A stretch of 64,000 nucleotides of DNA from Psammoneis japonica (lineage: Eukaryota), in assembly GCA_008632985.1 (NCBI GenBank), contig QPGO01000152.1:62001-126000 (forward strand). The letters run 5' to 3'. Both the position numbers and the translations under genes were made by a program. Positions 1 to 64,000 of this stretch are shown in pieces. Each line of letters opens with the position of its first letter. Within the stretch, counting starts at the first letter, position 1. Under the pieces are notes generated by a model. That model saw nothing but the letters and a program-made list of their open reading frames with translations, did no database searches and had not been told where the DNA came from.

Positions 1-1000
1 TACCGTATATGGTTCTAGCAGCTCTAATTCTCTAGTTTCTTGTCGTCGACTAGTTCCTCGCAGCAGAAACCCAGCATTGGCTCCACCCATGTAGAGAGAT
101 AGAAACACAAGAACGCCATTCAACCTGCAGCTCATCCTTCGGCAATCTCTCATGATTTTCTCGCGGTTATGAATGAAGAAAACAAAGAAAAAGGGTATCG
201 ACGAGTGGTTGTAGGAATCGGAGTGACGAGAAGTGACCCGTGGCCAGTCCACTTGTCTCGCTGGCAGGAGTACCAACTACCAACCTCACACGTAGTCCGT
301 TGGCGGGAGCAAGTTTTCAGACATGTTTTTTCGATCGTAGGTTCGAAGGAAACAGTATGGAGTAAAAAAAAGAGTCAGTCTGACTGTTGGATTCTGCTCC
401 TTCTCAATATTAGTATGTCCCGCATGATTGTCATGGGAATAAAATGACACCATAAAAAGCATCACGGTATATTCCATTCGCCAGATTGAAGATCAAGCCA
501 GAAATTCAGTCTCATATTGTCGCGTAACATACACCCCTCTCTGATTTATGCTCCATTCATTTGCTCTACCAGAAGTAAGATTGGTTATTTTACATAATTT
601 ACGTGCAGTACCAGCCGTCTTTCGCCATCAACGGGCTCCTCCGCGGGACGCCATGTTGTGGTTGACTTTTTTCGTTGGCAACCTATTTTTTGCGACGTTG
701 ATGGTCTGATGGTTGTTGCTTGGAGTTGTACCACCCCTGAAGGTAGCATAGTTCATAACGATTTATTCAAAGATTAAGGCTTATTATTCTTCTCATGGAT
801 GCCATTTCCTCAGGTGCTCGCATGATCAGGGGTTGACGGTGGACGGTGGACGGTGGATCGCAGATTATCGCGGATATTTTTCTGCAGAGCTCAATGACGA
901 ACGGCAGCCGCAGAAGCACAGTAACAGCATTATCACCACCACCCTTTAACCAGTACAATAAGAAACAACGGCGCTCTCTATAAGTTACGCTACAGTCAGT

Positions 1001-4000
1001 ATGGAAGGAACACCCGAAGAAGATGCCGCGGCAAAAGCCTTCCGTGCTATATCGTCTCACATAAACGAGTGGGCGTCACCGTTGGTTGGAACTGTTGATT
1101 TAGCTCCACGATACTACGACGACGAAGAAGAAGACTTTATGGAAGAAGAGGAGGACGACGTGATGGATTGGACGAATCGGCTGTCGTCTCCTACTGCAGC
1201 AGCAGCAACGTTTACTCCGCAGAAACGAGGCAACAACGGGACCGAAACGCCCGTCATGAGCAATTCCAGGAAACAACAGCGACAGCCTTCTCCGTTGGAA
1301 TTAGCAGAGACAGTGACCACTCCAGAAGCAGAAACTGATATTGAGCCCGTCGAAGTGGTTGGAGTGCAAACTCCGTGGCAGCATCCACCAGCACTACGAC
1401 CAACAACAGCTACAACAAGAGGCGATGATCACTATGAGTACCGCCGATACCACGATGCACTTCTTACGTACTGTACCGCACGGCGAAATGTCGTAAAGCG
1501 GTTGGAACTACAACAAGAACAAGCCAGCATCATGGTGGATCCTGTGGATGTCACTCTTGTTTCGGATGAGACTCGAGTGGACAGAGACTTTTTACAAGCT
1601 TTGTCGGCAGTGTGTCTCGATTCTTCTGCTGAAAATGACATGCGAGAGGGCAATTTCTGGGCTCTGCTTGTCAAGCTCCGGTCTCTGGGACTGCCGTCGC
1701 TCTTGTTTGCGGACGATACTGCTCATCAAGCTGAGTATCAACAAGAGATTGAAAAGATTACAAGTGAATTGGCTCTGGAAATACACAAGAGTCCGATGGT
1801 GCTACTCGAGGACTTGGAGTACAGGGCGACCATGGTGTTGAGTCGACGAAAACTTATCCTCGAGTGGTTGCAGCAGTGCCAATCCTTTCTCTTGTCTCAA
1901 GTCGCCATGCCCTCCAAGAGTCAATCCACCATGTGGTCTGCGTCCCTGTCACGCTTAGAGCAAGGATCCAAGAAGCTTGCTGAAAAGGTAGACACGCTTC
2001 ACCCGGACGCGCCCCTGTTGGTACGAGAAGCCTGTCAGCCATCCTTCTCAGTCACGCCCATTGACCCCTTGTACGACAATGATGAAAAGGATGATGTTAC
2101 GCTCCTCCGTGCATGTTTCTCTCTGTTGCTTGCAGGTCAATTGGACAAGGCTGTCGAGTTGTGTCGAGCGTGCGGACAGCCCTGGCGTGCCGCCGCTTGG
2201 ACGGGTGGTATCCCTCACGGCGTCCGCTCGACACCCAATCTCAATACTGAAGCCATGGATCGTACCGAACAAGGCAATCTCAACCGTGCTCTGTGGAAAC
2301 GCAACTGTTGGAACTTGTCGGGGATTCTATCCAACAAAATGACGTCAACCGGTTCGTCGGTCCAGTACGAGGCCGTCATTTATGCTCTTCTGAGCGACGA
2401 CACGACCAGTGCTCTGTCGAGTCCGGTTGTGACAACTTGGGAACAACGCATGCAAATCATGTTTGGAGCCGTCTTGGGACGAATCGAAGATTCCTTACTA
2501 TACCGGTGCAACAACAATCGTCGCAAAATCGGAAAACGTTTTCCGTTTCCGGGAACCGAGTACGAAGAGGAAGAAAGGGAACAGTTGCAGCGCAACGCGT
2601 CTCTTGCAAACATGACGGAAGCAAGCATTTGCGCCACTGTGGCATCCTACTCGTCCGAGGCAAACAATGCCTACTTGTCGGCTCAAGCCGCCTTTATCTC
2701 TGGCAAGTCCGCCGTGGCAAACTACCTGGCCAAGGAAGAAATGCAGTTGGACGAAAATACCGACGTGACCAAGTTGCGCTTCCTAACTCACTTGACTATC
2801 TATTTGGATTCTATCGAACACAGCACCAATCACATTGAAGTAGAAGGGCTAGAGCGTGTCAAGAACAAGGTGTTGTTGGAGTATGTTCGCTTTTTGGCTA
2901 CGAGGAGTGACTTGTGGCGCATGCTGGCCCTCTACGCGTCAATGCTGCCAGTTGAAACGCTCTTGGATTGCTATCCAGAGTTTCTCTGTCGTGTCCATGG
3001 CGACGCGGAACGACGAGGCATGCTCAAGGACACGCGACAGTATTTTGAAACGGGGCAAGACTTGGTGATTTTGAAACGGGTCGTTGCCATGCACCTGAGC
3101 AACGACAGTGACGGACCGAGAGCAGCGCCCCTTCGCAAAATCAAGGCAGTCTTGTGGCTGACGCACTATGACGAGCACTTTGGCGATGCTCTTGTTTTTG
3201 CAAACACGCTCTTGCGACAGTTTCTCTTGGAACCGGCCATGATGCAGAGTGCTTTGCTTTTTGTGAGCGAATACTTTCCGGCGAAAGTTGCTCAGACTGT
3301 GGTGGAGCAGATTGCATACAAGCAAGCCAGCACAGAGAAAGCGAAGGACCAGAGTGACCTTGCCGTGTATGAAAATGCAGTCGCCGAGCATGGGGCGCTC
3401 GAGTGTTACTTGCAAGCGTACAACACTTTTGAGAACTGGCAGAATGTCGTTGGCAACACGCCGTTTGGTGCTGCTAACGCAGACCTGCACAACTTTCCGG
3501 GACTCTCGGGTAAGGAACAAGAGATTGCTCGTTCCATGGAGCGTCGAGATGTCATTCGTTGCAAGCGACAGTCCGGACAGGCGGTTGTGCAAGCGGCCGA
3601 ACAAGCACGAGGAAAAATGCTGGAGGTCCTTGAATATGAAGGTGGATTTCTTCAAGTGAATCAAGACCGGATGGACAACGATGACCGCCAGCGATTGGAT
3701 GAATTAGCGTCACTTCGACGTCTTTGTCTTCCACAAGTTGTGTTCTGGCTCCACAAAGTCTGCGATGGCACGGCCGATTGGATGCAAGGTTTTCTCAAGG
3801 ACGGCTTGCCAAAGCTTGGAAAGAGTTCATCGGACGTTGTGTCTGCCTTGGACAGCAATGCCGCCACGGAAGCTTCTCCACTTACGCCCAGCTATTGGCT
3901 CGATCGTTGTTTGGACCTTGCCAATACCGTTGCGTCAGACGAAAGTGGCATTCATGACACCTTTGAAATAGACGACATGAAGAAATTCTTGTCACTCATG

Positions 4001-4048
4001 GCAGAGACTACCGTGAAGCAGTTGCATTACAATACCGTGAAGAAGTAG
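1001..4048 (+). CDS. NUP107: Nucleoporin Nup107/Nup84 family protein
   Basis: 1015-aa intronless ORF; LHPDAP, DDVTLLRACFSLLLAGQLDKAVELCRACGQPWRAA and GNLNRALWK resemble conserved Nup107/Nup84 blocks. Confidence 0.85.
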   Translation: MEGTPEEDAAAKAFRAISSHINEWASPLVGTVDLAPRYYDDEEEDFMEEEEDDVMDWTNRLSSPTAAAATFTPQKRGNNGTETPVMSNSRKQQRQPSPLELAETVTTPEAETDIEPVEVVGVQTPWQHPPALRPTTATTRGDDHYEYRRYHDALLTYCTARRNVVKRLELQQEQASIMVDPVDVTLVSDETRVDRDFLQALSAVCLDSSAENDMREGNFWALLVKLRSLGLPSLLFADDTAHQAEYQQEIEKITSELALEIHKSPMVLLEDLEYRATMVLSRRKLILEWLQQCQSFLLSQVAMPSKSQSTMWSASLSRLEQGSKKLAEKVDTLHPDAPLLVREACQPSFSVTPIDPLYDNDEKDDVTLLRACFSLLLAGQLDKAVELCRACGQPWRAAAWTGGIPHGVRSTPNLNTEAMDRTEQGNLNRALWKRNCWNLSGILSNKMTSTGSSVQYEAVIYALLSDDTTSALSSPVVTTWEQRMQIMFGAVLGRIEDSLLYRCNNNRRKIGKRFPFPGTEYEEEEREQLQRNASLANMTEASICATVASYSSEANNAYLSAQAAFISGKSAVANYLAKEEMQLDENTDVTKLRFLTHLTIYLDSIEHSTNHIEVEGLERVKNKVLLEYVRFLATRSDLWRMLALYASMLPVETLLDCYPEFLCRVHGDAERRGMLKDTRQYFETGQDLVILKRVVAMHLSNDSDGPRAAPLRKIKAVLWLTHYDEHFGDALVFANTLLRQFLLEPAMMQSALLFVSEYFPAKVAQTVVEQIAYKQASTEKAKDQSDLAVYENAVAEHGALECYLQAYNTFENWQNVVGNTPFGAANADLHNFPGLSGKEQEIARSMERRDVIRCKRQSGQAVVQAAEQARGKMLEVLEYEGGFLQVNQDRMDNDDRQRLDELASLRRLCLPQVVFWLHKVCDGTADWMQGFLKDGLPKLGKSSSDVVSALDSNAATEASPLTPSYWLDRCLDLANTVASDESGIHDTFEIDDMKKFLSLMAETTVKQLHYNTVKK

Positions 4049-4329
4049 AGATGGCGTTTCAAGGATTTCGCGTTTATGGCTAGAGCTATAAACTATACTA
4101 GGGACACAGTGCATTTATGCGCTTAATCTTGCGTCTCTTTTATGTTTTGCGTTCCCATCAGCTCTTACCCGCTGTTTGCATCCCTCGCATACAGAATCTC
4201 GCTGTAGTCGCTAGCTTCTTTGCTCTGCATTCTCCCAAAAAAATGACCCCATAGGGCCCTACTTTGTTTCTTGACACGCTTCGTTATCTTCAACCGTAAT
4301 GAAAATTATCATAATGTACGAAGCATTTC

Positions 4330-5427
4330 TCAATTCATGCCAAACACCGCAGAAACGAACATCACAAGGGCGCAAACCCCAGAAAGCTGCATAGTTGACG
4401 CTGCACTCCCTGTCGGCTGTATCGTTTCAATGCTACTTGGCGATGAACTAGGCGACGAGCTAGGCTGGACAGGGGCGCTTGATGGACTCATTGAGGGTTC
4501 AGTGCTTGGAGCAATAGAAAGCGTCGGTGACGACGTGGGAGGAAGGGATTCTTCCCCGCACCCGCAGCGTGCCGCAACGAGTTGTACATTTCGGCAATTG
4601 TCCTCTCTGATAAATCCGCCAAGACCGTATTGGAGGAGACTCGAACAGTTGAAGGTTCCGATTCCTGGCATTCTGAGGGAAGCATCGGGATACCCAGGTA
4701 CAACTCCGTTCACTCCACAGACGTGACAGACAGGATTGTTGCTAGATCTGGCAGTTGGACTCGGCGTCGGTGCAGCAGGAGTTGGGCGGGGCGACGAGCT
4801 ACAACACGCTGTTGAAAGTTCCTGAAACGCTGGACATTGTTCCGGTGGGTTAACATTTGCAGAATATTCCACAAAGGAACAAGCCGCCATTGTCCCACGA
4901 AAGAGAATTTCTCTCTCTGGTTCAGGAAGAAGCTGAGAGCCGCCACAAAGGCGGCATGCTCGTCTGGAGGCATCTGGATTGTCACAGCCACAATATACTC
5001 CGTCAACTGCCTGATATGAAAAGCAGCCATCGCTATTAGGAAGCTCATCATATGCGAATCCAGTAAGTTCCAAACAGTTGTAAGGTGGCGACGACTCGTA
5101 CGTCAGGAACGGTGGCACGCTACCATCCTCGCACATTTGACAAAACTCTCTTGTTTTGGAACAACCGCAGACATTCACACCCAGGAACTTCGCCGAGGAG
5201 CATTCCAAAGCCGTAAATTCGCCTGTTGCTGCAAAGCTTTCATATAGCTCGCACGTGACGTTAACGCCGTCGAGAGCAAAGAGAACTTCGTCGTTCTTTG
5301 TGGGATCGGGCGAATCGCCCGGCAGCGGGCAAATGGTAGTACAGCGTTGTGCCAAAGCAAACGACGCAAGTGTTATCAGCCACAACAGCCGCCTTTTGTT
5401 TCTTTTTATCAAGCCATTAATTGTCAT
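4330..5427 (-). CDS. Secreted/surface cysteine-rich repeat protein, possibly GPI-anchored
   Basis: N-terminal hydrophobic signal (LLWLITLASFALA), four CxxC...C...CGC-like modules, Pro/Ser/Thr linkers, hydrophobic C-terminal tail. Confidence 0.75.
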   Translation of the reverse strand: MTINGLIKRNKRRLLWLITLASFALAQRCTTICPLPGDSPDPTKNDEVLFALDGVNVTCELYESFAATGEFTALECSSAKFLGVNVCGCSKTREFCQMCEDGSVPPFLTYESSPPYNCLELTGFAYDELPNSDGCFSYQAVDGVYCGCDNPDASRRACRLCGGSQLLPEPEREILFRGTMAACSFVEYSANVNPPEQCPAFQELSTACCSSSPRPTPAAPTPSPTARSSNNPVCHVCGVNGVVPGYPDASLRMPGIGTFNCSSLLQYGLGGFIREDNCRNVQLVAARCGCGEESLPPTSSPTLSIAPSTEPSMSPSSAPVQPSSSPSSSPSSIETIQPTGSAASTMQLSGVCALVMFVSAVFGMN

Positions 5428-5742
5428 GGTCTCCCAACGAGTCGACTCTCTTTTTGCTCATGACAAAGGCAGGACAAAGAGCACAAAGAGTCGTTCGTGT
5501 TCAATCTTGGCAAACTGAAAACGTGCCAACGCGACAAAAACTGCCAAAATTTGAAAATTTTAAATCAAAATCGTTTTATTTATTATCTTCACCCATGAGG
5601 GTTTGAATTACTAAAAGATAGGTGTGTGTAGAAATAGTACCAGTAAGAACGTAATTACTGTAACCTGTACGTCATACGTAGCGGACTGTACGACTAACGG
5701 ACAGTGGACAGCGGAACAAAAAGAACAAAAAAAAGTGCGACC

Positions 5743-6675
5743 ATGGCAGCTAATGAAAAAGGAAGAAGTTGTACTTCGTCGGAATGTATTACGGTTTGTG
5801 CCACCTCAGCAACAACACCTAGTAGTACAGACCATGATTGTTCCATCAAGTCATCGTCACAATGCACATCTGTTAATTTATGTTTTGCCGATTCTCCGGC
5901 ACCCATTCCACAAGATTCTCCTCCGTTGAAACGAGGAATCTACAAACTACGGAGATGTATGGCCGAATTCTGTGGCACAGGTCTCTTGCTACTCATTGTA
6001 GTGGGGTCTGGAATCATGGCGGAAGATTTGACAAGCGACGTGGGACTCCAGTTGCTCATCAACTCCTTTGCGACTGGGTGTGGTCTCTACGGATTAATCA
6101 CCATGTTTGGTCCCATCTCGGGAGCTCATTTGAATCCCATCGTTTCGTTCGTAGACACCTTGTACGGCGACATGAAGATCCAGAATCTCGTCACTTATAT
6201 TCTGGCACAAGTCTCGGGTGCCATTGTGGGGACCATCTTGGCCAATGTTCAATTCAAGGAACCCACCGCCATTTCCGACACTGAACGATTTGGATACAAC
6301 CTTTGGATAAGTGAGGTGATTGCTACTTGTACGCTCATTCTCGTCATTCATGGATGCATTCGAACGGGACAAAAGCAAAGCGTTCCGACCGCCGTGAGCG
6401 CCTGGGTCGCTGGTGGTTACTTTTTCACATCCTCCAGTATCTTTGCCAATCCCGCCGTTACCATTGGACGCATCTTTACTCGTACCTTTGCAGGCATCGA
6501 GCCACGCTCCATGGGGGCCTACGTTGGGTTTCAAATTTTGGGAGGACTGCTGGGATTTGCGCTTTGCAAATTCTTTTATCCTCGCCACTTGCAACCCCTT
6601 ACAACGGACGACAACTTGTATCGGCGTGTGTGTTTGTTGGATATGCAAGATTTTGTCAACAAAGCATCGTATTAG
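5743..6675 (+). CDS. MIP/aquaporin family channel, AqpS-like, with Cys/Ser-rich N-terminal extension
   Basis: AEFCGT, SGAHLNPIVS, FFTSSSIFANPAVTIGRIFTRTFAGI; six hydrophobic segments; first ATG at 5743. Confidence 0.9.
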   Translation: MAANEKGRSCTSSECITVCATSATTPSSTDHDCSIKSSSQCTSVNLCFADSPAPIPQDSPPLKRGIYKLRRCMAEFCGTGLLLLIVVGSGIMAEDLTSDVGLQLLINSFATGCGLYGLITMFGPISGAHLNPIVSFVDTLYGDMKIQNLVTYILAQVSGAIVGTILANVQFKEPTAISDTERFGYNLWISEVIATCTLILVIHGCIRTGQKQSVPTAVSAWVAGGYFFTSSSIFANPAVTIGRIFTRTFAGIEPRSMGAYVGFQILGGLLGFALCKFFYPRHLQPLTTDDNLYRRVCLLDMQDFVNKASY

Positions 6676-7177
6676 AAGTGGATCTACGTGTTGTTTCAAT
6701 AGAGGTCATGTGTCTACTTATCTTATTCATTGCCAAAAGTGACAAAAGTACATCATCCGAAGCACGCACAAGAACACATCACCGCCTCCATCCGACCCTG
6801 GTACCTTACTGTACATCGTCCGTTCAGTGTGTCTATGAGCTTTTCTGAAAGAAAATCTAGCTATCTTCATATGGTAGCCATTTCGAAAATAGAACACACA
6901 AGCAAGGAACTTCTTCTCTCGGGGCGTCGCCGGAATTAGGCTTTGACTCTAGAGCCTACTGTGACATCGATCGATCTACTGTAGTGAGTCGTGTCTTGAA
7001 ATGTTGTAAGAGCCATAGCTCATACATAATGGTTAATGTGTTACCGGTACTCGCCAAACAGTACACGAGTTCTTCCAAATTACTGTTCCAGCTTCTATTG
7101 ACTGCAAAGTATCATGGTATTACTAAGCAAAAGGTTGGATGAGTAATCCACCGTTCCTACCAAGTACTCAGAAGGAT

Positions 7178-8017
7178 TCACAGTCCTTTAGCCTTTCGAT
7201 CAGCCAGCCATTGTTCATGATCTAGCTTGAAGGCTCCACCAAGTTGTTCTGGTAGCATGTCAGATGTCAATCCATACTGCGCCAATCGTTCAATGACGTG
7301 CTCAACCGACCCTTGGTGCAGTTTGATACGTTTACGAAGTCGCTCGCCCAAAAAGACCTTGATGATGGGAAAGATGATAGAGAAGAAAGCCGGCATGTGG
7401 CACAAATGAAAGGCAGCAACTCGAACTGGAATACATCCACGGATACTTTGAATGTTCATCTTGTCGAGCTTTGTGTCAGTCTGCGAGAATTTTGCATTTC
7501 GAGGGTCCGCAATAATGACGGCGCCCTTTTTCTGGGCGTCCTCGTCCTCTAGAGCGGCGTGCATTGTGTACCACATGGCTCGAACTGTCTGAACCCTCTC
7601 TTTCTTTTCGCCATAACGAGAGGGATCGGCATAAATTATGGCACGCCCCGCAGGGTCTTTGCCTGGGAGGAGTCGCACAAAACCCAGCTTGAGTGCCTTG
7701 TCTTCTCCCTCGAGGGCACCGCCGAGAGTGAGAGGGAGAAAGGCTTTTTCATCACCAAAAATTTCGACTCTCTTGTCCCAGTATTTCATCAACCGACTTG
7801 CTGCATCATCAGCACGGAACTGTTCACAACGAAGAAACTTAAGCTTGAAGGCGTCGTCCATTGGGACCTCTTTCTCCAGCGCTTGCTTGTAGCACTTTTT
7901 TTCTTCATCCTTGATTTTCTGAATTTCCGCCTCCAGTTCATTCAGCTTCTCTGTCAACAGTTCTGGCGTCTCCACAGGATGAACCTGGCCATACATGTCA
8001 GGGGCGCTGCTCGCCAT
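7178..8017 (-). CDS. CRAL-TRIO/Sec14-like lipid-binding protein
   Basis: LKFLRCEQF...AASRLMKYW, GKDPAGRAII, PVRVAAFHLCH, LPEQLGG; first ATG at 8017. Confidence 0.85.
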   Translation of the reverse strand: MASSAPDMYGQVHPVETPELLTEKLNELEAEIQKIKDEEKKCYKQALEKEVPMDDAFKLKFLRCEQFRADDAASRLMKYWDKRVEIFGDEKAFLPLTLGGALEGEDKALKLGFVRLLPGKDPAGRAIIYADPSRYGEKKERVQTVRAMWYTMHAALEDEDAQKKGAVIIADPRNAKFSQTDTKLDKMNIQSIRGCIPVRVAAFHLCHMPAFFSIIFPIIKVFLGERLRKRIKLHQGSVEHVIERLAQYGLTSDMLPEQLGGAFKLDHEQWLADRKAKGL

Positions 8018-8470
8018 GGTGGGATAAATGATCTTGTGTCTTCGCTTCCAGCGCTCTCTGCTGGCTTCCAGGATACAGTAGACTACTGTAGTTCCAGGCT
8101 TCCAGCTACATGATGATTGATCTGATTGGACTTCCTGACAAGATACACGCAGCGAGAGCACAAAGGGCGTTTGACTGATTCGACCAAAATCGAAGGAACT
8201 CAGTCCCAGTATCAGACGAGTGTAGTTTGTGTGTTCAATATATGTATAAGTTCTTGAGTATTGTTATTCTCAATTTTCGGCAAACTGAGAGCAATCGTGG
8301 CCAATGAGCATGGTTTAGACACTGGAATATATATATATTCATAGACATATGTTCTTTAAATAGAACGGACGTCAAACCAACACGGATTCTCCTGCTCGAT
8401 CCACGCTGATCAGAACACAAATCGTCTCACTTTCTCTGTTGTTGTGATCGATAGAGCAAGTATTGTCACC

Positions 8471-9391
8471 ATGACTGCTTACCTTCTCTTCGATATGCTC
8501 AAGCTCGCCATTATGGCTGTTCTTGTTGCTTCTATTGGCATGGAAATCCCTCTCGCTTTGTTCTGCGTCTTCGTTTTGACGAAGAGCTTGGCCGTCCTTG
8601 TTTTCTTGATTTTCCGACGCGTCGTTTCGAAAATCTCAAAAGTAAAAGCGTTCTTCATGAAGGGTCTATCCATTCGCCTTCCCGTTCTTTCTACTGTTCA
8701 TGCTGTCATCCGAGTTTGGTTTTTGAAAAAGACTAGTGCGAACATTCGCCTTCCCGTCCTTTCTACCATTTATACCGTCATCCGAGGTTGGTTTTTGAAA
8801 GAGAATCTTGCGACCAAGCTCCAACGTGAACGCAAAATCGAAGTATTGAATCGCCACCTCAAGCTCCAGGAGGAACTTCGACAGTATGGCAGCACTTCTC
8901 TTCAAGGAATGGTGAATCGTCTCAAGCTCCAACGTGAACGCAAAATCGAAGTATTGAATCGCCACCTCAAGCTCCAGGAGGAACTACGACAGTATGGCAG
9001 CACTTCTCTTCAAGGAATGGTGAATCGTCTCAAGCTCCAACGTGAACGCAAAATCGAAGTATTGAATCGCCACCTCAAGTTCCAGGAGGAACTTCAACAG
9101 TATGGCAGCACTTCTCTTCAAGGAATGGTGAATCGTCTCAAGCTCCAACGTGAATGCAAAATCGAAGTATTGAATCGCCACCTCAAGCTCCAGGGGGAAC
9201 TACGACAGTATGGCAGCACTTCTCTTCAAGGAATGGCGAATCGTCTCAAGCTCCAACGTGGACTCAGGGAAGTCGCGGCGAAAAAGATTCAGAACGCATT
9301 TCGAAACCACGTTCAGGCAAAGAAAGACGCCAAGGAAATGGAAACCAAAATGCTTGAGCTCGTGCAGAAGATGCAGGCCTTGAAACTGTAA
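8471..9391 (+). CDS. Putative membrane-anchored coiled-coil tandem-repeat protein with C-terminal IQ-like motif
   Basis: Hydrophobic N-terminus, two 24-aa and four 36-aa repeats in frame, AAKKIQNAFRNH IQ-like motif. Confidence 0.6.
   Translation: MTAYLLFDMLKLAIMAVLVASIGMEIPLALFCVFVLTKSLAVLVFLIFRRVVSKISKVKAFFMKGLSIRLPVLSTVHAVIRVWFLKKTSANIRLPVLSTIYTVIRGWFLKENLATKLQRERKIEVLNRHLKLQEELRQYGSTSLQGMVNRLKLQRERKIEVLNRHLKLQEELRQYGSTSLQGMVNRLKLQRERKIEVLNRHLKFQEELQQYGSTSLQGMVNRLKLQRECKIEVLNRHLKLQGELRQYGSTSLQGMANRLKLQRGLREVAAKKIQNAFRNHVQAKKDAKEMETKMLELVQKMQALKL
8815..9260 (+). repeat. Coding tandem repeat, 108-bp unit x4 plus partial
   Basis: caagctccaacgtg recurs at 8815, 8923, 9031, 9139, 9247; units nearly identical. 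Confidence 0.95.
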
Positions 9392-11479
9392 AGATTTAGG
9401 AGAACGTGCGGTCAGCTGGTATCTTCTGGTACCCGACTCGTTGTGGTGGTGCTACTTCTATCTGAGGAAGCAAAAAGCCATCGAGTAGCTGATTTAACAC
9501 GTTGACACTGAAAATTTGCAGGGACGAGGGAGCGAAAGACACCTTCCAGAATTATATGAAACGTTAGAATTATAAATATCATGACAAACGATACGTTCCC
9601 TTTAGAAGCATTTATGTAGTCAAAATCATTCAGATTTACATTGTCATCGTTGTTGGTTTGCTGTAGACGATCATTTGTTGTCCACCTGAACCACAGAAGA
9701 TCAAATGCTACTCCATTGTATCTACAATGGTATTCAAGTAGTGTAGAAACTGCCGCGATAAAAACCTCAATATTAACCGACAGAGTCTATTCTTCTTGGG
9801 TTGCCAGCCGCACCGTCTTCGCCGGCTAACTGCGTGATGGGCTTAGCCAATTCTTGCGCATGGGCCATGGTGAGTGGTTTTAGCACAAGCGCACCTTTTT
9901 AAAACGTATGGTGAGGTGTGTTATACAGCATCTTCGGGAGTTTACCACGTCGTACTTGCTCATGAGAAGCAGGTGTGAACAAGAGCGCAGTGAGCCTTGT
10001 CCAACGTGATGCAGCAACATGCGGTCAATTTAAATTTCAAGGTCTCATCTTGAGATACTGGTACGGAGGTTTCTAGCTTTGTCAGATATGTCATGATTAT
10101 CCACATAAGCGAGTCCAAGATTCCCTCATGAAATTTACATGACGAAAAAACGGTGAGCAGCGAGACGACGGGTCTATCCGATCAGCATTACTCGGTAGCT
10201 ATTGCGAAGTTTCTAAACAATCAATACAAGTGTGTCGCTCGTGAGACACTATCTGGGTTTACTCGATATTAAGTACCACAGCAGAAAGTACATACCTTGT
10301 CTTAGGCCAAGATTGCTATCTCCTGCGTGGCTTCGTTCCTTTAATGGATAGTGGTATTGGCACTGGCTATGATATTCAGTCATGCATGCAGCTGCTGTAA
10401 TGGATTCAGCTCATGAATCTGAATAACTGGAACTATTGTAACTACAAGTGAGATTTTGGAAAACACAGTACTTGAGACATCTTCAAAAGCGCGTTACAGC
10501 GGGAAAAAAAGCAAAAGCACTACTGGACGCCATCCTTACCTTCTCGCAAGCACGCGGCTCTCCGAGATGGAGACGTTGTCTTGGGTGTCGTTGTTTCCGG
10601 AATCAGCCCTCGCACGGTGCTGTTAAAGCTATCATTCGCACCACAGTCTTCTGCTTGGTTGTTGCAACACCATCCGCCGACTTGTTGTTGTGATTGCCAT
10701 CGCTTTCATAATCAGACGACGACGCTGTGCGCAACACGACACTGTTTTGATGCTGCGACGACAGTGAATTATGATGGTGTTGATCGCCACCACCACCTTG
10801 AGCCAACCAACTCTGTTTGGTATCACGATTGATCGTACCGAAACATCAAGATTGAGATTTCGATGAATGTCTTGTGATCTGTTGTTGTTGTTCGTGGGAG
10901 CAATATTACCCGCATGAACCCCGTGTCGAACACTCGACAGTGTAGCTTCATCGTGGTTTGTAGACGGCGTTAACTAGACATCGTGCTCCTCTTGATACGA
11001 ACCATGCTGTTGTTGCTGCTGATGATGATAATGCACATTGCTATTGTTCGACGTTGTCCCATTATTCTTCATGCGTTGCATTCCATAGGATTTGGCAATA
11101 CGTGACAGAGACAATCTTGAACCTTTGAATTTCCTGTTTTCACAAGTAAGACTGACACGAAATCACCTCGCAAGTTCGGTCGGATCCACCGCACTGAAGA
11201 CATGATTTGTATACATGTACTCATTCTACTACACGTCATTGTTGTTTCCCAAGCAATCGAAACCGTTTCACACCGCCATGCAACAGTTTTCCATACGCCA
11301 TGACTCCCGGGGCGGTTTGTTCACTCCGTGACGAGTCTATCCTCTACGGTAAATTCAGTCCGTACAATGAAGGTTTGAATCTCAGTTGGGGGTACTTCGG
11401 TTGGGGCTGCTCAGTCTACTAGTCCTATCACATAGCCAAACATAGCCACATACATTTAGTATGGGATCCCCAATGGTAG

Positions 11480-11700
11480 CATTAGTGTCCGATACCGGCT
11501 GGATAACTCTACCGACCAAAAACCTGCGAAAAATGGATTGGATTTGGGTTTGGAGGCCGCCCACGTTGGAAGTAAACGACGACTCGAGAAGGTCGACATG
11601 GTCCTTCCCAGACAGGTCCTCGTTATTTGGAATAGAATCATCGTTGTCCCTGGCTTGTATGATTTCTGGTTTCGTATCATTCACTTGAACAATATCAAAC
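11480..11700 (-). pseudogene. Fragment resembling NSF-like AAA ATPase region
   Basis: VGGLQTQIQSIFRRFLVGRVI resembles the IGGL..IFRR motif upstream of the NSF D1 domain; no Walker motifs seen. Confidence 0.3.
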
Positions 11701-12520
11701 ATTTGAGTTGGATACCATCGAACGAACGAACGAACGCAACGAAAACGATGCGATGACTGCACACTGAGCACACGCTTCGCTGCTGCTTCGCTCTGCTCTG
11801 GCTGAACGGCTGCTGTCTCACTTTCTGCACGAGTTCATCATGATCAGTCAGTGTCCTGCACTGCACGGCTGTCTCACTCTCGCTGCATGAGTTCATCATG
11901 ATCAGTGTCCCAACACAAAAGTGTCGCCGTCAAATCAGCGACTCAAGAGCGCGCACACCCGCCAGCAGTCTTGCGCTTCCTTTGGACATTCCAGCAAAAA
12001 AAGAGGGGGGCTGACCTCAGTGCAGCTTGTTGTCAATGTTGCCAGCATCTTGGGCTTGTGTGACTTGAGCCAACTTGATGATCACATTGTGGCAGTCTCC
12101 AGATGACATGGCACAACTGGCGGAGAGCGCACAACGCTGTGCCCCGAGCTGCGAGCCAGAGCTGTGTGCTCAATCTTGTGTTTTCTTTTGTCTTGCTCTC
12201 CTTTTGCCCCTCCCCCCTTCCCCCCCGCTGGTCACTTGCCTGCTCTTCTTGGTGCCAAGAACACATTTCTTTGACTTCTGAGCATCGTGGCTCAATGGCG
12301 TTTTTGTCTGCCATGATGGGGCGTGTCCTTGCTGGCCAACTGTGCAATTGTTGCCAGCAACATCAATGTTTTGCTGGCACCCCCTCCTTCTCAGAGCCTC
12401 CCAGCACCACAATGGAGTGTGTGTTGAAAAAATTGGGGGTTGGCCAGCTGCAGCTGCCCTGGCTGCCATTGCCAAAAAGCGGCTTTGGGTCTCTTTTTGT
12501 GGGTGCAAAATTTGAGCAGC

Positions 12521-12779
12521 CACAAAATGACAGAAGTTGAAGATGACTGGGTGGAAGAAAACAATGACTCCTTGCTGTTGTCCAAATGGCGCAGATGAGT
12601 TTCTGTTCAGAGATCATCACAGGAGCCAAGAGACTGGTGCCAGGATGTCACCACTGCTGTTGCTGTTCTTGTGATCCGACAAGTCGATTGAAAGAAAGCT
12701 GCGTTGCACATCACGTGCAGAGCTGAGAGCACACACACAATTGTGAATGACAAAATAAAATCTTGCTCAAATCCCATCA
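12521..12779 (-). repeat. 3' LTR-like repeat of the copia element
   Basis: Starts TGATGGGATTTG directly after the PPT; aligns with 15202-15453; distal end approximate. Confidence 0.75.
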
Positions 12780-15201
12780 CTCCCCAGTTTGTTTGAAGAG
12801 TCTGCAGCAACAGATTTGAGATTGGGCTGGATGAAGGCCTCGGGATTGAAGCCCCAAAACATCAGAGGATGGAGAAGGTTCCAGAGGAGCAGCCCCAGTG
12901 CTTGCTGAGAATGTTGGCTGGGTTGCAGGAACCTTCAAAGCAATGAAACTTGACTTGAGGAAACCAGAGGCAATTGCCTCACGTGCATGGTGGAATGAGA
13001 GGGTGGTGTGTCACTTGTGCAACTTGGAGTGTGGGACAGCAGCACCATCTGCAGCCAACTTGTTGTCTCCAAACATGTGACACATGTTGTGAGCGGGGAT
13101 GCTGAGGTGATGCAAAGTGATGCACAGATCAATGATCTGTTCAACACATGTCCTTGCAGCAACAAACTCAGATCCATGCATTGCAGTCTTGACTGTTGCT
13201 CTTCTTTCTTGGAAAACAACAGGGGAAACTTGTTGAGGAAATGGATGATGCCCGTGACAGAGTGTCCAGTGAGCACGCAATGGAACAAGTTTGCACCAAG
13301 ACAGTGAGTTGTGGTGATGAACTTGCCAAGTGGCTTGGGTGCATCTTGTGGGAGGAGCTCTTCTGCCTCTCCATGCATGGATTGAACCCAGTTGTGCACG
13401 GGCTCAGGGAGGTCCAAATGGCTGTGTTTCTTGGTGCGCACTCAGAGGGCACCATGTTGCATCTTGGACAGGAATCCACAGACACGTTTGGCATGACCCA
13501 GATGGCCTTGATGAGGTGCCATGCAGAAGCTGGACAGTGACACAATGGCTGCAGCAATGTCAATGTAACCGAGTGATGCAGCCCATCACAGGGAGGTCAG
13601 CCAACCAAAGATTGGAGTTGATGAATGCCATCAGGCTCAAGCAGTTCAAAGGTGTCAAGCTCAGGGGTGGTGTCCCTTCTCAAGAGGGAAAGCACATTGG
13701 TGCAAGGCTTCTTCCCAAAGAGATGTGTGCAGTTGTCAGCCATGCGCTCAATGCACTTGCAAGGAGCAAGGCACAGGGTGCCATCGGAATCATGGGTGAA
13801 GTTGCAACCAAGGTGGAACTCCAATGGTCCAGTGCCCTTGAGCTTGAGCTTGAGCTTGTGCTTCTCTGTGAGAGTGTCTGCAAGAGCTGAGAGTCCTTCA
13901 CGGTGAAGGCCAGGTTGTCCACATGCACCGTTTCTCCTTGGTTGTGGCTTTGAGACAGGCGTTGCCAATGCTGGTCACCCAAGTCTCCAGTTTGTTGAGT
14001 TTGGCCAGGAAGATCATCAGCCAAAGACCACAGAAGGACACCACTCCAGAGCAGACACTGTCAATGGGTGCATCTGTGAGGTGTCCATCGGCAACAAGTC
14101 ATGCTTTGTGCTGTCGATCATGTTTGACATTGCAGATGAGGTGCGCCCCAATCTTCTTGTGCTCTGCTGGGGCACTGGAGTCCTTGCAGTGTCTGCAATT
14201 GTGAAAGACTTTGTGCTCCTCACCAAGCTGGGTCATCTCAAGGTCCACTGCATCTCCCCACTTGTGGTTGCCATTGCACTTGTCAAGGGCCAAGGTGTGC
14301 TTGCAGCCCCGGGGCACATCACACCTGCACTTGTGTTGTGGCACAGTGGGAAATGAGTGCAGCTTGGCTTGGTTGGCCATGCTGTTCTTCTGGCACAGAG
14401 CTGTGGTTTGGAAGCATTTCCATCCATTGGTTTGAAGCAAACCATGCTCATGTGTGCAGATGGCACAGGTGATGGGATTGTCTTTGGCGATGAAAGAGGT
14501 TCCAACGTGATCCCCCCATGCTCCCATTCAAGCATGACATTGAAGCTTGAGCCTTTCCAGTGGGGGTCATGAGGTCTCAATGGTTCTTTGTGTGAAATGA
14601 TGCAACAGAACTTCCAGAGGGTGGCATCCTTGTCTTCTTGCTCCATGTGGTGCATGATGCCGCCATTGCAGGCAAGAATTTCCTTGCGTTCATCATTGTT
14701 GATGGAGCAAATGAATTTGACGAGTTCTGGGTTGTCACTGATTTCCCAGTCATGGTCTTCAATGGCCTTGACAACGCCGGCTCTGTGGCATTGTCCGTCC
14801 TCCCGTGGCTTCATGAGGAAGGTGCACCCAACAATGTCCTTGGGGTGAAAGACTTCTTTCCCAGTCATGGTCTGCAATGGCCTTGACAATGCAGGCTCTG
14901 TGGCATTGTCCATCTTCTTGTGGCTTCATGAGGAAGGTGCATGCAACAATGTCCTTGGGGTCAAAGACTGGCATTTTGGGCATCCTGATTGCCTCCCCAT
15001 CTGGCGAATCTGGTGAATCCTTGGAGTTGTGTCAGGATTTGATGATGGGTTGAGCAGATTTCCCATCAGGAGGATCAAGACAGAGGTTGCAGGCAGATGG
15101 GTTGAGGGTGGAGTGCACGTTTGATTGGCAAAGTGTCTTCTGAGTGTTGTCAGAGAGAATCTTGAATGTCATTTGATGACCCACGCCACACTCGGCAATG
15201 C

Positions 15202-15453
15202 CAACAAAAAACAGAAATCAAAGATGACTGGGTGGATGAAAACAATGGCTCCTTGCTGCAATCTAAACAGCACATGAGTCTCCATGCAGAGACCTTTGCA
15301 GGAGCCAAAAGACTGGTGTTGTGATGTTGGCACTGCTGTTGTTGTTCTTGTGAGCCAAGTGGCTCAAAAGCAAACCACATCATGCACCACACGCGGGACT
15401 GAGAGCACACACAATTTTGTGCAACAAACTGAAATCTTGTTCAAATCCCATCA
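15202..15453 (-). repeat. 5' LTR-like repeat of the copia element
   Basis: Diverged direct copy of 12521-12779 (shared agatgactgggtgga ... caaatcccatcac). Confidence 0.7.
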
Positions 15454-18400
15454 CAAAACAGAAAAGACCTGTGCTTCAACTTTCTGAAGAGAGCTCAGAG
15501 TCAGCTTGGTGCACCATGAAAAAAGAGTGTGCACCCCTCTTCCAACCCTCCCCTTTTTGCAGCTTTTCCAGGATGTGGCTTCCCTTCTCACTTGCCACTG
15601 TCTCACAGCAAGACTTGTCAATGACAAACAAATCACATTGTCATTGTTCAGCAGCTTGTGCAGCTGCTGTGAGGCAGCTTGCTTGGTGTGTCATGTGCAA
15701 TCTGCACACTGTTGCAACAAAAATGTCCAATGTTTTGTCCTCCAGACTTGTTTGAAAAACAATTTTGCACCACCAGCAGGATTGCTTTGGTGTTCTGAGG
15801 CTTGCTTTGCTCAACATGTTGCTTGCCACTCTCTCCCAATGAAGGCTCCTTGTGGGGAAAACCAAGTGAGGGCTGTGTGGCCTGCTGCTCCACTCTGGAA
15901 GCAAATTGAAAAAATGACTTGGATTGTGGGAGAAAGCACAGAAAGCAAAAAGGAGAAAAAGTCAAAAAAGTTGTCAGGACTTCAAAAACAAATTTGAACA
16001 AATTGTGAATGCACCTGACAAAAAACAAGCTCTCAGTTTTGTGTTTTTTTTTTGGTGTGTTGGGGGGGGGGGGGGGCAGGGTGAGATCATTTTTGGCAAG
16101 AAAGAAGTTTGAGGATGGAGTGTGCTGTGGCACAAAGGTGACTTGGTGAATGACCCTGCAACCACAGCAGAGTGCAACAAAATTGAGAGCTTTGTCTCTT
16201 GGTGTGACAAAGCTGGGATGCAGATGAGCTTGCATGCCCACCTCACATCAGGTGAGGTTTGTTCCCGAGTGCATCTTCTCTCAGTGGGTGACTCAAGCTT
16301 TGTCATTCTTCTTTAAAAGGGCTCTGTTTGATTGCCAGTGATTGTGAAAAAAAGATGCCTGGCAACAAACCAGCTTTTGTTCAAGACAAGATAGAGCGCT
16401 GCTTTTTGTTTGCATTGTTTGCCAGTTTCTTTTGCAAAAGCCACTGCCGGTGCATGTGTGGTTCAAAGATTGAGTGGAGGGGCTTGTCAGAGTGAATGTC
16501 TTTGCCAGCTTCTGTTCTGTGCTTTTTTGCCATTGAGAGCTGCTTCATTGAGATGGGAGGCATGTCTGACATAAAAGCTGTCCCCCACTCCTCATTTTTG
16601 CACTGCTTGGAAAACAGAGACAAGCTTTCTGCATGCACTTCACTCAGCTTCAGGCACAAGTGCACTTTGCTCACTTTGACATCTCCCAGGTTAACATGTT
16701 TGAGAGTGGGAATTTGGAGCAACAATGTTGTGCTCTTGTTCTTTGGGCATCAATTGAGGTGTGCAAGTGACAGCCACTGATGAAAAAGCCAAAAAGGGAA
16801 AGAAGAACGTGGCCTTGGTCTGGAGCATGCAATGAGGCCCTTGGCCAGGTGTGGTTGCCAAGAGCAGTGTGGGGTGAACCACAGCAGGTTGGGACAACAG
16901 AATTGTCACCTGGCCATTCTTGGCACAGATGAACAGATTGTGCTGGGCAGTGCATCAAAGCCAACAAAGATGGGCCCATCTGGAGAGCTTGCCAAACACT
17001 GGGGTGACAAAGGGGTGCATGTTGCATCATCTGGGGCAGCAGCTTTGTCTGCCTGTTTGCTGTTCAACAACTGGGCTGGGGCAAAACTTTGGTGGATTGA
17101 GGCTGTCCCCCAGCACAATGGTGAAAGAGACACTGAAACAAAGCCAGGTTGTCCATCAAAACAACAGATTGTGGGTGTGACAACAAGCAGTCTGCTTGTC
17201 CACACATGCTGTGGCACTCTTTTGTGTGCATCTCATGAGAAATGTGCTCATTTTCTGAGATGGCACCCCCAGGTTGTCCTCTTGAAAATGTGCCAAGCTC
17301 TTCTTTGTGTCTGAGAACAAGACCGCTGCTTGCACTCAGCAACAAGTGGACCAGTCCACCACAGAGAGAGGCAGTTGAAGGGAAGGTTGCTTTTGTTTCT
17401 CTGATGCACTCAGGTGGAGGACCTGCCCCGCAGCATCAGTTGAAGTGGGGCAGCAAAACCAACCAGCACATGCTTCCACAAACACCCAGTTGGGGTGCAA
17501 AAGCAACTCAACACAACAAAGAGCTGCTGCTGCCTGTGTTGCCAGCCATTGCTTCTCTGCCACAAGTTGTTGTGCACAAGCTTGTGTTTGGGAGGCTCGC
17601 ATGTGTTTCTCTCAACAGAGCTCTCATGAATGACTGAAGTCAGGCTTGGCACTTGCAGCATGAGAGCATTGCCACAAAGCAGTTCTGCAAACCCTGCATG
17701 CACCTGCTGTCTTGTTGGGTTGTTGCCTGGGCCAATCATCCACACCAGCATGTTGTCACATTGTTCAGTTGATCTGAAACTGTGGTGTGGTGTGGAGAGT
17801 GAAATCATGCATTTTGTGTGTGGTGATCAAGGTTCCTGGGATTTGTTTGGGCATCTTGACACAAGAACATTTTTCATGTCAGATTGGCACCATCTTTGTC
17901 AATCTCTCGGTGGGTGCAGCCAGTCTTTTTTTTGCTTTGGATGTGCAAATGGTTTGTTGTTGTCTGCCCCAGAAGATCACAACAGAGGGTGCCCCACTGG
18001 ACAAAAAAACAACTCCCACAATGGGTGGTGACAATCATTTGCATGCCAGACATCACACCTCATCCCCAGATCCTGGAGCTGTTTGGACAGTGCAAGCCAG
18101 ATGCTGACTTTCTGGTTTTGCAGAGTGCAGGTCCACTGCCCACCAGCAAATGGACTCTTGCTCATTGTGAGTTGCTGCTCCAGCTTTCATTGCAGAAATC
18201 TGTGCAAAAACTGCACCAACTTTCTGCACAAGGTTTTGTTGATGTGCAGTTTTTCTCTCAAGTTGAGCTTGGCAGAACTGCTGTTCTTTGTTGTTCTTTG
18301 CCTTGGATGACCTTTGTGCAAGAAAGTGGCAGACATGACAAGATGTTTCTCCCACAAGTCAAACTTGGCAGAACTGCCATGCCATTTGTTGAAGTCTCTG

Positions 18401-20800
18401 GCAACCTGTGCAATGAGATGGCAAAAGACAAGGTCGGTCAGATGTGCTGGTGAAAGGAGACGTTGCTTGCAAGCTGCACAGATCACTCCCACAACAGGAT
18501 GTTTTGTTGCCCAAGCAAGCTTGTGGGGGAATGCCACTGGCATCCCTGGCGGGCATTGTGACACCCCACAGTGCCACAGGCTTGGATGACAGCATTTTCC
18601 TTTCTTTTCTTGGTCATGCAAAGCTCATTTTAGTCATCCAAAAGGACTCTGGTGGCTTCTGGCATCATGGTGCACAGTGCCCCAGGTGGTGCACCACTGG
18701 GCTGGGTCACAATTTTTTGTTCATTGGGAAGTGTGGCAACACACTGTGAACTTTTGCTTTGGCATGCACAGATGCAAATGGGACTTTGTGACAGTGCTTG
18801 ATTTGCAAGGGAGAGAAAAAAACATGCTGCCAAGACATCAGAAAAAGAGAGATCACTTGCAGGCCCATGTGACTGACCACACTTGAGTTTGCACTGCCTG
18901 TTGTGCAGCAAGTGGGTGCAATCTCTTCTGGAGGAGAGAGATCCAGCACTGGCGGCACCGTTGTGGAGGAAGAGATGAACAATCAAGAAGAGGAAAATGA
19001 TGCTGGCAAGTGGAAGCAGAAGAGAGCAAAAAAAAAGGCGCCATCAAGACCACCACCTGTCCCAGCAACTCTGCAGCCAGCAACAACTCAAGACATCCAG
19101 AGTTGACAAAACAGGGCACTGTTGTCTGCTGCTTTTCACTGATTTGATGTGTGCAATTTTCAGCAACAAAACAATGAACAGCTGCAAGGGAATGCTGCAG
19201 GTGGATGCATGATGAAGAAAATGCAAAAAGAAGGGTGCACAACATGTTTGGAGCTGATGTGTTCCCACAGCTCAGAACAGGAAGTGTGCGAGAGATTTCT
19301 TGTGGCTCCAAATGACAACAGCAACAATTGCCAGAATGTCTTTTCCCCTCAGTGGCAAAGACAATGATGGCAAAGGATGTGACATTGTCACCAAGTTTGC
19401 CACAAGATGTTTCAGAGGACAAGCTGTTGTCTGCCTTTGCAAGAGCAAAGGGTCCAAAAATGGATGTCCACCAGACACATCATGACTGTGGACTGACAAT
19501 GGGGCAACAAGAGCAAGAGAGAGAGACAATGAGCTGCCAGTGGCCACACATGCACAACAGTCAAAGCTGCAGCAGCCGCAGCAGCAGCAGCACAGCTCTG
19601 GCCACTTGCAAACATTTGCCAGTGTGAGGAGCAGCTGAAGCCACTCAAAGCAAACACACTCTTTGGGGTGTGCAGGAGCAATGCAGAGCCAGCAAAGGAC
19701 CAGAAGCTGGCAGAGAGAGAGAGAAAGAGAACAAACAAAGCACTCCAGCTGATTGCCTCTCACCTCCAACATCATGAACATGACCACAACAACATGCCTG
19801 TGGATGCCTTCATCAAAGCCCTCCACGTTGCAATGAAAAACAACATGTTCGCATTTAGAGACACCACCTGGCACCAGCACAATGGAGCCACCATGGGCAC
19901 ACCACCCACTCCTCCATGCACCACCCTCTGCCACGCCCTTTGCAAAGACATGCTCCTGCCTGGACAAGTTTGGCTCCCATCTCTGCTGCTGCAAATGCCT
20001 CATTGACAATGTCTTTGGCATCTGGCACATCACCAACCCTGCCACCAATGCTGCAAACTGGGAAGCATTTGCCTCCAGGCTCAATGACTTTGACATCACC
20101 TGAGCCATGAGCCCAAGAAGCCACCAAGTGAACTTTGTGGACCTTGTGACCTCGCTCCAAGGCTCACACCTCCATGCTGCCCTCTGTGACAAAGAAATGA
20201 ATTTGTGCATGTGCACCCCACCACACTCAGCTCACCCACCTGGAGTGCTCACCGGCCCAATCATGGGCATGCTCTTTCACTTAAAAAATCTCTGCTCCAA
20301 CCAAGATGATGCCAAAGCAAAAAAGAAATTGCTCTGCCACCCACTGCAAGCCCCAGTGGCTGCAAGCCCAACAAACCACTGCCGCTCTTCTACAAAGCAT
20401 GCAACCTCATCTTTGGCAATGCTGCCAGAGCTGAAGAGCCCCAGTCAAACCCCATGTTCTTGCACTTCCCATGTCTCATCCAAATGTGACCCACCATCAA
20501 GCAAACTGCAGAAGCTCTGGAAAGGCACAATGGCCCACCCTCCCTGCTCACAATCCCTGCTGCAGTTGCTTGCATGACCTTGGAAAGTTGCTCCGATGTC
20601 ACAACCTTTGCATCTCCCATGCCCCCCCCATTTTGTTCCACAAGGTTGCAAACAGAGAGGCCACTGAGAGACAAAGAGAGATGGGGGGAGAGAGAGAGAG
20701 AAACAGCATGGTGAGTTGATTTGAAAAAGCAGTCAATTGAGTCCACCCATCTGTCCCCCACCACTTGGATCTTTTTAACGCAACAACCTCAACCACGTGA

Positions 20801-20869
20801 ACAACAACAGCCGGCCACTGATGAAGCCACCATGAAAGTCTCGCCCCTGACTTTGGCCAACATTGTTGT
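20801..20869 (+). ncRNA. Minimal type I hammerhead ribozyme candidate, copy 1
   Basis: Stem I GGCCA(20813-17)/TGGCC(20854-58), CTGATGA 20818-24, 1-bp stem II, GAAA 20834-37, stem III AGTC/GACT, CUU cleavage triplet. Confidence 0.7.
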
Positions 20870-22518
20870 GCCTGCTGTTCATTGAAACAGTTGGACAAAC
20901 ATCCAAGCTGGTGGCTTCACCTTGGCCACTGGTGTCATCTGTTTGTCACATTTGACAGAGCATCTGCAGCACCAATTCTGTTTGTTCATTTGAGAGAGAG
21001 TTGAAAGACAACAATGGACGCTGCAACCAAGACCAGCATCCCCAAATGTGTGCATTTTGATTCAAGAACTGTGGTGAATCCCACCCACCAGCAACCAAGG
21101 ACACCCCTTGCCACCGCCACCCAACACATCAGGGACCACATCGCATTGCTCCAACCTGAGACAGCCGCCATCCTTGAGAGGCTTGCACTCCAACACCTTC
21201 AACTGCAAGCTGAGGCCAATGACAAGGCCTTTCATGTCAAGAAGATGAGTCATGATGAGGAGTTTATCCCCCACTCAGCCAGAATCAATTTTGAATTTCA
21301 AATGTCAAAAGTGGCTGAACAGAGCCAGGAGTTTGCAGCTCTGCAGGAGGAAACAAACCACCCCATCAAACACACCCAAAATGCTTTCAAAAAGCAAACA
21401 ATCACAGCCACCAAGATTGAGTGCAAAGTCCTTCAAGAAGAAATTGTGGAGTCCTGGGCAAAAGCCATCCGACTCTCAACAGAAAGTTTCACACTGTGGC
21501 AGACAGCGTCACCACACCTGTCAACACCGCAGTGGCCACTCTTCTCAACTGCTGCCACGAATCCTTGCTCAAGCACATCAAAGTCCAAAATCACAAAACT
21601 TTTCTTGAAAAGCACCAGACCGCAAACAATGTTGCAACCTCACCCCAACCACTGATTGCCCCCACTGCCAGACAAACCAGCACGCAAGAAGAAAATGGCA
21701 CCAAAGATTCTCCATTTCTGATGCAGCTGCAGGCAACAGCACAAGTGCCAACACACACTGCAGCCCAGCAACAAGCCAAAAGCCAACTTGACAAAATCTT
21801 TTGACTCCTGTCAAAAAAGATGGGTGAGGAGCATTTTGAGTCAAAGCAATGGAAAACACCAACATGGAAATTGATGGAGAACCTGCAGTTGACCCCACCA
21901 CCCTGAAAAAACCAATTCACAAGGAGATGGAGAAAATCACCAAAAGGCCAACTCAGCAGGTCAACTCACTCTTGCAACACATCAAATCCATGAAACGACA
22001 GTTGTCAAACAAACAGAGAGGCCCAACCAGCAATGCCGGTGCCTCATCACAAGAAGAAAAAGGCAAAGGTGCCTCGCTGGGTTGCTCAAGGAAACAATGC
22101 CCTCCATGTGACCACAGAGCCAACAATGCCAACAAAGACACCACTGGCGCCAACAAAAACAATCGCCGCTGCTCCAAATCAAAGCAGCCATCACAGAAGA
22201 AGCAGCAGCACTCCAATGCCAACCGGAACAGGTGCCAGAGATGACATCAACATGAATCCACCAAATGCATGGATTTGTTGCTGATCCTTCCAAATTGCTC
22301 TCACACAACACCTTTCCACACCTTGGTGACATGCCTGCTTGGCACCACTTCAGCAGACCATCACATCTCTCCTTTTGCGACTGCACATCTGTGCTCAAAC
22401 CACCCAAGAACCTTGAATCACTCCTTGGTCTCAGCCTCAAGTTCATCCCCACACCTCACTTCACCAGCAGTGGCAAGTCACTCAAGTTCCAAGACCATGC
22501 ACTTGGACGCTTCAAGCT

Positions 22519-23620
22519 GGACCTGGACAAGTGTCACCACTTCGCAAATGCGCCAATTGACAACAACAATGACTGCAACCCAAGAATGCACCTTCGATCC
22601 AACTGGATGCCACCCCCTTGGAACAAAACCAAAATCGTTGAATGCCGCTGCATGAATTTCAAAACAAAACTTGTGCAGCTCTTTGCCAAACGCCATGGCA
22701 GAACCAACCTCCTGCCCCACCAATGCCGCACCCTCACCTGTCTGCACAAACAAGACAACTTTGCAGTTGCCCCATGTGACAACAACCTGGGCCCTGCCAT
22801 TGATGAAAAAACTGAGTGCATCAAAATGGCGTGCCATGATCTCAACAACGCAACTGCACACTGCTGTCTCACCAAATCAAGAAGCTTCTCACTGACTGGC
22901 TCAGAAAATGCAAAGCCGATCTAACCCCAATGGAACGCAAGCATCTCAAACATCACATTGAGACTGACCAAAGTCCATTCCCTGTCTTCCACCTCACTCC
23001 AAAGGTGCACAAGCCCCTGCCACTTGAATCGTGACCCATTGTCTCTGCAAGAAGTGGCAGCCTGCCACATGGGACCTGGGCAAGTGTGACCACTTCGCAA
23101 ATGCGCCAATTGACAACAACAATGACTGCAACCCAAGAATGCACCTTCAATCCAACTGGATGCCACCCCCTTGGAACAAAACCAAAATCGTTGAATGCCG
23201 CTGCATGAATTTCAAAACAAAACTTGCGCAGCTCTTTGCCAAACACCATGGCAGAACCAACCTCCTGTCCCACCAATGCCGCACCCTCACCTGTCTGCAC
23301 AAACAAGACAACTTTGCAGTTGCCCCATGTGACAACAACCTGGGCCCTGCCATTGATGAAAAAACTGAGTGCATCAAAATGGCGTGCCATGATCTCAACA
23401 ATGCAACTGCACACTGCTGTCTCACCAAATCAAGAAGCTTCTCACTGACTGGCTCAGAAAATGCAAAGCCGATCTAACCCCAATGGAATGCAAGCATCTC
23501 AAACATCACATTGAGACTGACCAAACTCCATTCCCTGTCTTCCACCTCACTCCAAAGGTGCACAAGCCCCTGCCACTTGAATCGTGACCCATTGTCTCTG
23601 CAAGTGGCAGCCTGCCACAT
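22519..23620 (+). repeat. 553-bp near-perfect tandem duplication inside the PLE RT ORF
   Basis: ggacctgg(a/g)caagtgt at 22519 and 23072; duplicated translations in the ORF track. Confidence 0.95.
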
Positions 23621-24910
23621 GGCTTGGGCATCTGGGTGGACGGCAAGCTGCAAAAAGTTGCGCGCAAGCAACCATCACACTTTAAAAGCTTGTTGGACCT
23701 AAAAAATGAACTGGTCCAAATGGCGGCATCACCGACTGCCTCCTCTTCACTTCAGATGCCAAGTCCCTCTGCTCAAATGTTCCAACAAGCTGGGCACTTT
23801 GAGCAATGCATCACAGCCTGCCTGCAACGACATGAGAGTGAATTACAAGATGTCCCAACAGAGGATCTTGTCAAAGCCCTCCACATTGCAATGAAAGACA
23901 ATGTCTTTGCCTTTGGAGACACCATGTGGCTTCAACAAACACACCACCCACTCCGCCATGCGCCACGCCATTGTGCACATTGCACAAAGCCGTGCTCCTG
24001 GAAGAGTTTGGCACCAACCTTCTCTTCCACAAGAGATTTGTTGATGATGCATTTGGCATTTGGAAAATCACCAAGCCTGCCACCGACGATGCCCATTGGA
24101 CAGCATTTGCCTCCAGAATGAATGGCTGCAACATCAATTGGGTCACGAGTTCCAGATCACACACAGCAAACTTCATGGACCTCACCATTCATCACACTCC
24201 AAGGCTCTCACCTGCACACCACTCTCTGTGAGAAAGAAATGAACCTGTGCTTGTGTGTCCCGTCACACTCAGCCCACCCACCTGGAGTGCTTGCCAACCC
24301 AAATCATGGGCATGCTCTTCTGCTTTAAAAACCTTTGCTCCAATCCAATCAACGCCAAAGCAAAAATGAAACTTTTGCATCTTCACCTGCTTGCTTGAGG
24401 CTGCAGACCCAGCAAGCTCCAACCCGTCTTTCAAAAAGCACACGACCACTTTTTGGCAACATGACAACAGCAGAAGTGCCCCCATCCAACCCTCCCATCT
24501 TCCTCCACGTCCCATGTCACCCAAACGCCAAACGACCTGCCATCAAGCAAATTGCAGAATGCCCGGAAAGGATTGATGGCCTCTCCCCCTCACTCCCAGC
24601 CACTTGCCAACATTCGAAATCACAGCCGGCAATGCATTGGCTTGGAGTGCATGACAGTTTGTTGCAATTGATCACGCAACCTTGGCAACCTCCTTTCGCA
24701 TCACATCCTGCACATCTCCACTGGCCCCCCAGTTTCTTCCCACAAGATTGCAAACAGGGAGGCCACTGAGAGAGAGAGAGAGCAAGAGAGAGAGATGGAG
24801 AGAGAGAGAGAAACAGCATGGTGAGCTGATTTGAAAAAACAATCAATCTGGTCCACCCATCTGTCCCCTGCCACTTGGATCTTTTTAGTGCAACAACCTC
24901 AACCACGGAA

Positions 24911-24978
24911 ACAACAACAGCTGGCCGCTGATGAAGCCACTGTGAAAGTCTCACTCCTGACTTTGGCCAACGTTGTTG
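24911..24978 (+). ncRNA. Minimal type I hammerhead ribozyme candidate, copy 2
   Basis: GGCCG/TGGCC stem I plus distal CAACAAC/GTTGTTG helix, CTGATGA 24928-34, GAAA 24944-47, stem III AGTC/GACT. Confidence 0.7.
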
Positions 24979-26459
24979 TGCCTGCCATTTGTCGAAACAG
25001 CTGGACATGTGTCCGAACTGGCAGCTCTGCCCCAGCTGCTCTCATTCTTTGTTTGTCACATTTGATGGAAAATCGGCTTTGCCAATTTTGTCGTTCGTTC
25101 ATTCGAGAGAGAGAGAGAGACAATGAGCTGCTGGTGGCCACACATGCACACCAGTCAAAGCTGCAGCAGCAAGAGCAACAGCAGCAGAGCTCTGGCCACT
25201 TGCAAATCTTTGCCAGTGTGAGGAGCAGCTGAAGCCACTCAAAGCAAACAGGCAACTCTTTGGAGTGTGCCATTTTGTGCTGCCAAGTTGCAACATCATG
25301 GGTTGAGCTGCAATGCAGGGAAAGCAGCTGTGCTTGGCAGCCATGGGTGGGGACTCCACAGAAATCACATGGGAGCTGTTTTTTTAGAAAAATCAACCTC
25401 GTTGCCCAAATGGACCATGGCGGTCATCATCGTTGTGACAAAAAAAAGTGTCATCATCACGATTCGTAAGACTCAACGTGCGGTCAAAACGCGCAAGTCC
25501 GAGCTTCCATCTCCCACCACAGCCTTCGCCAAGCAACAACCAAATCAACCCACCGTTTCTCACCAAATCGCTTTCGCACCCTCAGGATCATCATTGGAAA
25601 AGTTGCACTTTTGACACCATCGTGTCCGCCGTCATTGAATTGGGTGGGGTGCAGCGAAGTGCAACTTTTGGCTGCAATCTCACCAAACAATTTTGAAATC
25701 TCTGCGAGTGCCCACATGTCTCGTTTGAACAACATGCCACCATCCAAATGGCACTTTCGTGAGACAGAACTGAGCCGCCTGATTGGAACAAAGTCAAAGG
25801 ATGGCCAGTCGGCATGCACGCAAGTTGGAAATCTGCTCACTGCATTGCAAAAGGGATGTTTTCACAACGTCAGGAAGGGCACGGACGGACTGCAGGGTTT
25901 CCCGTGTCAGATCTGCTCTGCACAAAGCACTCAACAAAATTGTTTTTAAGATTCATTGTTTCAATCATGGATGCCCAGAAGATTTCAAAACGAGTCATCT
26001 GCAAGAGGATGTTGCTGTCTCAAGAGTGCCAGGACACTTTGCGATCGGGTGTGGCATGGAGAATGGATGGATGCAACTCTTCTGATTCAAAAGAATGGCA
26101 ATGACAGGAAGTGCAAGCGACCCCACTTTCATTCCAGAATTTCGACAAAGGTGAGTCTCTGACAGCGCAGTCATTGAAGCGAATGTTGTGTTCTTTCATC
26201 ACTTGTTTGCCTCACCTTTCTGTGGTTGTGTTTCATGGGCATGTGCGAATGCTGCAGTGGGAACCGATCTTTTTGGTTTGGCTTTGTGACACCAAAAGGC
26301 ATGATTGATTTTCTGTTTGTCACGGAGACCCATCGCTTCTGCAAAGACACTAAAGAGCCCTTTTCTTTTCTTTCTTTTTGTTGCAAGCTCGTTGACGACA
26401 GTGACTTCTTCACACACAATCACTCGGATCATCACAGTGGCAACAGCATCGCTGTCGCG

Positions 26460-27290
26460 CGGGACAAGAGTTTGCCGTCAAGGGCATTCCAACCAAACAA
26501 CAAACCCTGTTGACTGAGGATTCACACCACACTTCAAGCCAAAGCCACCGTGTTGCAGGAATTGAATCATGCCTTCAGCGACACGGTGTGTTTTGCAGCA
26601 GCAAACCCAGTGTTCTCATTTGGTGAGTGCAGCGGGAACGCATCTGGTTGTGCCTGCTGTCTTTTGTTGGCAATGTGTGAAACAATGGCAGCACTGACTC
26701 TTGCCCCTCCCCCAAATGACAGCTTGCCCACAGTTCATGGAGATTTTGCACAGTGGTGGCCTTCTTGATCGGATCATGTCCAAAGGCAAGAACTCTGAAG
26801 TTGAAAACTGCCGAGTCATGAGACGATTGCTCAGTGCTGTTTGACATCTCAGTGAGGACCGCCAGGTCCTTCATGGTGAGTTGAAGCCAGAAAATGTTCT
26901 GACAATTGATTGCAATTCTGATGCGGCATTGGTGTCAAGCTGACAGACTTTGGAGATTGGCCAAAAAGGACGAGGGCCTCCTGAAGACCTTTTGTGGAAT
27001 GCCGCTGTGCTTTGCACCCAAAGTGTTGCAATGCCATCACATGGTTGCTGGATGAGGAAGTGCAGCAAAAAGGCTGACATGTTTTCGTTGGGAGTCATTC
27101 TCCACATCTGCCAATTGGCATTCCTCCTTTTGATGGCGACACTGCTGGAGCCGCCAAAGGTCAAGCGACGTTTGCGCCAGATGCCTTTGCCAATGTTTTG
27201 GAGGCAGCCAAGGATTTGGCAATTGGGTGGCTTCCGCCAGATCCAAAGGACCTGTCAGCAGTGCAAGAAGCGTGTCAGCACGAGTGGATG
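26460..27290 (+). pseudogene. Intron-containing CAMK/Chk2-like Ser/Thr kinase pseudogene (may extend 5' to ~25400)
   Basis: Ordered subdomain remnants across frames: GQEFAVK, VLQELNH, MEILHSGGLLDRIMSKGK, LHGELKPENVL, VKLTDFG, LKTFCGMPLCFAP, ADMFSLGVILH, AKDL..ACQHEW; GT-AG intron ~26623-26733. Confidence 0.85.
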
Positions 27291-30200
27291 TCGATCGATG
27301 ATGGAGACACGCGTGTTCATCCTCTGGATGATCCCGTTTTGGCCAACTCCGAAGACGATGAGATTGACACAAAGGGATGGAGGACAAAGAAACGACTCAC
27401 ATCGGTTTGCAAACAGAAGAGGAATCAGAAAATGTGGATGTTGGTGAAACTTTGGAAGAGGACTCAACGGTGATGAGCAGAAGGATGCGAACACGAGAAC
27501 AGAGGAGACAACAAGCAAACGTGACCTTGTGAGAGAGGCGAATTGGGTTGTCACTCCAAGGGTGACGGGGAATTTTAAACACAGAACAGACAAGTGGAGA
27601 GAACAAAAAAGGTAGATTTCTTTGTGCTTGTGAAAATGTGACCTCAATTTCACCGCAAAAATGGTGCGCATTTGTGCTCAGTTGATTTTTACACGGTGAA
27701 GTGCGGCAAAATCGAGAAAAGTGCTGTTTCACGTTCTCTCCAACTGCGCAGTCAGGTGACTTGGTAGATGCACCACAAGAGACGCGAGAGCTTGCACTTT
27801 TGATGTCGGTCGCCATTGGCATCATTGAAGCCGCAACAACATTCCAAAACCACAAACGAGTCAACGCACAAAAAACTTGAATTTTTTCAGTCGTGATTGC
27901 ACGGCAAAGTGCGGGAAAATGGCGGTCACTTCATCGCTCTCAATCTCGACAAATGCAAGGCCAATGAAAAAGTTGTGCCCCGTTCCAAGCACCTCTGAAC
28001 ACCCTCTGTCGAACAAGGTGACTCTCGTTTTGATCAAAAAAATTTGTTTCTGCGTGATTTCTACAGCGCCCCTCCCACAGCAGCTGAAAAAGGAGGAGAG
28101 GGTTTGCTTTTGCAACTCAGGTGACGACTTTGAACATGTGGGGCATTTTGCCATGGCTTTGTTGCTGGCTTCTTGCCAAGGGAGATGGTTGAGGAGGCAA
28201 AATGCAATGTGCAGCCACTGGTGAGAGCCAGTGCATCACGGTGACGTGTTGCAGCCTTTGAGTGTCACAAAGGGCGTGACAAAAACAACCTTTTGTCGGC
28301 ATGCACACTGCATGATGAATTCACAGCGGAGTGGTTCATCGCAACCATCAGGCAGGAGGCCAGGGGTTCGAAACCCTGAGTGGGAGTTGTCTGCAGCAAC
28401 GTTGATCACTGTCGAACGCGCAAAACTCTGTGCAGTTCTGTGTGTTCCTTCGCACGCACCCACACTGTTCCGCCAAAACCGTGCAGTGTCAGTGCACGTT
28501 GGCAAAGAGCCGCATGGACGCGTGACACATGGGGAGGAGTGCAACATGCAGCCACTGACAAGAGTTGATGCATCACGGCGACGTGTTGCAGCCTTTAAAT
28601 GTCACAAAGGGCGTGACAAAAACAACCTTTTGTCTGCACGCACACTGCAAAAAGCTCCACATGCCTGCACCATCATAAAAGACACGAATGCATCATGAAC
28701 ATGATGCCATGAAGAGCACAGCAGTGGAGCCACTGCTGGAAGAGGCTCTCAGAAACAAGCTTGGGGACAACACTTTTGGCACAGAGCTGTGGGTGTCAGA
28801 AGATGCTGCTGCACACACTGAGCTGTTTGCACCAAAAGAGAGGAGAAGGAATCTTTCTTTTTTTGACAAAAGCAGCAAATGCCACCTCTTGAATGCCGCT
28901 TGTTGGGTGATGAAAAAAACAGAACAAAGTTGTCATGCTCAAAGCTTTTGGGCCCAAAGGCTTGCCAAGTGGTTCGTGACTGTGCAAAGAGGTGCAAAGA
29001 ATGACATGTCCGGTGAAATAAATGTGTCAAGGCATGCACCCACTTTCACATCAACATCGGTGCAGACAATTGCTCCATCTCTTTGGAGCACTCCCAGATG
29101 TTGGAAAAAGTCAGCCTGCATGGATGAGAGAACCGTGTGAGAGGAGAAGAAATCTTTCTTTTGTTGACAAAGCAGCAAGCGCCAACTCTTGACTGCTTCT
29201 TGTTGGGTGATGAAAAAAACAGAACAAAGTTGTCATGCTCAAAGCTTTTGGGCCCAAACGCTTGCCAAGCATTGCAAGCTGGCAGTGCCTGCCACCTCTT
29301 CTGGGCCTTCATGCTCAATTCCTGAGAGCTTCAATGTGACCATCAAACTGTGCAATGCACTCTTGCTTGTGTTCGCCCCCCTCCCTGGCACTGAAAAGGC
29401 TCTGAAGTCATTGATGCCAACAAGCACTCTTTGAGCTCCCAGGCTTCATGGCGAGTGGGCCAGATTGCTTGTTTGCTGAGTGGACCCAGTGCATGGTGAA
29501 GCCTTGCCATGATGAGAAGACAAGGCAAGCTTCTTCCACAGTGCAAAGCTTTGGTGCACAGGCAGGACTCAACCCACTTGATTGCTGCAAGGTCAGAGCC
29601 TCTGGTGTTTTCTTTTCCAATCTTTTGACTTTTTCTTCAACCCACACAATTGTCTTGTTGGTTGTTGCTGAAGAGCCACCCAAGCACAAGAAGATCATGC
29701 TGGCAACCCTTGGGGCTCATGTCTCATCCATCATCTTTGTCATTTGGGTGAGCTGAGAGGCGCAGCAGTGCCAGAGCCTTCTCCAGCTTCATGGCCACAC
29801 CGTCTGATCATTCCGCTGGATTCTTGACGGCAACGTGAGAGGAAACAGAAGAGTGCAGCCAAAGGGCACTGTTCAGAAAAAAAAATGTTCCGCACTGCTG
29901 GTGCTTCAGCAGTGCTGTGCTGCATGTTTTGCAAAACAGAGCATTGTCTGCTGCCAGCTGCCCAGGGTGGCGAGAGTCGCCAACATGATGGTGCAGAGAG
30001 CAAAGCCAGCTCGATTGACAACAGAGAGGGCGGCAGCACAGGTGTCAGTGCTGAGGGCAATGACAACGTTCATGGTTCTTTCCCCCCTCAAGGAGCGAAC
30101 CTCTCATGCTGAAACTGCTCTGCATGCATCTGCATCTCAAATTGATCCACGCATGCACCACAAGCGGCAAGCGGCAAGCCGGTGATGTGAGAGATCCAAG

Positions 30201-30521
30201 CAAGGAGCAAGCCTGCACAAACTAACTGTCGGTCATCACAGACAGAACGTACGTACAGCACAGGTACAATTGTACCGTATGTAAAGAATATACCAGAACC
30301 TTGCGTCACGTCCTGTCACGTCACTCTGACGTTTGGCCTGCTCACGTCGAACCAAGAAAAACGTGGCGGGAAGGCTATGCACGTGAAATCAGTACCGGAT
30401 CTGCAGTAGAAATGGCCGCATCATTCATCACTCGCATCACCGAACTCACGCACACAAGAATTCTTTCTGGACTAAGACAGAGGATACCGGTACAAATCCG
30501 AAGGAGTAAGTACTTTTGACC

Positions 30522-31004
30522 ATGACGGAACACGACGACCCTGTTGAAACGGCGATGGACAAGCTTAAGCCCCTCTTCTCCCAGTTGACCTTTGGGAGCA
30601 TCATGGGATTCAGCTCTGGATACGCTATGAAGAAAGTCGGCAAGGCCGTGGCTGTCGTTGTCGGAATGGGTTTCGTTGCACTTCAGGGCGCCGCGTACGC
30701 GGGCTACATTGACGTGAACTGGGACAAGCTCAAGGCCGGAGCGAAAAAGAAGATTGATACGGTACGTTTGCAATTTGGAGAAGCTTCCGATAGGCTTAGA
30801 TCTAGATTAATCATGATTCTTTCGGTTCTGGACTCATTTTTCCTTCATTTTTGTTTGTTTCTTTTTCCGCAGAACGCTGACGGCAAGCTCGACAAGGAAG
30901 ACGCCAAGGCGTACTGGAGAAAGCTCAAGAGTATCCTCACGTATAACCTTGGCTCCACAACTGGTTTCTCTCTTGGATTCGTCTACGGTGTCAAGTCTGG
31001 TTAA
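30522..31004 (+). CDS. FUN14 family protein (exons 30522-30761, 30873-31004)
   Basis: QLTFGSIMGFSSGYAMKKVGK...GYIDVNW; GTACGT...CCGCAG intron 30762-30872. Confidence 0.9.
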   Translation: MTEHDDPVETAMDKLKPLFSQLTFGSIMGFSSGYAMKKVGKAVAVVVGMGFVALQGAAYAGYIDVNWDKLKAGAKKKIDTVRLQFGEASDRLRSRLIMILSVLDSFFLHFCLFLFPQNADGKLDKEDAKAYWRKLKSILTYNLGSTTGFSLGFVYGVKSG

Positions 31005-31459
31005 ACAGATCTGACTTGGAAGTATATGGAGGGGATGATTCGGCGGATAGATCAGTCTCCGCCCCGAACGAAGAGGTCGTGCTACGTTTTTAGTCAGGGC
31101 CTCGTAACATATATGTCTAGAAGCGATAAAACAAAACTTTCTTGAGTCGAATTTTGCTTTGATGTGCAGAAAATGCATGTGCTACGGGTATGGATCGCGA
31201 CGGATTGAATAGTCGAACTCAGTAATACACGGTTCCAGAAAATCAGACCACTGTCATGTTAGATGTGAAGTGTACTCCTGAATTTGATGGTTCAAGACAT
31301 TTTCGCTACTAGCCATCCTTTTAGGTTGCTACACATCTCACAGGAACGACCGATGGCGCGAGTAGTGCGGCACACATTACTGCTAGCGGGAGCTTCGTTA
31401 AACTCTAGCAGACGCGCTCTCTTCTTAGAGCTAGTTAATCTACCGCTACAAAACAGCTC

Positions 31460-33780
31460 TATTCTGCAGCAACCAAAGAATGCGCTGGGGCCTGTCTCAT
31501 CCTGCAATGAGTGATTTTCTTTGCATTGAATGCATTGCAAAAGTGCTTCTGAGGCAATGTCATCGTGGTCCCACCCAGAGCTGGAACATGTGTCACTCAC
31601 CAATTTGGACAGCAAGAAAGAAGAGTTGGCAAGAGACAAGATCGGTGCTCAAGTCCAGCGTGGGATGGATAAGACAAAGCAGAGCCAAGCTGAGACAGAG
31701 GAGAGAGTTGAACAAGAAAAATTGGCTCTCCAAATGCAGAAGAAAGTCAGCAGTGTCAAGGCTGCCGCCCAAGCTGAAATCTGACATCAAGCTTGGTGCC
31801 AAGAAGGAAGAAAAGGCACAGGCTTGGAACAGCAAACAAGAAAGTTAACAGCATCAAGGCTGCCACCCAAGCTGAAATCTGACATCAAGCTTGGTGCCAA
31901 GAAGGAAGAAACAAAGGCACAGACTTTGAACAGCAAGAACACACATGCGTGTGATGGATGATTTGTGCGATGTTGCTGGCACAGGTTGGCTGCACATCTT
32001 GATTGCATCACAGGGACTGCCCAATGCAAGCAAGATGTTCATCACCTTTCATTGCAAAATGATGCACAGTGTGATGGCTGGGTCTTGTCTCTCACACGGC
32101 TTTTTTGTGTTTGCACCAGGTGCAGCACCAGCAAGAGATGTCAGCTCAAAACATGGGCACTTTGTCCCAAAGTTTTGCCAACATCTCTGGTTTCCAAAAA
32201 GATGTTTTGCAAGGTTGTGCCAGCTCAAACAATGTCACACCATGATGCAGAATTCTCAAGCTCACTGGCTGCTGGTGTGCCAACAAGAGTTTGTTCATCA
32301 GCCACCCTGTGTCAATCTCTCCAGTGTGGTGGCAGCAATCACATTGGCACAGAAGCTGCATCTGCCCAGCCAGCAGCAGCAATGTCAAGGTCACTGGAGT
32401 GTAGAACAACAGCCATGCTGGCAGTTTCTTGCAGCTCCTGCTGTCACTCAAGCCTTCTGCCCAAGCCATTGTCAGAAGCAGCCTTTGCAGCAGAGAAGCC
32501 TGGGGGCTTGGTGGCTTGACTGTGTGTGCCAGAACAAGATCAACTTTTTTACCATGGAATTGCTCACATTGAATGGCGAGTGTGAAAATGCCTGCAAACA
32601 ATTTGTTTCCTTGGTTGCAACAGAGCACACCATGGTGGCACACACAAAGAACGTGTCAAAAATCACCTCCACTGGTCTCCATCACACAAAGTCACATGTG
32701 AGCCACCTTTGGTTTGCCCCAGCAATGCACCTGTGTAAATTTACAGAGCTGATTGTTTTCCATTGGCCCCTTCATGAAGACACAATCAGAGAAATCATTG
32801 TTGCATGATGGCAGCCACAAAAGACTGTTTGAGTGCAAAAAACAAACAAACAATGAGTGGGTGGAGTTCATCCTCTGAACCAAACAATCAATCTGCCAGC
32901 CCCATTTTTCCTTGCAGCAGGAGCAGCACCAGTGCAGGAGCACCAACAACACCCACTCTGCCAACTCAGCGAGGATGTTTGCAGCCTTGCAGCAACTTGC
33001 ACACAACAACTGCTGTGCAGAACCAGCAGCAACAACCACACCAGCAACCACAGCCACATTTTCAGCCACAGCCACAGCAGCAAAAAGCCATTTTGGCAAC
33101 CACAGCAACAGAGTTGGCAGCCTCAGCAGAGTCAAAATCAGCAGCAGTGTCAGTTGTTGCCAAATCAGTTGTTGCAGCAGAGCCAGCAACAACTTCATCC
33201 ACCATTGCAGCAGAGCTGACAACAACCTTGCATGTCATTGTTGCAACAGAGCCAGCAACAACCTTGCCAGTCATTGCAGCAGGCCAGAGCTGGCAGCAAC
33301 AACAATGTGAGCAGCCAAGAAAAGAGCCACAGCAAAAGAGTTGCAAGTCAGTCGCTGGTTGCAGCAAGGCAGTCAGGTTCAAGAAAACAATTGGAAATGA
33401 CCAATGTTGCTGCCTCTGATGCTCTCCTTTCATCAGCCACAGGAGCAGACGAACCCTCCCTGGACTTGTTTCTGCAGAGTGCTTGACAAACTCTGCACAC
33501 AACAATGGAGAACCTTTTTCCATGTTTGGCTTTTGTGCTGGTGTCAAAACAAAACAGCACCCCCAGCTGAATCTGAAGCAGCATTTGTTGTCAATTCATT
33601 CAAATCAGTTGCCAATGAATTTGTTGCCAGAAAACCACAAAGGCAGGGTGCAGTTGCATTGCAGTTGAGTGCGCTTGACAAACACCGCCCAAAGAATTGC
33701 AAATTTGAAGCCAAGAATGCAAAAAGTCTTTTGTCACTAATGTTGTTGCAACAACAGTTGTGCCTGGTGGTGCTAAACGC
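31460..33780. other. TpA-depleted zone 2: unidentified low-complexity/repeat remnant
   Basis: Very few TA; internal duplication ~31755-31835/31853-31935; CAG/CAA-rich tract 32920-33320. Confidence 0.85.
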
Positions 33781-34055
33781 CACTCTCTCCGAGCTCTGTT
33801 AGTTAGAGAGTTAAGCAAGATTTTTTTAATTGAAGGAAACAGAATTTTCAGTTTGATGTCATTGGAACCAGCGCGCGTTCCGTAGTCCCTATCACAAGAG
33901 AGTAGAACGCACGGTCTCTACCGGTAGAGTAGCTACTCTCTAGCTAGTACCGTAGTAGCTAATAGCCCCAGAGATGATGCGAAGCTTCATGCAACGAGAG
34001 AAGACGCGCTCTCTTCCTAGCTAGATCTTATTCTCCCCGCTATTAAGCAGCGAAC

Positions 34056-37000
34056 CTAGATGCTGCTGTTGAAAAAGCTGGCAATTTCAGCGCTGTCATC
34101 AGAATCACTTTCAACACCAGCGAAGTCGCCAATATCACCTAACTCCACTGTAACGCCATCGACAACGGTCGTATTGGTTTCGGGCTTAATAGCTCCGGCA
34201 CCTTTAGGCTTTGCACTTGAAGACGCCTTTGCTCTCTTCTTTTTCTTCCCGTTGTTTTGTTGCTCTTGGACAGCAATTTCCATGCTTGTTAGTTCGTCAC
34301 GGTTTTTCTTTACATGTTCCGAAGCCAAGTCATACAGGGCATCCGCAGTCTTTGCCAAGATACTGTCCTTGCCATTGAACTTGGAGCAATTATTCTTCAT
34401 CAACTCAAAGTCACGCAGAAACGAGTCCGCTGTTTTGTATTCGTATCTGCGAGGAAAGGGATGACGGTGTCGAGTGAATGAGATGGCTTTGCCACAAAGC
34501 AGCGTGACATGCAAAACGCACCAACGACTTACCTTTTATTCTTGTCACGAATAGTGTCGAGTGCAATTGGATCGCTAATGACTTCATAGTATTGAGGAAA
34601 GTCTCGACGACTAACCTGACGGTGAAAAGGACCACTGCCCGTCAGCTGCTCAGCCGCAGTTCGGATCTGCTCCAGCCTGTCCGAAAGGATAACATGAGGC
34701 ATCCTGGTGCGAGCTGCACCTCGCTCACGTCGGTTGCTGGTTCCCTTGCGCTTTGACGCCGTTGTATATAAATCAGCTTCCTCGGCTTCGCGCTTCCGCT
34801 TCTTCATCCGCCGTTCTTGAGACTCTCTGTTTTTGAGTTTTCCCAGCATTGTCTTTGGCCTCTGCGATTTTGGCGGTGCTCTCGCCATGTGCGGACCTTT
34901 TGACTTCACAGATCGCTTCTTCACATGAAATTTGAGCGATGTCCTACCTCTGTCGTATTCGTCGTCATCTTCAAACATTGAGTGACCTATTAGCTGACTA
35001 GCGTCGCTTCGATGTAATCCATGATGCCTGGTTCCTTTCTTCTTTGACTTGCCACTGTGGCGGTCTGCGTCTGCCTCTTCGCTCTTCTTCTTAGCAATGA
35101 CCTTGGCTACTTCCTGCTCAACGCAGACAAACTTGAAGACCGTTGTCTGTCTTCCGTCGGGATGGGTCTTGGTAATGCGCCTGCGGACGACTTTCCTACC
35201 CATCATGGACGCCACGTGCGTGTTAGTCGAAGGCTGTCCATCTCCGGAGAGCATACCAGCTCTGGCTGCGCGCTCTTCCTCCTGTTGCCGTTTCAGTGCA
35301 GCAAGTTCGCGAGCGTCCTTACTCAGTTCCTGCGTATCTACGCCCTGAGCCAAACCACCAACCAAGCCGCCGCCCTCACCGGCTTCACCTAGAACATGAG
35401 CCGCAACAAGCTGGTTCGTCTGCTGGACATTCATCATGTTTTCTTCAATCTCGGCTGCGAGGTCATCGTCATCAAAGTCAGAATCAGAGTCATCTGTGTC
35501 GGCCTTATCTGTTTGTTTCTTCTCTTCCAAAGCTGCAGTACCGCCGACATTGTTTGTGCTAGCAATGCCTGCAGTATCATCCAACGCTGAGGAGCTTCCT
35601 CCTACACCGCCCACGCCGCCGCCCTGTGTGGCGCCTCTACTGTCACCCGCATCGGAAGACAGCGCAGCACGTTGCCTTCGCCAGATTTCTTGGATTCGAG
35701 CAGTATACATTTGTTTTTGCTCGCTAAGTTTTAACTTTTCCCCGCGAGCAAACCGTTCCAAACCGTCGCCCATGCCGTCACTGGCTGCCTTCGTGGACAA
35801 GTCACGAATAACATGTACCCGATCCCACCGCTTCAACGTGTCGATCTTGTCTTGCGTCATTCCATAGGATCTGAGGAGGCTGGCCATTTGTTTCATTGTC
35901 AGCCTTCGCAGATCGTTCTCTGTGCCAGTGATCTTTTTGATCTGAGCGCTCAAGGCCCCATCGGTATTGCCGCTACCCTTGTTGGGTTTAGTATCTACCT
36001 CCCGTAGAAAGTTATACCCCTCGCCCAAACCACTTGGATCTCCCAATCCTGTCAATCTCATCATTGCTGTGCCCTGGGCATTCTTATGCACATCAATGAA
36101 TTCCGCGGTCAAGTGCCACGGTGCCAACTGCAGCTCTTCGTAGATAAAACGAGCAACCTCGTGTTTCCTTTTCATTTCTTTCCATGCAGCCTCCAGGAGA
36201 GACGCCGCCTTTTCGTAGAGCGCAACAAAGGTTTTCGTATTGGTCTTGGTTGTTCGGGCAAACTCCAACATTTTGTTCAGCTTGGATTTTCGTTCCCTCG
36301 CCGCGTTGACTTGACCTGCCAAGTATACCATAGCCAAACCGACACCGGCCACACTGCTGGTGCCCGAGTACAATTCCTGAATACCCAGATCACACAAGCG
36401 ACGAGAAGCGGAGCATTCTGTCTCGTAAGCAGCAACCCCTTCCGGCGAAAATCTACGTCCTAGTGCTTCGACGCCGGGATAGTCATCCATGCCAATGGGT
36501 TTCGCAGTCCACACGTGCGTGTTCTTATCACTGACTGCAACTTGTTTGATACGCTGCCGAAGTGCATTCGGTGGAAGAGCCGTGTTTTCAAACAACCCCT
36601 CATTGATGGCATCAAAACGTAGACCGTGCCCTTCCTTTTCTTCTGTAATCGTAAGGACCTTTGCAATCTGATAGCAGATAAACGGCACGATGAAGGCCCG
36701 TTCTCCTGTTGTGTTTGGAGCAAACACCTTGGTCCGCGGTTCTGTCTGACCCACGCAGAAAACACTGGAAGGAATGTTTCGCAATGTCACTCCCATGGAA
36801 CTCTTTCCTCCCAAACGCGACGATGATTTGTGGCCCAGAATCATCAAAAAATCTGTCGACTCGGGTTCATGTCGAAACATGGGCGCTGCAAACAAGTTGC
36901 TAATAAGCCCGGTTTGCGTGACGCCATCTTCGACTTCTCCGATAAAGGGACCGTGCACCTTGGGATGAAGGATTTCCGTCACACCCTCTGGCAAGATATT

Positions 37001-38563
37001 CAGAGACTTCTTTTCTGTATTGACTTCCTTTTTTCTAGGTGGCTTGCCAATCCAGTCTTCAAGAGTCGTGTTTCTTTCGTGATTAGGACCAAGCAAGCGT
37101 GGCGGCTTTTCTAGTTCTTTCGTTCCATTGTTACCTTTGACCTTGGTGTCGCCGTGGTGCTGCTTTCGCCTCGTCGGTCGATCCCCCCCGCCAGCGCTTA
37201 CCGGACACTTTGTTTTGTCTCCTCGGTAGAAGTTGACAATCTTTGTCGCCATACCCTTGGTGAGTTGAATCGGTGGTCGCTCTTCGCTGTATTCAAGCAG
37301 CACCAAATTTCCTTCCGTCGGGCTAAGATCAGCTTCGCTGCGTATACGCACCTGCGACATGGTGCTCCCATGAGATCCCATCATCATGGATTGGTACGAG
37401 GATGAGTTTGCATCTGGACCCTGCTTCTTGGACGAAGGGAGCCTGATTTGAAACTGCCAGGGCCGATCTACGCGAGCAGCACTTCTCGGAATCTTGGGAC
37501 GATGGTACTGACGCAGTTGCGACATGCTCAAGTCGGGCTTCACCAACATATGATTGGCAACCAACTCGGGCTGTTCAATGTACTCCACATGTGTTGCAGA
37601 TGAGCCCGAGTGTCGTGATGGTCGACCCGTCCGCTCTGTCCCTCCAGGACCCATAAGGGAGGAGGTAATAGTCCGTCCCTTACCAGCTCCCAACGATAGA
37701 GTCCCCATGGCTTCAGTCACACGAGTACTCTTATCCTTAGCCATTTGAGCACGTTTCTTCTGCCGTTCTTCAAATTCCTTTTCTTGTTGCTCACGATCGG
37801 CGTGCAAGCTCCCACTGACATTGGCTGTCGAAACCGCCGGCGTGGACCATTCACGTTCGCGCCTTTTAATGTAAGCTTCCGATTGACCAAAGGGCAACGG
37901 CCTCGAAGCTGGGAGATACTGTTGAGCCACCGATTGACCAGTGGTGCCTAAATCGAGAATGAGAGGAACGGTCTTGGCTTTCTTGAGCGCGTCCGCTACA
38001 TCCCAACAAACATCCGAGGCGTCCCAGGCATCCAGATATGGATTGCGGCGTTCCATCATGAGCGACATGGCCGACTCGCCGTCATTCTTTTTTTGTTTCG
38101 CTGCTCCGTCAGAACCTTCCCATCTAATATCCTTTTCCCAATCACCCAACTCCACTTCATGCAGAGACGGTGGCAGGGTCTTCCACTCGTCCTTTGGCGC
38201 CTCTGGGATTGAGTCGTGCAGCTGTTTGATTGCAAGCGATGGTTTTGTGTTTTTAACATGGCGTTGATAAGCTGGTGTCTGGGATACCAATTCAAGAGCT
38301 AATTTCAGAACCTCTTCTTCATTCGATTTCTTTTTGATTTGCGCATCTTGTGACGCATGATTGGTTGCCTTTGTCACTTCCTCATGAACAACACTATCCG
38401 TTTCAGCGTGAGTCTTTTTTTTCTTTCGAGCAGCCTCCTGAGGCACCAAGAGTGACACACGAGCCGGTCGGTATTGTCGAGATAACAACGCTTCAAAGTC
38501 CAACGGTGCGGACGCCGGTGTTGCCGCTACGCCTGCCGCAGTCGCATTGCTAGCGGGTGGCAT
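34056..38563 (-). CDS. TAF1: TFIID subunit 1 (exons 38563-34533, 34446-34056)
   Basis: LRQYHRP, LLEYSEERPP..GMATKIVNFY, NLFAAPMFRH...TDFL, LAPWHLT, GDPSGLGEGYNF, KRWDRV; C-terminal bromodomain split by an 86-bp GT-AG intron (KNKR/YEYK). Confidence 0.92.
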
Positions 38564-39279
38564 GGGTCAAAAAGGAGTGAATAAGGACGAGAGAGACAAC
38601 AAAAAGGTAAATGCAGGACTGAGAACTGTTTCACAACTACAACTCTCACTGCCACGATGTCGTATGTCGTGTGTTGTGTCGTGTGTCGCCTTCTCCTCCT
38701 CACGTTTCGGGCGTGATTTGACGATTTTCCTCGTTTTTTGCTTTTTTTTAAATTTTTTCAAAAATGTCGTTTTTGCTCGCATTTCGGCGTCCGTCCGCCA
38801 TCCCGCACTCTCTAGAGTGCTTTTTGCACAAGGTTTTGCAGGAGGAAAATCTGAAAATCCAGCAACAAACTATGGTGGAACACATCGTTAACAACGGCGT
38901 CCATAAAGTCCGAATTAAAACCACACCAGTAATCTCTCTTACAATACTATTGAAAGGTCGAGGGAAACTAAGGCTTGTAACGAGAAGGCCATTTTTTGTA
39001 ATTTTGCACACCTCACACATTTGCATTCTTGCTGTCATACCTTCTTGACCACTCTCGGGCAACGTTCCAAGGTCCGTCATGTAAGGTATGAGTTGGACTT
39101 TGCGCTCTTCGGCTAGAGATCTACTCTCTAGAGAGGGCGGACGCAAGGCGTTGACTTCAATATACCCCTCCTAGCTTCTCATCGCGTTTCTCTTTCGCTA
39201 CATCGTCTAGAGTAGCTACATGTATTAACAATGCAGAAATTCACTACTAAGAATGCCCGGAGAGAAATAGAAGGACAAA

Positions 39280-40550
39280 TCAGCCGTGATAGCCCTCAAC
39301 AAACGCAAAGTGTCCGCCTTCACGGAATCGGTGAAGGTAGTTGAAGGCAATCTTTTCAATGGGCGTCGCCTCAATACCAAAGTCAGCCATGGTGAAAATC
39401 TTGTCGGCACCCTTTTGCGCCTTGTACTCTTCCGCAGTCATTGCAGGGAGATAATCTTGACTCCAAAGCTCAACCAGATCCGGTGTGATCATGGGGTATC
39501 GCTCGTACTGCAGCACGTTGGCGATCGACTTGTAGGTACTCTTGGGCAAGTCAATCACACGCGGCTTCTGCCCCGTAATATCAAAGACAAACTCAGCCAA
39601 TTCCTTGTATGAGTAATCTGTTGGTCCAAAGCAATCAACGGTCTTCCCCTCAAACTTGTGAGGTTCATCGACAATCCGGGCGATGGTCTCGGCTACATCC
39701 GCCATGTACACGGGTTGCGTAAGAGCATGACCACCATCCACCAGCGGAACGGCGGGAAACTTGTTGGCGCAGTTGGCAAACCAATACAAGAGCCGATCCT
39801 CAGGTCCAAACAATTGCGTCGGGCGAACAACGGTTACCCACGGATACGTCTCTTTGACAGCTTGTTCTCCTGCATACTTGGTGCGAGCCCATTCCGAAGG
39901 CGAGTCTGGATTTGCACCCGCACACGAAACATGGATAAAGTTATCAATCTGCATCTCCTTGCACAGTTCCGCCACTGTCTGAGGAATGGTTACATTCGCA
40001 TCTTCAAAGGTAAAGTTGGTTTGTAATTTAATGTACGGAAACTTGTTAGTGCTGACGGGTGCCTTGGTTTCATAATACCTTCCAATCAACGAAATCACCA
40101 CGTCTGCGTCGCCAATCACCTCTCTCATGGAGTCCTTGTCTCTGGAGCTGTAAAAGACAAACTTGGATCGGCCTAAATCAAACATAGGCTTGATGTGACG
40201 CATATCAAACTCGTCTCCTCGGTTTCCCAAGTACGCCAAAACACCGTTGGTTCCTGTGCAAGAGAGGACAAGTGCAGTAAATTGCTATGAATAGGGCCTA
40301 CGCTCTAGCTAGAGTAGAGAGAATCCAAACAAAAGAAAATAGGACAGGAGGACGTACCGAGACAGCAACAAACATACCGCCCCAGAAATCCCGACGCTCC
40401 AAACACTGCAACTTTGACAGCGGCATCCGATGCACGTCCTCCTGGTCCGCTCTCTCCATAGCGCCTGGGTGGCACTGTGCTGGGCATCAAGGAAGAGAGA
40501 GAACGACGACCCAAGGTCGACGCCCTTGCGGCACGAGAAGCGGCCAACAT
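39280..40550 (-). CDS. NDUFA9: Complex I 39-kDa subunit (exons 40550-40358, 40252-39280)
   Basis: Mitochondrial presequence, GPGGRAS...VFGASGFLGRYV, HIKPMFDLG, TKYAGE, RPTQLFGPEDR; 105-bp GT-AG intron restores frame. Confidence 0.92.
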
Positions 40551-40854
40551 GGTCGATGTCTGATTTTCTGTTGTGCTGCACGACGCGCAACACACGTACT
40601 TTGTGATTCTACAGGATCCATTACTAAATCTTACGTATGTAAATTCTTACGCGATGTCCTGTACATTCTCGCTCGCTCGCCCGCGCCCCCTAAGATAGCA
40701 TGCGCGCCCAAAAGAGACAAAAACAAACTGTAGCTCTAACTACTAGACTCTCTCTCTAGAGAGAGCAGATTGGATGAGGCAAAGCTGATTAACTTGTTAA
40801 TAATAACTCGCTTTCTAAAAACAACCAATCAATCATCTCCATAGAGAGACGAAG

Positions 40855-42225
40855 CTAGCCTTCCGTTTTGCGGAACTCGTGCACATCCGAGTAGAAGCGC
40901 TTGTGTAGCATCTTGAACTCGAAGTCAGAGTCACTAACCAGGTTGTCGTAGTCATCCGTGGTCGGAACGTAGGCATCTTCGGGTGGGAGATCCTTCCAGA
41001 ACTCTCCTTCAGCACGCAAATAGGGATGAATATACTCCATTGGGTCCAAGAGGGACGCTCCCAATTTGCGAGCTCGTGCCGGAGACCAACCAAACTCGGG
41101 ATCCGGATTGCTACGGCAATCCTTGTAGGGCATCTCCAAGGTCATGCCGAGGCAATCAAACCGGTTCGAGACTTGATTCGTTGCAACATTCATGTACTTC
41201 AGCACATCCTCAGCCGAATCCGGAGGTGGGTATCCAATCTTTTGCTGCATGTCAGAATTCGAGCGGGTATATGCAGCCGTAAAGGCTCCGTGAAGGGCTT
41301 CGAGTCTGGGTCCCCACTTGGGAACCAGGTTGGCACCCGAGATGAAGTTATACGGAAGTTCTTCGTCTCCGTGTATATCGCAAAACAGATCGACGCCCGT
41401 CTCGTCCATTTTCTGCAACACATGATAGACTTCTGGAGAACGTTCTAGAGTAGGAGCTTTGTAATTGCCCTTGGGTGCCCACTCTCGATTCAAATTGGCC
41501 CCGACCGAGTTTGTTCTCAAGTGCCCCATGACGGCTCCGTCAGGACACATACAGGGAATAATGTAAAAGGTGTAGAGTTTCAAGATCCGATCGACTTGCT
41601 CATCTAGTTCGTTTCCATCGAGACGCAACAGACGAGTCAAGAGACCCTCTGCATAATGCTCCGCCATGGTTTCACCCGGATGCTGTCGATGAATAATCCA
41701 CGCAACACGTTCGCCACATCCCAGATGAATGCATTCCATTTCCCGTCCCTGAAGCGTCTGTCCCAAACTCGTAATGGTGCATCTACCGGATCGAGCACAC
41801 TTGGAAATCAACGACAAGTGACGCAAATACGGAAATGGCGGAAAGAAACTAAAATACGTGGAACCCGCCGGACATTCAAATTCCCAGTGAAGTTTGCCTT
41901 CCGTGTAAAAGGTGTCAATCACTCGCTTCCAACTGTCCACGTCTTGAAAGTCGTCCGAGTAACAGACCGTCGTTCCTGCCCACGCTTCGGGATACGACAC
42001 GTCTTCGGCATTGTCAATGATGAGTTTGAGCTTGCGGGGCTCACTGATTGTGACTCGAAAGCAAAAGTACTGCATGTGAGCCATGCGCTCGAGCTCCGTG
42101 TACACGTCGGGTCGAATGTACAGAGCCACGTCCGTCATGGATGGATCGCGCTCGTTCACGTGCTCTGCCATCAACTTGATGTTGCCGCCATCAAAGGAAT
42201 CCGAGATGTTGATCTTGGACGCCAT
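40855..42225 (-). CDS. M14 zinc carboxypeptidase, cytosolic carboxypeptidase/Nna1-like
   Basis: SFDGGN, RQHPGE, CPDG, GHLRTN..GANLNREW, DIHGDEE, TLEMPYKD; first ATG at 42225. Confidence 0.9.
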   Translation of the reverse strand: MASKINISDSFDGGNIKLMAEHVNERDPSMTDVALYIRPDVYTELERMAHMQYFCFRVTISEPRKLKLIIDNAEDVSYPEAWAGTTVCYSDDFQDVDSWKRVIDTFYTEGKLHWEFECPAGSTYFSFFPPFPYLRHLSLISKCARSGRCTITSLGQTLQGREMECIHLGCGERVAWIIHRQHPGETMAEHYAEGLLTRLLRLDGNELDEQVDRILKLYTFYIIPCMCPDGAVMGHLRTNSVGANLNREWAPKGNYKAPTLERSPEVYHVLQKMDETGVDLFCDIHGDEELPYNFISGANLVPKWGPRLEALHGAFTAAYTRSNSDMQQKIGYPPPDSAEDVLKYMNVATNQVSNRFDCLGMTLEMPYKDCRSNPDPEFGWSPARARKLGASLLDPMEYIHPYLRAEGEFWKDLPPEDAYVPTTDDYDNLVSDSDFEFKMLHKRFYSDVHEFRKTEG

Positions 42226-42635
42226 GGTGATTGGTTTGTTCTTAGTCGTTGCTGCTGTTGACGGTCTACTTCGACTGTCAACTGTCAACTAACAACGTCC
42301 AACGTGTCAACTCAAAACTGCGATGATGTTCGATGTTTGATAGAGGTGTTAGACAGTGCAATGTGCAATTTTTGATGTTCGATTCTGGTACTCAATTTGT
42401 GAGCTCATGACCCGAAATGTCCACCGCACAATAACTTCAACATCGAGGATCGACGAGCCACGGACGGAAGGCGGAAGGACGCGATTGTTCAGTCGTTCTC
42501 ACTTTTTCGCTTTGTCGCCACAAAAAATCAAAACGAAACGAAAGGTGTCGTTCCTGCGTTGTCGACTTGCTCGCGTCCCCCTATAGCTTTGTTCTCCTTG
42601 TGTCCTTTGATATCGCCCAGTATGCGCTACTGATA

Positions 42636-43979
42636 ATGCAAGGAATCATGTCTGACTCGGAGAAAAGTCAGAAAGCACAAGAAGAAACGAATCATCATCA
42701 TCATGCCAAAAAGCCAAACAAACTCCTGTCCCCAAACGAGAAAAAGGCGAAACGTGCGCTGAAACGAAAGCTCAAGCTCCAACAAAAACAAATCAAACTT
42801 GAAACGAGACTTCGACATGCTATAAGCCGCAAAGATACACGTGTGGAAGAGCAGACAAGACAGGCATTGAAACATATGAAAAATCAACAAGAAGCTGCCG
42901 AGGAAGGTGAAGCATCCATGGATTCCCAGATTTGTCTTCAACAAGACGGCACTTCCAAGCTATCTAATGATACCACAACTAAGAATATTGAAACGGAAGC
43001 GCTCTCGCCAAATCCTGATATTGCAGCCGCGAGGCGATTGATAACACAATTGTATCAAAGGTTACAGTCATCACAAGCCGGGAATAGCGGCATTGATGAA
43101 AAGGAGGACCAACACCGCGACGCGGTGAGTCTGCTGAAACACATGACCAAGGGAACGCAATCGAGATGCATGTTTGACAACGAAAAGGCCTTGTGGGGAT
43201 ACACGAGACAGAAATTCTATGAACGAGCCATGCTTGTAAATACGTCCTTTGGCAAGTTGAGACACGTCCCCTTGGACGGTGGTGAACAATGTCGGCTTCA
43301 ACGAGTAGCTTGGAATACGCTGACAAACAATTCTCTCAAGCGTATCTGCTGTATTGGATGTGGTCCCGGAAATGATATTGTGGGAGTTGTTGCCTTTTTA
43401 CAATCCTTACGACAACAAGAAGAGGAACGACCAAACGAATGGAGCGGTACCTTGGAGCGAGTCGTCATGTTGGATTGGGCCATCGTGGAGTGGGAAAAGG
43501 CTGTCGTGAACCATCTCGCAAATCTGCTGGTTCCTCAGTACGTGGAGGCATTAGAAACATCCTTTTGTGATGTTACCATGTCTCTTCACACCCCATCCAA
43601 TCTAGCGGCGTGGCGGGCGCTTCTTCCATCGCAAGAGCATGCGGCCGACGGCAATAATCACGACACAATGCAGCACGACGCCACCAATGACACGACGTGC
43701 GGCATTGACTTGTTTTTATTCTCCTACATTCTAACCGAGCAGCGTGGATTGTGGAACGAGTTTCTGTCAAACACGGTGCAGATTGCCAAGCCTGGGGCCC
43801 TTTTCTACTTTTCTGAGCCAACGCCGTGGCAGCTTCATGTTGTGTGTAAAATGTTTACAAGTCAGCTAGATTTCATATGGCTAGACTCCTCCATGTACGA
43901 TCCATCCCTGCAAGTTTTGGACGGTCGAGTGGGTCCAGGAGTGTTGATGGGAATCAAGAAACGAGATGCAAATACATAG
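42636..43979 (+). CDS. Class I SAM-dependent methyltransferase-like protein
   Basis: CCIGCGPGND motif I-like, VMLDW, DLFLFSYILTE, KPGALFYFSEP; basic coiled-coil N-terminus. Confidence 0.65.
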   Translation: MQGIMSDSEKSQKAQEETNHHHHAKKPNKLLSPNEKKAKRALKRKLKLQQKQIKLETRLRHAISRKDTRVEEQTRQALKHMKNQQEAAEEGEASMDSQICLQQDGTSKLSNDTTTKNIETEALSPNPDIAAARRLITQLYQRLQSSQAGNSGIDEKEDQHRDAVSLLKHMTKGTQSRCMFDNEKALWGYTRQKFYERAMLVNTSFGKLRHVPLDGGEQCRLQRVAWNTLTNNSLKRICCIGCGPGNDIVGVVAFLQSLRQQEEERPNEWSGTLERVVMLDWAIVEWEKAVVNHLANLLVPQYVEALETSFCDVTMSLHTPSNLAAWRALLPSQEHAADGNNHDTMQHDATNDTTCGIDLFLFSYILTEQRGLWNEFLSNTVQIAKPGALFYFSEPTPWQLHVVCKMFTSQLDFIWLDSSMYDPSLQVLDGRVGPGVLMGIKKRDANT

Positions 43980-44068
43980 AATAGAGAGACCTGTTAGAGC
44001 TACACTACTTATGCTTACTGTAGTGTGTCCGATATGCCGGCCTCTCATTCTGATACATCTGGCCCAGA

Positions 44069-44527
44069 TCAATTCGATTTCACTTTCTTAGAGCTTGCAG
44101 TATCACAGAGTCGTTGGACTTGACTAATCTCGCGCCGAAGTTTGAGGACAAGAACCGACAGAGAAACCAACGTGACGAAGCACAGAGCCAAGCATTGCTC
44201 AAATGTGACATCAGGAATGTAAGATACAAAGCTTGGAACCTGCTCATCTGGTTCTTGAATGATCCGGAGAAAGAAGCCGATGCAGCAAATTACGGTTGCG
44301 AAGCACAGTCCGAGCAAAACGAACAATGCATGTCCATAGCTTCCTCGAGACGGCGTTGGTTTGCTTGCCTCTCCTACTTCCTTTGTCGCAGCATCCGTAT
44401 CTTGCGTCGAATCCTGCTTTTCGGCTGTGCTCAGTGGCGCACGCTTTGCGTCGTCTTCTTGATGTTTCGCCGCCATGGTTTGATTTTTTTGTATCTCAGA
44501 TCCCTGGATTTCTGGATAATTCATCAT
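44069..44527 (-). CDS. Hypothetical small two-TM protein
   Basis: 152-aa ORF with two hydrophobic segments and normal TA content; no family recognised. Confidence 0.5.
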   Translation of the reverse strand: MMNYPEIQGSEIQKNQTMAAKHQEDDAKRAPLSTAEKQDSTQDTDAATKEVGEASKPTPSRGSYGHALFVLLGLCFATVICCIGFFLRIIQEPDEQVPSFVSYIPDVTFEQCLALCFVTLVSLSVLVLKLRREISQVQRLCDTASSKKVKSN

Positions 44528-47500
44528 CTTTAGTCATGTATAATTGCATTGTCATTGCCTCTGTTACGGACATGCAAACCGCGTCTGGATTTAGTGCTGG
44601 GGTGGGGTTCAACAATGGTCACACGAAGAAGGACCAAGGGACAACACAAACACAATCTCACTTTCTTTCAATCAAATGCACACCACAGCGCTGTCTCAGT
44701 TTTGTGGATTGTGCTGAAAAAGCACCCCACAACCACGTCAGCACATCCCCTCCTCCAGTGCATGCGCAGTGGTGTGGGGTGACGCAAAAATGGCAACAGC
44801 AGCATGGTGTTTGAAGCAGACGCCACGGAAGGCATCTCCAAATGCTTCAGAGGCACATGTGGGCAACCCAGGGCTTGAGTGTCTGTTGGTCTCACACAGG
44901 AGTCAAAAGGAAATTTCTTGCAACAATCACTGTGTGCTGGCCCTGCGCTGCCTCTCTCTTCTTTGAGAGCAGCAGGGTTGTTGCAGAGCAAGCTGCCTGC
45001 GCCAGGAGACAAAAAATGCATGAGTGCTGCTGGCACTGCTGACTGAGCTGTGGCTGGATTGTGCACACATGCCAGCATGCTCTGTGCTCTGCAAAAATGA
45101 GACAAGAGCACAAAAGAGCTTGTGACCAGCTGGCGCTGCGCGCGAGAGAGCGGCTTTCAATGATGATGACATGCACGGCAAGCTCAAAGAGCTCCTGGGG
45201 GGCACTTTTACCAACTTTTTGGATTTGCAACAAATGGGAAAAACAAGAAGCTCCAACTCATTGGAAGACAAGAATGCAGTGCTTGACAACTTGTTGGAGT
45301 GAGAACACAGAAAAGCGAGATGCGACAAAAACTGCCACCAACAAGTGTGCACCAGCACCAGGTTCTGAAGTCTGCGGAGGCACCAGGAGGTTTGCCAGCC
45401 ATTCTTGCCACAGCACCAGTGCTTTTCTAAAACTGAATGTTTGCACATCATAAGAACAAAGCAAGAGACAAGACACTCTTTCATGCGTGCATGCAGCAGG
45501 AACGAGGGGGGCTGCGAAAGCACGCACACAGCAAGGCGCTGACAGTGACAGATGTGGCAGACAGCAAGATGATCATTTTCCCGCCATTTCCTTATTTCCA
45601 ATTTTCCAAACCAACTGCATCAATGTGAAGTGATGCGAGACAGATGTGAGATGTGAGCGCCGCAAAAACACTCGGGAATCGGAGATTCCCTGCCACCGCC
45701 TCGGCTTCGCCATGCACAACCCCAATGACATGACACAGCGCAAGCTGCCAAATGGCTGCAACAATCAATGCACGAACACATCCAATGCACAGAAACACAC
45801 ACAAGCACACACATTCGTGTGGTGCTGCTGAGATGGCAGCCAGAAAACAGGGAACAAATCTGCGGGGATCTCGTTCCGTCCATTTTTCCCCCCAACACTG
45901 TGTGAACAGAGGGCTGGGCTGGGTGGGAATTTTTCAGCATTGTCGGCCCATGTCGGGTCAACACAACTGATCCCATTGTCACCGGCAGTCCACCAAACAC
46001 AATGAGGGGAACTGGGGGCAGCCTCTCGTCATCGTCCGTCTGTCTGTCTGTCTGTCTCTCTCATGGTGACTGACCTTGCTCAATGCCACAGGTTGCAACT
46101 TGAGAGCTTGCTCCTTGAAACATGTCCAAGGTGGAGCCATTGCTTTCTTTCATCCTTGAGCCCCTGTGCATTGCACAGGATTTGCCCACCTCCCCTTGTG
46201 TGGAGGAGAGCTTGTCTGAAAGCTCAACTCTGTGAGACTTCTGAGTGCTTTGGTGTCAAGTTTACTTCTTGGTGGCTCTTGGCCAAGGTCCCTGGAGTTC
46301 AACTTGAGAATGGCATTGCATGGAGTGCATCTTTGGATCCTCTTTGCACCCAAGTTTAGATGGCAATGTCTGGCATCCAGCACACACGTGCCCTTCAAGT
46401 GTCAGCCCCACAGTTGGATCTTTTTTGGAGGAGGGCACCTCCAAGCCAAGATGACCAAGTCCAGTCTTTTTGCAAACTGTGACCAGTCAAACTTTCGTTC
46501 TTCTCTTTCTCACTTTTCCAGCTTTGTTGGAGCAGGAACACTGACCACTTCAGCTGGATCACACCGCAGCTTGGAAAAGCACTTTGTGCGATGGGTCTCA
46601 GATGCTCTTTTTTATCTGCACTGAAACCAGCACATGTTTTTTGAAGGTTGTTGTCACACAGTTGAAATCTGAGTGAGAAAAAAGACAAATGTGAAACAAG
46701 AATTCCACCATCTTCCGTGTTCCACCTGTTTTTTAACAAGCCATGTGCGAGGGTTGTGAGTCCTGAAAAACAGGTTTTGGGCCAATTTCTGGTGCAAAAC
46801 CCTCTTAGAAAATTTGCACAGAATGTCTTGTTGGTGTCATGTGCATCTGGCAGCTAAACTCATGGCTGGGGTTCAGTGGCCACAGAAGGCTGCACCACTG
46901 TTTCCATGCGGACTTGTCAATTTGCACTCAAACATGTTTGGAAGCCTGTGGTTTGGAAGTGAGACAAAGAGCTGCTGTGCACCTCCAGGTTCAATGGGCA
47001 CTGAGTCAACCATCTCAATCATGGATTGCAACCAAACATTTGTGACTGACTCATGATTCTTTGGACCCCATCTGTTGGGACACAAAATTGCTCAGTTCTT
47101 TCAATGTTGCCAAGCACTTTGCTTTGCAACAAACTGAGTTGAGGAATGAAGGAAGAGTGTGTTTTGGCACAATTGTGAAAAGGCTTGGATTGAACAGGCA
47201 AGCATGCAAAGCTGCAATTGTTTGGGTTCAGACAGACCCGGTTTGGTTGCATCAACAATTGATGTGGCCCGCATCACATTTTCATTTTGCTGTCGACAAA
47301 ATTCCTGTTTTTTGAAACATTTGCAGACTCCTTTGGATCTCCACTCTGATGTCAACTCATGAAAAGTTGTGCCTTTGAAACCAGGCAAAGAGACTCTGCA
47401 AAATCTGTGAACAAATCATCTTGTTGCGGACTTCAAAGGATTCAAGCCTTTAGCTGTTTTTCTTTCCTCCCACCCACCTGGCTTTAGATGCCAATGACAC

Positions 47501-49485
47501 AAGGGTGTCATGGCCGGCAGTCTGCACTTGGGGCTCCCTCGCATTTGCATTTGCGTTGGAGAACGTCGAGCAACTCTGCTCTGCTCTGTTTTGCCATTGG
47601 CGTTGGTGGGGCCGGGGCAGCGGGCCAAGGCTGGAGACAATGTGGCATGCTTGGGCCCGGTCTCAAATTTGGTCCCCGCCCCTGATTGCAATGAACTCCT
47701 CAAATGAAATGGGGGGACAAGCACTGAGGGTTTGTTCGGAAGACAGGGTTTTTGGCGGAGATGGTTCTGCCGCAGAAAATTGAGCACCGCTCTCTCTCTA
47801 GCTGCTGTAGTTGATTGTCCATGCAGACACCATGACACCATACATGGCATCTCTGGCTGCGGCAATCCTGGCATTGATTCTATGAGACACCACACAAAAC
47901 ACCACATTTCGCTAAAAAAAAAGTGTGCAGGCAATTGATTTGTGGCCCCAGACCCCGACGAACTCATTTCTTGTGTGTTCAGAAGCCTTCAAATGCCACC
48001 ACAAATCAATTTTCCCTTGTGTTGTCCATGAGCCCCCATGCCCTGTGGTGTTTGACACTTTGCTGTCAACGGCAAAACAATTGGGGAGCATTGGAAAAAT
48101 TGTGGTGGCGTTTTGGATTGAGACACCATGTTGATGCCATGTTTTGTCCAAATTGGTTCCTCCTCTCTCAGGTGGAACTCTCTGCATCGAAGTCTGAAAC
48201 CAAAAGATTTTGGATTGCCGTGCTTGCTGCTGTCAGAAAATAGAGGCGTGACGATTGCTTGCACCAATCATTTTGCTGCATTTTTTTACCTGTTGAGTGA
48301 GTTTTGCGCCGGGCGTCCAAATTAACCACAACACATGACGGTTGTTTTTCGAAACAGGGTGCCATGGTGTGCACTTCTGCATGACCCACACGACCTGACT
48401 AACATGCGTTGGGGCCAGAGCAGTGCATGGTGCTGGTTCTTTTGCTTCTGACCGTTCTGTCTTCTGTGAGGTTTCACGAGTTCATCTGTGCATGTTGATG
48501 TTGTCTAATTTGAGGTGCGGTGGCTCAAGTGAAAGTGAAAGTGCACGAAATTTGTGCATTGATGCAGTTGTCTTTGCTGAACAGTTAGTTGCAACTTGCG
48601 TCCATCCCATTGTTTCTGTCCATGCTCAATCCGCGGTGGCTCAAGTGAAAGTCTGAGTGTGTGAAAGTTGTGCATTGATGTGGTTGTCTTTGCTGAACAG
48701 TTAGTTGCAACTTGCACCCATTCCATTGTTTCTGTCCACACTTGTTCCGCAGGATCCTTGCTTGCTCCTTCTCCTGCTCCATTGCTCCCACTTCTTCTCC
48801 AGCTCCTCCTCGGTGAAAAATCTCCCACCGGTCTGTGGTGGTGCCGCCGCCCACGCTGCCTTTAGCTCCTCCATGGTTGAATCATCCCTGGGCACGACCG
48901 TTGCTTCCACATGACAACCGTCCACTCTTGTGTTGTCTGGCACAAGCACAGATGAGACATCATAATTTCCTGAAGCAAGCTTGAACGCCGCTCTTGCTTC
49001 TTCCACTGTAATCTTCTCCCCACCTTCTTTGTTCATTGCTGACTGAAACAGTTCCGCATCTGTCTGCACCCTTTTCTTGTCCTCTCCAGTTTTCTTTGGC
49101 TCGTCTGCCTTCTTTGTTTGTTGTTGCAAATCCATTTTTTTCTCTGTTGCTCCATTTTGTGTGACGTTTGCGTTCACGTGTTCTTGGTTTGTTGGTTGAA
49201 ATCCATTCGACGTTGTGTGACGCATGTGCAGATTTCTGCGCAATGTGCTGGTCTAATCGAAATTTTCGATTTTACAAAATTTTTGTGTTTTTACAGTTGG
49301 TTTCACCAAACAGTTGCACAGTGGTTGGGCATCCTAATCTTGTGTTTGCGTGCTACATCAATGCTTCTGCGCACTGTTGCTGAGAGAAATGCGTGGCGCT
49401 TCAAACCTTCATGAGTCTTGTCAAGGCTTTGCAGCCTTCTGGGACCTTGTGTCTTTACTCTGGAGAGCACAACATGCACCCAATT

Positions 49486-52400
49486 CTAAGTGTAGCTCCA
49501 AGAGTGTACAAACAACTGCAGGACTCCACTCCCTTGCAGTTTGTGCCCTGTGTTGGCATTGTTGATGACAAACGGCAGCTGAGTTGCCTTCAGTTGGAAA
49601 GTGTGCCTTTGTTTGTCGCCTTCTTCTAAAGTTAGGTTGGGCTTGGCAATGCAAGCCCTGAAAGCATTTGTTTTTGGCTCAACTAAAAACTTCGCGGGGT
49701 CGATGCTTTTGTTGCAGTGCTCCAATGCAACATGGTCTACCTGACTGGCAAGCACAACAGGAATGCCAATGTTGTTGTCTAAAGTCACCAGTCTTGGCTC
49801 CTGTCCTGGTTTGAGAATGACCTTGTCGACAGTGGCTTGCACTCCATTTGCTTGACCCTTTGCCACATTTTCATTGAAAGGTTTCATGACTCTGCATCTT
49901 CTGTAAATGCGTAAGACTGGATCCATTCTTCCTGATTGCATGACAACATCTCCTTCCCCACAGTTGTTCCAGAAGCTGTTGCAAACCGGAAACAGTTGGT
50001 GGAGTCTTGTGCCATTCTGTGCCTGCAAGTCGTCACTGAAAATCAACATTGAGTCAAGGACGTTTCCATCTCTCCCATGTGGTGTTTTTGCTCTTTTTTC
50101 AAATGGGCCAGTGTCAATTGCATCTCTGTCCTCATTTGCGCATGCAGCACAGCGGAGGTCACTGGGCAGATCATCTTCGTTCTGGACTGCTCGTTTGTCA
50201 ATGTGCTCCATGACCTCAACTGTGCTCCAACCAGTGCGGAATCTCTTGAGCAGTTGTCCCCATGCTGGATCGTTTCTAAACCTGTGCATGCCACGAAGCT
50301 CTGTGCAGCAGTTGATCCACTTGTGAAATTCAGGACATGCATCTTTGCACAGTGGTTTCACTCCTTTTCCGACTGGTTCTAGTTGCCTGAGGTCACCTGC
50401 AAAAACAATGTTGATGCCACCGCACAGATTCCTTGGTTTGCTTTTCAACACTGTCAAATTCTTGTGGAGCTTCTCTGGTTCTCTCTTGCTTGCAAAAGAT
50501 GTCTCATCTGCCACCAGAAGTCTCGTGTCCGACCAGGCTTCAATTTGCTCTTCGGTCATTTGCTTTCTTCTCATGAGGTGTGCAACTCCGTGGATTGTGT
50601 CCCCTTTGAGAACAGTCGCAGCCACTCCGGTCAGTGCAGTTGTTCTGATTGTGCTTGTTGTGAACGGCTGCTTGACAAGCGAGCAATGCTCTCTGCTGCA
50701 TTCCACGATGAGGTCTGTTGTGGTTGATTTGCCACTTCCACCTGCACCATGCAAAAAACACACAAGTTGCAACGTTCTACGCCTTTGCACTTCCACGAGT
50801 CTCTTCAATCAACAAAGGTTTGTTGCGAACTCGTGTCTGCTGTTTCTTCCATCAAGTCCATTGCCTGACGTCTCGTCTTGAAGGGCATCTTGGCAGCAAG
50901 TGAGTGCAAAGGTTCCTGCCAGAATTTCAAAGGCACACTGCTGTTGCCTGTCCAGTCTTGCTTTCCCAGCCCAGTCTGCGTCACTTGCTGCAGATCCGTT
51001 TGCTTGACATGCATCAACATGTTCCTCCAAACCTGTTGCATCCTCAAACGACCTTCTTGTTCTTTGTGTTCTAGTCAGTGTCACTCGAACAATGTCGTCT
51101 CTTGACAGAGTTCTGCTGTGCATGTCTTGTTCTGCTCCTCCATTCTGCTCCTCGTCATTGGTGTCATCGCCACCCTCTAGAATCTCAAAAAGTTGTTGTT
51201 CATCAACCTGGCTTTCCTCATCTGGTGGGTCAGTGTGCATGTCTGCCAAGCATTTGTGACCACCCATGTGTGGACCTTTCTGTCTTGCACATTCACTGCT
51301 CAAATGCACAGGAATGACTGCTTTGTTGCTCAACCCAATGTCATCGTGTTCTGGCTGCTCTGCCATTTCTTCCAAGAGTGCATCCAGCAGTTGGCCCTGA
51401 ACGGCGCCTGAAAGACCTTCTTCCTCGTCACTTTTGCAACAGTCAAATGCAACGTCAGCAGGTTTAAATTGCTCCGTGTTTCTTTGCAGCTTGTCAGATG
51501 TGCTCTTAAGACAAAGACAGTTGGACTCAGCATCCTGCAGGTTCTGCAAGAAGTTCAAGTTTTCCTCTGCAATGACACCGGCTGCTGCGGACAGCTGGAA
51601 TTCACGCAGGCATGTGTGGCCCACTGGTTTGAGCTCCGTCATTGTTCTGTAAGGCGCAAACAAGGCCAGTGCCAATTTGCAGTGCAATTCTTTATCTGGT
51701 GTGGTTGGTTGCTGCAGATCCATTGGGGAACTGCCAAACTTGGCTGCATTGGGAAAATCACACTGAAGTGCTTTTGACAATTGTGGTTGCTCCCGTTGTC
51801 TGACACCTTGAAGAAACTCATTCTTTGTTGAATTGCAAGACGGGTGCCTGTGCGCTTTGTTGTCAAACATCATCATGCCGTGTTCGTTTTTCCTTGTGTT
51901 GCAAAGAACTTTGCATTCACTGAAAAATGCAAATGGACTGAGATTCTCCAGTGATGTTGGACAACATGGGCAGTGCAAGGCCTGGCATTGGAAGAACGGC
52001 GCATCGCCAAAATGGGCTACAGTCGCAGACACTTCGTCTCTTTCTAGTGTGCTGACAATGTCTTTCAAGGGGCACCATGCGGTCAAATGAGATTCGATGA
52101 AACGGCTTCCATTCCTTGTCATGTAAGATGCAAGTGGTGGTCCAATGACACTCATCTTGTTGTGCAAGCAAGCACCCCATGTGAGATGTCTGATTGCTTC
52201 CAATGCATCAGACGCGTGTTTCCGTAATTCCGTTGCTGTCCTGTTTGTAGTTCGAAGCACTTTGTCACACGTTGCAGCATCATCCTTCTGAGTGTCTTTT
52301 AGGATGTACTTGATCGTGTGTTGAGTGGACGGACCAGGCATCAACAAAGCAATGTTTGTGTTGCATGTCAGTTTCGATCTGCTTGTTGCAGGGCATGGCA

Positions 52401-53300
52401 TGCTTTGAAAAGCATCGCACTTTCTCCTCTTCAGAACAACTTCCTTCACGTGCCGACACGCAAAAGTTCCATCCCAGCTGAACCACTTTATCTGAGTGTC
52501 GTCTGCGTTCCTTGTTAAATTTTCTCAACACGAAGCAGCTGGTTGCCTGTGACGGCAGTCACCTGGTTTGAGCTCTTCTCGTTTCCTCTTCCGTGACTGC
52601 ACGTCCAGTTCCTCGTGTGGGTTTTTTTTACGCATTTTACGCAACTCTGCGCATTTGGGAAAACACGACTTCGTAACGTGCATGTGATGGTTGTAAGCTG
52701 CATCTGGCATGCATGCCTCCATTGTCCCCTGCGGACCACTTTGTTGGCACTGCACACACATTGCTTTTAGTCACTTTGCATGGTTGTCTGGACAGCAAGT
52801 CAGGCCAGGCACACGGTGTTGTGACTGTAAAAAGCTTTCTACAAACTCGACGTTTGTCCAGCACTTGGTGCAGTGACGACAACAAGCAAACATCCCGTTC
52901 TTTGACTGCTGGCCATCTTTGTGCCTCAGGTTTCTCAGCTGTTGGTCATCTGCCACTTTTGGGGAGCTGCAATGCCGTTTTGGCACTGCACAGTCATGAT
53001 CAAATGCTTCACGAAATGCGTTGGTGCTAAACTCCTCACCAGAGATTAATTCTGTGCTGCAGATCTTCTGAGCTGTGTTGGCAAGGCACTCAGCACCTTC
53101 GCGTCTGATCTGTCTTATTTGCAAATGAAGTTTCTCTCTTGCATTGTTGATCAATGCGAGCCAGGTCTGCATGTGTCCATGCACTGTCAGACGTCCCTGC
53201 TCCTCAACTGCAGCTAAAAAGGCGGCTGGCCTGCCAATGTAGAAGTTAAAGTTTTCTCTTGGTTGGTTGGCACAAACACGGGAGTTGGCCTTGTCCATCT
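49486..53300 (-). mobile_element. Degenerate Helitron RepHel coding region
   Basis: HUH motif VEEQGRLTVHGHMQTW (53208-53161), HTIKYILK (YxxKYxxK), PIF1 helicase motifs GAGGSGKS, LLVADETSF, GGINIVFAGDLRQLEPV, MHRF, TGHKLQG; frameshifts; termini not resolved. Confidence 0.9.
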
Positions 53301-53469
53301 TGGTTTAAGCTGTTGCTTCATCTTGACAAGTTCAAAGCAGTTGCCCATCAAAAGCAGTTGATTTTTCCTCTTTCTTAGTTGGCTGGTTGCAACCAGGGCG
53401 AGTTCCGGTCACCGCAACAGGGGCATGCTTCACGACCGGTGCAGTCCGATCACCGTGAAGGCTGCAATC

Positions 53470-53880
53470 GGTGCTGTCCAATCACCACAGCTCTGTGTGT
53501 TTTCTCACCACCTGTGTGATCAAGTTGCTGTGAGTGCTGCGACTGGTGTCATCCAGTCACCACAGTCAATTTGTCCAGTTGATTGACGAACTGCGTCGGT
53601 GCTGTCCGTTCACCGCAGCGATGTGTCATTTTCTCACCACCTGTGCAATCAGGTTGCTGTGAGTGCTGCGACTGGTGTTGTCCAGTCACTGCAGCCAAGT
53701 GGACTGGTTGATTGACGAACTGCATCGGTGCCATCCGATCACCACAGCACAGTGTCGTGTTCTCACGACCTGTGCGATCAGGTCTCTGTGAGAGCTGCGA
53801 CTGGTGTCATCCAGTCACCGCAGCTGAGCTTGTGCGTTGTCTCACAACCTGCACTGCCAGGTCACTGTGAGAACTGAGAA
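53470..53880. repeat. Degenerate tandem repeat, ~128-bp unit x3
   Basis: ctgtgag(t/a)gctgcgactggtgt..tccagtcac recurs near 53530, 53660 and 53790. Confidence 0.8.
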
Positions 53881-54742
53881 CTGCAATTGGTGTGGCCCGA
53901 TCACTGTAGTTGGATGCTTTTTGTTTCCCTTTGCGCAAAGGTTTTGTCACAAAAAGTGAGACGAAAGTGTGCCTCTTTCACCTTGACAAAACAAGCGATG
54001 CATGCGTTCCTCCCATGCACTTGTTTGCACCAGACATGCAACATCCTGCTAAATTTTGTCAATGTTGAACATCCCAAGGGGCAAGATTCGGATCTTGTTC
54101 AAGTTGTTTTGGCAATCTGCATTGAACATCCCATGGGGTACATTTCGGATCTTGTTCAAGTTGTTTCGGCAACCTGCATGGTGGGCATCGGCTGCGCAAA
54201 TTCCGCAGAACTGCACTTTAATGAGTCGCGGGGCAGTTGAGTTGGTCGTGGGGCAATGGCATGCAATTGACGTCATTCGGGTTTCCAACGCGCACGCAAA
54301 TCCTCCAATTGGGTGATGGGGCCACTGGTGCCAGCGATGACGTCGACTCGTTTAGATTTCGTGTGCGATGGCCATGCGCGAATTTTTCAAACACGGCGTG
54401 CTAACTCCACCTGTGTGCCAAGTGATGTAGAAAGTCATTTTAAACAGACACTGAGATGCGTTGATTTGTCAAGACGCGTTTAGGTGGGAGAAAATCCGTT
54501 TTGAAACTGAGCCTGCTTCTCATCGTTGCCGCACTTGCACACCCGTGTAATTTGAGCGCACAAGCTGGCACGGCATGTGACGCACTTCTACACGTGAACT
54601 CGCACCAAGATTGCCGTGGGATGATCCTCCCTCCACGGACCCAAAAACGGCGCGACAACACTTCCGTCATCATTTTGAAAGCACTTCACCTTGAGACACA
54701 CCAAGCATGGGGGGTTGGGACTTGCAGCTCGCAGCCCGACAA

Positions 54743-54936
54743 AAAGCAAATGCTTCTTGCCATTGGGTTTTGACCCAACTCCCCTGGAGTCCACCGGTCC
54801 CTGTCTACAGAGTTTTGCTTTGGGTGCTGTTGAGGCAACGGAAAGCAAATGCTTCTTGCGATTGGGTTTTGACCCAACTCCACTGGAGTCTGCCGGTCCC
54901 TGTCAACAGAGTTTTGCTTTGGGTGCTGTTGAGGCA
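54743..54936. repeat. 99-bp tandem duplication
   Basis: aagcaaatgcttcttgc...gggtgctgttgaggca occurs twice. Confidence 0.9.
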
Positions 54937-55496
54937 CAGAACAGCGTTTGTGAGACGTCAACATCAACCCTGTGTGCCACGGGTTCGACCAGATATCGCG
55001 TTTCCCAACCAAACTGTGAGTTTGTGCAAAATGCGTAAGTTTACCGTCGCGCACTCCATGCGCGCGAATTTTTCAAACGCGGCGTGCTAACTCTACCTGT
55101 GTATTGAGCGACGAAGAAAGCGCGCCCTTACTGCCGGTACGTGGCGCGTCTGTACCTGTATACGTCCGTCTGCACTACGTTCTACCGTACGGTACTACAG
55201 CGCCGTATCAAAACTTCCGACCTATTTTTTCAGCGTTTATCCTAAAATTAGCATTGTGTTTGAATGAGTTAATTTATATTTATTAATTTTAAATACAAGA
55301 ATTGTTCGATCGCCCTCGAAAACGAGAAAATCACTTCCTTTCTTTTCCTTTTTTCTCTTCTTCTGGCTGGGAGGAACTGCTGGATAGGATAACCATAGAG
55401 TGGCGATGACACTCTAGACTCTCTACTCTAGAGAATTGTCCCTCATCGCTCATCGCCCGTCCACGACCAAACATTGAGGAACACTGGAGTTTAACC

Positions 55497-58400
55497 ATGT
55501 CCGATGCCATCGAGTTGCTAAAGCTTGGTGGCGAGCACTACAAACATCAGGATTTTGTAAAAGCTGTGGAATGCTTTCGTCAGGCTGCTGATCAAGGCAG
55601 CATGCACGCGGTTTATAATGTTGGCGTTTGCTGTGTTTATGGACAAGGCGTGGAAAAAAACGAAGCAGAAGCGGTTCGTTTGTACCGTCAAGCTGCGGAT
55701 CAAGGCCACCTCGATGCAATCTATAGTCTTGGCCTTTGCTATGAAAACAGACAAGGCATAGGGGCCCTAGAGAAGGACGAAGAAGAAGCGATTCGGTTAT
55801 ACCGGCAAGCTGCGGATCAAGGCCATCTTGGCGCAATGTCTGCTCTAGGCAACTGCTACTTCGTTGGAAGATGCGTGGAGAAGAATGAGGAAGAAGCGGT
55901 TCGGTTGTACCGTCGAGCTGCGGATCAAGGCCACCTCGATGCAATCTATAATCTTGGCGTTTGTTATGTAAACGGACAAGGCGTAGAGAAGGACAAAGAA
56001 GAAGCAGTTCGGTTGTACCGTCGAGCTGCGGATCAAGGCCACCTCGATGCAATCTATAATCTTGGCGTTTGCTATGTAAACGGACAAGGCGTAGAGAAGG
56101 ACAAAGAAGAAGCGGTTTGGTTGTACCGTCGAGCTGCGGATCAAGGCCACCTCGATGCAATGTATAATCTTGGCGTTTGCTATCGAAACGGACATGGGAT
56201 GCAGAAGGACGAAGAAGAAGCGGTTCGGTTGTACCGTCAAGCTGCGGGTGAAGGCCATCTTGACGCAATGTCTGCTCTAGGCAACTGCCACTTAGTTGGA
56301 AGATGCGTGGAGAAGAACGAGGAAGAAGCGGTTCGGTTGTATCGTCGAGCGGCGGATCAAGGCCACCTCGATGCAATCTATATGCTTGGCTTTTGCTACG
56401 AACAAGGACATGGGATGCAGAAGAACGAAGAAGAAGCGGTTCGGTTGTACCGTCAAGCTGCGGGTGAAGGCCATCTTGACGCAATGTCTGCTTTAGGCAG
56501 CTGCTACGTAGTTGGGAGATGCTTGGAGAAGAACGAGGAGGAAGCGGTTCGGTTGTATCTTCATGCCGCAGATCAAGGCAACACAAATGCAATCTATAAT
56601 CTTGGCATTTGCTATGATAACGGACAAGGCGTAGAGAAGAATGCAACAGAAGCGGCTAGGTTGTTTCGTCGAGCTGCGGAACAAGGCCACCTCGATGCAA
56701 TCTTTTATCTTGGCATTTGCTATGAAAAGGGACAAGGCGTAGAGAAGGGCGAAGAAGAAGCGGTTCGGTTGTACCGTCAAGCCGCGGATCAAGGCCATCT
56801 TCACGCAATGTTTGTTCTAGGCAACTGCTACTTAGTTGGAAGATGCGTGGAGAAGAACGAGGAAGAAGCGGTTCGGTTGTATCGTCGAGCGGCGGATCAA
56901 GGCCACCTCGATGCAATCTATATTCTTGGCTTCTGTTACGAAAATGGACAAGGCGTAGAGAAGGACGGAATAGAAGCGGCTAGGTTGTTTCGTCAAGCTG
57001 CGGATCAAGGCCACCTTAATTCTATTTTTGGCCTTGGAATGGTTTACCTTTTCGGAAATGGTATTCGTCAGGATGTAACGCTCGGTATTGAATTTGTGGA
57101 GAGGGCTGCAATGCAAAAACACCCATCAGCTCTCTCTAATCTGGCGGGCTTCTACTTGGCTGGTTTTGGGGTGAACAGGGACGTCCGTAACGCCAAATCG
57201 CTATGTCACGCTGCTTTGGACGCTGGAAAGGACAATGGCCATGCATCAATGATTCTTGCCGACATTCTCGCCACTTCATTGAATTTGAGCGATCTTGATG
57301 AGGCAAAGGCAGTGATTCTCAACATGCGAGATGGTTCAATCTTCAAGAAATATGGCCTTTGGCTGCTTCCTTTTCTCAAGAAACAGCGACGAAGATTAGC
57401 TTTTGTTTCGTCGCTCCGTACCATGACATTGCACCCCGATAACATTGAGGACATATCCATTCGTCCGGTTGCACTAATTGGTAGGGGGCACTTTGCAAAT
57501 GTATACTTGTGCTGGTTTCTAGATCGATGGGTGGCAGTGAAATATCTTTCTGTCAATCTAATTAACACGGAGGAAGATGTCGCCGATGCAATTATGAATG
57601 AGCGGCTCATTTGCCGCATCACAAGAACTCGCAACCCTCCAGGTGTTGTCAAGTACCTTGGCTTTGTAGATGATTTGCGTCATCAAAACCGTGGGCTTGT
57701 TTTTGAGCTACACGCTGGCATTGATGCAGTTGAAAGCACGGCGCAGCTTAGATTGGAGAGCAAATTTGTTGTAGCCCAAACGGCGGACTGGGATGCACTC
57801 GAGGATTTCACCGAAGACGTCATAACAACTCTTCGTCAGGCAGTGGTTCAACCCAAGGGCTCGTCACCTAGCATGCAGACAATACTTCGAATTCTGTGGG
57901 ACGTTGCGGAAGCAATTGGCGGCTTGCATCTTGTCGGAATTCTGCATCGCGATATTGCAGATCGAAATGTCCTTTGCAACGGCCCGCCTAATTATGATGT
58001 GAAGCTTGCAGACTTTGGTCTGTCAAAACTTGTGGGAATCCCAGAAGCCGAAAATTTAGTTGCAATGTACGTGCAAAAGACCCATTCTGACGCGGCGTTG
58101 TACCCGGCCGCACTCATGGCCCCCGAGACTGTGGTGGCAGAGGGCCCCGTCTATTCCACCGCGTCAGATGTTTGGTCGTTCGGCATGCTTGTTTACCAGT
58201 GCATTACCGGGTCGGATCCATTTGAAGAAATAACTACGCAAAATGATAAACACTACAAGATTATTCAGGCGGAAGTAGTGGCCGCAATTCTTGGTGGTCG
58301 CAAGCCGGATCTTAACAGAATGCGAAAGGGCACACCCGAGAATGTAGTAGAGCTTATGAAGGATTGCTGGGCAATGGATCCCGAGGACAGGCCTTTGGTG

Positions 58401-59954
58401 TCAGATATCATCGTACGTCTTGAGGAGATTGCTGCCGGTCCCTTCATACCATGTCGTCCTGTGATGAGGAAAACAGAGGACATCGAAGAGAAATGGAATG
58501 AAGTTGTCGAGCGTAAATATTACAAGCTTACATTCAATGACATTGAAGCCCAATCCGAATGCGGGCCTTTCGTTGGTGAGTATGTGCGGCAAAAACTCGC
58601 GGATGTTGGCCACGACGTGGCGCCATCGGAGACACTGGGCAGAGATTTGCTGGAAAACCTGGATGTGGATTGCGTGAGACCGTACGATGTTCACATTGTG
58701 CACACTGGCAAGTTCGAGAATGAGCCGGCACAGATTCTGAAGTCGCGGCTGGAGCCCAGGGGATTCCGATGTTGCTTCGGTCAAGGAAACGATGGAAACG
58801 GCGAACGGATGCCAGCCTCGCAACTAAAGTTTGCCCTCGAATCGTGTCGCTACTCCATTTTGCTCATTTCTATGGCATTGTTGCAACGGAGGGATCCTTG
58901 CGAAGAAATCGAATACGTTTCGAAACGAATGGCTTGGATTGATGGACACTGCAAGTGGGAGTCGACTTGGACTGTACTTTTGGATATTTCTTTAGACGAC
59001 TTTGATTCGCACCGCGAGTCTCGTCCATCACTTCCGGACATTCGTCAATGGAAAAACGTGTACCAATACAAAGAAGGCGAGGGCATGTATCGCGACCTAC
59101 CCCTTTTGTTTGATAAACTGAAGGCAGACCTCGTTGAAAATGACAAGAATGAGAGAGCGGTTGAGAAGTGGAAATCCTTCCTCGGACGTTGGGAAAGTAA
59201 CGCAGACTTTCCCAAGTGCTCGCTGGCCTCATCACAACCCAAGTTATGGTCAATCACTTATGAGCAGCTCGTGGGCATTCGCAGCAAGGCAGCTTCACTT
59301 TTTGAAGCTACCTCCTATTCCGAAAAGACAATGCGGGACGTAGTCAAGCACATCGTCAAGCCTTCCTGCAACGATACAGGTAAATCATACGCTCTTCAAT
59401 TGAATCCTAACGGCCTCATGGTGGATGCATTCGTCTCGCATGCTTGGGATGAGCCCTTCGAAGCATTCTTTAATTCTATCCAGAAAACGTTTCGTGAGTG
59501 CGTGAGAAAGCCGAATCTATGGATTTGTTCCTTTGCTCTCTTTCAAGGCGACGACGAAAAGGTGAAGGGGCAGCTTGGCAGCCCTAATGATCGACTTTCA
59601 GACGCGCCGTTTGTGAGGGCCTTGGAGCATGCTTCTACCTTTATAGTGGTTCGAAACTCCATCACGGATGTTTATAATCGTATATGGTGTGTCTGTGAAG
59701 TGATTTATGCGAAAGAGTACCGATTCTACCCGGACAACGCCCGTGTGGCCGGTCCAAACAAATTTTCCAGTTCCAGGTCAAGTTGTATGGATGCGAAATG
59801 CTGGGACGCTAGTGACAAAGAGAGGATCCTCAAGGAGCTGCTCACTCATCATGATCGGGAGGAAATAGATAGCACAATAAATGAAATCCGGGAGCATGAT
59901 TCTGAGACACTTGACCGTGACCAGAACACACTTGACATGTGCACCATTCAATAG
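55497..59954 (+). CDS. Sel1-repeat / TKL-type protein kinase / TIR-like / second TIR-HET-like domain protein
   Basis: 1485-aa intact ORF; ~15 Sel1 repeats; GRGHFA, VAVK, HRDIADRN, DFG, APE; YDVHIVHTG...DPCEEI; FVSHAW...LWIC...RIWCVCE. Confidence 0.88.
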   Translation: MSDAIELLKLGGEHYKHQDFVKAVECFRQAADQGSMHAVYNVGVCCVYGQGVEKNEAEAVRLYRQAADQGHLDAIYSLGLCYENRQGIGALEKDEEEAIRLYRQAADQGHLGAMSALGNCYFVGRCVEKNEEEAVRLYRRAADQGHLDAIYNLGVCYVNGQGVEKDKEEAVRLYRRAADQGHLDAIYNLGVCYVNGQGVEKDKEEAVWLYRRAADQGHLDAMYNLGVCYRNGHGMQKDEEEAVRLYRQAAGEGHLDAMSALGNCHLVGRCVEKNEEEAVRLYRRAADQGHLDAIYMLGFCYEQGHGMQKNEEEAVRLYRQAAGEGHLDAMSALGSCYVVGRCLEKNEEEAVRLYLHAADQGNTNAIYNLGICYDNGQGVEKNATEAARLFRRAAEQGHLDAIFYLGICYEKGQGVEKGEEEAVRLYRQAADQGHLHAMFVLGNCYLVGRCVEKNEEEAVRLYRRAADQGHLDAIYILGFCYENGQGVEKDGIEAARLFRQAADQGHLNSIFGLGMVYLFGNGIRQDVTLGIEFVERAAMQKHPSALSNLAGFYLAGFGVNRDVRNAKSLCHAALDAGKDNGHASMILADILATSLNLSDLDEAKAVILNMRDGSIFKKYGLWLLPFLKKQRRRLAFVSSLRTMTLHPDNIEDISIRPVALIGRGHFANVYLCWFLDRWVAVKYLSVNLINTEEDVADAIMNERLICRITRTRNPPGVVKYLGFVDDLRHQNRGLVFELHAGIDAVESTAQLRLESKFVVAQTADWDALEDFTEDVITTLRQAVVQPKGSSPSMQTILRILWDVAEAIGGLHLVGILHRDIADRNVLCNGPPNYDVKLADFGLSKLVGIPEAENLVAMYVQKTHSDAALYPAALMAPETVVAEGPVYSTASDVWSFGMLVYQCITGSDPFEEITTQNDKHYKIIQAEVVAAILGGRKPDLNRMRKGTPENVVELMKDCWAMDPEDRPLVSDIIVRLEEIAAGPFIPCRPVMRKTEDIEEKWNEVVERKYYKLTFNDIEAQSECGPFVGEYVRQKLADVGHDVAPSETLGRDLLENLDVDCVRPYDVHIVHTGKFENEPAQILKSRLEPRGFRCCFGQGNDGNGERMPASQLKFALESCRYSILLISMALLQRRDPCEEIEYVSKRMAWIDGHCKWESTWTVLLDISLDDFDSHRESRPSLPDIRQWKNVYQYKEGEGMYRDLPLLFDKLKADLVENDKNERAVEKWKSFLGRWESNADFPKCSLASSQPKLWSITYEQLVGIRSKAASLFEATSYSEKTMRDVVKHIVKPSCNDTGKSYALQLNPNGLMVDAFVSHAWDEPFEAFFNSIQKTFRECVRKPNLWICSFALFQGDDEKVKGQLGSPNDRLSDAPFVRALEHASTFIVVRNSITDVYNRIWCVCEVIYAKEYRFYPDNARVAGPNKFSSSRSSCMDAKCWDASDKERILKELLTHHDREEIDSTINEIREHDSETLDRDQNTLDMCTIQ
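55575..57020 (+). repeat. Highly conserved 108-bp Sel1 coding repeat array
   Basis: gcggatcaaggccacctcgatgcaatcta-type unit repeated at 108-bp spacing. Confidence 0.95.
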
Positions 59955-60479
59955 AATGAAATATGGAGAACAAGTTGAGTGCATGCCAATGAGGTTGTCA
60001 CCCGAAGCCATGTTGGATGAACGTCACAAGCCAACCAGAGAGCAACACAAACTCTCCAGTGTCAAGATGAGTTACCCTTTGGAACATTTACGATGATTGG
60101 CAACAGAAAAGGCGACAATCGAATGATGCAACCAACATGTTTGGAGTCAGCAAACGAACGCTTTCTTGTCCGGTCCGGAACTTTATACAACACGCTTTCC
60201 AACCTCAACACAGACTAGATGATGGCTGCGTGGAGAGTTCCTCAACATCGCTGGCTGCTCTCCAATAAACCTTTAGATAACAAAAAGTGCCGCTTGAGCC
60301 ACGTGACGACATTCTCAACTCAGCACCGTGCCCTCATCTTCGTGTCAAGTTGCACGTTGAAACAGTGCTCTCATCGGCAACTGCGAGATACAATGTGTCG
60401 GTTACACCAATGAAACGGCGTGACAAAGTGACGTCAAGTGCTGCAATCTAACAGTGACGCAGCACGGAGACAAGAGACT

Positions 60480-63400
60480 AGAGACAATGAAAAAAGATGC
60501 GATGGTGGAAGATGCACCTGTTGCAGACGAATCGTCCGGTGACCAGCCACCGTTTAAAAAACCTGCAGCTCCTCCCATGCCCATGTGCAATCATCCCCAT
60601 TGGCGGGTGGTGATGAAGCTCAAGCGACCGAGGCTGGTCAAAGATGAGGGCGGGGTGCCATCTTGGTGCTTTTACTTTGTGTTCAATGAAAACCAAACAA
60701 GAGCTCTGTTGGACAAGATGAGACTGTCTCTGTTCCTTGCATGCAATGACAGGTCAGTCCAGGTGCTGACAGCCAAAGCTTTTTAGGCTCATTTCATCAT
60801 TTCCATTCCCAGTGCTTTCCAAAATCTAAAAAACCCCCCGCTTTTTTGTCTGTGGGGTTCCCCCTTTCATTGAACACTTCTGCTCCCCAAAACCCCAAGC
60901 CTGTGGGTGAGGGCCCAAGAATGGCCACCCACCAAGGACCAAGGGCCAACACAAACACACAACCTCACTTCCCCCTTCAACCAAATGCGTGCCACAGCCC
61001 TGTCTCAGTTTTGTGGGTTGTCCTGGCAAAGCACCCCAAAACCATCACACCCAGTGTGCCCAGCCAGCAAAAAGATGGCGAGTGCTGTGTTTGAAGTGGG
61101 GCCACCAAGAAAAAAAGTCATTTTCAAAAAGGCTCATTCCAGCCCCAAGTGATTTGCAGTCCATCATGCGAAAATTCAATTCTCTGTGCAGTTTGGCACA
61201 TTGACCTCCTTCAAATTTGATCATTTCGAAAATCGAAAAGCAGTGCCCACCAACAAATGAGAGTTCCATGTCTGCCTTTCAATTTGAAAAAAAAAATTTT
61301 GAAGGTGTTTGTTGCACTGAATGCAAAAATGGGCCAGTGGCAGATCACGCGTGGTGTGCAGGACACCTGGAGCTGGAACAGGCCAAAAATGCTTCAAAGG
61401 CATGCACGCAAAAGAGCCAGAGTTTTGGCATCTGCCTGCCTCAAAAAAAGATTCAAAAGAGAAATTTTCTTTCAAACCACTGTGAGCCACGCTCTTTGAG
61501 TGACAGCGTTTGGGTCATTGCACACCAGCAAGCTCTGCACAAAAAAGAAAAATGCGCCTGACTCTTGTCGGGTCAGGCACATTTTTGCAAATGTGTTGAA
61601 AAAAATGCGCCTGATCAGAGAAAAGAGTCAAGTCCATTTTTCGCAAAGTTGAAATTCGCCAAGGACGGACAGACAGACAGACTTTTCCAACAATTGTCTT
61701 GGTGGTGCTGTTCTGCACATTTCTGCGCAAATGACTCTGCAGCGCGAAAGATTGCCGTGAACGGTCTTGACAAGTTGTCCATGAACACTTTCTAAAAATT
61801 GTGGGAAAAGCTGCGATTGACTGCAGCAATGGTGCTCGGGTTTCTGTCGCAGAATTTCTTCAAGGTGTCAACAATCCCGGTCATTTGAATCTCCCAAATC
61901 TTGCAGCTGATGGTGCAATTGTGACGCAGAAGTTCACTTCATGCCATTGCCAAGCATCTCAATTGAGGTGCAAACCTCAATTGAAGATGGTGCAAAAAAT
62001 GGTGTGGAATTTGACAGAGTGAACGGCAATGCCGGCTTGAATTTTTTGGGCACCAAAACTGCAAAAAAAGCATTTTTGCAACAGGGGCGGCATTTTTCCA
62101 TTGCTGAATTCTTCACATTCTTGCCACTCTCTCTCTGCTGTGTAAATGTGTGGAGAGCAAATTCCAATTTGGTGTGAGTCAGGCCCAAACGACCGTTCAA
62201 CGTCTCTGGCGGGACACCCATTGACCACTTGTCTTTCTTTTTGTGGGTGTGGGTGTGCATGTGCCATTGCACGCAGCATTGCCTGCATGTGCGCAGGGCC
62301 CTGCTGCCGGGGCTGGCAACAGTGGCAGGGTGGCGGGGCCAACGCACCGGTGACATGGATGACCGTTGTGTTTTGTGGCTCACGCCACCCCTGTGGCAGG
62401 GGAGCTGTGCGTGTGTTCGTGGTTGCGCGCACGGCTTTGCCATCCATTGAGTTTTGATGTTGGCACCCACATGCATGTGTGCGTTCCACAAGCAAAAATC
62501 CCCATTCCAGCATTTGTGCCCAAATGCACAAACAAATGAGAGGACATTTGTGTAAAAACACAATGAATGAGCCATGAATCTGCCGCGCAACCATGACATC
62601 ACCACATTCTCCCCTGCTGCACCACAGGGCGGGGTGGGCTCATGCCATTTTTGGGGCTGTGGTGACGTGCACTGACACTCTTTTTTGTCCAATTTACCAC
62701 CAAAATGGTGCATTGCACAAACTTTCTCATTGTTGTTCAACATGTTTTTTTCGAATGTGACCGTTTCGCGTGCAACTCACGACAAATGACATCCATTGAG
62801 AGCCCCATGAATTTCCACCATGATGCACCGGCAATCCCAGTTTTACCGCAGTTTTGAGCTCTTCTGAAAAACCGCACTGCGCACCCATCGCAGGGATTTT
62901 GTCGCTTTTTTAGGAAGTCCCCCGCGAACCCCAATGTCCCCAATGATCATTCTCACAATGCGAATGACACACCTGCACCAAACAAACCATGCCGTTTTGT
63001 GAATGCCAAGGGACACACTCTCAATCGCCAACATCCCGACCAACCCACCAACTGACTGACTGACTGACTGACTGACACGAAACCAGCCTGGCTGCGGGGA
63101 GCATTGACCACTTGTCTTTCTTTGTGGGTGTGGGTGTGTGTGCGGTTGCGTGCAGCATTGCCTGCACATGCGCAGGGCCCCACCACCAGGCTGGCATTGT
63201 GGCGGCAGGGTGGTGTGGCCACCGCACCGGTGACGCGGACGACCATTGTGTTTTGTGGCTCATGCCATTTTTGGGGCTGCAGCGAGGTGCAGGGACACTC
63301 TTTTTTGTCCAATTTACTGCCAAAATGACGCATCGCACAAACCTTCTTGTTGTTTGACATGTTTTTTGCAACATGACCGTTTTGCGTGCAACTCATGAAA

Positions 63401-64000
63401 AATTACATCTGTTAAGAGCTGGATGCATTTTTCACCACGATGCGCTGGCAATCCCAACTTTACTGCAGTTTCAAGCTCTTCCAAAAAACTGCACTACACA
63501 CCCGTTGCAGGGAATTTGTCGCTTTTCCAGGAAGTCCCCACGAACCCCAATGTCCCCAATGACAATTCTCAGAATGCAAATGACACACGTGTGCTAAACA
63601 AACCATGCCGTTTTGAATGCCGAGGGACACACTCTCAATCGCCGACATCCCAACCAACCAACCGACTGACTGACTGACTGACTGACATGAAAAAGTCTGC
63701 AATCACCAACCACCAAGTGGTCAGTGAAAGTCTGCAATCACCAACCACCAAATGGTCAATGAAAAATCCCACCCCTGTGTCAGTGGAGAGTGTGTTTGGT
63801 GATGTCATGGTGATGCATGCTCACGTCATGGCATTTTTGTGTTTGTGTTCATGTGCATGAGACAACATTTGTGCACAAATGCTCACAGTTGCAGGAAAAA
63901 TCCTGAACCATGTGTGCTCTCCCCCAATCTTGAGCTGCCTCGAAGGGACCCCACCAATGGAGACCTGGACATTTAAAAAACGGGAGACAGTGCGCACGCA
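60480..64000. other. TpA-depleted zone 4 (unidentified repeat remnant, runs off window)
   Basis: Few TA; homology to 44600-44830; internal duplications. Confidence 0.85.
62637..63690. repeat. Diverged duplication at 620-bp spacing, each copy ending in (GACT)n
   Basis: ggctcatgccatttttggggctg at 62637 and 63257; (GACT)n near 63055 and 63665. Confidence 0.9.

Follow-up and report, generated by a model that had tools for sequence, protein, structure and literature searches.

Described systems and the present locus

To our knowledge, RIP and 5mC decay were for a long time the only known routes by which a genome mutates its repeats. RIP, as it operates in Neurospora and other ascomycetes, places dinucleotide-specific transitions in mobile or duplicated DNA on both strands, permanently inactivating genes and leaving their neighbors intact. 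The locus described here, found in a 64-kb stretch of DNA that was analyzed as a whole (the window), resembles RIP in these traits and differs from it in direction: RIP turns CpA into TpA and lowers GC, whereas here TpA is destroyed and GC is slightly raised. CpG decay, including the TpCpG hypermutation of Pucciniomycotina (Microbotryum), has a counterpart in the window as well, with CpG observed/expected ratios (o/e) of 0.07-0.8 and a gain of TpG/CpA; however, removal of TpA is impossible by that route, and the CpG loss here is the weaker, variable and separable part of the pattern. Animal ADAR/APOBEC editing of retroelements and viruses likewise restricts by deamination, with a 5' U favored by ADAR, but those enzymes edit RNA or single-stranded cDNA with strand asymmetry, while here both DNA strands are marked and a DNA transposon is included.

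The closest described case comes from the marine alga Bigelowiella natans, whose integrated viral DNA is reported by Mettrop et al. to undergo TpA-only A/T>G/C hypermutation (2026 preprint, not peer-reviewed; bioRxiv 10.64898/2026.01.13.699255; drawn on here from the accessible portions of its text). According to these, new mutations in two regions of integrated virus numbered 231, of which 230 were A>G or T>C, and the GC-biased mutations all fell on TpA at ~6e-7 per site per generation, a de novo rate ~1000-fold over background in mutation-accumulation lines. The measured targets were a single-copy giant-virus insertion with 3.3% TpA and a virophage with 9.2% TpA; beyond these, a set of 324 coding sequences, whose TpA frequency averages 0.0018, was enriched in DDE and RT domains (same preprint).

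On the same portions of that source, the likeness to the window is close: the change is solely TpA>TpG/CpA, on both strands, and stays within foreign or mobile DNA that is silent or apparently so, the genome being normal elsewhere. Long-term TpA depletion with CpA/TpG enrichment is common to both, the TpA frequency of the main domain being 0.0017 (32/18450) beside 0.0018 there, and mutation spares some lines there and some copies here. Unlike in B. natans, the targets here are transposon arrays at saturation that occupy half of the 64-kb window, and CpG is also depleted, a term with 0 occurrences in the preprint text as available. The first-pass annotation of this DNA had called the pattern "reverse-RIP". 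The name stands as an analogy only, since nothing in the window points to dependence on repetition; duplication is the trigger of RIP, and the giant-virus target in B. natans, as the preprint portions describe it, is single-copy. The same annotation knew of no description of such a process, a statement since overtaken by the B. natans report. Among the papers listed by literature searches, none besides that preprint seemed by title or abstract to deal with TpA-erasing hypermutation, in fungi or elsewhere, a RIP survey (PMC12543289) being judged by word search.

Blocks nearly free of TpA

Across the ~18.5 kb of the main domain (Table 1), 32 TpA are left, an o/e of 0.027, where base composition predicts ~1185 and the o/e seen in flanking genes (0.55-0.75) predicts ~700. 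This near-absence had been noticed by eye in the first-pass annotation, along with two TA in 12001-15260 (exactly two, at 12756 and 13566), three further TA-poor regions and normal neighboring genes, and all of these readings hold up on counting. Two-state segmentation of the window into depleted and normal blocks returns the same further regions, two pieces of the third being partly depleted (49251-49800, TA o/e 0.36; 52001-53250, TA o/e 0.27). In total, 32.7 of the 64 kb, about half of the window, are TpA-depleted.

G+C is nearly equal inside the main domain (0.496) and outside it (0.477-0.493), so a GC plot conceals the domain, as had been foreseen. Ascomycete-type RIP was rejected as a candidate on these G+C values and on the TpA o/e of 0.027. 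TpG and CpA together are nearly doubled in the main domain (TG o/e 1.87, CA o/e 1.65) and CpG stands at o/e 0.285. By the kilobase across 12001-30000, TA counts are 0-4 (o/e 0.00-0.07), mean TG/CA o/e is 1.50-1.98 and CpG o/e is 0.07-0.79; the corresponding figures for gene-bearing kilobases are 15-56 TA (o/e 0.26-0.80), TG/CA o/e 0.96-1.35 and CpG o/e 0.80-1.21. The TG share of TG+CA, at 0.30-0.62 per 500 bp, indicates that both strands are affected. Within this domain neither AT (o/e 0.62-1.13) nor AA/TT (o/e 1.03-1.38) is depleted.

The edges of the domain are sharp, within tens of bases (11713/11714 and 30222/30223). On the left, dense TA ends at 11713 and the next TA is at 12756; on the right, the final inner TA is at 29019 and TA is dense again from 30223. 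The FUN14 island, 1.3 kb of normal composition, separates the main domain from the second erased block. The residual TA of the main domain lean to TTA (16/32) and TAA (20/32), for which a targeted-mutator model has no account.

Several causes without targeting are each generally known to lower TA or raise GC somewhat in other systems: selection against TA through avoidance of nuclease or insertion sites, GC-biased gene conversion, and polymerase-eta WA errors in heterochromatin. The depletion seen here is 20- to 30-fold, however, and its edges are sharp. General W>S conversion is ruled out by undepleted AT and AA/TT. WA-motif targeting is ruled out because AA/TT keep an o/e of 1.03-1.38, and polymerase-eta mutagenesis, which would place A>G at AA as well as at TA and had been listed among the first candidates, is disfavored with it. 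Selection on composition for function is at odds with the destruction of conserved Tyr and with genes that are dead. Non-targeted causes as a group thus appear improbable in the extreme.

Table 1. Features of the window, with the evidence on which each is placed
Feature	Position	Strand	Basis and composition
Main TpA-erased domain	11714..30222		Counts and segmentation (depleted 11751-30200); read-derived contigs span both edges
Copia-like pol remnant (putative)	12900..14950	-	By eye; repeat depth 35- to 130-fold
Older paralogous copy of element 23871-25123	19813..21011	+	69.6% identity (BLAST), 73.6% (MAFFT)
Tandem duplication, ~553 bp, 98.2% identity	22519..23630	+	Paralogue alignment
Penelope-like reverse-transcriptase (RT) remnant (putative)	23393..24766	+	611 relatives at E<=0.001; motifs by eye
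Very high-copy repeat, unclassified	28300..29010		Summed contig depth ~52,000 vs ~65 single-copy
Unaffected FUN14-family gene island	30223..31500	+	111-nt GT..AG intron; TA o/e 0.75, CpG o/e 1.08
Second TpA-erased block	31501..33700		Segmentation (depleted 31501-33700); TA o/e 0.042, CpG o/e 0.11
Third, composite block	44601..54950		Segmentation (depleted 44601-49250, 49801-52000, 53251-54950); TA o/e 0.08-0.14
Helitron-like PIF1-helicase gene remnant	49489..52524	-	Pfam PIF1/AAA_30 match
Fourth TpA-erased block	60501..64000, to window end		Segmentation (depleted 60501-64000); TA o/e 0.075, CpG o/e 0.52

Agreement with reads

Read-derived contigs (X1) match the window over 16062-19644 with 0 differences in 3.6 kb at single-copy depth, and two of them (records 1 and 8) cross both edges of the main domain; X1 shares its sample and study with what may be the source of the assembly, its library type is unrecorded, and its support is not fully independent. 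Because these contigs reproduce the sequence, the TpA loss is not an assembly artefact. That modified bases were miscalled by a long-read basecaller, or that the sequence was over-polished, the DNA itself being unchanged, might still be entertained where every source of the sequence traces back to a single sample and a single study, with library type unrecorded. Against this stand contigs assembled independently that agree at ordinary depth and across both edges, the normal TA of adjacent genes and of other repeat copies in the same reads, and the fact that a miscalled palindromic site would yield mixed TG/CA calls, where here they are fixed; a technical origin is therefore scarcely credible. 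An RNA-like run (X2, which has a GT..AG joint) is mostly absent over the domain and is not counted as evidence of silence.

Tyrosine codons in element remnants

Long ORFs of the depleted blocks contain 0.0-0.5% Tyr, compared with 1.8-4.8% in four host proteins, and His and Cys are elevated in them. The claim that His and Cys replace Tyr within the same ORF (TAY>CAY, TAY>TGY) is borne out where remnants can be aligned with relatives. The Helitron-like remnant, a single frame of 1012 codons broken by one TGA stop, has 0.5% Tyr versus 2.9-4.1% in homologues; seven of these, at 35-42% identity, were aligned, and three carry a Helitron_like_N domain. Tyr occupies 19 columns in at least 75% of homologues, and at these the remnant reads Cys at 10, His at 5, Tyr at 2, and Phe and Leu at one each (Cys/His 15/19), the altered columns being TGY and CAY codons with Cys and His interleaved along the gene. 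Other conserved columns are retained (Trp 8/8, His 8/8, Cys 8/9, Gly 27/29), and the in-frame TGA falls in a column where homologues have Arg in 2/5.

The RT remnant, with 3 stops (read as X) and zero Tyr, retains none of 8 Tyr columns and shows Cys at 3, His at 2, and Gln, Thr and Leu at one each (Cys/His 5/8). The RT alignment is noisy, with residues other than Cys or His at 3/8 of these columns. Pfam assigns 0 families to this remnant and 8 of its relatives, and the Penelope-like label is a putative one, from motifs recognized by eye. For the copia-like remnant, in whose translation AMHGSEFVAA...FGDN...FHHAREAIASG is readable, Pfam likewise returns 0 families, and its identity is by eye and unconfirmed. 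The strings AMHGSEF and NLCLC, quoted when the pattern was first noticed, are both present in translations.

The interval 11.4-34.5 kb has 107 ORFs that reach 100 aa; inside the main domain, Pfam placed none of them above curated cut-offs, and six-frame read-throughs (stops as X) of 11.7-17.9 and 17.7-24.0 kb gave 0 families, with 23.8-30.3 kb covered by the ORF scan alone. No viral genes were found in the erased blocks with Pfam as the sole search, and the whole window, scanned with Rfam and for tRNAs, yielded no RNA genes.

Ancestral state from repeat copies

Between the older paralogous copy at 19813-21011 and the element at 23871-25123 there are 38 aligned TG<->CA dinucleotide pairs, so that each copy must have been mutated independently. 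With four paralogous pairs taken together, CA<->TG accounts for 63 adjacent double transitions, and the other six kinds have 2-8 apiece. The duplicates at 22519..23630 have 0 such pairs, and 5/10 of their differences lie at CpG; this tandem duplication is, to judge by the alignment, later than the TpA loss.

In the very high-copy repeat, 28421-28513 has TG/CA where other copies have TA at 8/9 listed differences, the outcomes following one another within 92 bp as CA, TG, CA, CA, TG, TG, CA, CA. Over all listed differences to multi-copy contigs, 10/21 have TG/CA here and TA in the other copies. Contigs were placed on the window at 90% likeness; 15.7-19.0 kb is wholly erased at single-copy depth, and erased copies would drift below that likeness. 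By these copies and by the Tyr columns, TA is shown to be the ancestral state and TG/CA the derived one.

Interleaved outcomes also bear on ADAR-like A-to-I RNA editing, with its preference for a 5' U, of element transcripts that are then fixed by reverse transcription and insertion. The UA context matches the ADAR neighbor preference as given in the accessible text of the B. natans preprint (bioRxiv 10.64898/2026.01.13.699255), and retroelements are among the targets. Yet both strands are marked, the two outcomes are interleaved over as little as 92 bp and along individual genes, a DNA transposon of Helitron kind is equally affected, and erasure extends into non-coding stretches; RNA editing is accordingly very unlikely. 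Editing of ADAR type fixed by retrotransposition was thus rejected on the interleaving of Cys and His in one gene and on the Helitron-like element.

A separable loss of CpG

Loss of CpG is present in the main domain but variable, with o/e of 0.07-0.79 per kb. The stretch 11714-12000 is TA-free at an ordinary CpG density, and 27001-28000 combines a TA o/e of 0.06 with a CpG o/e of 0.79; TpA loss is therefore separable from CpG loss. At 28 Arg columns of the Helitron-like gene, the window reads Cys at 3, Gln at 2 and His at 1, and 7/15 read-versus-assembly differences are of the CpG<->TpG/CpA kind. Depletion of CpG with a gain of TpG/CpA in repeats most simply fits decay driven by 5mC, the methylation itself being putative.

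Candidate mechanism

A locus-limited mutator that acts on DNA and turns A:T into G:C at TpA is supported because four independent lines agree, namely the Tyr columns, the TA of other copies, the excess of TG<->CA and the sharp edges; the enzyme is a candidate only. In this the central proposal of the first-pass annotation, a locus-targeted mutator working at TpA on both strands, stands. Remnants and copies together show, at the level of sequence, a process that uses both strands, mutates copies independently, is confined to mobile DNA and comes near saturation. Two marks of a B. natans-type process are found: A>G/T>C at TpA alone, in the Tyr columns, the copies, the double transitions and the undepleted AA/TT and AT; and confinement to loci of mobile origin, in the edges, the FUN14 island and the Helitron-like and RT remnants.

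It is very probable that dead, apparently silent mobile-element arrays were rewritten by a locus-targeted TpA mutator, its candidate agent being an enzyme of the ADAT2/TadA kind. The erased blocks would be dead arrays of Helitron-like, Penelope-like RT and probably copia-like elements and of unclassified repeats. After insertion, a locus-targeted DNA mutator would convert the A of 5'-TpA-3' to G, working on either strand to give TpG or CpA, until nearly no TpA remained. All Tyr codons and TAA/TAG stops would be destroyed by this, and the elements would consequently be disabled permanently. This agent may be an ADAT2/TadA-like adenosine deaminase that works on DNA and is recruited by a silent-chromatin mark, and the process would be the same as that measured in real time in B. 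natans, as the accessible preprint text describes it. A second, slower and separable process would strip CpG, most simply through deamination of 5-methylcytosine in methylated repeats or, alternatively, through the same enzyme if it also deaminates C more weakly.

Other chemistry could lead from TpA to TpG/CpA, through a modified T (for example, 5-hydroxymethyluracil (5hmU) formed through oxidation by a TET/JBP-type enzyme) or through deamination of methylated adenine. A modified T would mispair with G, and either route would give T>C or A>G with no need of a free adenosine deaminase acting on DNA. In some protists, 5hmU prefers TpA. TpA being palindromic, the attacked base of the pair is indistinguishable from sequence, and the co-occurring loss of CpG suggests base-modifying chromatin marks; but the sole experimental precedent favors, without proof and in the portions of the B. 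natans preprint at hand, an ADAT2-like deaminase, and the modified-base route is unlikely.

Implications

The large genes of the window are uninterrupted ORFs of 3.1, 4.0 and 4.5 kb, unlike B. natans, for which the accessible part of a published table puts introns at 8 per gene and repeats at 12.9% (PMC13746701, Table 1). Such intron-poor genes suggest a lineage other than B. natans and, with it, a second case of TpA-directed hypermutation. A Sel1-repeat kinase encoded in the window has an architecture mostly seen in Mucoromycota fungi.

Tentatively, and with somewhat less confidence than an even chance would carry, the organism, intron-poor and rich in repeats, may be unrelated to Bigelowiella and TpA-directed DNA editing a widespread eukaryotic defense against transposons and viruses, ancient or repeatedly evolved, here saturating and coupled to CpG decay of the cytosine-methylation type. 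On this reading both pyrimidine-purine steps, TpA at its A and CpG at its C, may even be attacked by one deaminase of dual specificity. The window would be an independent and far more extreme example, in which transposons were edited to completion next to normal genes with the ancestral state still recoverable. If the lineage is indeed different, the process is general, it accounts for the Tyr-less, "unannotatable" repeats that escape GC-based and RIP-index scans, and it indicates a naturally occurring adenine editor that works on chromosomal DNA with strict TpA specificity; such an editor would be of interest both to genome biology and to base-editing technology. A plot of rho(TpA) against rho(TpG+CpA) offers a simple screen for any assembly. 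The only hint of ongoing mutation comes from two of the 32 residual TA of the main domain, at 21265 and 23845, which are CA/TG in the X1 contigs.

Extent, edges and specificity of TpA loss

Per-kilobase counts at 12-30 kb give 0-4 TpA (observed/expected ratio, o/e, 0.00-0.07), with CpG o/e of 0.07-0.79 and mean TpG/CpA o/e of 1.50-1.98; in kilobases that carry genes the TpA count is 15-56 (o/e 0.26-0.80), CpG o/e is 0.80-1.21 and TpG/CpA o/e is 0.96-1.35. The main domain, ~18.5 kb long, retains 32 TA versus ~700 expected at the neighboring genes' o/e. By TA position, its left edge lies between 11713 and 12756 and its right edge between 29019 and 30223, beyond which TA recurs every 5-30 bases. 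Neither AT (o/e 0.62-1.13) nor AA/TT (1.03-1.38) is depleted there; only TpA and, to a lesser degree, CpG are affected. A 1.3-kb FUN14 island between two erased blocks is unaffected; targeting is therefore precise.

Two-state segmentation of the window yields six depleted segments (32.7 of 64 kb in sum), which correspond to the four TA-poor regions recognized in the first-pass annotation; two pieces within 44.6-55 kb are partly depleted (TA o/e 0.27 and 0.36). That annotation also anticipated that a GC plot would hide the domain, as it does, because G+C is nearly equal inside (0.496) and outside (0.477-0.493).

A (CGAA)n-like microsatellite at 11717-11760 sits exactly on the left edge. Surviving TA in the main domain lean to TTA (16/32) and TAA (20/32), often TTTAAA-like, reflecting either a context on which the mutator works badly or fresh TA formed out of TTG/CAA, which are very abundant.

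Read support

The concern that reads might expose an artefact is addressed by X1, a sequencing run of the one public sample that contains this DNA: an independent assembly of its reads yields contigs that reproduce the TA-poor sequence. They show 0 differences from the window over 16062-19644, at flanking-gene depth (~60-70), and single contigs cross both domain edges (11690-12557; 29229 onward). An assembly or polishing artefact is thereby excluded, X1 being possibly the assembly's source and the confirmation thus not fully independent. Basecalling error, leaving TG/CA as misreadings of unchanged DNA, should produce mixed calls at a palindromic site, whereas TG or CA is fixed; the flanks, moreover, show normal TA in the same reads.

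Direction of change

Features used in the protein comparisons, and the kinase gene
Feature	Coordinates	Strand	Remarks
PIF1-type helicase ORF (Helitron-like gene)	49489-52524	-	1012 codons, one frame, single TGA stop
RT remnant (reverse transcriptase, putatively Penelope-like)	23393-24766	+	three stops read through; 611 relatives (exhaustive search)
Sel1-repeat/protein-kinase gene	55410-59951		1514-aa ORF

The helicase was aligned with seven homologues, to which its aligned identity is 35-42%; three carry a Helitron N-terminal domain. Nineteen columns have Tyr in 75% or more of the homologues, and there the window encodes Cys in 10, His in five, Tyr in two, Phe in one and Leu in one; changed columns are TGY and CAY codons, and over the length of the gene replacements by Cys alternate with those by His. 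At conserved columns of four other residues, retention is 8/8 for Trp, 8/8 for His, 8/9 for Cys and 27/29 for Gly. Conserved Ile survives in 4 of 16 columns (replaced by Thr 4, Met 2, Val 2, Ala 2) and Arg in 19 of 28 (replacements including Cys 3, Gln 2, His 1). The RT remnant (consensus motifs FYLTxKVHK..RPIVS, YIDD and NLYLYIPPHSAHPPGVL) has no Tyr at its eight Tyr columns, which read Cys 3, His 2 and other residues 3; its Tyr content is 0.0% versus 4.1% in relatives. Long ORFs of the depleted blocks contain 0.0-0.5% Tyr versus 1.8-4.8% in four host proteins.

Repeat copies point the same way. X1 read depth is 2,400-9,000 at 12.3-15.7 kb and ~52,000 at 28.3-29.0 kb. Among the differences listed against multi-copy contigs, 10 of 21 are TA there and TG or CA in the window; at 28421-28513 this holds for 8 of the 9 listed. 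The families therefore keep TA-bearing members, which answers the refutation set out at first pass, that of young intact members being equally TA-free. All differences between the window and X1 contigs comprise 144 transitions and 28 transversions.

The ~0.7-kb repeat at 28300-29010 (summed contig depth ~52,000 vs ~65 for single-copy sequence, hundreds of copies) is also present in X2, an RNA-like public run, and had no match in Rfam or tRNA scans.

Four pairs of paralogous stretches within the window were aligned. Adjacent double transitions exchanging CA and TG number 63, versus 2-8 for each of six other kinds, as expected if an ancestral TA (or CG) became TG in one copy and CA in the other; 38 of these fall in the pair 19813-21011/23871-25123. 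A tandem duplication at 22519-23630 (98.2% identical) has no such exchange, and 5 of its 10 differences are at CpG; it therefore postdates TpA loss, with CpG decay continuing.

Mechanism and precedent

Counted per 500 bp, TG makes up 0.30-0.62 of TG+CA, and at ancestral TA sites TG and CA outcomes are interleaved within 92 bp and within one gene, in line with the earlier proposal that adenines of both strands were changed. This interleaving argues against transcript editing fixed through reverse transcription, as does the rolling-circle DNA transposon being affected like a retroelement. The locus-targeted TpA mutator acting on DNA put forward in the first-pass annotation is the best-supported reading, given the Tyr-to-Cys/His columns and the TA-bearing copies. 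We consider it very probable that such a mutator, TpA-specific and A>G, has acted on both strands of the chromosomal DNA of silenced mobile elements, to saturation. From the chemistry and from the candidate in a Bigelowiella natans preprint, the agent could be a DNA-acting adenosine deaminase, to which we give roughly even chances; among other mechanisms, the chief candidate is that T or A of TpA is modified. The earlier term "reverse-RIP" is only an analogy.

That annotation knew of no description, and TpA hypermutation has been described once, very recently, in B. natans: a full-text literature search on the phenomenon returned bioRxiv 10.64898/2026.01.13.699255 (April 2026) as the sole relevant item. 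In mutation-accumulation lines, according to that preprint, A>G or T>C accounts for 230 of the 231 new mutations within two integrated targets, a giant virus (186 kb) and a virophage (25 kb); the rate is ~6e-7 per site per generation (11/15 lines), these GC-biased mutations are at TpA in every case, and an ADAT2-like protein is the proposed agent. It further reports 124 clusters of windows poor in TpA and rich in CpA+TpG, and 324 coding sequences with DDE and RT domain enrichment and a mean TpA frequency of 0.0018, close to the 0.0017 of our main domain. With this window, the once-described kind now includes transposon targets, saturated mutation and, probably, a further lineage. It is unlikely that the window belongs to B. 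natans itself, a case in which the finding would already be known. The text of the preprint makes no mention of CpG, whereas our blocks show CpG depletion.

CpG loss

Alongside TpA, CpG is depleted too, though less strongly, to a variable degree and in places hardly at all: 11714-12000, the opening ~300 bp of the domain, has no TA at ordinary CpG density, and 27001-28000 combines TA o/e of 0.06 with CpG o/e of 0.79. Inside the domain, 15 single-contig differences separate X1 from the window: 7 exchange CpG with TpG/CpA and 2 are residual TA (21265 and 23845) that read CA or TG in X1, a hint that the two processes acted recently or still act. CpG loss is probably a second process, 5mC deamination in methylated repeats; possibly it stems from a weaker cytosine activity of the TpA enzyme itself.

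Host genes and other features

Three genes, NUP84/107, TAF1-like and Sel1-kinase, each run as an unbroken ORF (3.1, 4.0 and 4.5 kb) and half of the window is repeat, whereas for B. natans the tabulated values are 8 introns per gene, 182 bp for the mean intron and a repeat content of 12.9% (Table 1, PMC13746701). The sole intron seen, in the FUN14-family gene, is an ordinary spliceosomal one (111 nt, GT..AG), joined in X2 across 30760-30872, which shows X2 to be RNA-like. The bromodomain of the TAF1-like gene (34059-38566, -) is divided over two reading frames at ~34535, probably by a short intron. An ORF at 8360-9388 (+) contains near-perfect 108-bp tandem repeats (8815-9266, 95-97%), and its protein has weak coiled-coil-like Pfam matches only. 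Sel1 units of the kinase gene are arrayed at the DNA level over 55575-57040 (self-matches of 72-84%, offsets in multiples of ~108-111 bp); as a lead only, proteins that combine Sel1 repeats with a kinase occur most often, within the protein atlas, in clusters from Mucoromycota.

Follow-up and report, generated by a model that had tools for sequence, protein, structure and literature searches.

A decayed protein kinase gene that has lost almost all of its TA dinucleotides was found at 25400–27620 of the window (the whole 64,000-bp stretch of diatom DNA analysed). We consider it probable that this locus is a dead member of a repeat family bearing an intron-containing gene with FHA and kinase domains, and that its TA was erased by a transition process acting on TpA at the DNA level.

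The dinucleotide make-up of 25400–27620 was compared with that of the normal genes of the window and with base composition. Only 5 TA were counted, whereas 83.5 were expected at the normal-gene density of 37.6/kb (Poisson p ~2e-29) and 146 from base composition. AT (125) and GC (138) were near normal (146 and 131 expected); thus, the loss was specific to TpA. TG and CA rose to 215 and 221, compared with 139 and 138 expected, while CG stood at 83 against 131 (composition) or 131.8 (normal-gene rate). The first-pass annotation had described 27181–27560 as rich in CG and free of TA, and the counts agreed, with 17 CG (22 expected) and 0 TA (23 expected). Moreover, CG density was 37.4/kb in 25400–27620 compared with 11.2/kb in the adjoining repeats at 12001–25270 (Fisher p 2e-16). 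The near-total TA loss shared by the kinase copy and the surrounding repeats points to a DNA-level, TA-specific mutator.

The kinase encoded in this stretch carries approximately five frameshifts, two in-frame TGA stops and one 100-nt GT-AG intron (Table 1). Its catalytic loop reads HGE where homologues have HRD, and neither the catalytic residues nor the open reading frame are intact. The Pfam Pkinase match was weak (E 1.6e-5, 24.9 bits, under the curated 31.7). A frameshift-aware alignment was colinear with homologues across 26423–27335, and a protein kinase domain is therefore present. In the case of the possible FHA piece, Pfam gave no match, and the FHA motifs were recognized by eye and by in-house alignment.

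Table 1. Coordinates of the kinase remnant, its repeat unit and the surrounding domains in the window.
Feature	Position	Strand	Remarks
Low-TA domain enclosing the kinase unit	11701..30250	.	18,550 bp, 34 TA, CG 17.9/kb
Multi-copy unit with kinase remnant	25385..28075	+	summed word depth, joints table
Possible FHA-domain remnant	25654..25770	+	frame 2, NGTFV motif; weak alignment to P0056
Candidate upstream intron	26151..26387	+	GTGAGT donor, long pyrimidine tract, AG; 1 TA
Kinase N-lobe remnant	26423..26622	+	glycine-loop region, FAVK lysine motif, helix C region
N-lobe frameshift (one)	between 26509 and 26526	+	frameshift-aware alignment
GT-AG intron	26623..26722	+	100 nt, phase 1, GTGAGT...CAG, 0 TA
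Kinase C-lobe and family-specific tail (terminal HPLDDP)	26723..27335	+	
In-frame TGA stop	26842..26844	+	
C-lobe frameshifts (four)	about 26925, 26955, 27058, 27108	+	
In-frame TGA stop	27053..27055	+	homologues: Arg; consistent with CGA>TGA
Normal-composition island	30251..31450	+	63 TA, 77 CG; between two TA-free domains
FUN14 gene (single-copy)	30510-31001	.	Pfam match, inside island

An exhaustive phmmer search returned 483 matches at E<=1e-3, the best at 1.5e-15. When the top 10 were scanned, Pkinase was recovered in all of them and an N-terminal FHA domain as well in six. Judged from these matches, the nearest relatives of the remnant are FHA and kinase proteins, and it has kinase motifs and the tail motif of the family in common with them. 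The remnant is likened to Chk2/Rad53/Cds1-type genes by the architecture of these relatives. It differs in being dead, as its catalytic loop is broken and its reading frame is shifted and interrupted by stops.

The parent was sought by several routes. The exhaustive phmmer search gave only relatives at 30–55% identity. When 131 aa of the C-lobe and tail were used as the query of a word-index search over longer proteins, 264 candidates were obtained, none at E<=1e-3. A metagenome scan using an alignment of nine family members and generic kinase-motif patterns reached a best identity of 47% and no parent; 590 of the 601 matched stretches encoded a relative. Among 80 metagenome loci that were fetched, none was TA-free at moderate G+C; the lowest TA observed/expected ratio was 0.24, in contigs of 65–73% G+C. 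Neither a parent nor an intact paralogue was found by these searches.

When 26623–26722 was excised, the frames on either side merged into a single reading of 99 codons, colinear with all four homologues. A GT-AG intron had also been noted in the first-pass annotation. TA was absent from the 100 nt of the intron and from 913 nt of exons, and the non-coding flanks were depleted too. The retained intron, TA-free like the exons, points to a DNA substrate. A processed (retro-copied) pseudogene was considered and rejected, as the retained 100-nt intron restores the frame. The sequence at 26151–26387 is a plausible second intron, judged by its splice signals. The earlier claim that the mutator acts on DNA, and not on RNA or retro-intermediates, is thus supported by the depletion of intron, exons and flanks and by the equal gains of TG and CA.

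The direction of change was examined at codons where homologues have Tyr. At the six codons with Tyr in at least two of four homologues, the remnant reads H, C, C, H, F and N, so that Tyr is kept at none; the ancestral state is taken here from homologues that are only 30–55% identical. Five of these six positions are invariant across nine aligned family members. Two of the five now read Phe (TTC) and Asn (AAC), representing transversions at TA or older differences. The Y>C/H changes noted previously were located at the TGC codon of PLCFAP (27008) and the CAC codon of GVILH (27103). Moreover, two aligned copies of a neighbouring repeat had resolved the same sites differently, with 27 TG/CA pairs, in which ancestral TA and ancestral CG are indistinguishable; no other kind of double difference occurred more than 4 times. 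In two tandem copies that were 97% identical, 5 of 10 differences were CG<->TG/CA.

A forward simulation was also performed on the normal genes of the window, with conversion to TG/CA set at 92% for TA and 38% for CG. The transition model gave 101 CA and 102 TG per kb, against 98 and 97 observed and 88 and 89 under the transversion model. In a composition-only fit for the kinase unit, transition was modestly better than transversion (RMSD 6.9 vs 7.7). The gains of TG and CA were equal and about the amount lost.

The first-pass annotation had regarded TA loss as separable from CpG deamination. This stands in extent. However, the blocks of the window would also fit a single period of exposure common to both, during which TA decayed approximately 3.5–5 times faster than CG. 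The retention of CpG fits a slower second decay process, for which no separate targeting is needed.

The repeat status of the kinase unit was assessed from summed word depth, taking about 60 as the depth of a single contig. At a likeness of at least 80%, the flanks (25385–25850 and 27608–28075) have about 15–40 related copies and the kinase middle part about 2–7, as counted in run X1, one public run whose contigs may come from the assembly's own sample. As the kinase unit is present in several copies, it is a repeat. Other copies of 25385–28075 in the run X1 contigs include deletion variants. No terminal inverted repeat was found for the unit, and its two flanks showed no significant similarity to each other or to the rest of the window. 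These features allowed no assignment to a transposon class; Helitron-type gene capture is one candidate origin. No RNA run was listed among those containing the stretch. Related contigs of run X1 differed at 551 variant places, 424 of which were transitions. Among 40 of 573 variant rows listed, 11 had A or T opposite a window TG/CA, which would restore TA, and 5 would restore CG. The loose ends of X2 contigs likewise had TA and CG where the window reads TG.

The kinase unit lies within one of seven low-TA domains of the window, where normal genes have 34–40 TA/kb. Between 11701 and 30250, several unrelated elements are TA-free without a break, and a PIF1-helicase (Helitron-like) block is depleted as well. 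Depletion is only partial in the repeats at 52525–54500, which retain 12 TA/kb. In the element at 19–25 kb, reverse-transcriptase-like motifs were seen by eye; Pfam did not confirm them. Pfam searches of 22 ORFs from low-TA blocks gave no match over the curated score, with only LRR_3 and MMS19_C below threshold, whereas FUN14 was recovered from a control ORF in the normal island. CG amounts to 9–14/kb in the depleted domains compared with 59/kb in genes, and G+C stays at 48–50% despite the TA loss. The borders are sharp: the island has 63 TA per 1200 bp, whereas the sequences that adjoin it have 1 and 4 per kb. The FUN14 gene is untouched, although the TA-free domains beside it are ~260 and 450 bp away.

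The first reading had taken the locus for a copy of a host kinase gene and concluded that the mutator is not limited to transposable elements. That description was not borne out, as the stretch belongs to a repeat with several copies, deletion derivatives among them; consequently, action on unique host DNA is not demonstrated. A related explanation, in which a host gene was duplicated as a unique segment and the copy was mutated only through silencing or mutagenesis spreading from adjoining transposons, draws on the unbroken TA-free run over unrelated elements and on 28076–28192, which lies in that run and has a summed depth of about one contig. The several copies of the unit at >=80% likeness and their deletion variants speak against it, and FUN14 keeps normal TA and CG between two TA-free domains. 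Because this gene was spared at such short distances, proximity alone does not bring mutation, and spreading from adjacent transposons is improbable as the sole cause. Accordingly, we regard a unique host duplicate as unlikely. The opposite origin, natively TA-poor foreign DNA (e.g., viral) that was never mutated, appears the least credible of the explanations weighed. Giant viruses commonly carry kinases. The hypermutation targets in Bigelowiella natans are integrated viruses, according to the main text of a preprint (bioRxiv 10.64898/2026.01.13.699255). However, none of the 80 metagenome loci matched a TA observed/expected ratio as low as the 0.03 seen here, with G+C at 49%, conserved Tyr codons of the relatives have been replaced, the stops and frameshifts indicate decay, and less mutated, TA-bearing copies exist.

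Editing of RNA by an ADAR-like A-to-I enzyme, with the edited transcripts reverse-transcribed back into the genome, would explain why A becomes G where T precedes it, since ADAR prefers this neighbour according to the same preprint (bioRxiv 10.64898/2026.01.13.699255), and the motifs seen by eye at 19–25 kb might be those of a reverse transcriptase. Such a route is very improbable, as the remnant retains a TA-free intron and the products of the two strands are equal. Moreover, depletion is near-total and strictly confined to one dinucleotide, whereas ADAR has a graded neighbour preference and produces one-strand clusters, and the Helitron-like block is affected too. Modified motifs are a known source of systematic miscalls in some long-read data, and TA and CG could have been turned into TG/CA in sequencing or assembly, particularly as the sole run containing the stretch may derive from the sample that was assembled. 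In run X1, however, short contigs match the window with 0–1 differences over 242, 287 and 265 bases, the frameshifts and non-TA changes are those of real decay, and paralogous copies exist in alternative TG/CA states. There is little reason to credit an artefact.

Under the preferred explanation, that of a mutated repeat, a small dispersed repeat family in the diatom genome would have carried a cellular-type FHA and kinase gene of Chk2/Rad53-like architecture together with its intron. A DNA-level TpA>TpG transition on either strand, read as TG or CA, would then have run near completion in all repeats of the window. The likeliest chemistry would be a deamination that targets TpA where DNA is silenced or repeated and converts its adenine to hypoxanthine. 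Another process, slower and presumably due to deamination of methylated cytosine, would change CpG>TpG/CpA in the same domains. The kinase unit would have been less exposed than the other repeats, which would leave about 60% of its CG in place after the loss of TA. In this account, the composition, pseudogene anatomy, intron, multi-copy state and sharp borders are observed, whereas the direction of change at individual sites, the enzyme, target recognition and the relative rates are inferred.

Known systems offer partial parallels. Fungal RIP in ascomycetes, for which RID and DIM-2 are the enzymes, likewise makes dinucleotide-specific transitions in repeated DNA, strikes cellular duplicates and transposons alike, and leaves sharp borders and genes filled with stops; the kinase unit is similarly a duplicated target. 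RIP, however, changes C>T mainly at CpA and makes TpA, whereas the diatom process destroys TpA and is in effect its mirror image. RIP itself was rejected, as the diatom sequence has hardly any TpA, an excess of CpA and no fall in G+C. Decay by CpG methylation and deamination in silenced repeats shares the CG>TG/CA changes of the same diatom domains, but it cannot remove TA, and it is far less advanced than TA loss in the kinase unit.

The closest parallel is TpA>TpG/CpA hypermutation of integrated viral DNA in B. natans, for which a mutation-accumulation experiment was presented in 2026 (Mettrop et al., bioRxiv 10.64898/2026.01.13.699255, version of 2026-04-14). According to the main text of this preprint, 230 of the 231 de novo mutations in two regions carried the signature, with every A>G/T>C change at TpA and a rate about 1000 times background, and a subset of 324 CDSs with a TpA frequency of 0.0018 was enriched in transposon domains. 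The two systems share the dinucleotide, apparently the two products, the nuclear location and the position of domains beside normal genes, and the TpA frequency of the 324-CDS subset matches the 1–3 TA per kb of the diatom window. This published signature and the 27 TG/CA pairs between neighbouring-repeat copies add to the support for DNA-level action. The systems differ in lineage (chlorarachniophyte vs diatom) and in target: the measured B. natans regions are single-copy viruses keeping 3.3–9.2% TpA, whereas the diatom domains are near saturation throughout and include a multi-copy unit with an intron-bearing cellular-type gene. CpG loss accompanies TA loss in the diatom, while the main text of the preprint contains no mention of CpG. 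De novo events were observed in B. natans; the diatom process is known here from sequence alone. In the literature, no report of TpA hypermutation in a diatom or other stramenopile was found, and the B. natans preprint was the only relevant work.

We tentatively propose, at somewhat less than even confidence, that diatoms possess a saturating, TpA-specific DNA adenine-editing defence against repeats of any origin, whether transposon or duplicated intron-bearing gene. This defence would operate independently of the decay due to CpG methylation, and at several times its speed. It may be the same system as in Bigelowiella, and so an old and widespread "mirror-image RIP" of SAR eukaryotes, with a double-stranded DNA adenine deaminase following a dinucleotide rule as its enzyme. 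If this is true, the TpA mutator would not be peculiar to one alga or to viral inserts, and a major group of phytoplankton would have in it a general defence of the genome against repeats. The kinase locus would add that the substrate is DNA, as shown by the retained intron, that a cellular-type gene is unprotected once repeated, and that the TpA process can be distinguished from CpG decay by its extent. As TA-free domains have TGA stops only, long false ORFs arise and repeat origins are hidden from similarity searches. A natural A-to-G DNA enzyme with a fixed dinucleotide would, moreover, be of interest to base-editing research.

The first-pass annotation had read the stretch at 25400–27620 (the remnant) as a decayed CAMK/Chk2-like kinase gene, and its origin in a kinase gene was upheld by homology. 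With 141 residues deduced from 26698–27120 as query, exhaustive phmmer matched 483 proteins at E ≤ 1e-3 (best 1.5e-15; identities 30–55%). Pkinase was present in all 10 top matches scanned and an N-terminal FHA domain in 6 of the 10. Nine members aligned as a conserved family, distinguished by a tail downstream of the kinase domain. By tblastn and our own frameshift-aware alignment, the kinase domain was colinear with homologues on 26423–27335, over three frames with approximately five frameshifts. Two in-frame TGA stops were present, and HRD of the homologues' catalytic loop is HGE in the remnant. On the remnant itself, Pfam gave only a sub-threshold Pkinase match. An NGTFV motif, together with a weak alignment, suggests an FHA remnant at 25654–25770, which Pfam did not confirm.

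The proposed GT–AG intron was also recovered. From the helix-C region to the hinge, the DNA was approximately 100 nt longer than the residues of homologues account for, and an intron with a GTGAGT donor, a pyrimidine-rich tract, and a CAG acceptor was located at 26623–26722. Its excision fused frame 1 with frame 2 into a single 99-codon reading colinear with all four homologues. The retained intron contained 0 TA, 16 TG, and 8 CA; action of the mutator on DNA is thus well supported. A candidate second intron at 26151–26387 carried correct signals. No intron was found over the corresponding span in family-like metagenome loci (e.g., L035 and L042), a negative of little weight for loci of metagenomic origin.

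The window is eukaryotic DNA of approximately 49% G+C with long, intron-poor genes, including Nup107, a MIP channel, a CRAL-TRIO protein, TAF1, an M14 carboxypeptidase, a Sel1-repeat kinase, and a PIF1-type helicase. The named relatives of its Nup107 (Cylindrotheca 32%, Attheya 31%) and NDUFA9-like protein (an entry with its species label truncated to "Asterio…" 77%, Attheya 68%, Ditylum 65%, then Eucampia, Conticribra, Cyclotella, and Thalassiosira) were all diatoms or placed among diatoms. The top match of Nup107 overall, outside these named relatives, was 46% identical. Neither protein had an identical entry in the protein collections searched, so the organism's own proteome is absent from them. 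Dinucleotide counts per kb divided the window into normal genes and low-TA domains, as summarized in the table.

Composition and coordinates of the features (kept, density relative to the normal genes of the window)
Feature	Position	Property
Normal genes		per kb: TA 34–40, CG 57–62, TG 71–77, CA 61–76
Low-TA domains		per kb: TA 1–12, CG 4–45, TG 89–125, CA 92–153
Low-TA domain 1 of 7	11701–30250	largest; contains the remnant
Low-TA domain 2 of 7	31451–33800	
Low-TA domain 3 of 7	44551–48300	
Low-TA domain 4 of 7	48401–49250	
Low-TA domain 5 of 7	49801–52100	
Low-TA domain 6 of 7	53251–54350	
Low-TA domain 7 of 7	60701–63400	
Kinase unit, the multi-copy stretch carrying the remnant	25385–28075 (+)	TA kept 8%, CG kept 63%
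Block	12001–19000	TA kept 3%, CG kept 15%
Block	52525–54500	TA kept 32%, CG kept 72%
In-frame TGA stop	26842	
In-frame TGA stop	27053	homologues have Arg

The remnant contained 5 TA, against 146 expected from base composition and 83.5 at the normal-gene rate (Poisson p ~2e-29), together with 83 CG (~131 expected), 215 TG, and 221 CA. The loss of TA with CG largely kept is therefore real and far beyond chance, and the segment 27181–27560, singled out earlier for many CG and no TA, indeed had 17 and 0. The repeats to its left had a CG density of 11.2/kb, compared with 37.4/kb in the remnant (Fisher p 2e-16). Because TGA is the only stop left where TA is gone, ORFs of 150–320 codons were numerous in all six frames of the low-TA domains; none of 22 such ORFs scanned matched Pfam above the curated score.

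As exhaustive phmmer, another protein search, and the metagenome loci yielded no parent gene, the direction of change was approached through surrogates. At six codons where at least two of four homologues have Tyr (five invariant in the nine-member family), the remnant has CAT, TGC, TGC, CAC, TTC, and AAC, i.e., H, C, C, H, F, and N. TA was gone from all six, by the predicted transitions in four (Tyr to Cys or His, two codons each); the other two reflect transversions or older differences. These Phe and Asn codons lie at 26574 and 26791, where the family has invariant Tyr. Read as transversions hitting T or A within TA, they may mean either that the process is not strictly limited to transitions or that unrelated changes came later. 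In a forward simulation, 92% of TA and 38% of CG in normal genes were converted to TG/CA, predicting 101 CA and 102 TG per kb (observed 98 and 97; transversion model 88 and 89). The overall fit was only modestly better than that of the transversion model (RMSD 6.9 vs 7.7).

Two copies of a neighbouring TA-free repeat (19813–21011 and 23871–25123; 69.6% identical) had TG aligned with CA 27 times, whereas no other double difference occurred more than 4 times. This pattern marks one ancestral dinucleotide resolved independently per copy, ancestral TA and CG being indistinguishable. A 160-bp piece starting with a (GA)n tract (19516–19673 and 25110–25270; 91% identity) lies on opposite sides of their common 1.2-kb part, and could represent a terminus or something akin to an LTR. 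Within a TA-free repeat, the copies of a 560-bp tandem duplication (22519–23630; 97% identity) differed at 10 bases, 5 being exchanges between CG and TG/CA and 0 at TA. Thus, CpG decay continued after TA was exhausted, and the duplication dates from after the TA loss.

The claimed separability from CpG deamination stands for extent; a difference in mechanism is probable. TA decay would be approximately 3.5–5 times faster than CG decay if both were first-order over equal exposure. A shorter exposure would suffice for the CpG retained in the kinase unit, with no special explanation needed. Spread of mutation from adjacent transposable elements, as suggested earlier, is unlikely as the sole cause. 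A 1.2-kb island between two TA-free domains (30251–31450), carrying a FUN14 gene (30510–31001; Pfam E 5e-25), keeps 63 TA and 77 CG; the adjoining kilobases have 1 and 4 TA. Closeness to mutated repeats is therefore insufficient, and recognition of the repeat or its chromatin is favoured over simple spreading. Elsewhere, a Sel1-repeat array of ~108-bp units, 72–84% alike (55575–57040, in a 1514-codon Sel1+kinase ORF at 55410–59954), has normal TA content, and intragenic repeats as diverged or as short seem untargeted. Composition is also normal at 8815–9266, where 3–4 tandem 108-bp units of 97% identity lie within ORF 8360–9391. The block 49486–52524 (− strand), with two long ORFs, one bearing PIF1-helicase/AAA_30 domains (Helitron-like), is only partly depleted (TA 9/kb, CG 27/kb); the same process may have begun to act on it more recently.

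Copy number was assessed in a public DNA run (X1) in which a fraction of 0.79 of the words sampled from the stretch occurs. X1 may be the source sample of the assembly and is thus no independent proof of the sequence, but it does bear on copy number even so. At ≥80% likeness, 752 X1 pieces aligned to 24800–28300 (91 at ≥99%, 116 at 95–99%, 288 at 90–95%, and 257 below 90%). With one contig at a word depth of ~60, summed depth was 110–450 over the kinase part and up to 900–2300 over the flanks (25385–25850 and 27608–28075), and several contigs were joined across internal deletions (e.g., 585, 490, 207, or 149 bases). The stretch thus belongs to a repeat family whose termini outnumber its middles, as in transposon families with deletion derivatives. 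Features that would place the kinase unit in a class, terminal repeats or likeness to other parts of the window, were not found. Since the unit is itself a repeat, the remnant does not establish that the mutator reaches beyond transposable elements. Transitions accounted for 424 of 551 variant places among the contigs. Among the 40 of 573 variant rows listed, 11 have A/T at the window's TG/CA, which would restore TA provided that the adjacent base is the same, and 5 would restore CG; loose contig ends from the sample's second library have TA and CG at the window's TG. At 28193–28300, summed depth leaps to ~98,000, some 1,500-fold that of one contig; a very high-copy repeat therefore starts there, followed by internal direct repeats of 300–337 bp (28203–29269).

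The only relevant literature found on the process was a preprint on Bigelowiella natans (bioRxiv 10.64898/2026.01.13.699255). In its mutation-accumulation lines, two integrated viral regions took 231 of the 302 nuclear mutations, and 230 of these 231 were A>G or T>C, every one at TpA (rate ~6e-7; effect seen in only 11 of 15 lines). In the genome, a 324-CDS subset had a TpA frequency of 0.0018, with transposon domains enriched, and depleted windows formed 124 clusters; an ADAT2-like deaminase was proposed. The signature is the same as in the window. The lineage, the saturation, the intron-bearing cellular-type target, and the accompanying CpG loss (CpG has 0 occurrences in the main text of the preprint) would be new. 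Fungal RIP is a functional analogue of opposite direction, because it creates TpA.

Overall, the remnant is quite likely a dead repeat-family member, TA-erased by a DNA-level TpA>TpG/CpA process with slower CpG decay. The main gap is the parent gene, and hence the site-by-site spectrum, direction being drawn from surrogates. Low-TA domains will yield false gene calls, and the FUN14 island naturally marks the sharpness of the mutator's borders.

Follow-up and report, generated by a model that had tools for sequence, protein, structure and literature searches.

Repeat-induced point mutation (RIP) makes TpA and is set off before meiosis by duplicated sequence. It has been reported for Neurospora and other ascomycetes, in the accessible text of the source, that RIP changes C to T, that the changes fall on the same strand in 91.9% of clusters, and that the mutation leaks into flanks (PMC7296669). 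Diatom transposons have been reported to be CG-methylated via DNMT5, as far as the accessible text describes (PMC9998398). Hypermutation restricted to TpA has been reported in the integrated NCLDV and virophage sequences of Bigelowiella natans, with a per-generation rate measured in mutation-accumulation lines at ~1000-fold above background in the text available (Mettrop et al., bioRxiv 10.64898/2026.01.13.699255). Among the literature searched, which was mainly outside subscription papers, TpA loss of this kind is described in that one preprint on one unrelated alga, and no diatom report of TpA loss was found.

The window analysed here is a stretch of 64,000 nucleotides from the diatom Psammoneis japonica (contig QPGO01000152.1, positions 62,001 to 126,000). 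It is an alternation of gene-bearing DNA and zones that are depleted in TpA. The TpA o/e is 0.03-0.15 in the zones and 0.54-0.77 in the gene-bearing stretches, and the CpG o/e is 0.11-0.51 in the zones and ~1 in gene-bearing DNA. CA and TG are elevated in the zones while GC is the same as elsewhere (~49%). The TpA loss is restricted to the zones and in that sense confined to mobile DNA, of which a Helitron is the sole element identified by search. The zones and the genes that the text refers to are as follows.

11755-30222: TpA-free zone (TpA o/e 0.03, CpG o/e 0.28) that holds the 28257/28596 repeat pair
31466-33773: TpA-free zone (TpA o/e 0.05)
39.3-40.3 kb: housekeeping gene whose relatives with legible names are all diatoms
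44596-55030: TpA-depleted zone containing the Helitron, with an approximate right limit
55497-59954, + strand: Sel1-repeat/protein-kinase gene, the TA-normal flank, with its ATG ~110 bp from the Helitron end
60557-64000: TpA-free zone that holds the 62637/63257 repeat pair and is TA-poor past the window end too

The third zone ends at 54135 and has a gap at 51998-52695 according to the HMM, and the comparison with a sibling element moves the limit of TA loss to ~55030. The zone at 11755-30222 has many ORFs that are stop-poor and tyrosine-poor and look by eye like retrotransposon relics; none of the six frames scanned against Pfam gave a match. The ORF at 55497-59954 is long and looks intronless, and it consists of 14 Sel1 repeats, a protein kinase, and a C-terminal part without assignment. 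A 108-bp tandem repeat lies within a 343-aa ORF at 8707-9354 in TA-normal DNA. Its copies are as much as 98% identical and their TA is not erased, and because of this local duplication alone may not trigger TA loss.

The Helitron has the following parts.

48153-55387, - strand: HLE2-like Helitron copy with both repeats, delimited by homology to the C292 sibling and the F2 copies
49306-53259, - strand: degraded RepHel coding region, from a PIF1 match, the domains of homologues, and tblastn to a homologue
48156-48163: left arm of an 8-bp subterminal inverted repeat, in a small hairpin
55370-55377: right arm of the 8-bp subterminal inverted repeat
54372-54434, + strand: inner repeat copy, ~1 kb from the element end
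55056-55120, + strand: edge repeat copy, on the inner border of the spared rim

The TpA o/e of the Helitron interior (48153-55000) is 0.17. The RepHel region is left as three open pieces (49486-50808, 50809-52524, and 52771-53304). RepHel combines an HUH Rep with a PIF1 helicase; the element itself has the PIF1 match, and its homologues have PF14214 and PF05970. The homologues also have PF20209, which we take to be DUF6570. DUF6570 is described as an HLE2 marker in the accessible text of PMC11417382. The element resembles the HLE2 (Helitron2/Helentron) group as described there in its RepHel and its lack of 5' TC and 3' CTRR, and perhaps in its short subterminal inverted repeat and its 3' hairpin, and it differs in the length of the inverted repeat, which is 8 bp here and 12-16 bp in the published elements (PMC11417382). 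We call the element HLE2-like from these published features of the ends (PMC11417382) rather than from a RepHel tree. The hairpin at the element end is weak (-5.7 kcal/mol). Most right flanks start with T, and a possible T/T insertion site is visible on one side only.

A sibling Helitron on contig C292 is 79-91% identical to the window element, in blocks. A related family, F2, has 33 stretches that carry the repeat motif ~3.7 kb from the element end, once per copy and twice in L078. The genome searches for family copies score the best 40 candidates, so that all counts of copies are lower bounds.

The direction of the change was determined at protein columns conserved in at least 70% of 40 full-length outside RepHel proteins. 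At 22 conserved Tyr columns, the window element has kept Tyr in four and has Cys in eight, His in six, Phe in three, and Ser in one. The reverse was seen at none of 14 conserved His columns and none of 15 conserved Cys columns (Fisher p=2e-7), and no stop was found at 12 Trp and 20 Gln columns. The C292 sibling has kept 2/13 conserved Tyr and has Cys or His at nine. The pooled F2 copies, which are not independent, have kept 22/223 and have Cys or His at 167. The F2 DNA alignments (26 and 24 copies) agree with the protein columns. Sites split between TA and another state are CG in 4 cells against 125 expected and in 2 against 97 expected, a near-absence that is expected if the first change destroys the target. 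TA appears in 10/7080 cells at CA-majority sites and in 12/6505 at TG-majority sites of the outer block (~0.1-0.2%).

These comparisons of proteins and copies make it very probable that TA is changed to TG or CA and that the change is specific to TpA. The reverse reading, a RIP-like process in which CA and TG are ancestral and TA was created at the edge, is compatible with the repeat pair on its own. It is refuted by the conserved protein columns, where Tyr became Cys or His with no opposite changes and no Trp or Gln became a stop, and by the CA- and TG-majority sites, at which TA almost never arises. Same-strand clusters are also absent here, unlike what is described for RIP in the accessible text (PMC7296669). 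We leave this reading next to no chance.

The first-pass annotation had read TA as ancestral from the two repeat copies in the Helitron and had treated the pair as an internal control for the direction of mutation. The letters it quoted are correct (inner string at 54389-54419 and edge string at 55075-55105), and so are its three differences, which are CA/CG at 54392/55078, CA/TA at 54408/55094, and TG/TA at 54416/55102 (inner/edge). The repeat is 63-65 bp long, and its copies at 54372-54434 and 55056-55120 differ by eight transitions, one transversion, and a 2-nt gap. The similarity is not due to chance because the motif is part of a transposon family for which 40 or more genome matches were scored. 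The pair fails as a control of direction. The two sequences are symmetric, and a change of CA or TG to TA, which is what RIP would produce, fits them equally. The inner copy has two TA and the edge copy three; the TA at 54428 of the inner copy is absent from the edge copy via the transversion. The TpA rule gives no simple account of the TT/CC and G/A differences directly after the third site. Both copies are paralogues that lie in one Helitron outside its coding region, and the duplication predates the split of the window and C292 elements because the sibling holds both as well. The edge copy is ~290-330 bp inside the element, whose true end is at ~55387. Contigs of run X1 read 54091-54540 with no other letter and 54907-55309 with four, and this run is possibly the assembly's own sample and so gives no independent support.

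The family copies give the three sites different meanings. Site 1 (CG/CA) is CG in 25/26 F2 copies and is lost in 3/4 of the window and sibling copies. Its ancestral state on these copies is evidently CG, and it is useless as a position marker because CG is also lost in the C292 edge copy. Site 2 (CTAC) is TA in 21/26 interior F2 copies and CA in both inner copies; it is a slow context, and the CA common to the inner copies may have been inherited from a single change. Site 3 (GTAT) is TA in both edge copies and TG and CA in the inner copies, and the F2 copies have CA in 23, TG in 3, and TA in none. Judging from these copies, only site 3 is a clean position marker among the three.

The 28257/28596 and 62637/63257 pairs had been cited as similar cases. 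Their letters read as quoted, but they were rejected as edge-versus-inner pairs because all four copies lie at least 1.6 kb inside zones. The pair at 62.6/63.3 kb has three sites with TA in the second copy and one with TA in the first (TA at 62911 versus CA), and the left zone edge is nearer to the copy with less TA.

The spectrum was counted from the family copies, with ancestral-TA sites that were chosen from the polymorphism itself, so that the rates are approximate and partly circular. Per A, the A>G change reaches 0.38 where the preceding base is T and 0.005-0.009 where it is A, C, or G, which makes it 41-70 times commoner at TpA. A:T->G:C transitions are in effect restricted to TpA, as in B. 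natans-type hypermutation. The corresponding figures for C>T are 0.070 at CpG and 0.004-0.005 in other contexts. The ancestral sites that survive are 20-28% for TA and 86% for CG, and TpA loss is ~nine times faster than CpG decay in the same zones; the remaining positions differ at ~0.3-1% in most copies. There is a roughly twofold preference for TAY, with A before a pyrimidine changed at 0.48-0.53 versus 0.22-0.25. RTAY and YTAR number 5 and 71 in the zones of the window and 345 and 201 outside.

The F2 copies are near star-like, with an SD of pairwise sharing of 0.050 versus 0.045 for the binomial. Most changes are post-insertion because the copies share states little beyond chance. No same-strand clustering was found in the F2 copies, where the same-outcome ratio is 1.018 within 30 bp (z 1.7) and 1.00 beyond 100 bp, although many overlapping rounds could mask clusters in this test. 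Local coupling between TA and CG changes was not found either (ratio 1.01-1.03).

The retention of TA appears to depend on what lies beside the element end. The flank cut-offs are not uniform across the analyses. The right-end set consists of 26/33 F2 stretches, with three dropped for a shared flank and four for a missing end. In the last 100 bp, TA is kept at 34/47 sites of the 12 copies with a TA-normal flank and at 7/51 sites of the 13 copies with a TA-free flank, and the figures for 100-200 bp are 35/76 and 18/84. Flank and terminal TA are correlated across the 26 copies (rho 0.56, p=0.003; with interior retention partialled out, rho 0.45, p=0.02), and terminal CG shows scarcely any difference between the flank classes. 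Among 13 of 14 further ends (one is without the motif), flank and terminal TA are again correlated (rho 0.65, p=0.015) and the interior is uncorrelated. A classification by the distal flank only, which covers 38 ends and overlaps the first right-end set, separates 15 open from 20 closed ends (p=2e-5). The window and its sibling exhibit the same effect at two places.

55060-55396: TA-retaining rim beside the Sel1-kinase gene, in which window and sibling keep 48/52 TA alleles
48153-48425: left element end in a TA-free flank, where the window keeps 3/15 TA sites and the sibling 14/15

The rim compares with 109/350 TA alleles kept in the interior of the two elements, where some CA/TG splits may derive from CG. 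The left flank has a TpA o/e of 0.14 in the window (TA-free) and 0.62 in the sibling (normal), and no site is kept in the window but lost in the sibling. This left-end contrast is the control that the first-pass annotation sought. The annotation is partly supported. The pair that it offered is a weak control, but its two conclusions stand on independent tests. That TA is ancestral is borne out by the protein outgroup and by the sibling and family copies, and that mutation depends on position is borne out by the family right ends, the further ends, and the rims of window and sibling. The finding named beforehand as speaking against it, an outgroup or consensus with CA or TG ancestral and TA gained at the edge, did not appear.

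The element ends are likely to be spared by position beside TA-normal DNA, judging from these copies, and direction and position effect together are held with good confidence on the same comparisons. The alternative is that the rim is not positional, and that open-flank copies are younger or the parent was under selection at its element ends. It gains from interior TA retention beyond 1 kb, which is a little higher with TA-normal than with TA-free flanks (0.31 versus 0.26, p=0.005), and from two terminal sites that are retained in nearly all copies regardless of flank. It also gains from the left ends of the family. In that set (16/20 stretches, with two without the motif and two with a shared flank), TA is kept in the first 200 bp at 57/97 versus 19/65 sites, in the same direction as on the right, but the rank tests are non-significant (per-copy rho 0.23, p=0.38; Mann-Whitney p=0.11); a one-sided permutation gives p=0.02 with a cut-off chosen afterwards. 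Fully eroded ends beside open flanks occur in 2/9 on the left (L090 and L092) and in several on the right (L085, L092, and L094). However, the terminal contrast of 0.72 versus 0.14 is much larger than the interior one. What a copy retains of TA at one end does not correlate with what it retains at the other (rho 0.01, n=15), which disfavours age alone, and the within-copy difference between ends tracks the difference between flanks (rho 0.57, p=0.03 as a binary measure; 0.42, p=0.12 as a continuous one). The window element itself is eroded at its left end and spared at its right. We consider a non-positional rim quite improbable. Copy age or silencing strength does contribute to retention because interior retention differs slightly with the right flank, and causation could be partly reversed, with mutation that spreads outward from strongly silenced copies adding to the correlation.

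Under the mechanism that we propose, a TpA-specific A:T->G:C process would act on silent, transposon-bearing stretches of the diatom genome. The sequence comparisons support that every inserted copy is mutated after insertion, on both strands and site by site, and that a TG or CA formed from TA escapes further change. They also support that an element is largely spared over its last 200-350 bp beside TA-normal DNA and is mutated there beside another TA-free stretch. The zones would be silenced, CG-methylated chromatin, in which CpG decays too. The lesion may be DNA adenine deamination by a TadA/ADAT-type enzyme that prefers T-A-pyrimidine and would be fixed at replication over many divisions. 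This enzyme is favoured partly because the natural target of TadA reads U-A-C, and it is a tentative best guess as the source of the lesion. A PF00383 deaminase search of the genome gave nine matches, by eye dCMP deaminase, organellar TadA-like, ADAT2-like, RibD-like, and other ordinary ones. All nine look like housekeeping proteins, with no special candidate among them, and the ADAT2-like gene is expected in any eukaryote. A tandem pair of dCMP-deaminase domains was observed on two contigs (C41:505477-506590 and C317:55748-56795).

Other sources of the mutation have to be weighed against a TadA/ADAT-type deaminase. Sequence comparison cannot separate an A lesion from a T lesion. The T of TpA could be oxidised or modified in silent chromatin and pair with G, giving T->C, which is A>G on the opposite strand; all counts fit this equally, and the motif is readable as RTA. 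Thymine modifications occur in protists. No Tet_JBP match was found in the genome, but the control was equally silent and this is not evidence of absence. We rate a thymine lesion as unlikely. Damage could also arise at TpA genome-wide and be repaired only in open chromatin, so that the zones and rims would reflect where repair has access, with no targeted mutator. Such a process accounts for the spared rim beside genes and for the unclustered pattern, and TpA o/e is just 0.57 overall even in the non-zone DNA of the window. However, it requires a very frequent TpA-specific lesion, given that the remaining transitions in these copies are less frequent by a factor of 40-70, and the B. natans process was on in only 11/15 lines in the text available (10.64898/2026.01.13.699255). 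Repair access as the explanation is rather doubtful.

The decay of CpG alongside TpA loss in the same zones, correlated across copies (rho 0.49), would fit an error-prone Pol eta-like polymerase that places G opposite T while it fills in patches where repair started from deaminated methyl-CpG. Pol eta mutates ApA too at a substantial rate, but A>G is 41 times rarer after A than after T in these copies. TA and CG changes also do not co-occur locally, strand clustering is absent, and TA loss is ~nine-fold ahead of CG loss. A polymerase of this kind is a poor candidate and most probably not the source. Deamination remains our preferred reading, and taken as a whole, it is possible, though somewhat less than probable, that diatoms have a chromatin-guided DNA-editing defence that is the mirror image of RIP, in which TpA, and best of all T-A-pyrimidine, is edited singly across silent domains ~50-fold faster than other transitions and gene-side open chromatin sets the boundary 200-350 bp inside the transposon.

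Judging from the mutation pattern, the diatom process works like the TpA hypermutation of B. natans. Both change TpA to TpG or CpA only, on both strands and confined to foreign or mobile DNA, and adenine deamination was proposed in the text available for B. natans (10.64898/2026.01.13.699255). The two hosts belong to different supergroups, and the targets are transposons in the diatom and integrated viruses in B. natans. The TpA o/e of the NCLDV region is 0.45 in B. natans, and the diatom zones go down to 0.03. CpG decay alongside TpA loss is a feature of the diatom, unlike B. natans as described in the accessible text. That text reports no TAY preference, spared rim, or strand-cluster test (10.64898/2026.01.13.699255), and its rate rests on experiment, whereas the diatom rate is inferred from copies. 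The likeness to RIP is that context-specific transitions degrade repeats and leave regional dinucleotide signatures, in the accessible text of PMC7296669. The direction is opposite, the diatom lacks strand clustering, and the rim of the element itself is spared. Neither C->T changes that produce TpA nor same-strand clusters, the marks of RIP, were found in the diatom. CG methylation via DNMT5, as described in the accessible source, would account for the decay of CpG to TpG and CpA in the zones, and C5-methyltransferase domains are present in the genome (27 matches). It is unable to yield the change of TA to TG or CA, which is the faster change in the diatom.

A regional A:T->G:C mutator in repeats would oppose both the usual AT bias and RIP. 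The copies yield testable properties, namely the direction, the TAY preference, the absence of clustering, a rate ~nine times that of CpG decay, and the sparing of a rim according to the neighbouring DNA. These properties narrow the candidate enzymes and predict where the chromatin mark should stop. In diatom annotation, the removal of TAA and TAG stops and of Tyr codons would leave old elements with long false ORFs and distorted ages. If the pathway is common to the diatom and Bigelowiella, SAR protists would have a form of immunity by genome editing that is either old or convergent, and the editor would be a natural one for adenine in DNA.

Several minor observations concern the Helitron copies. 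The sibling Helitron holds two related ~5-kb insertions (C292:22340-27500 and 28955-33685) with a right end in common, which is TA-rich though inside an eroded element and may be younger or resistant. Its rim holds a ~525-bp MITE with long terminal inverted repeats (C292:34330-34855) at the spot that matches 55134-55147 of the window, which carries a short unlike sequence there. An AT-rich piece of ~118 bp (55217-55335) is present in the window and C292 ends and absent from other family ends, and its high summed contig depth suggests a separate small repeat. Some Helitron copies have the flank on one side in common (left L069/L081/L089; right L065/L072/L082 and L070/L076), which suggests that they arose by segmental duplication or read-through transposition or that they are haplotype copies. 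L074, L077, and L109 have F2-type bodies with the right end of another Helitron subfamily, which suggests end swapping or recombination.
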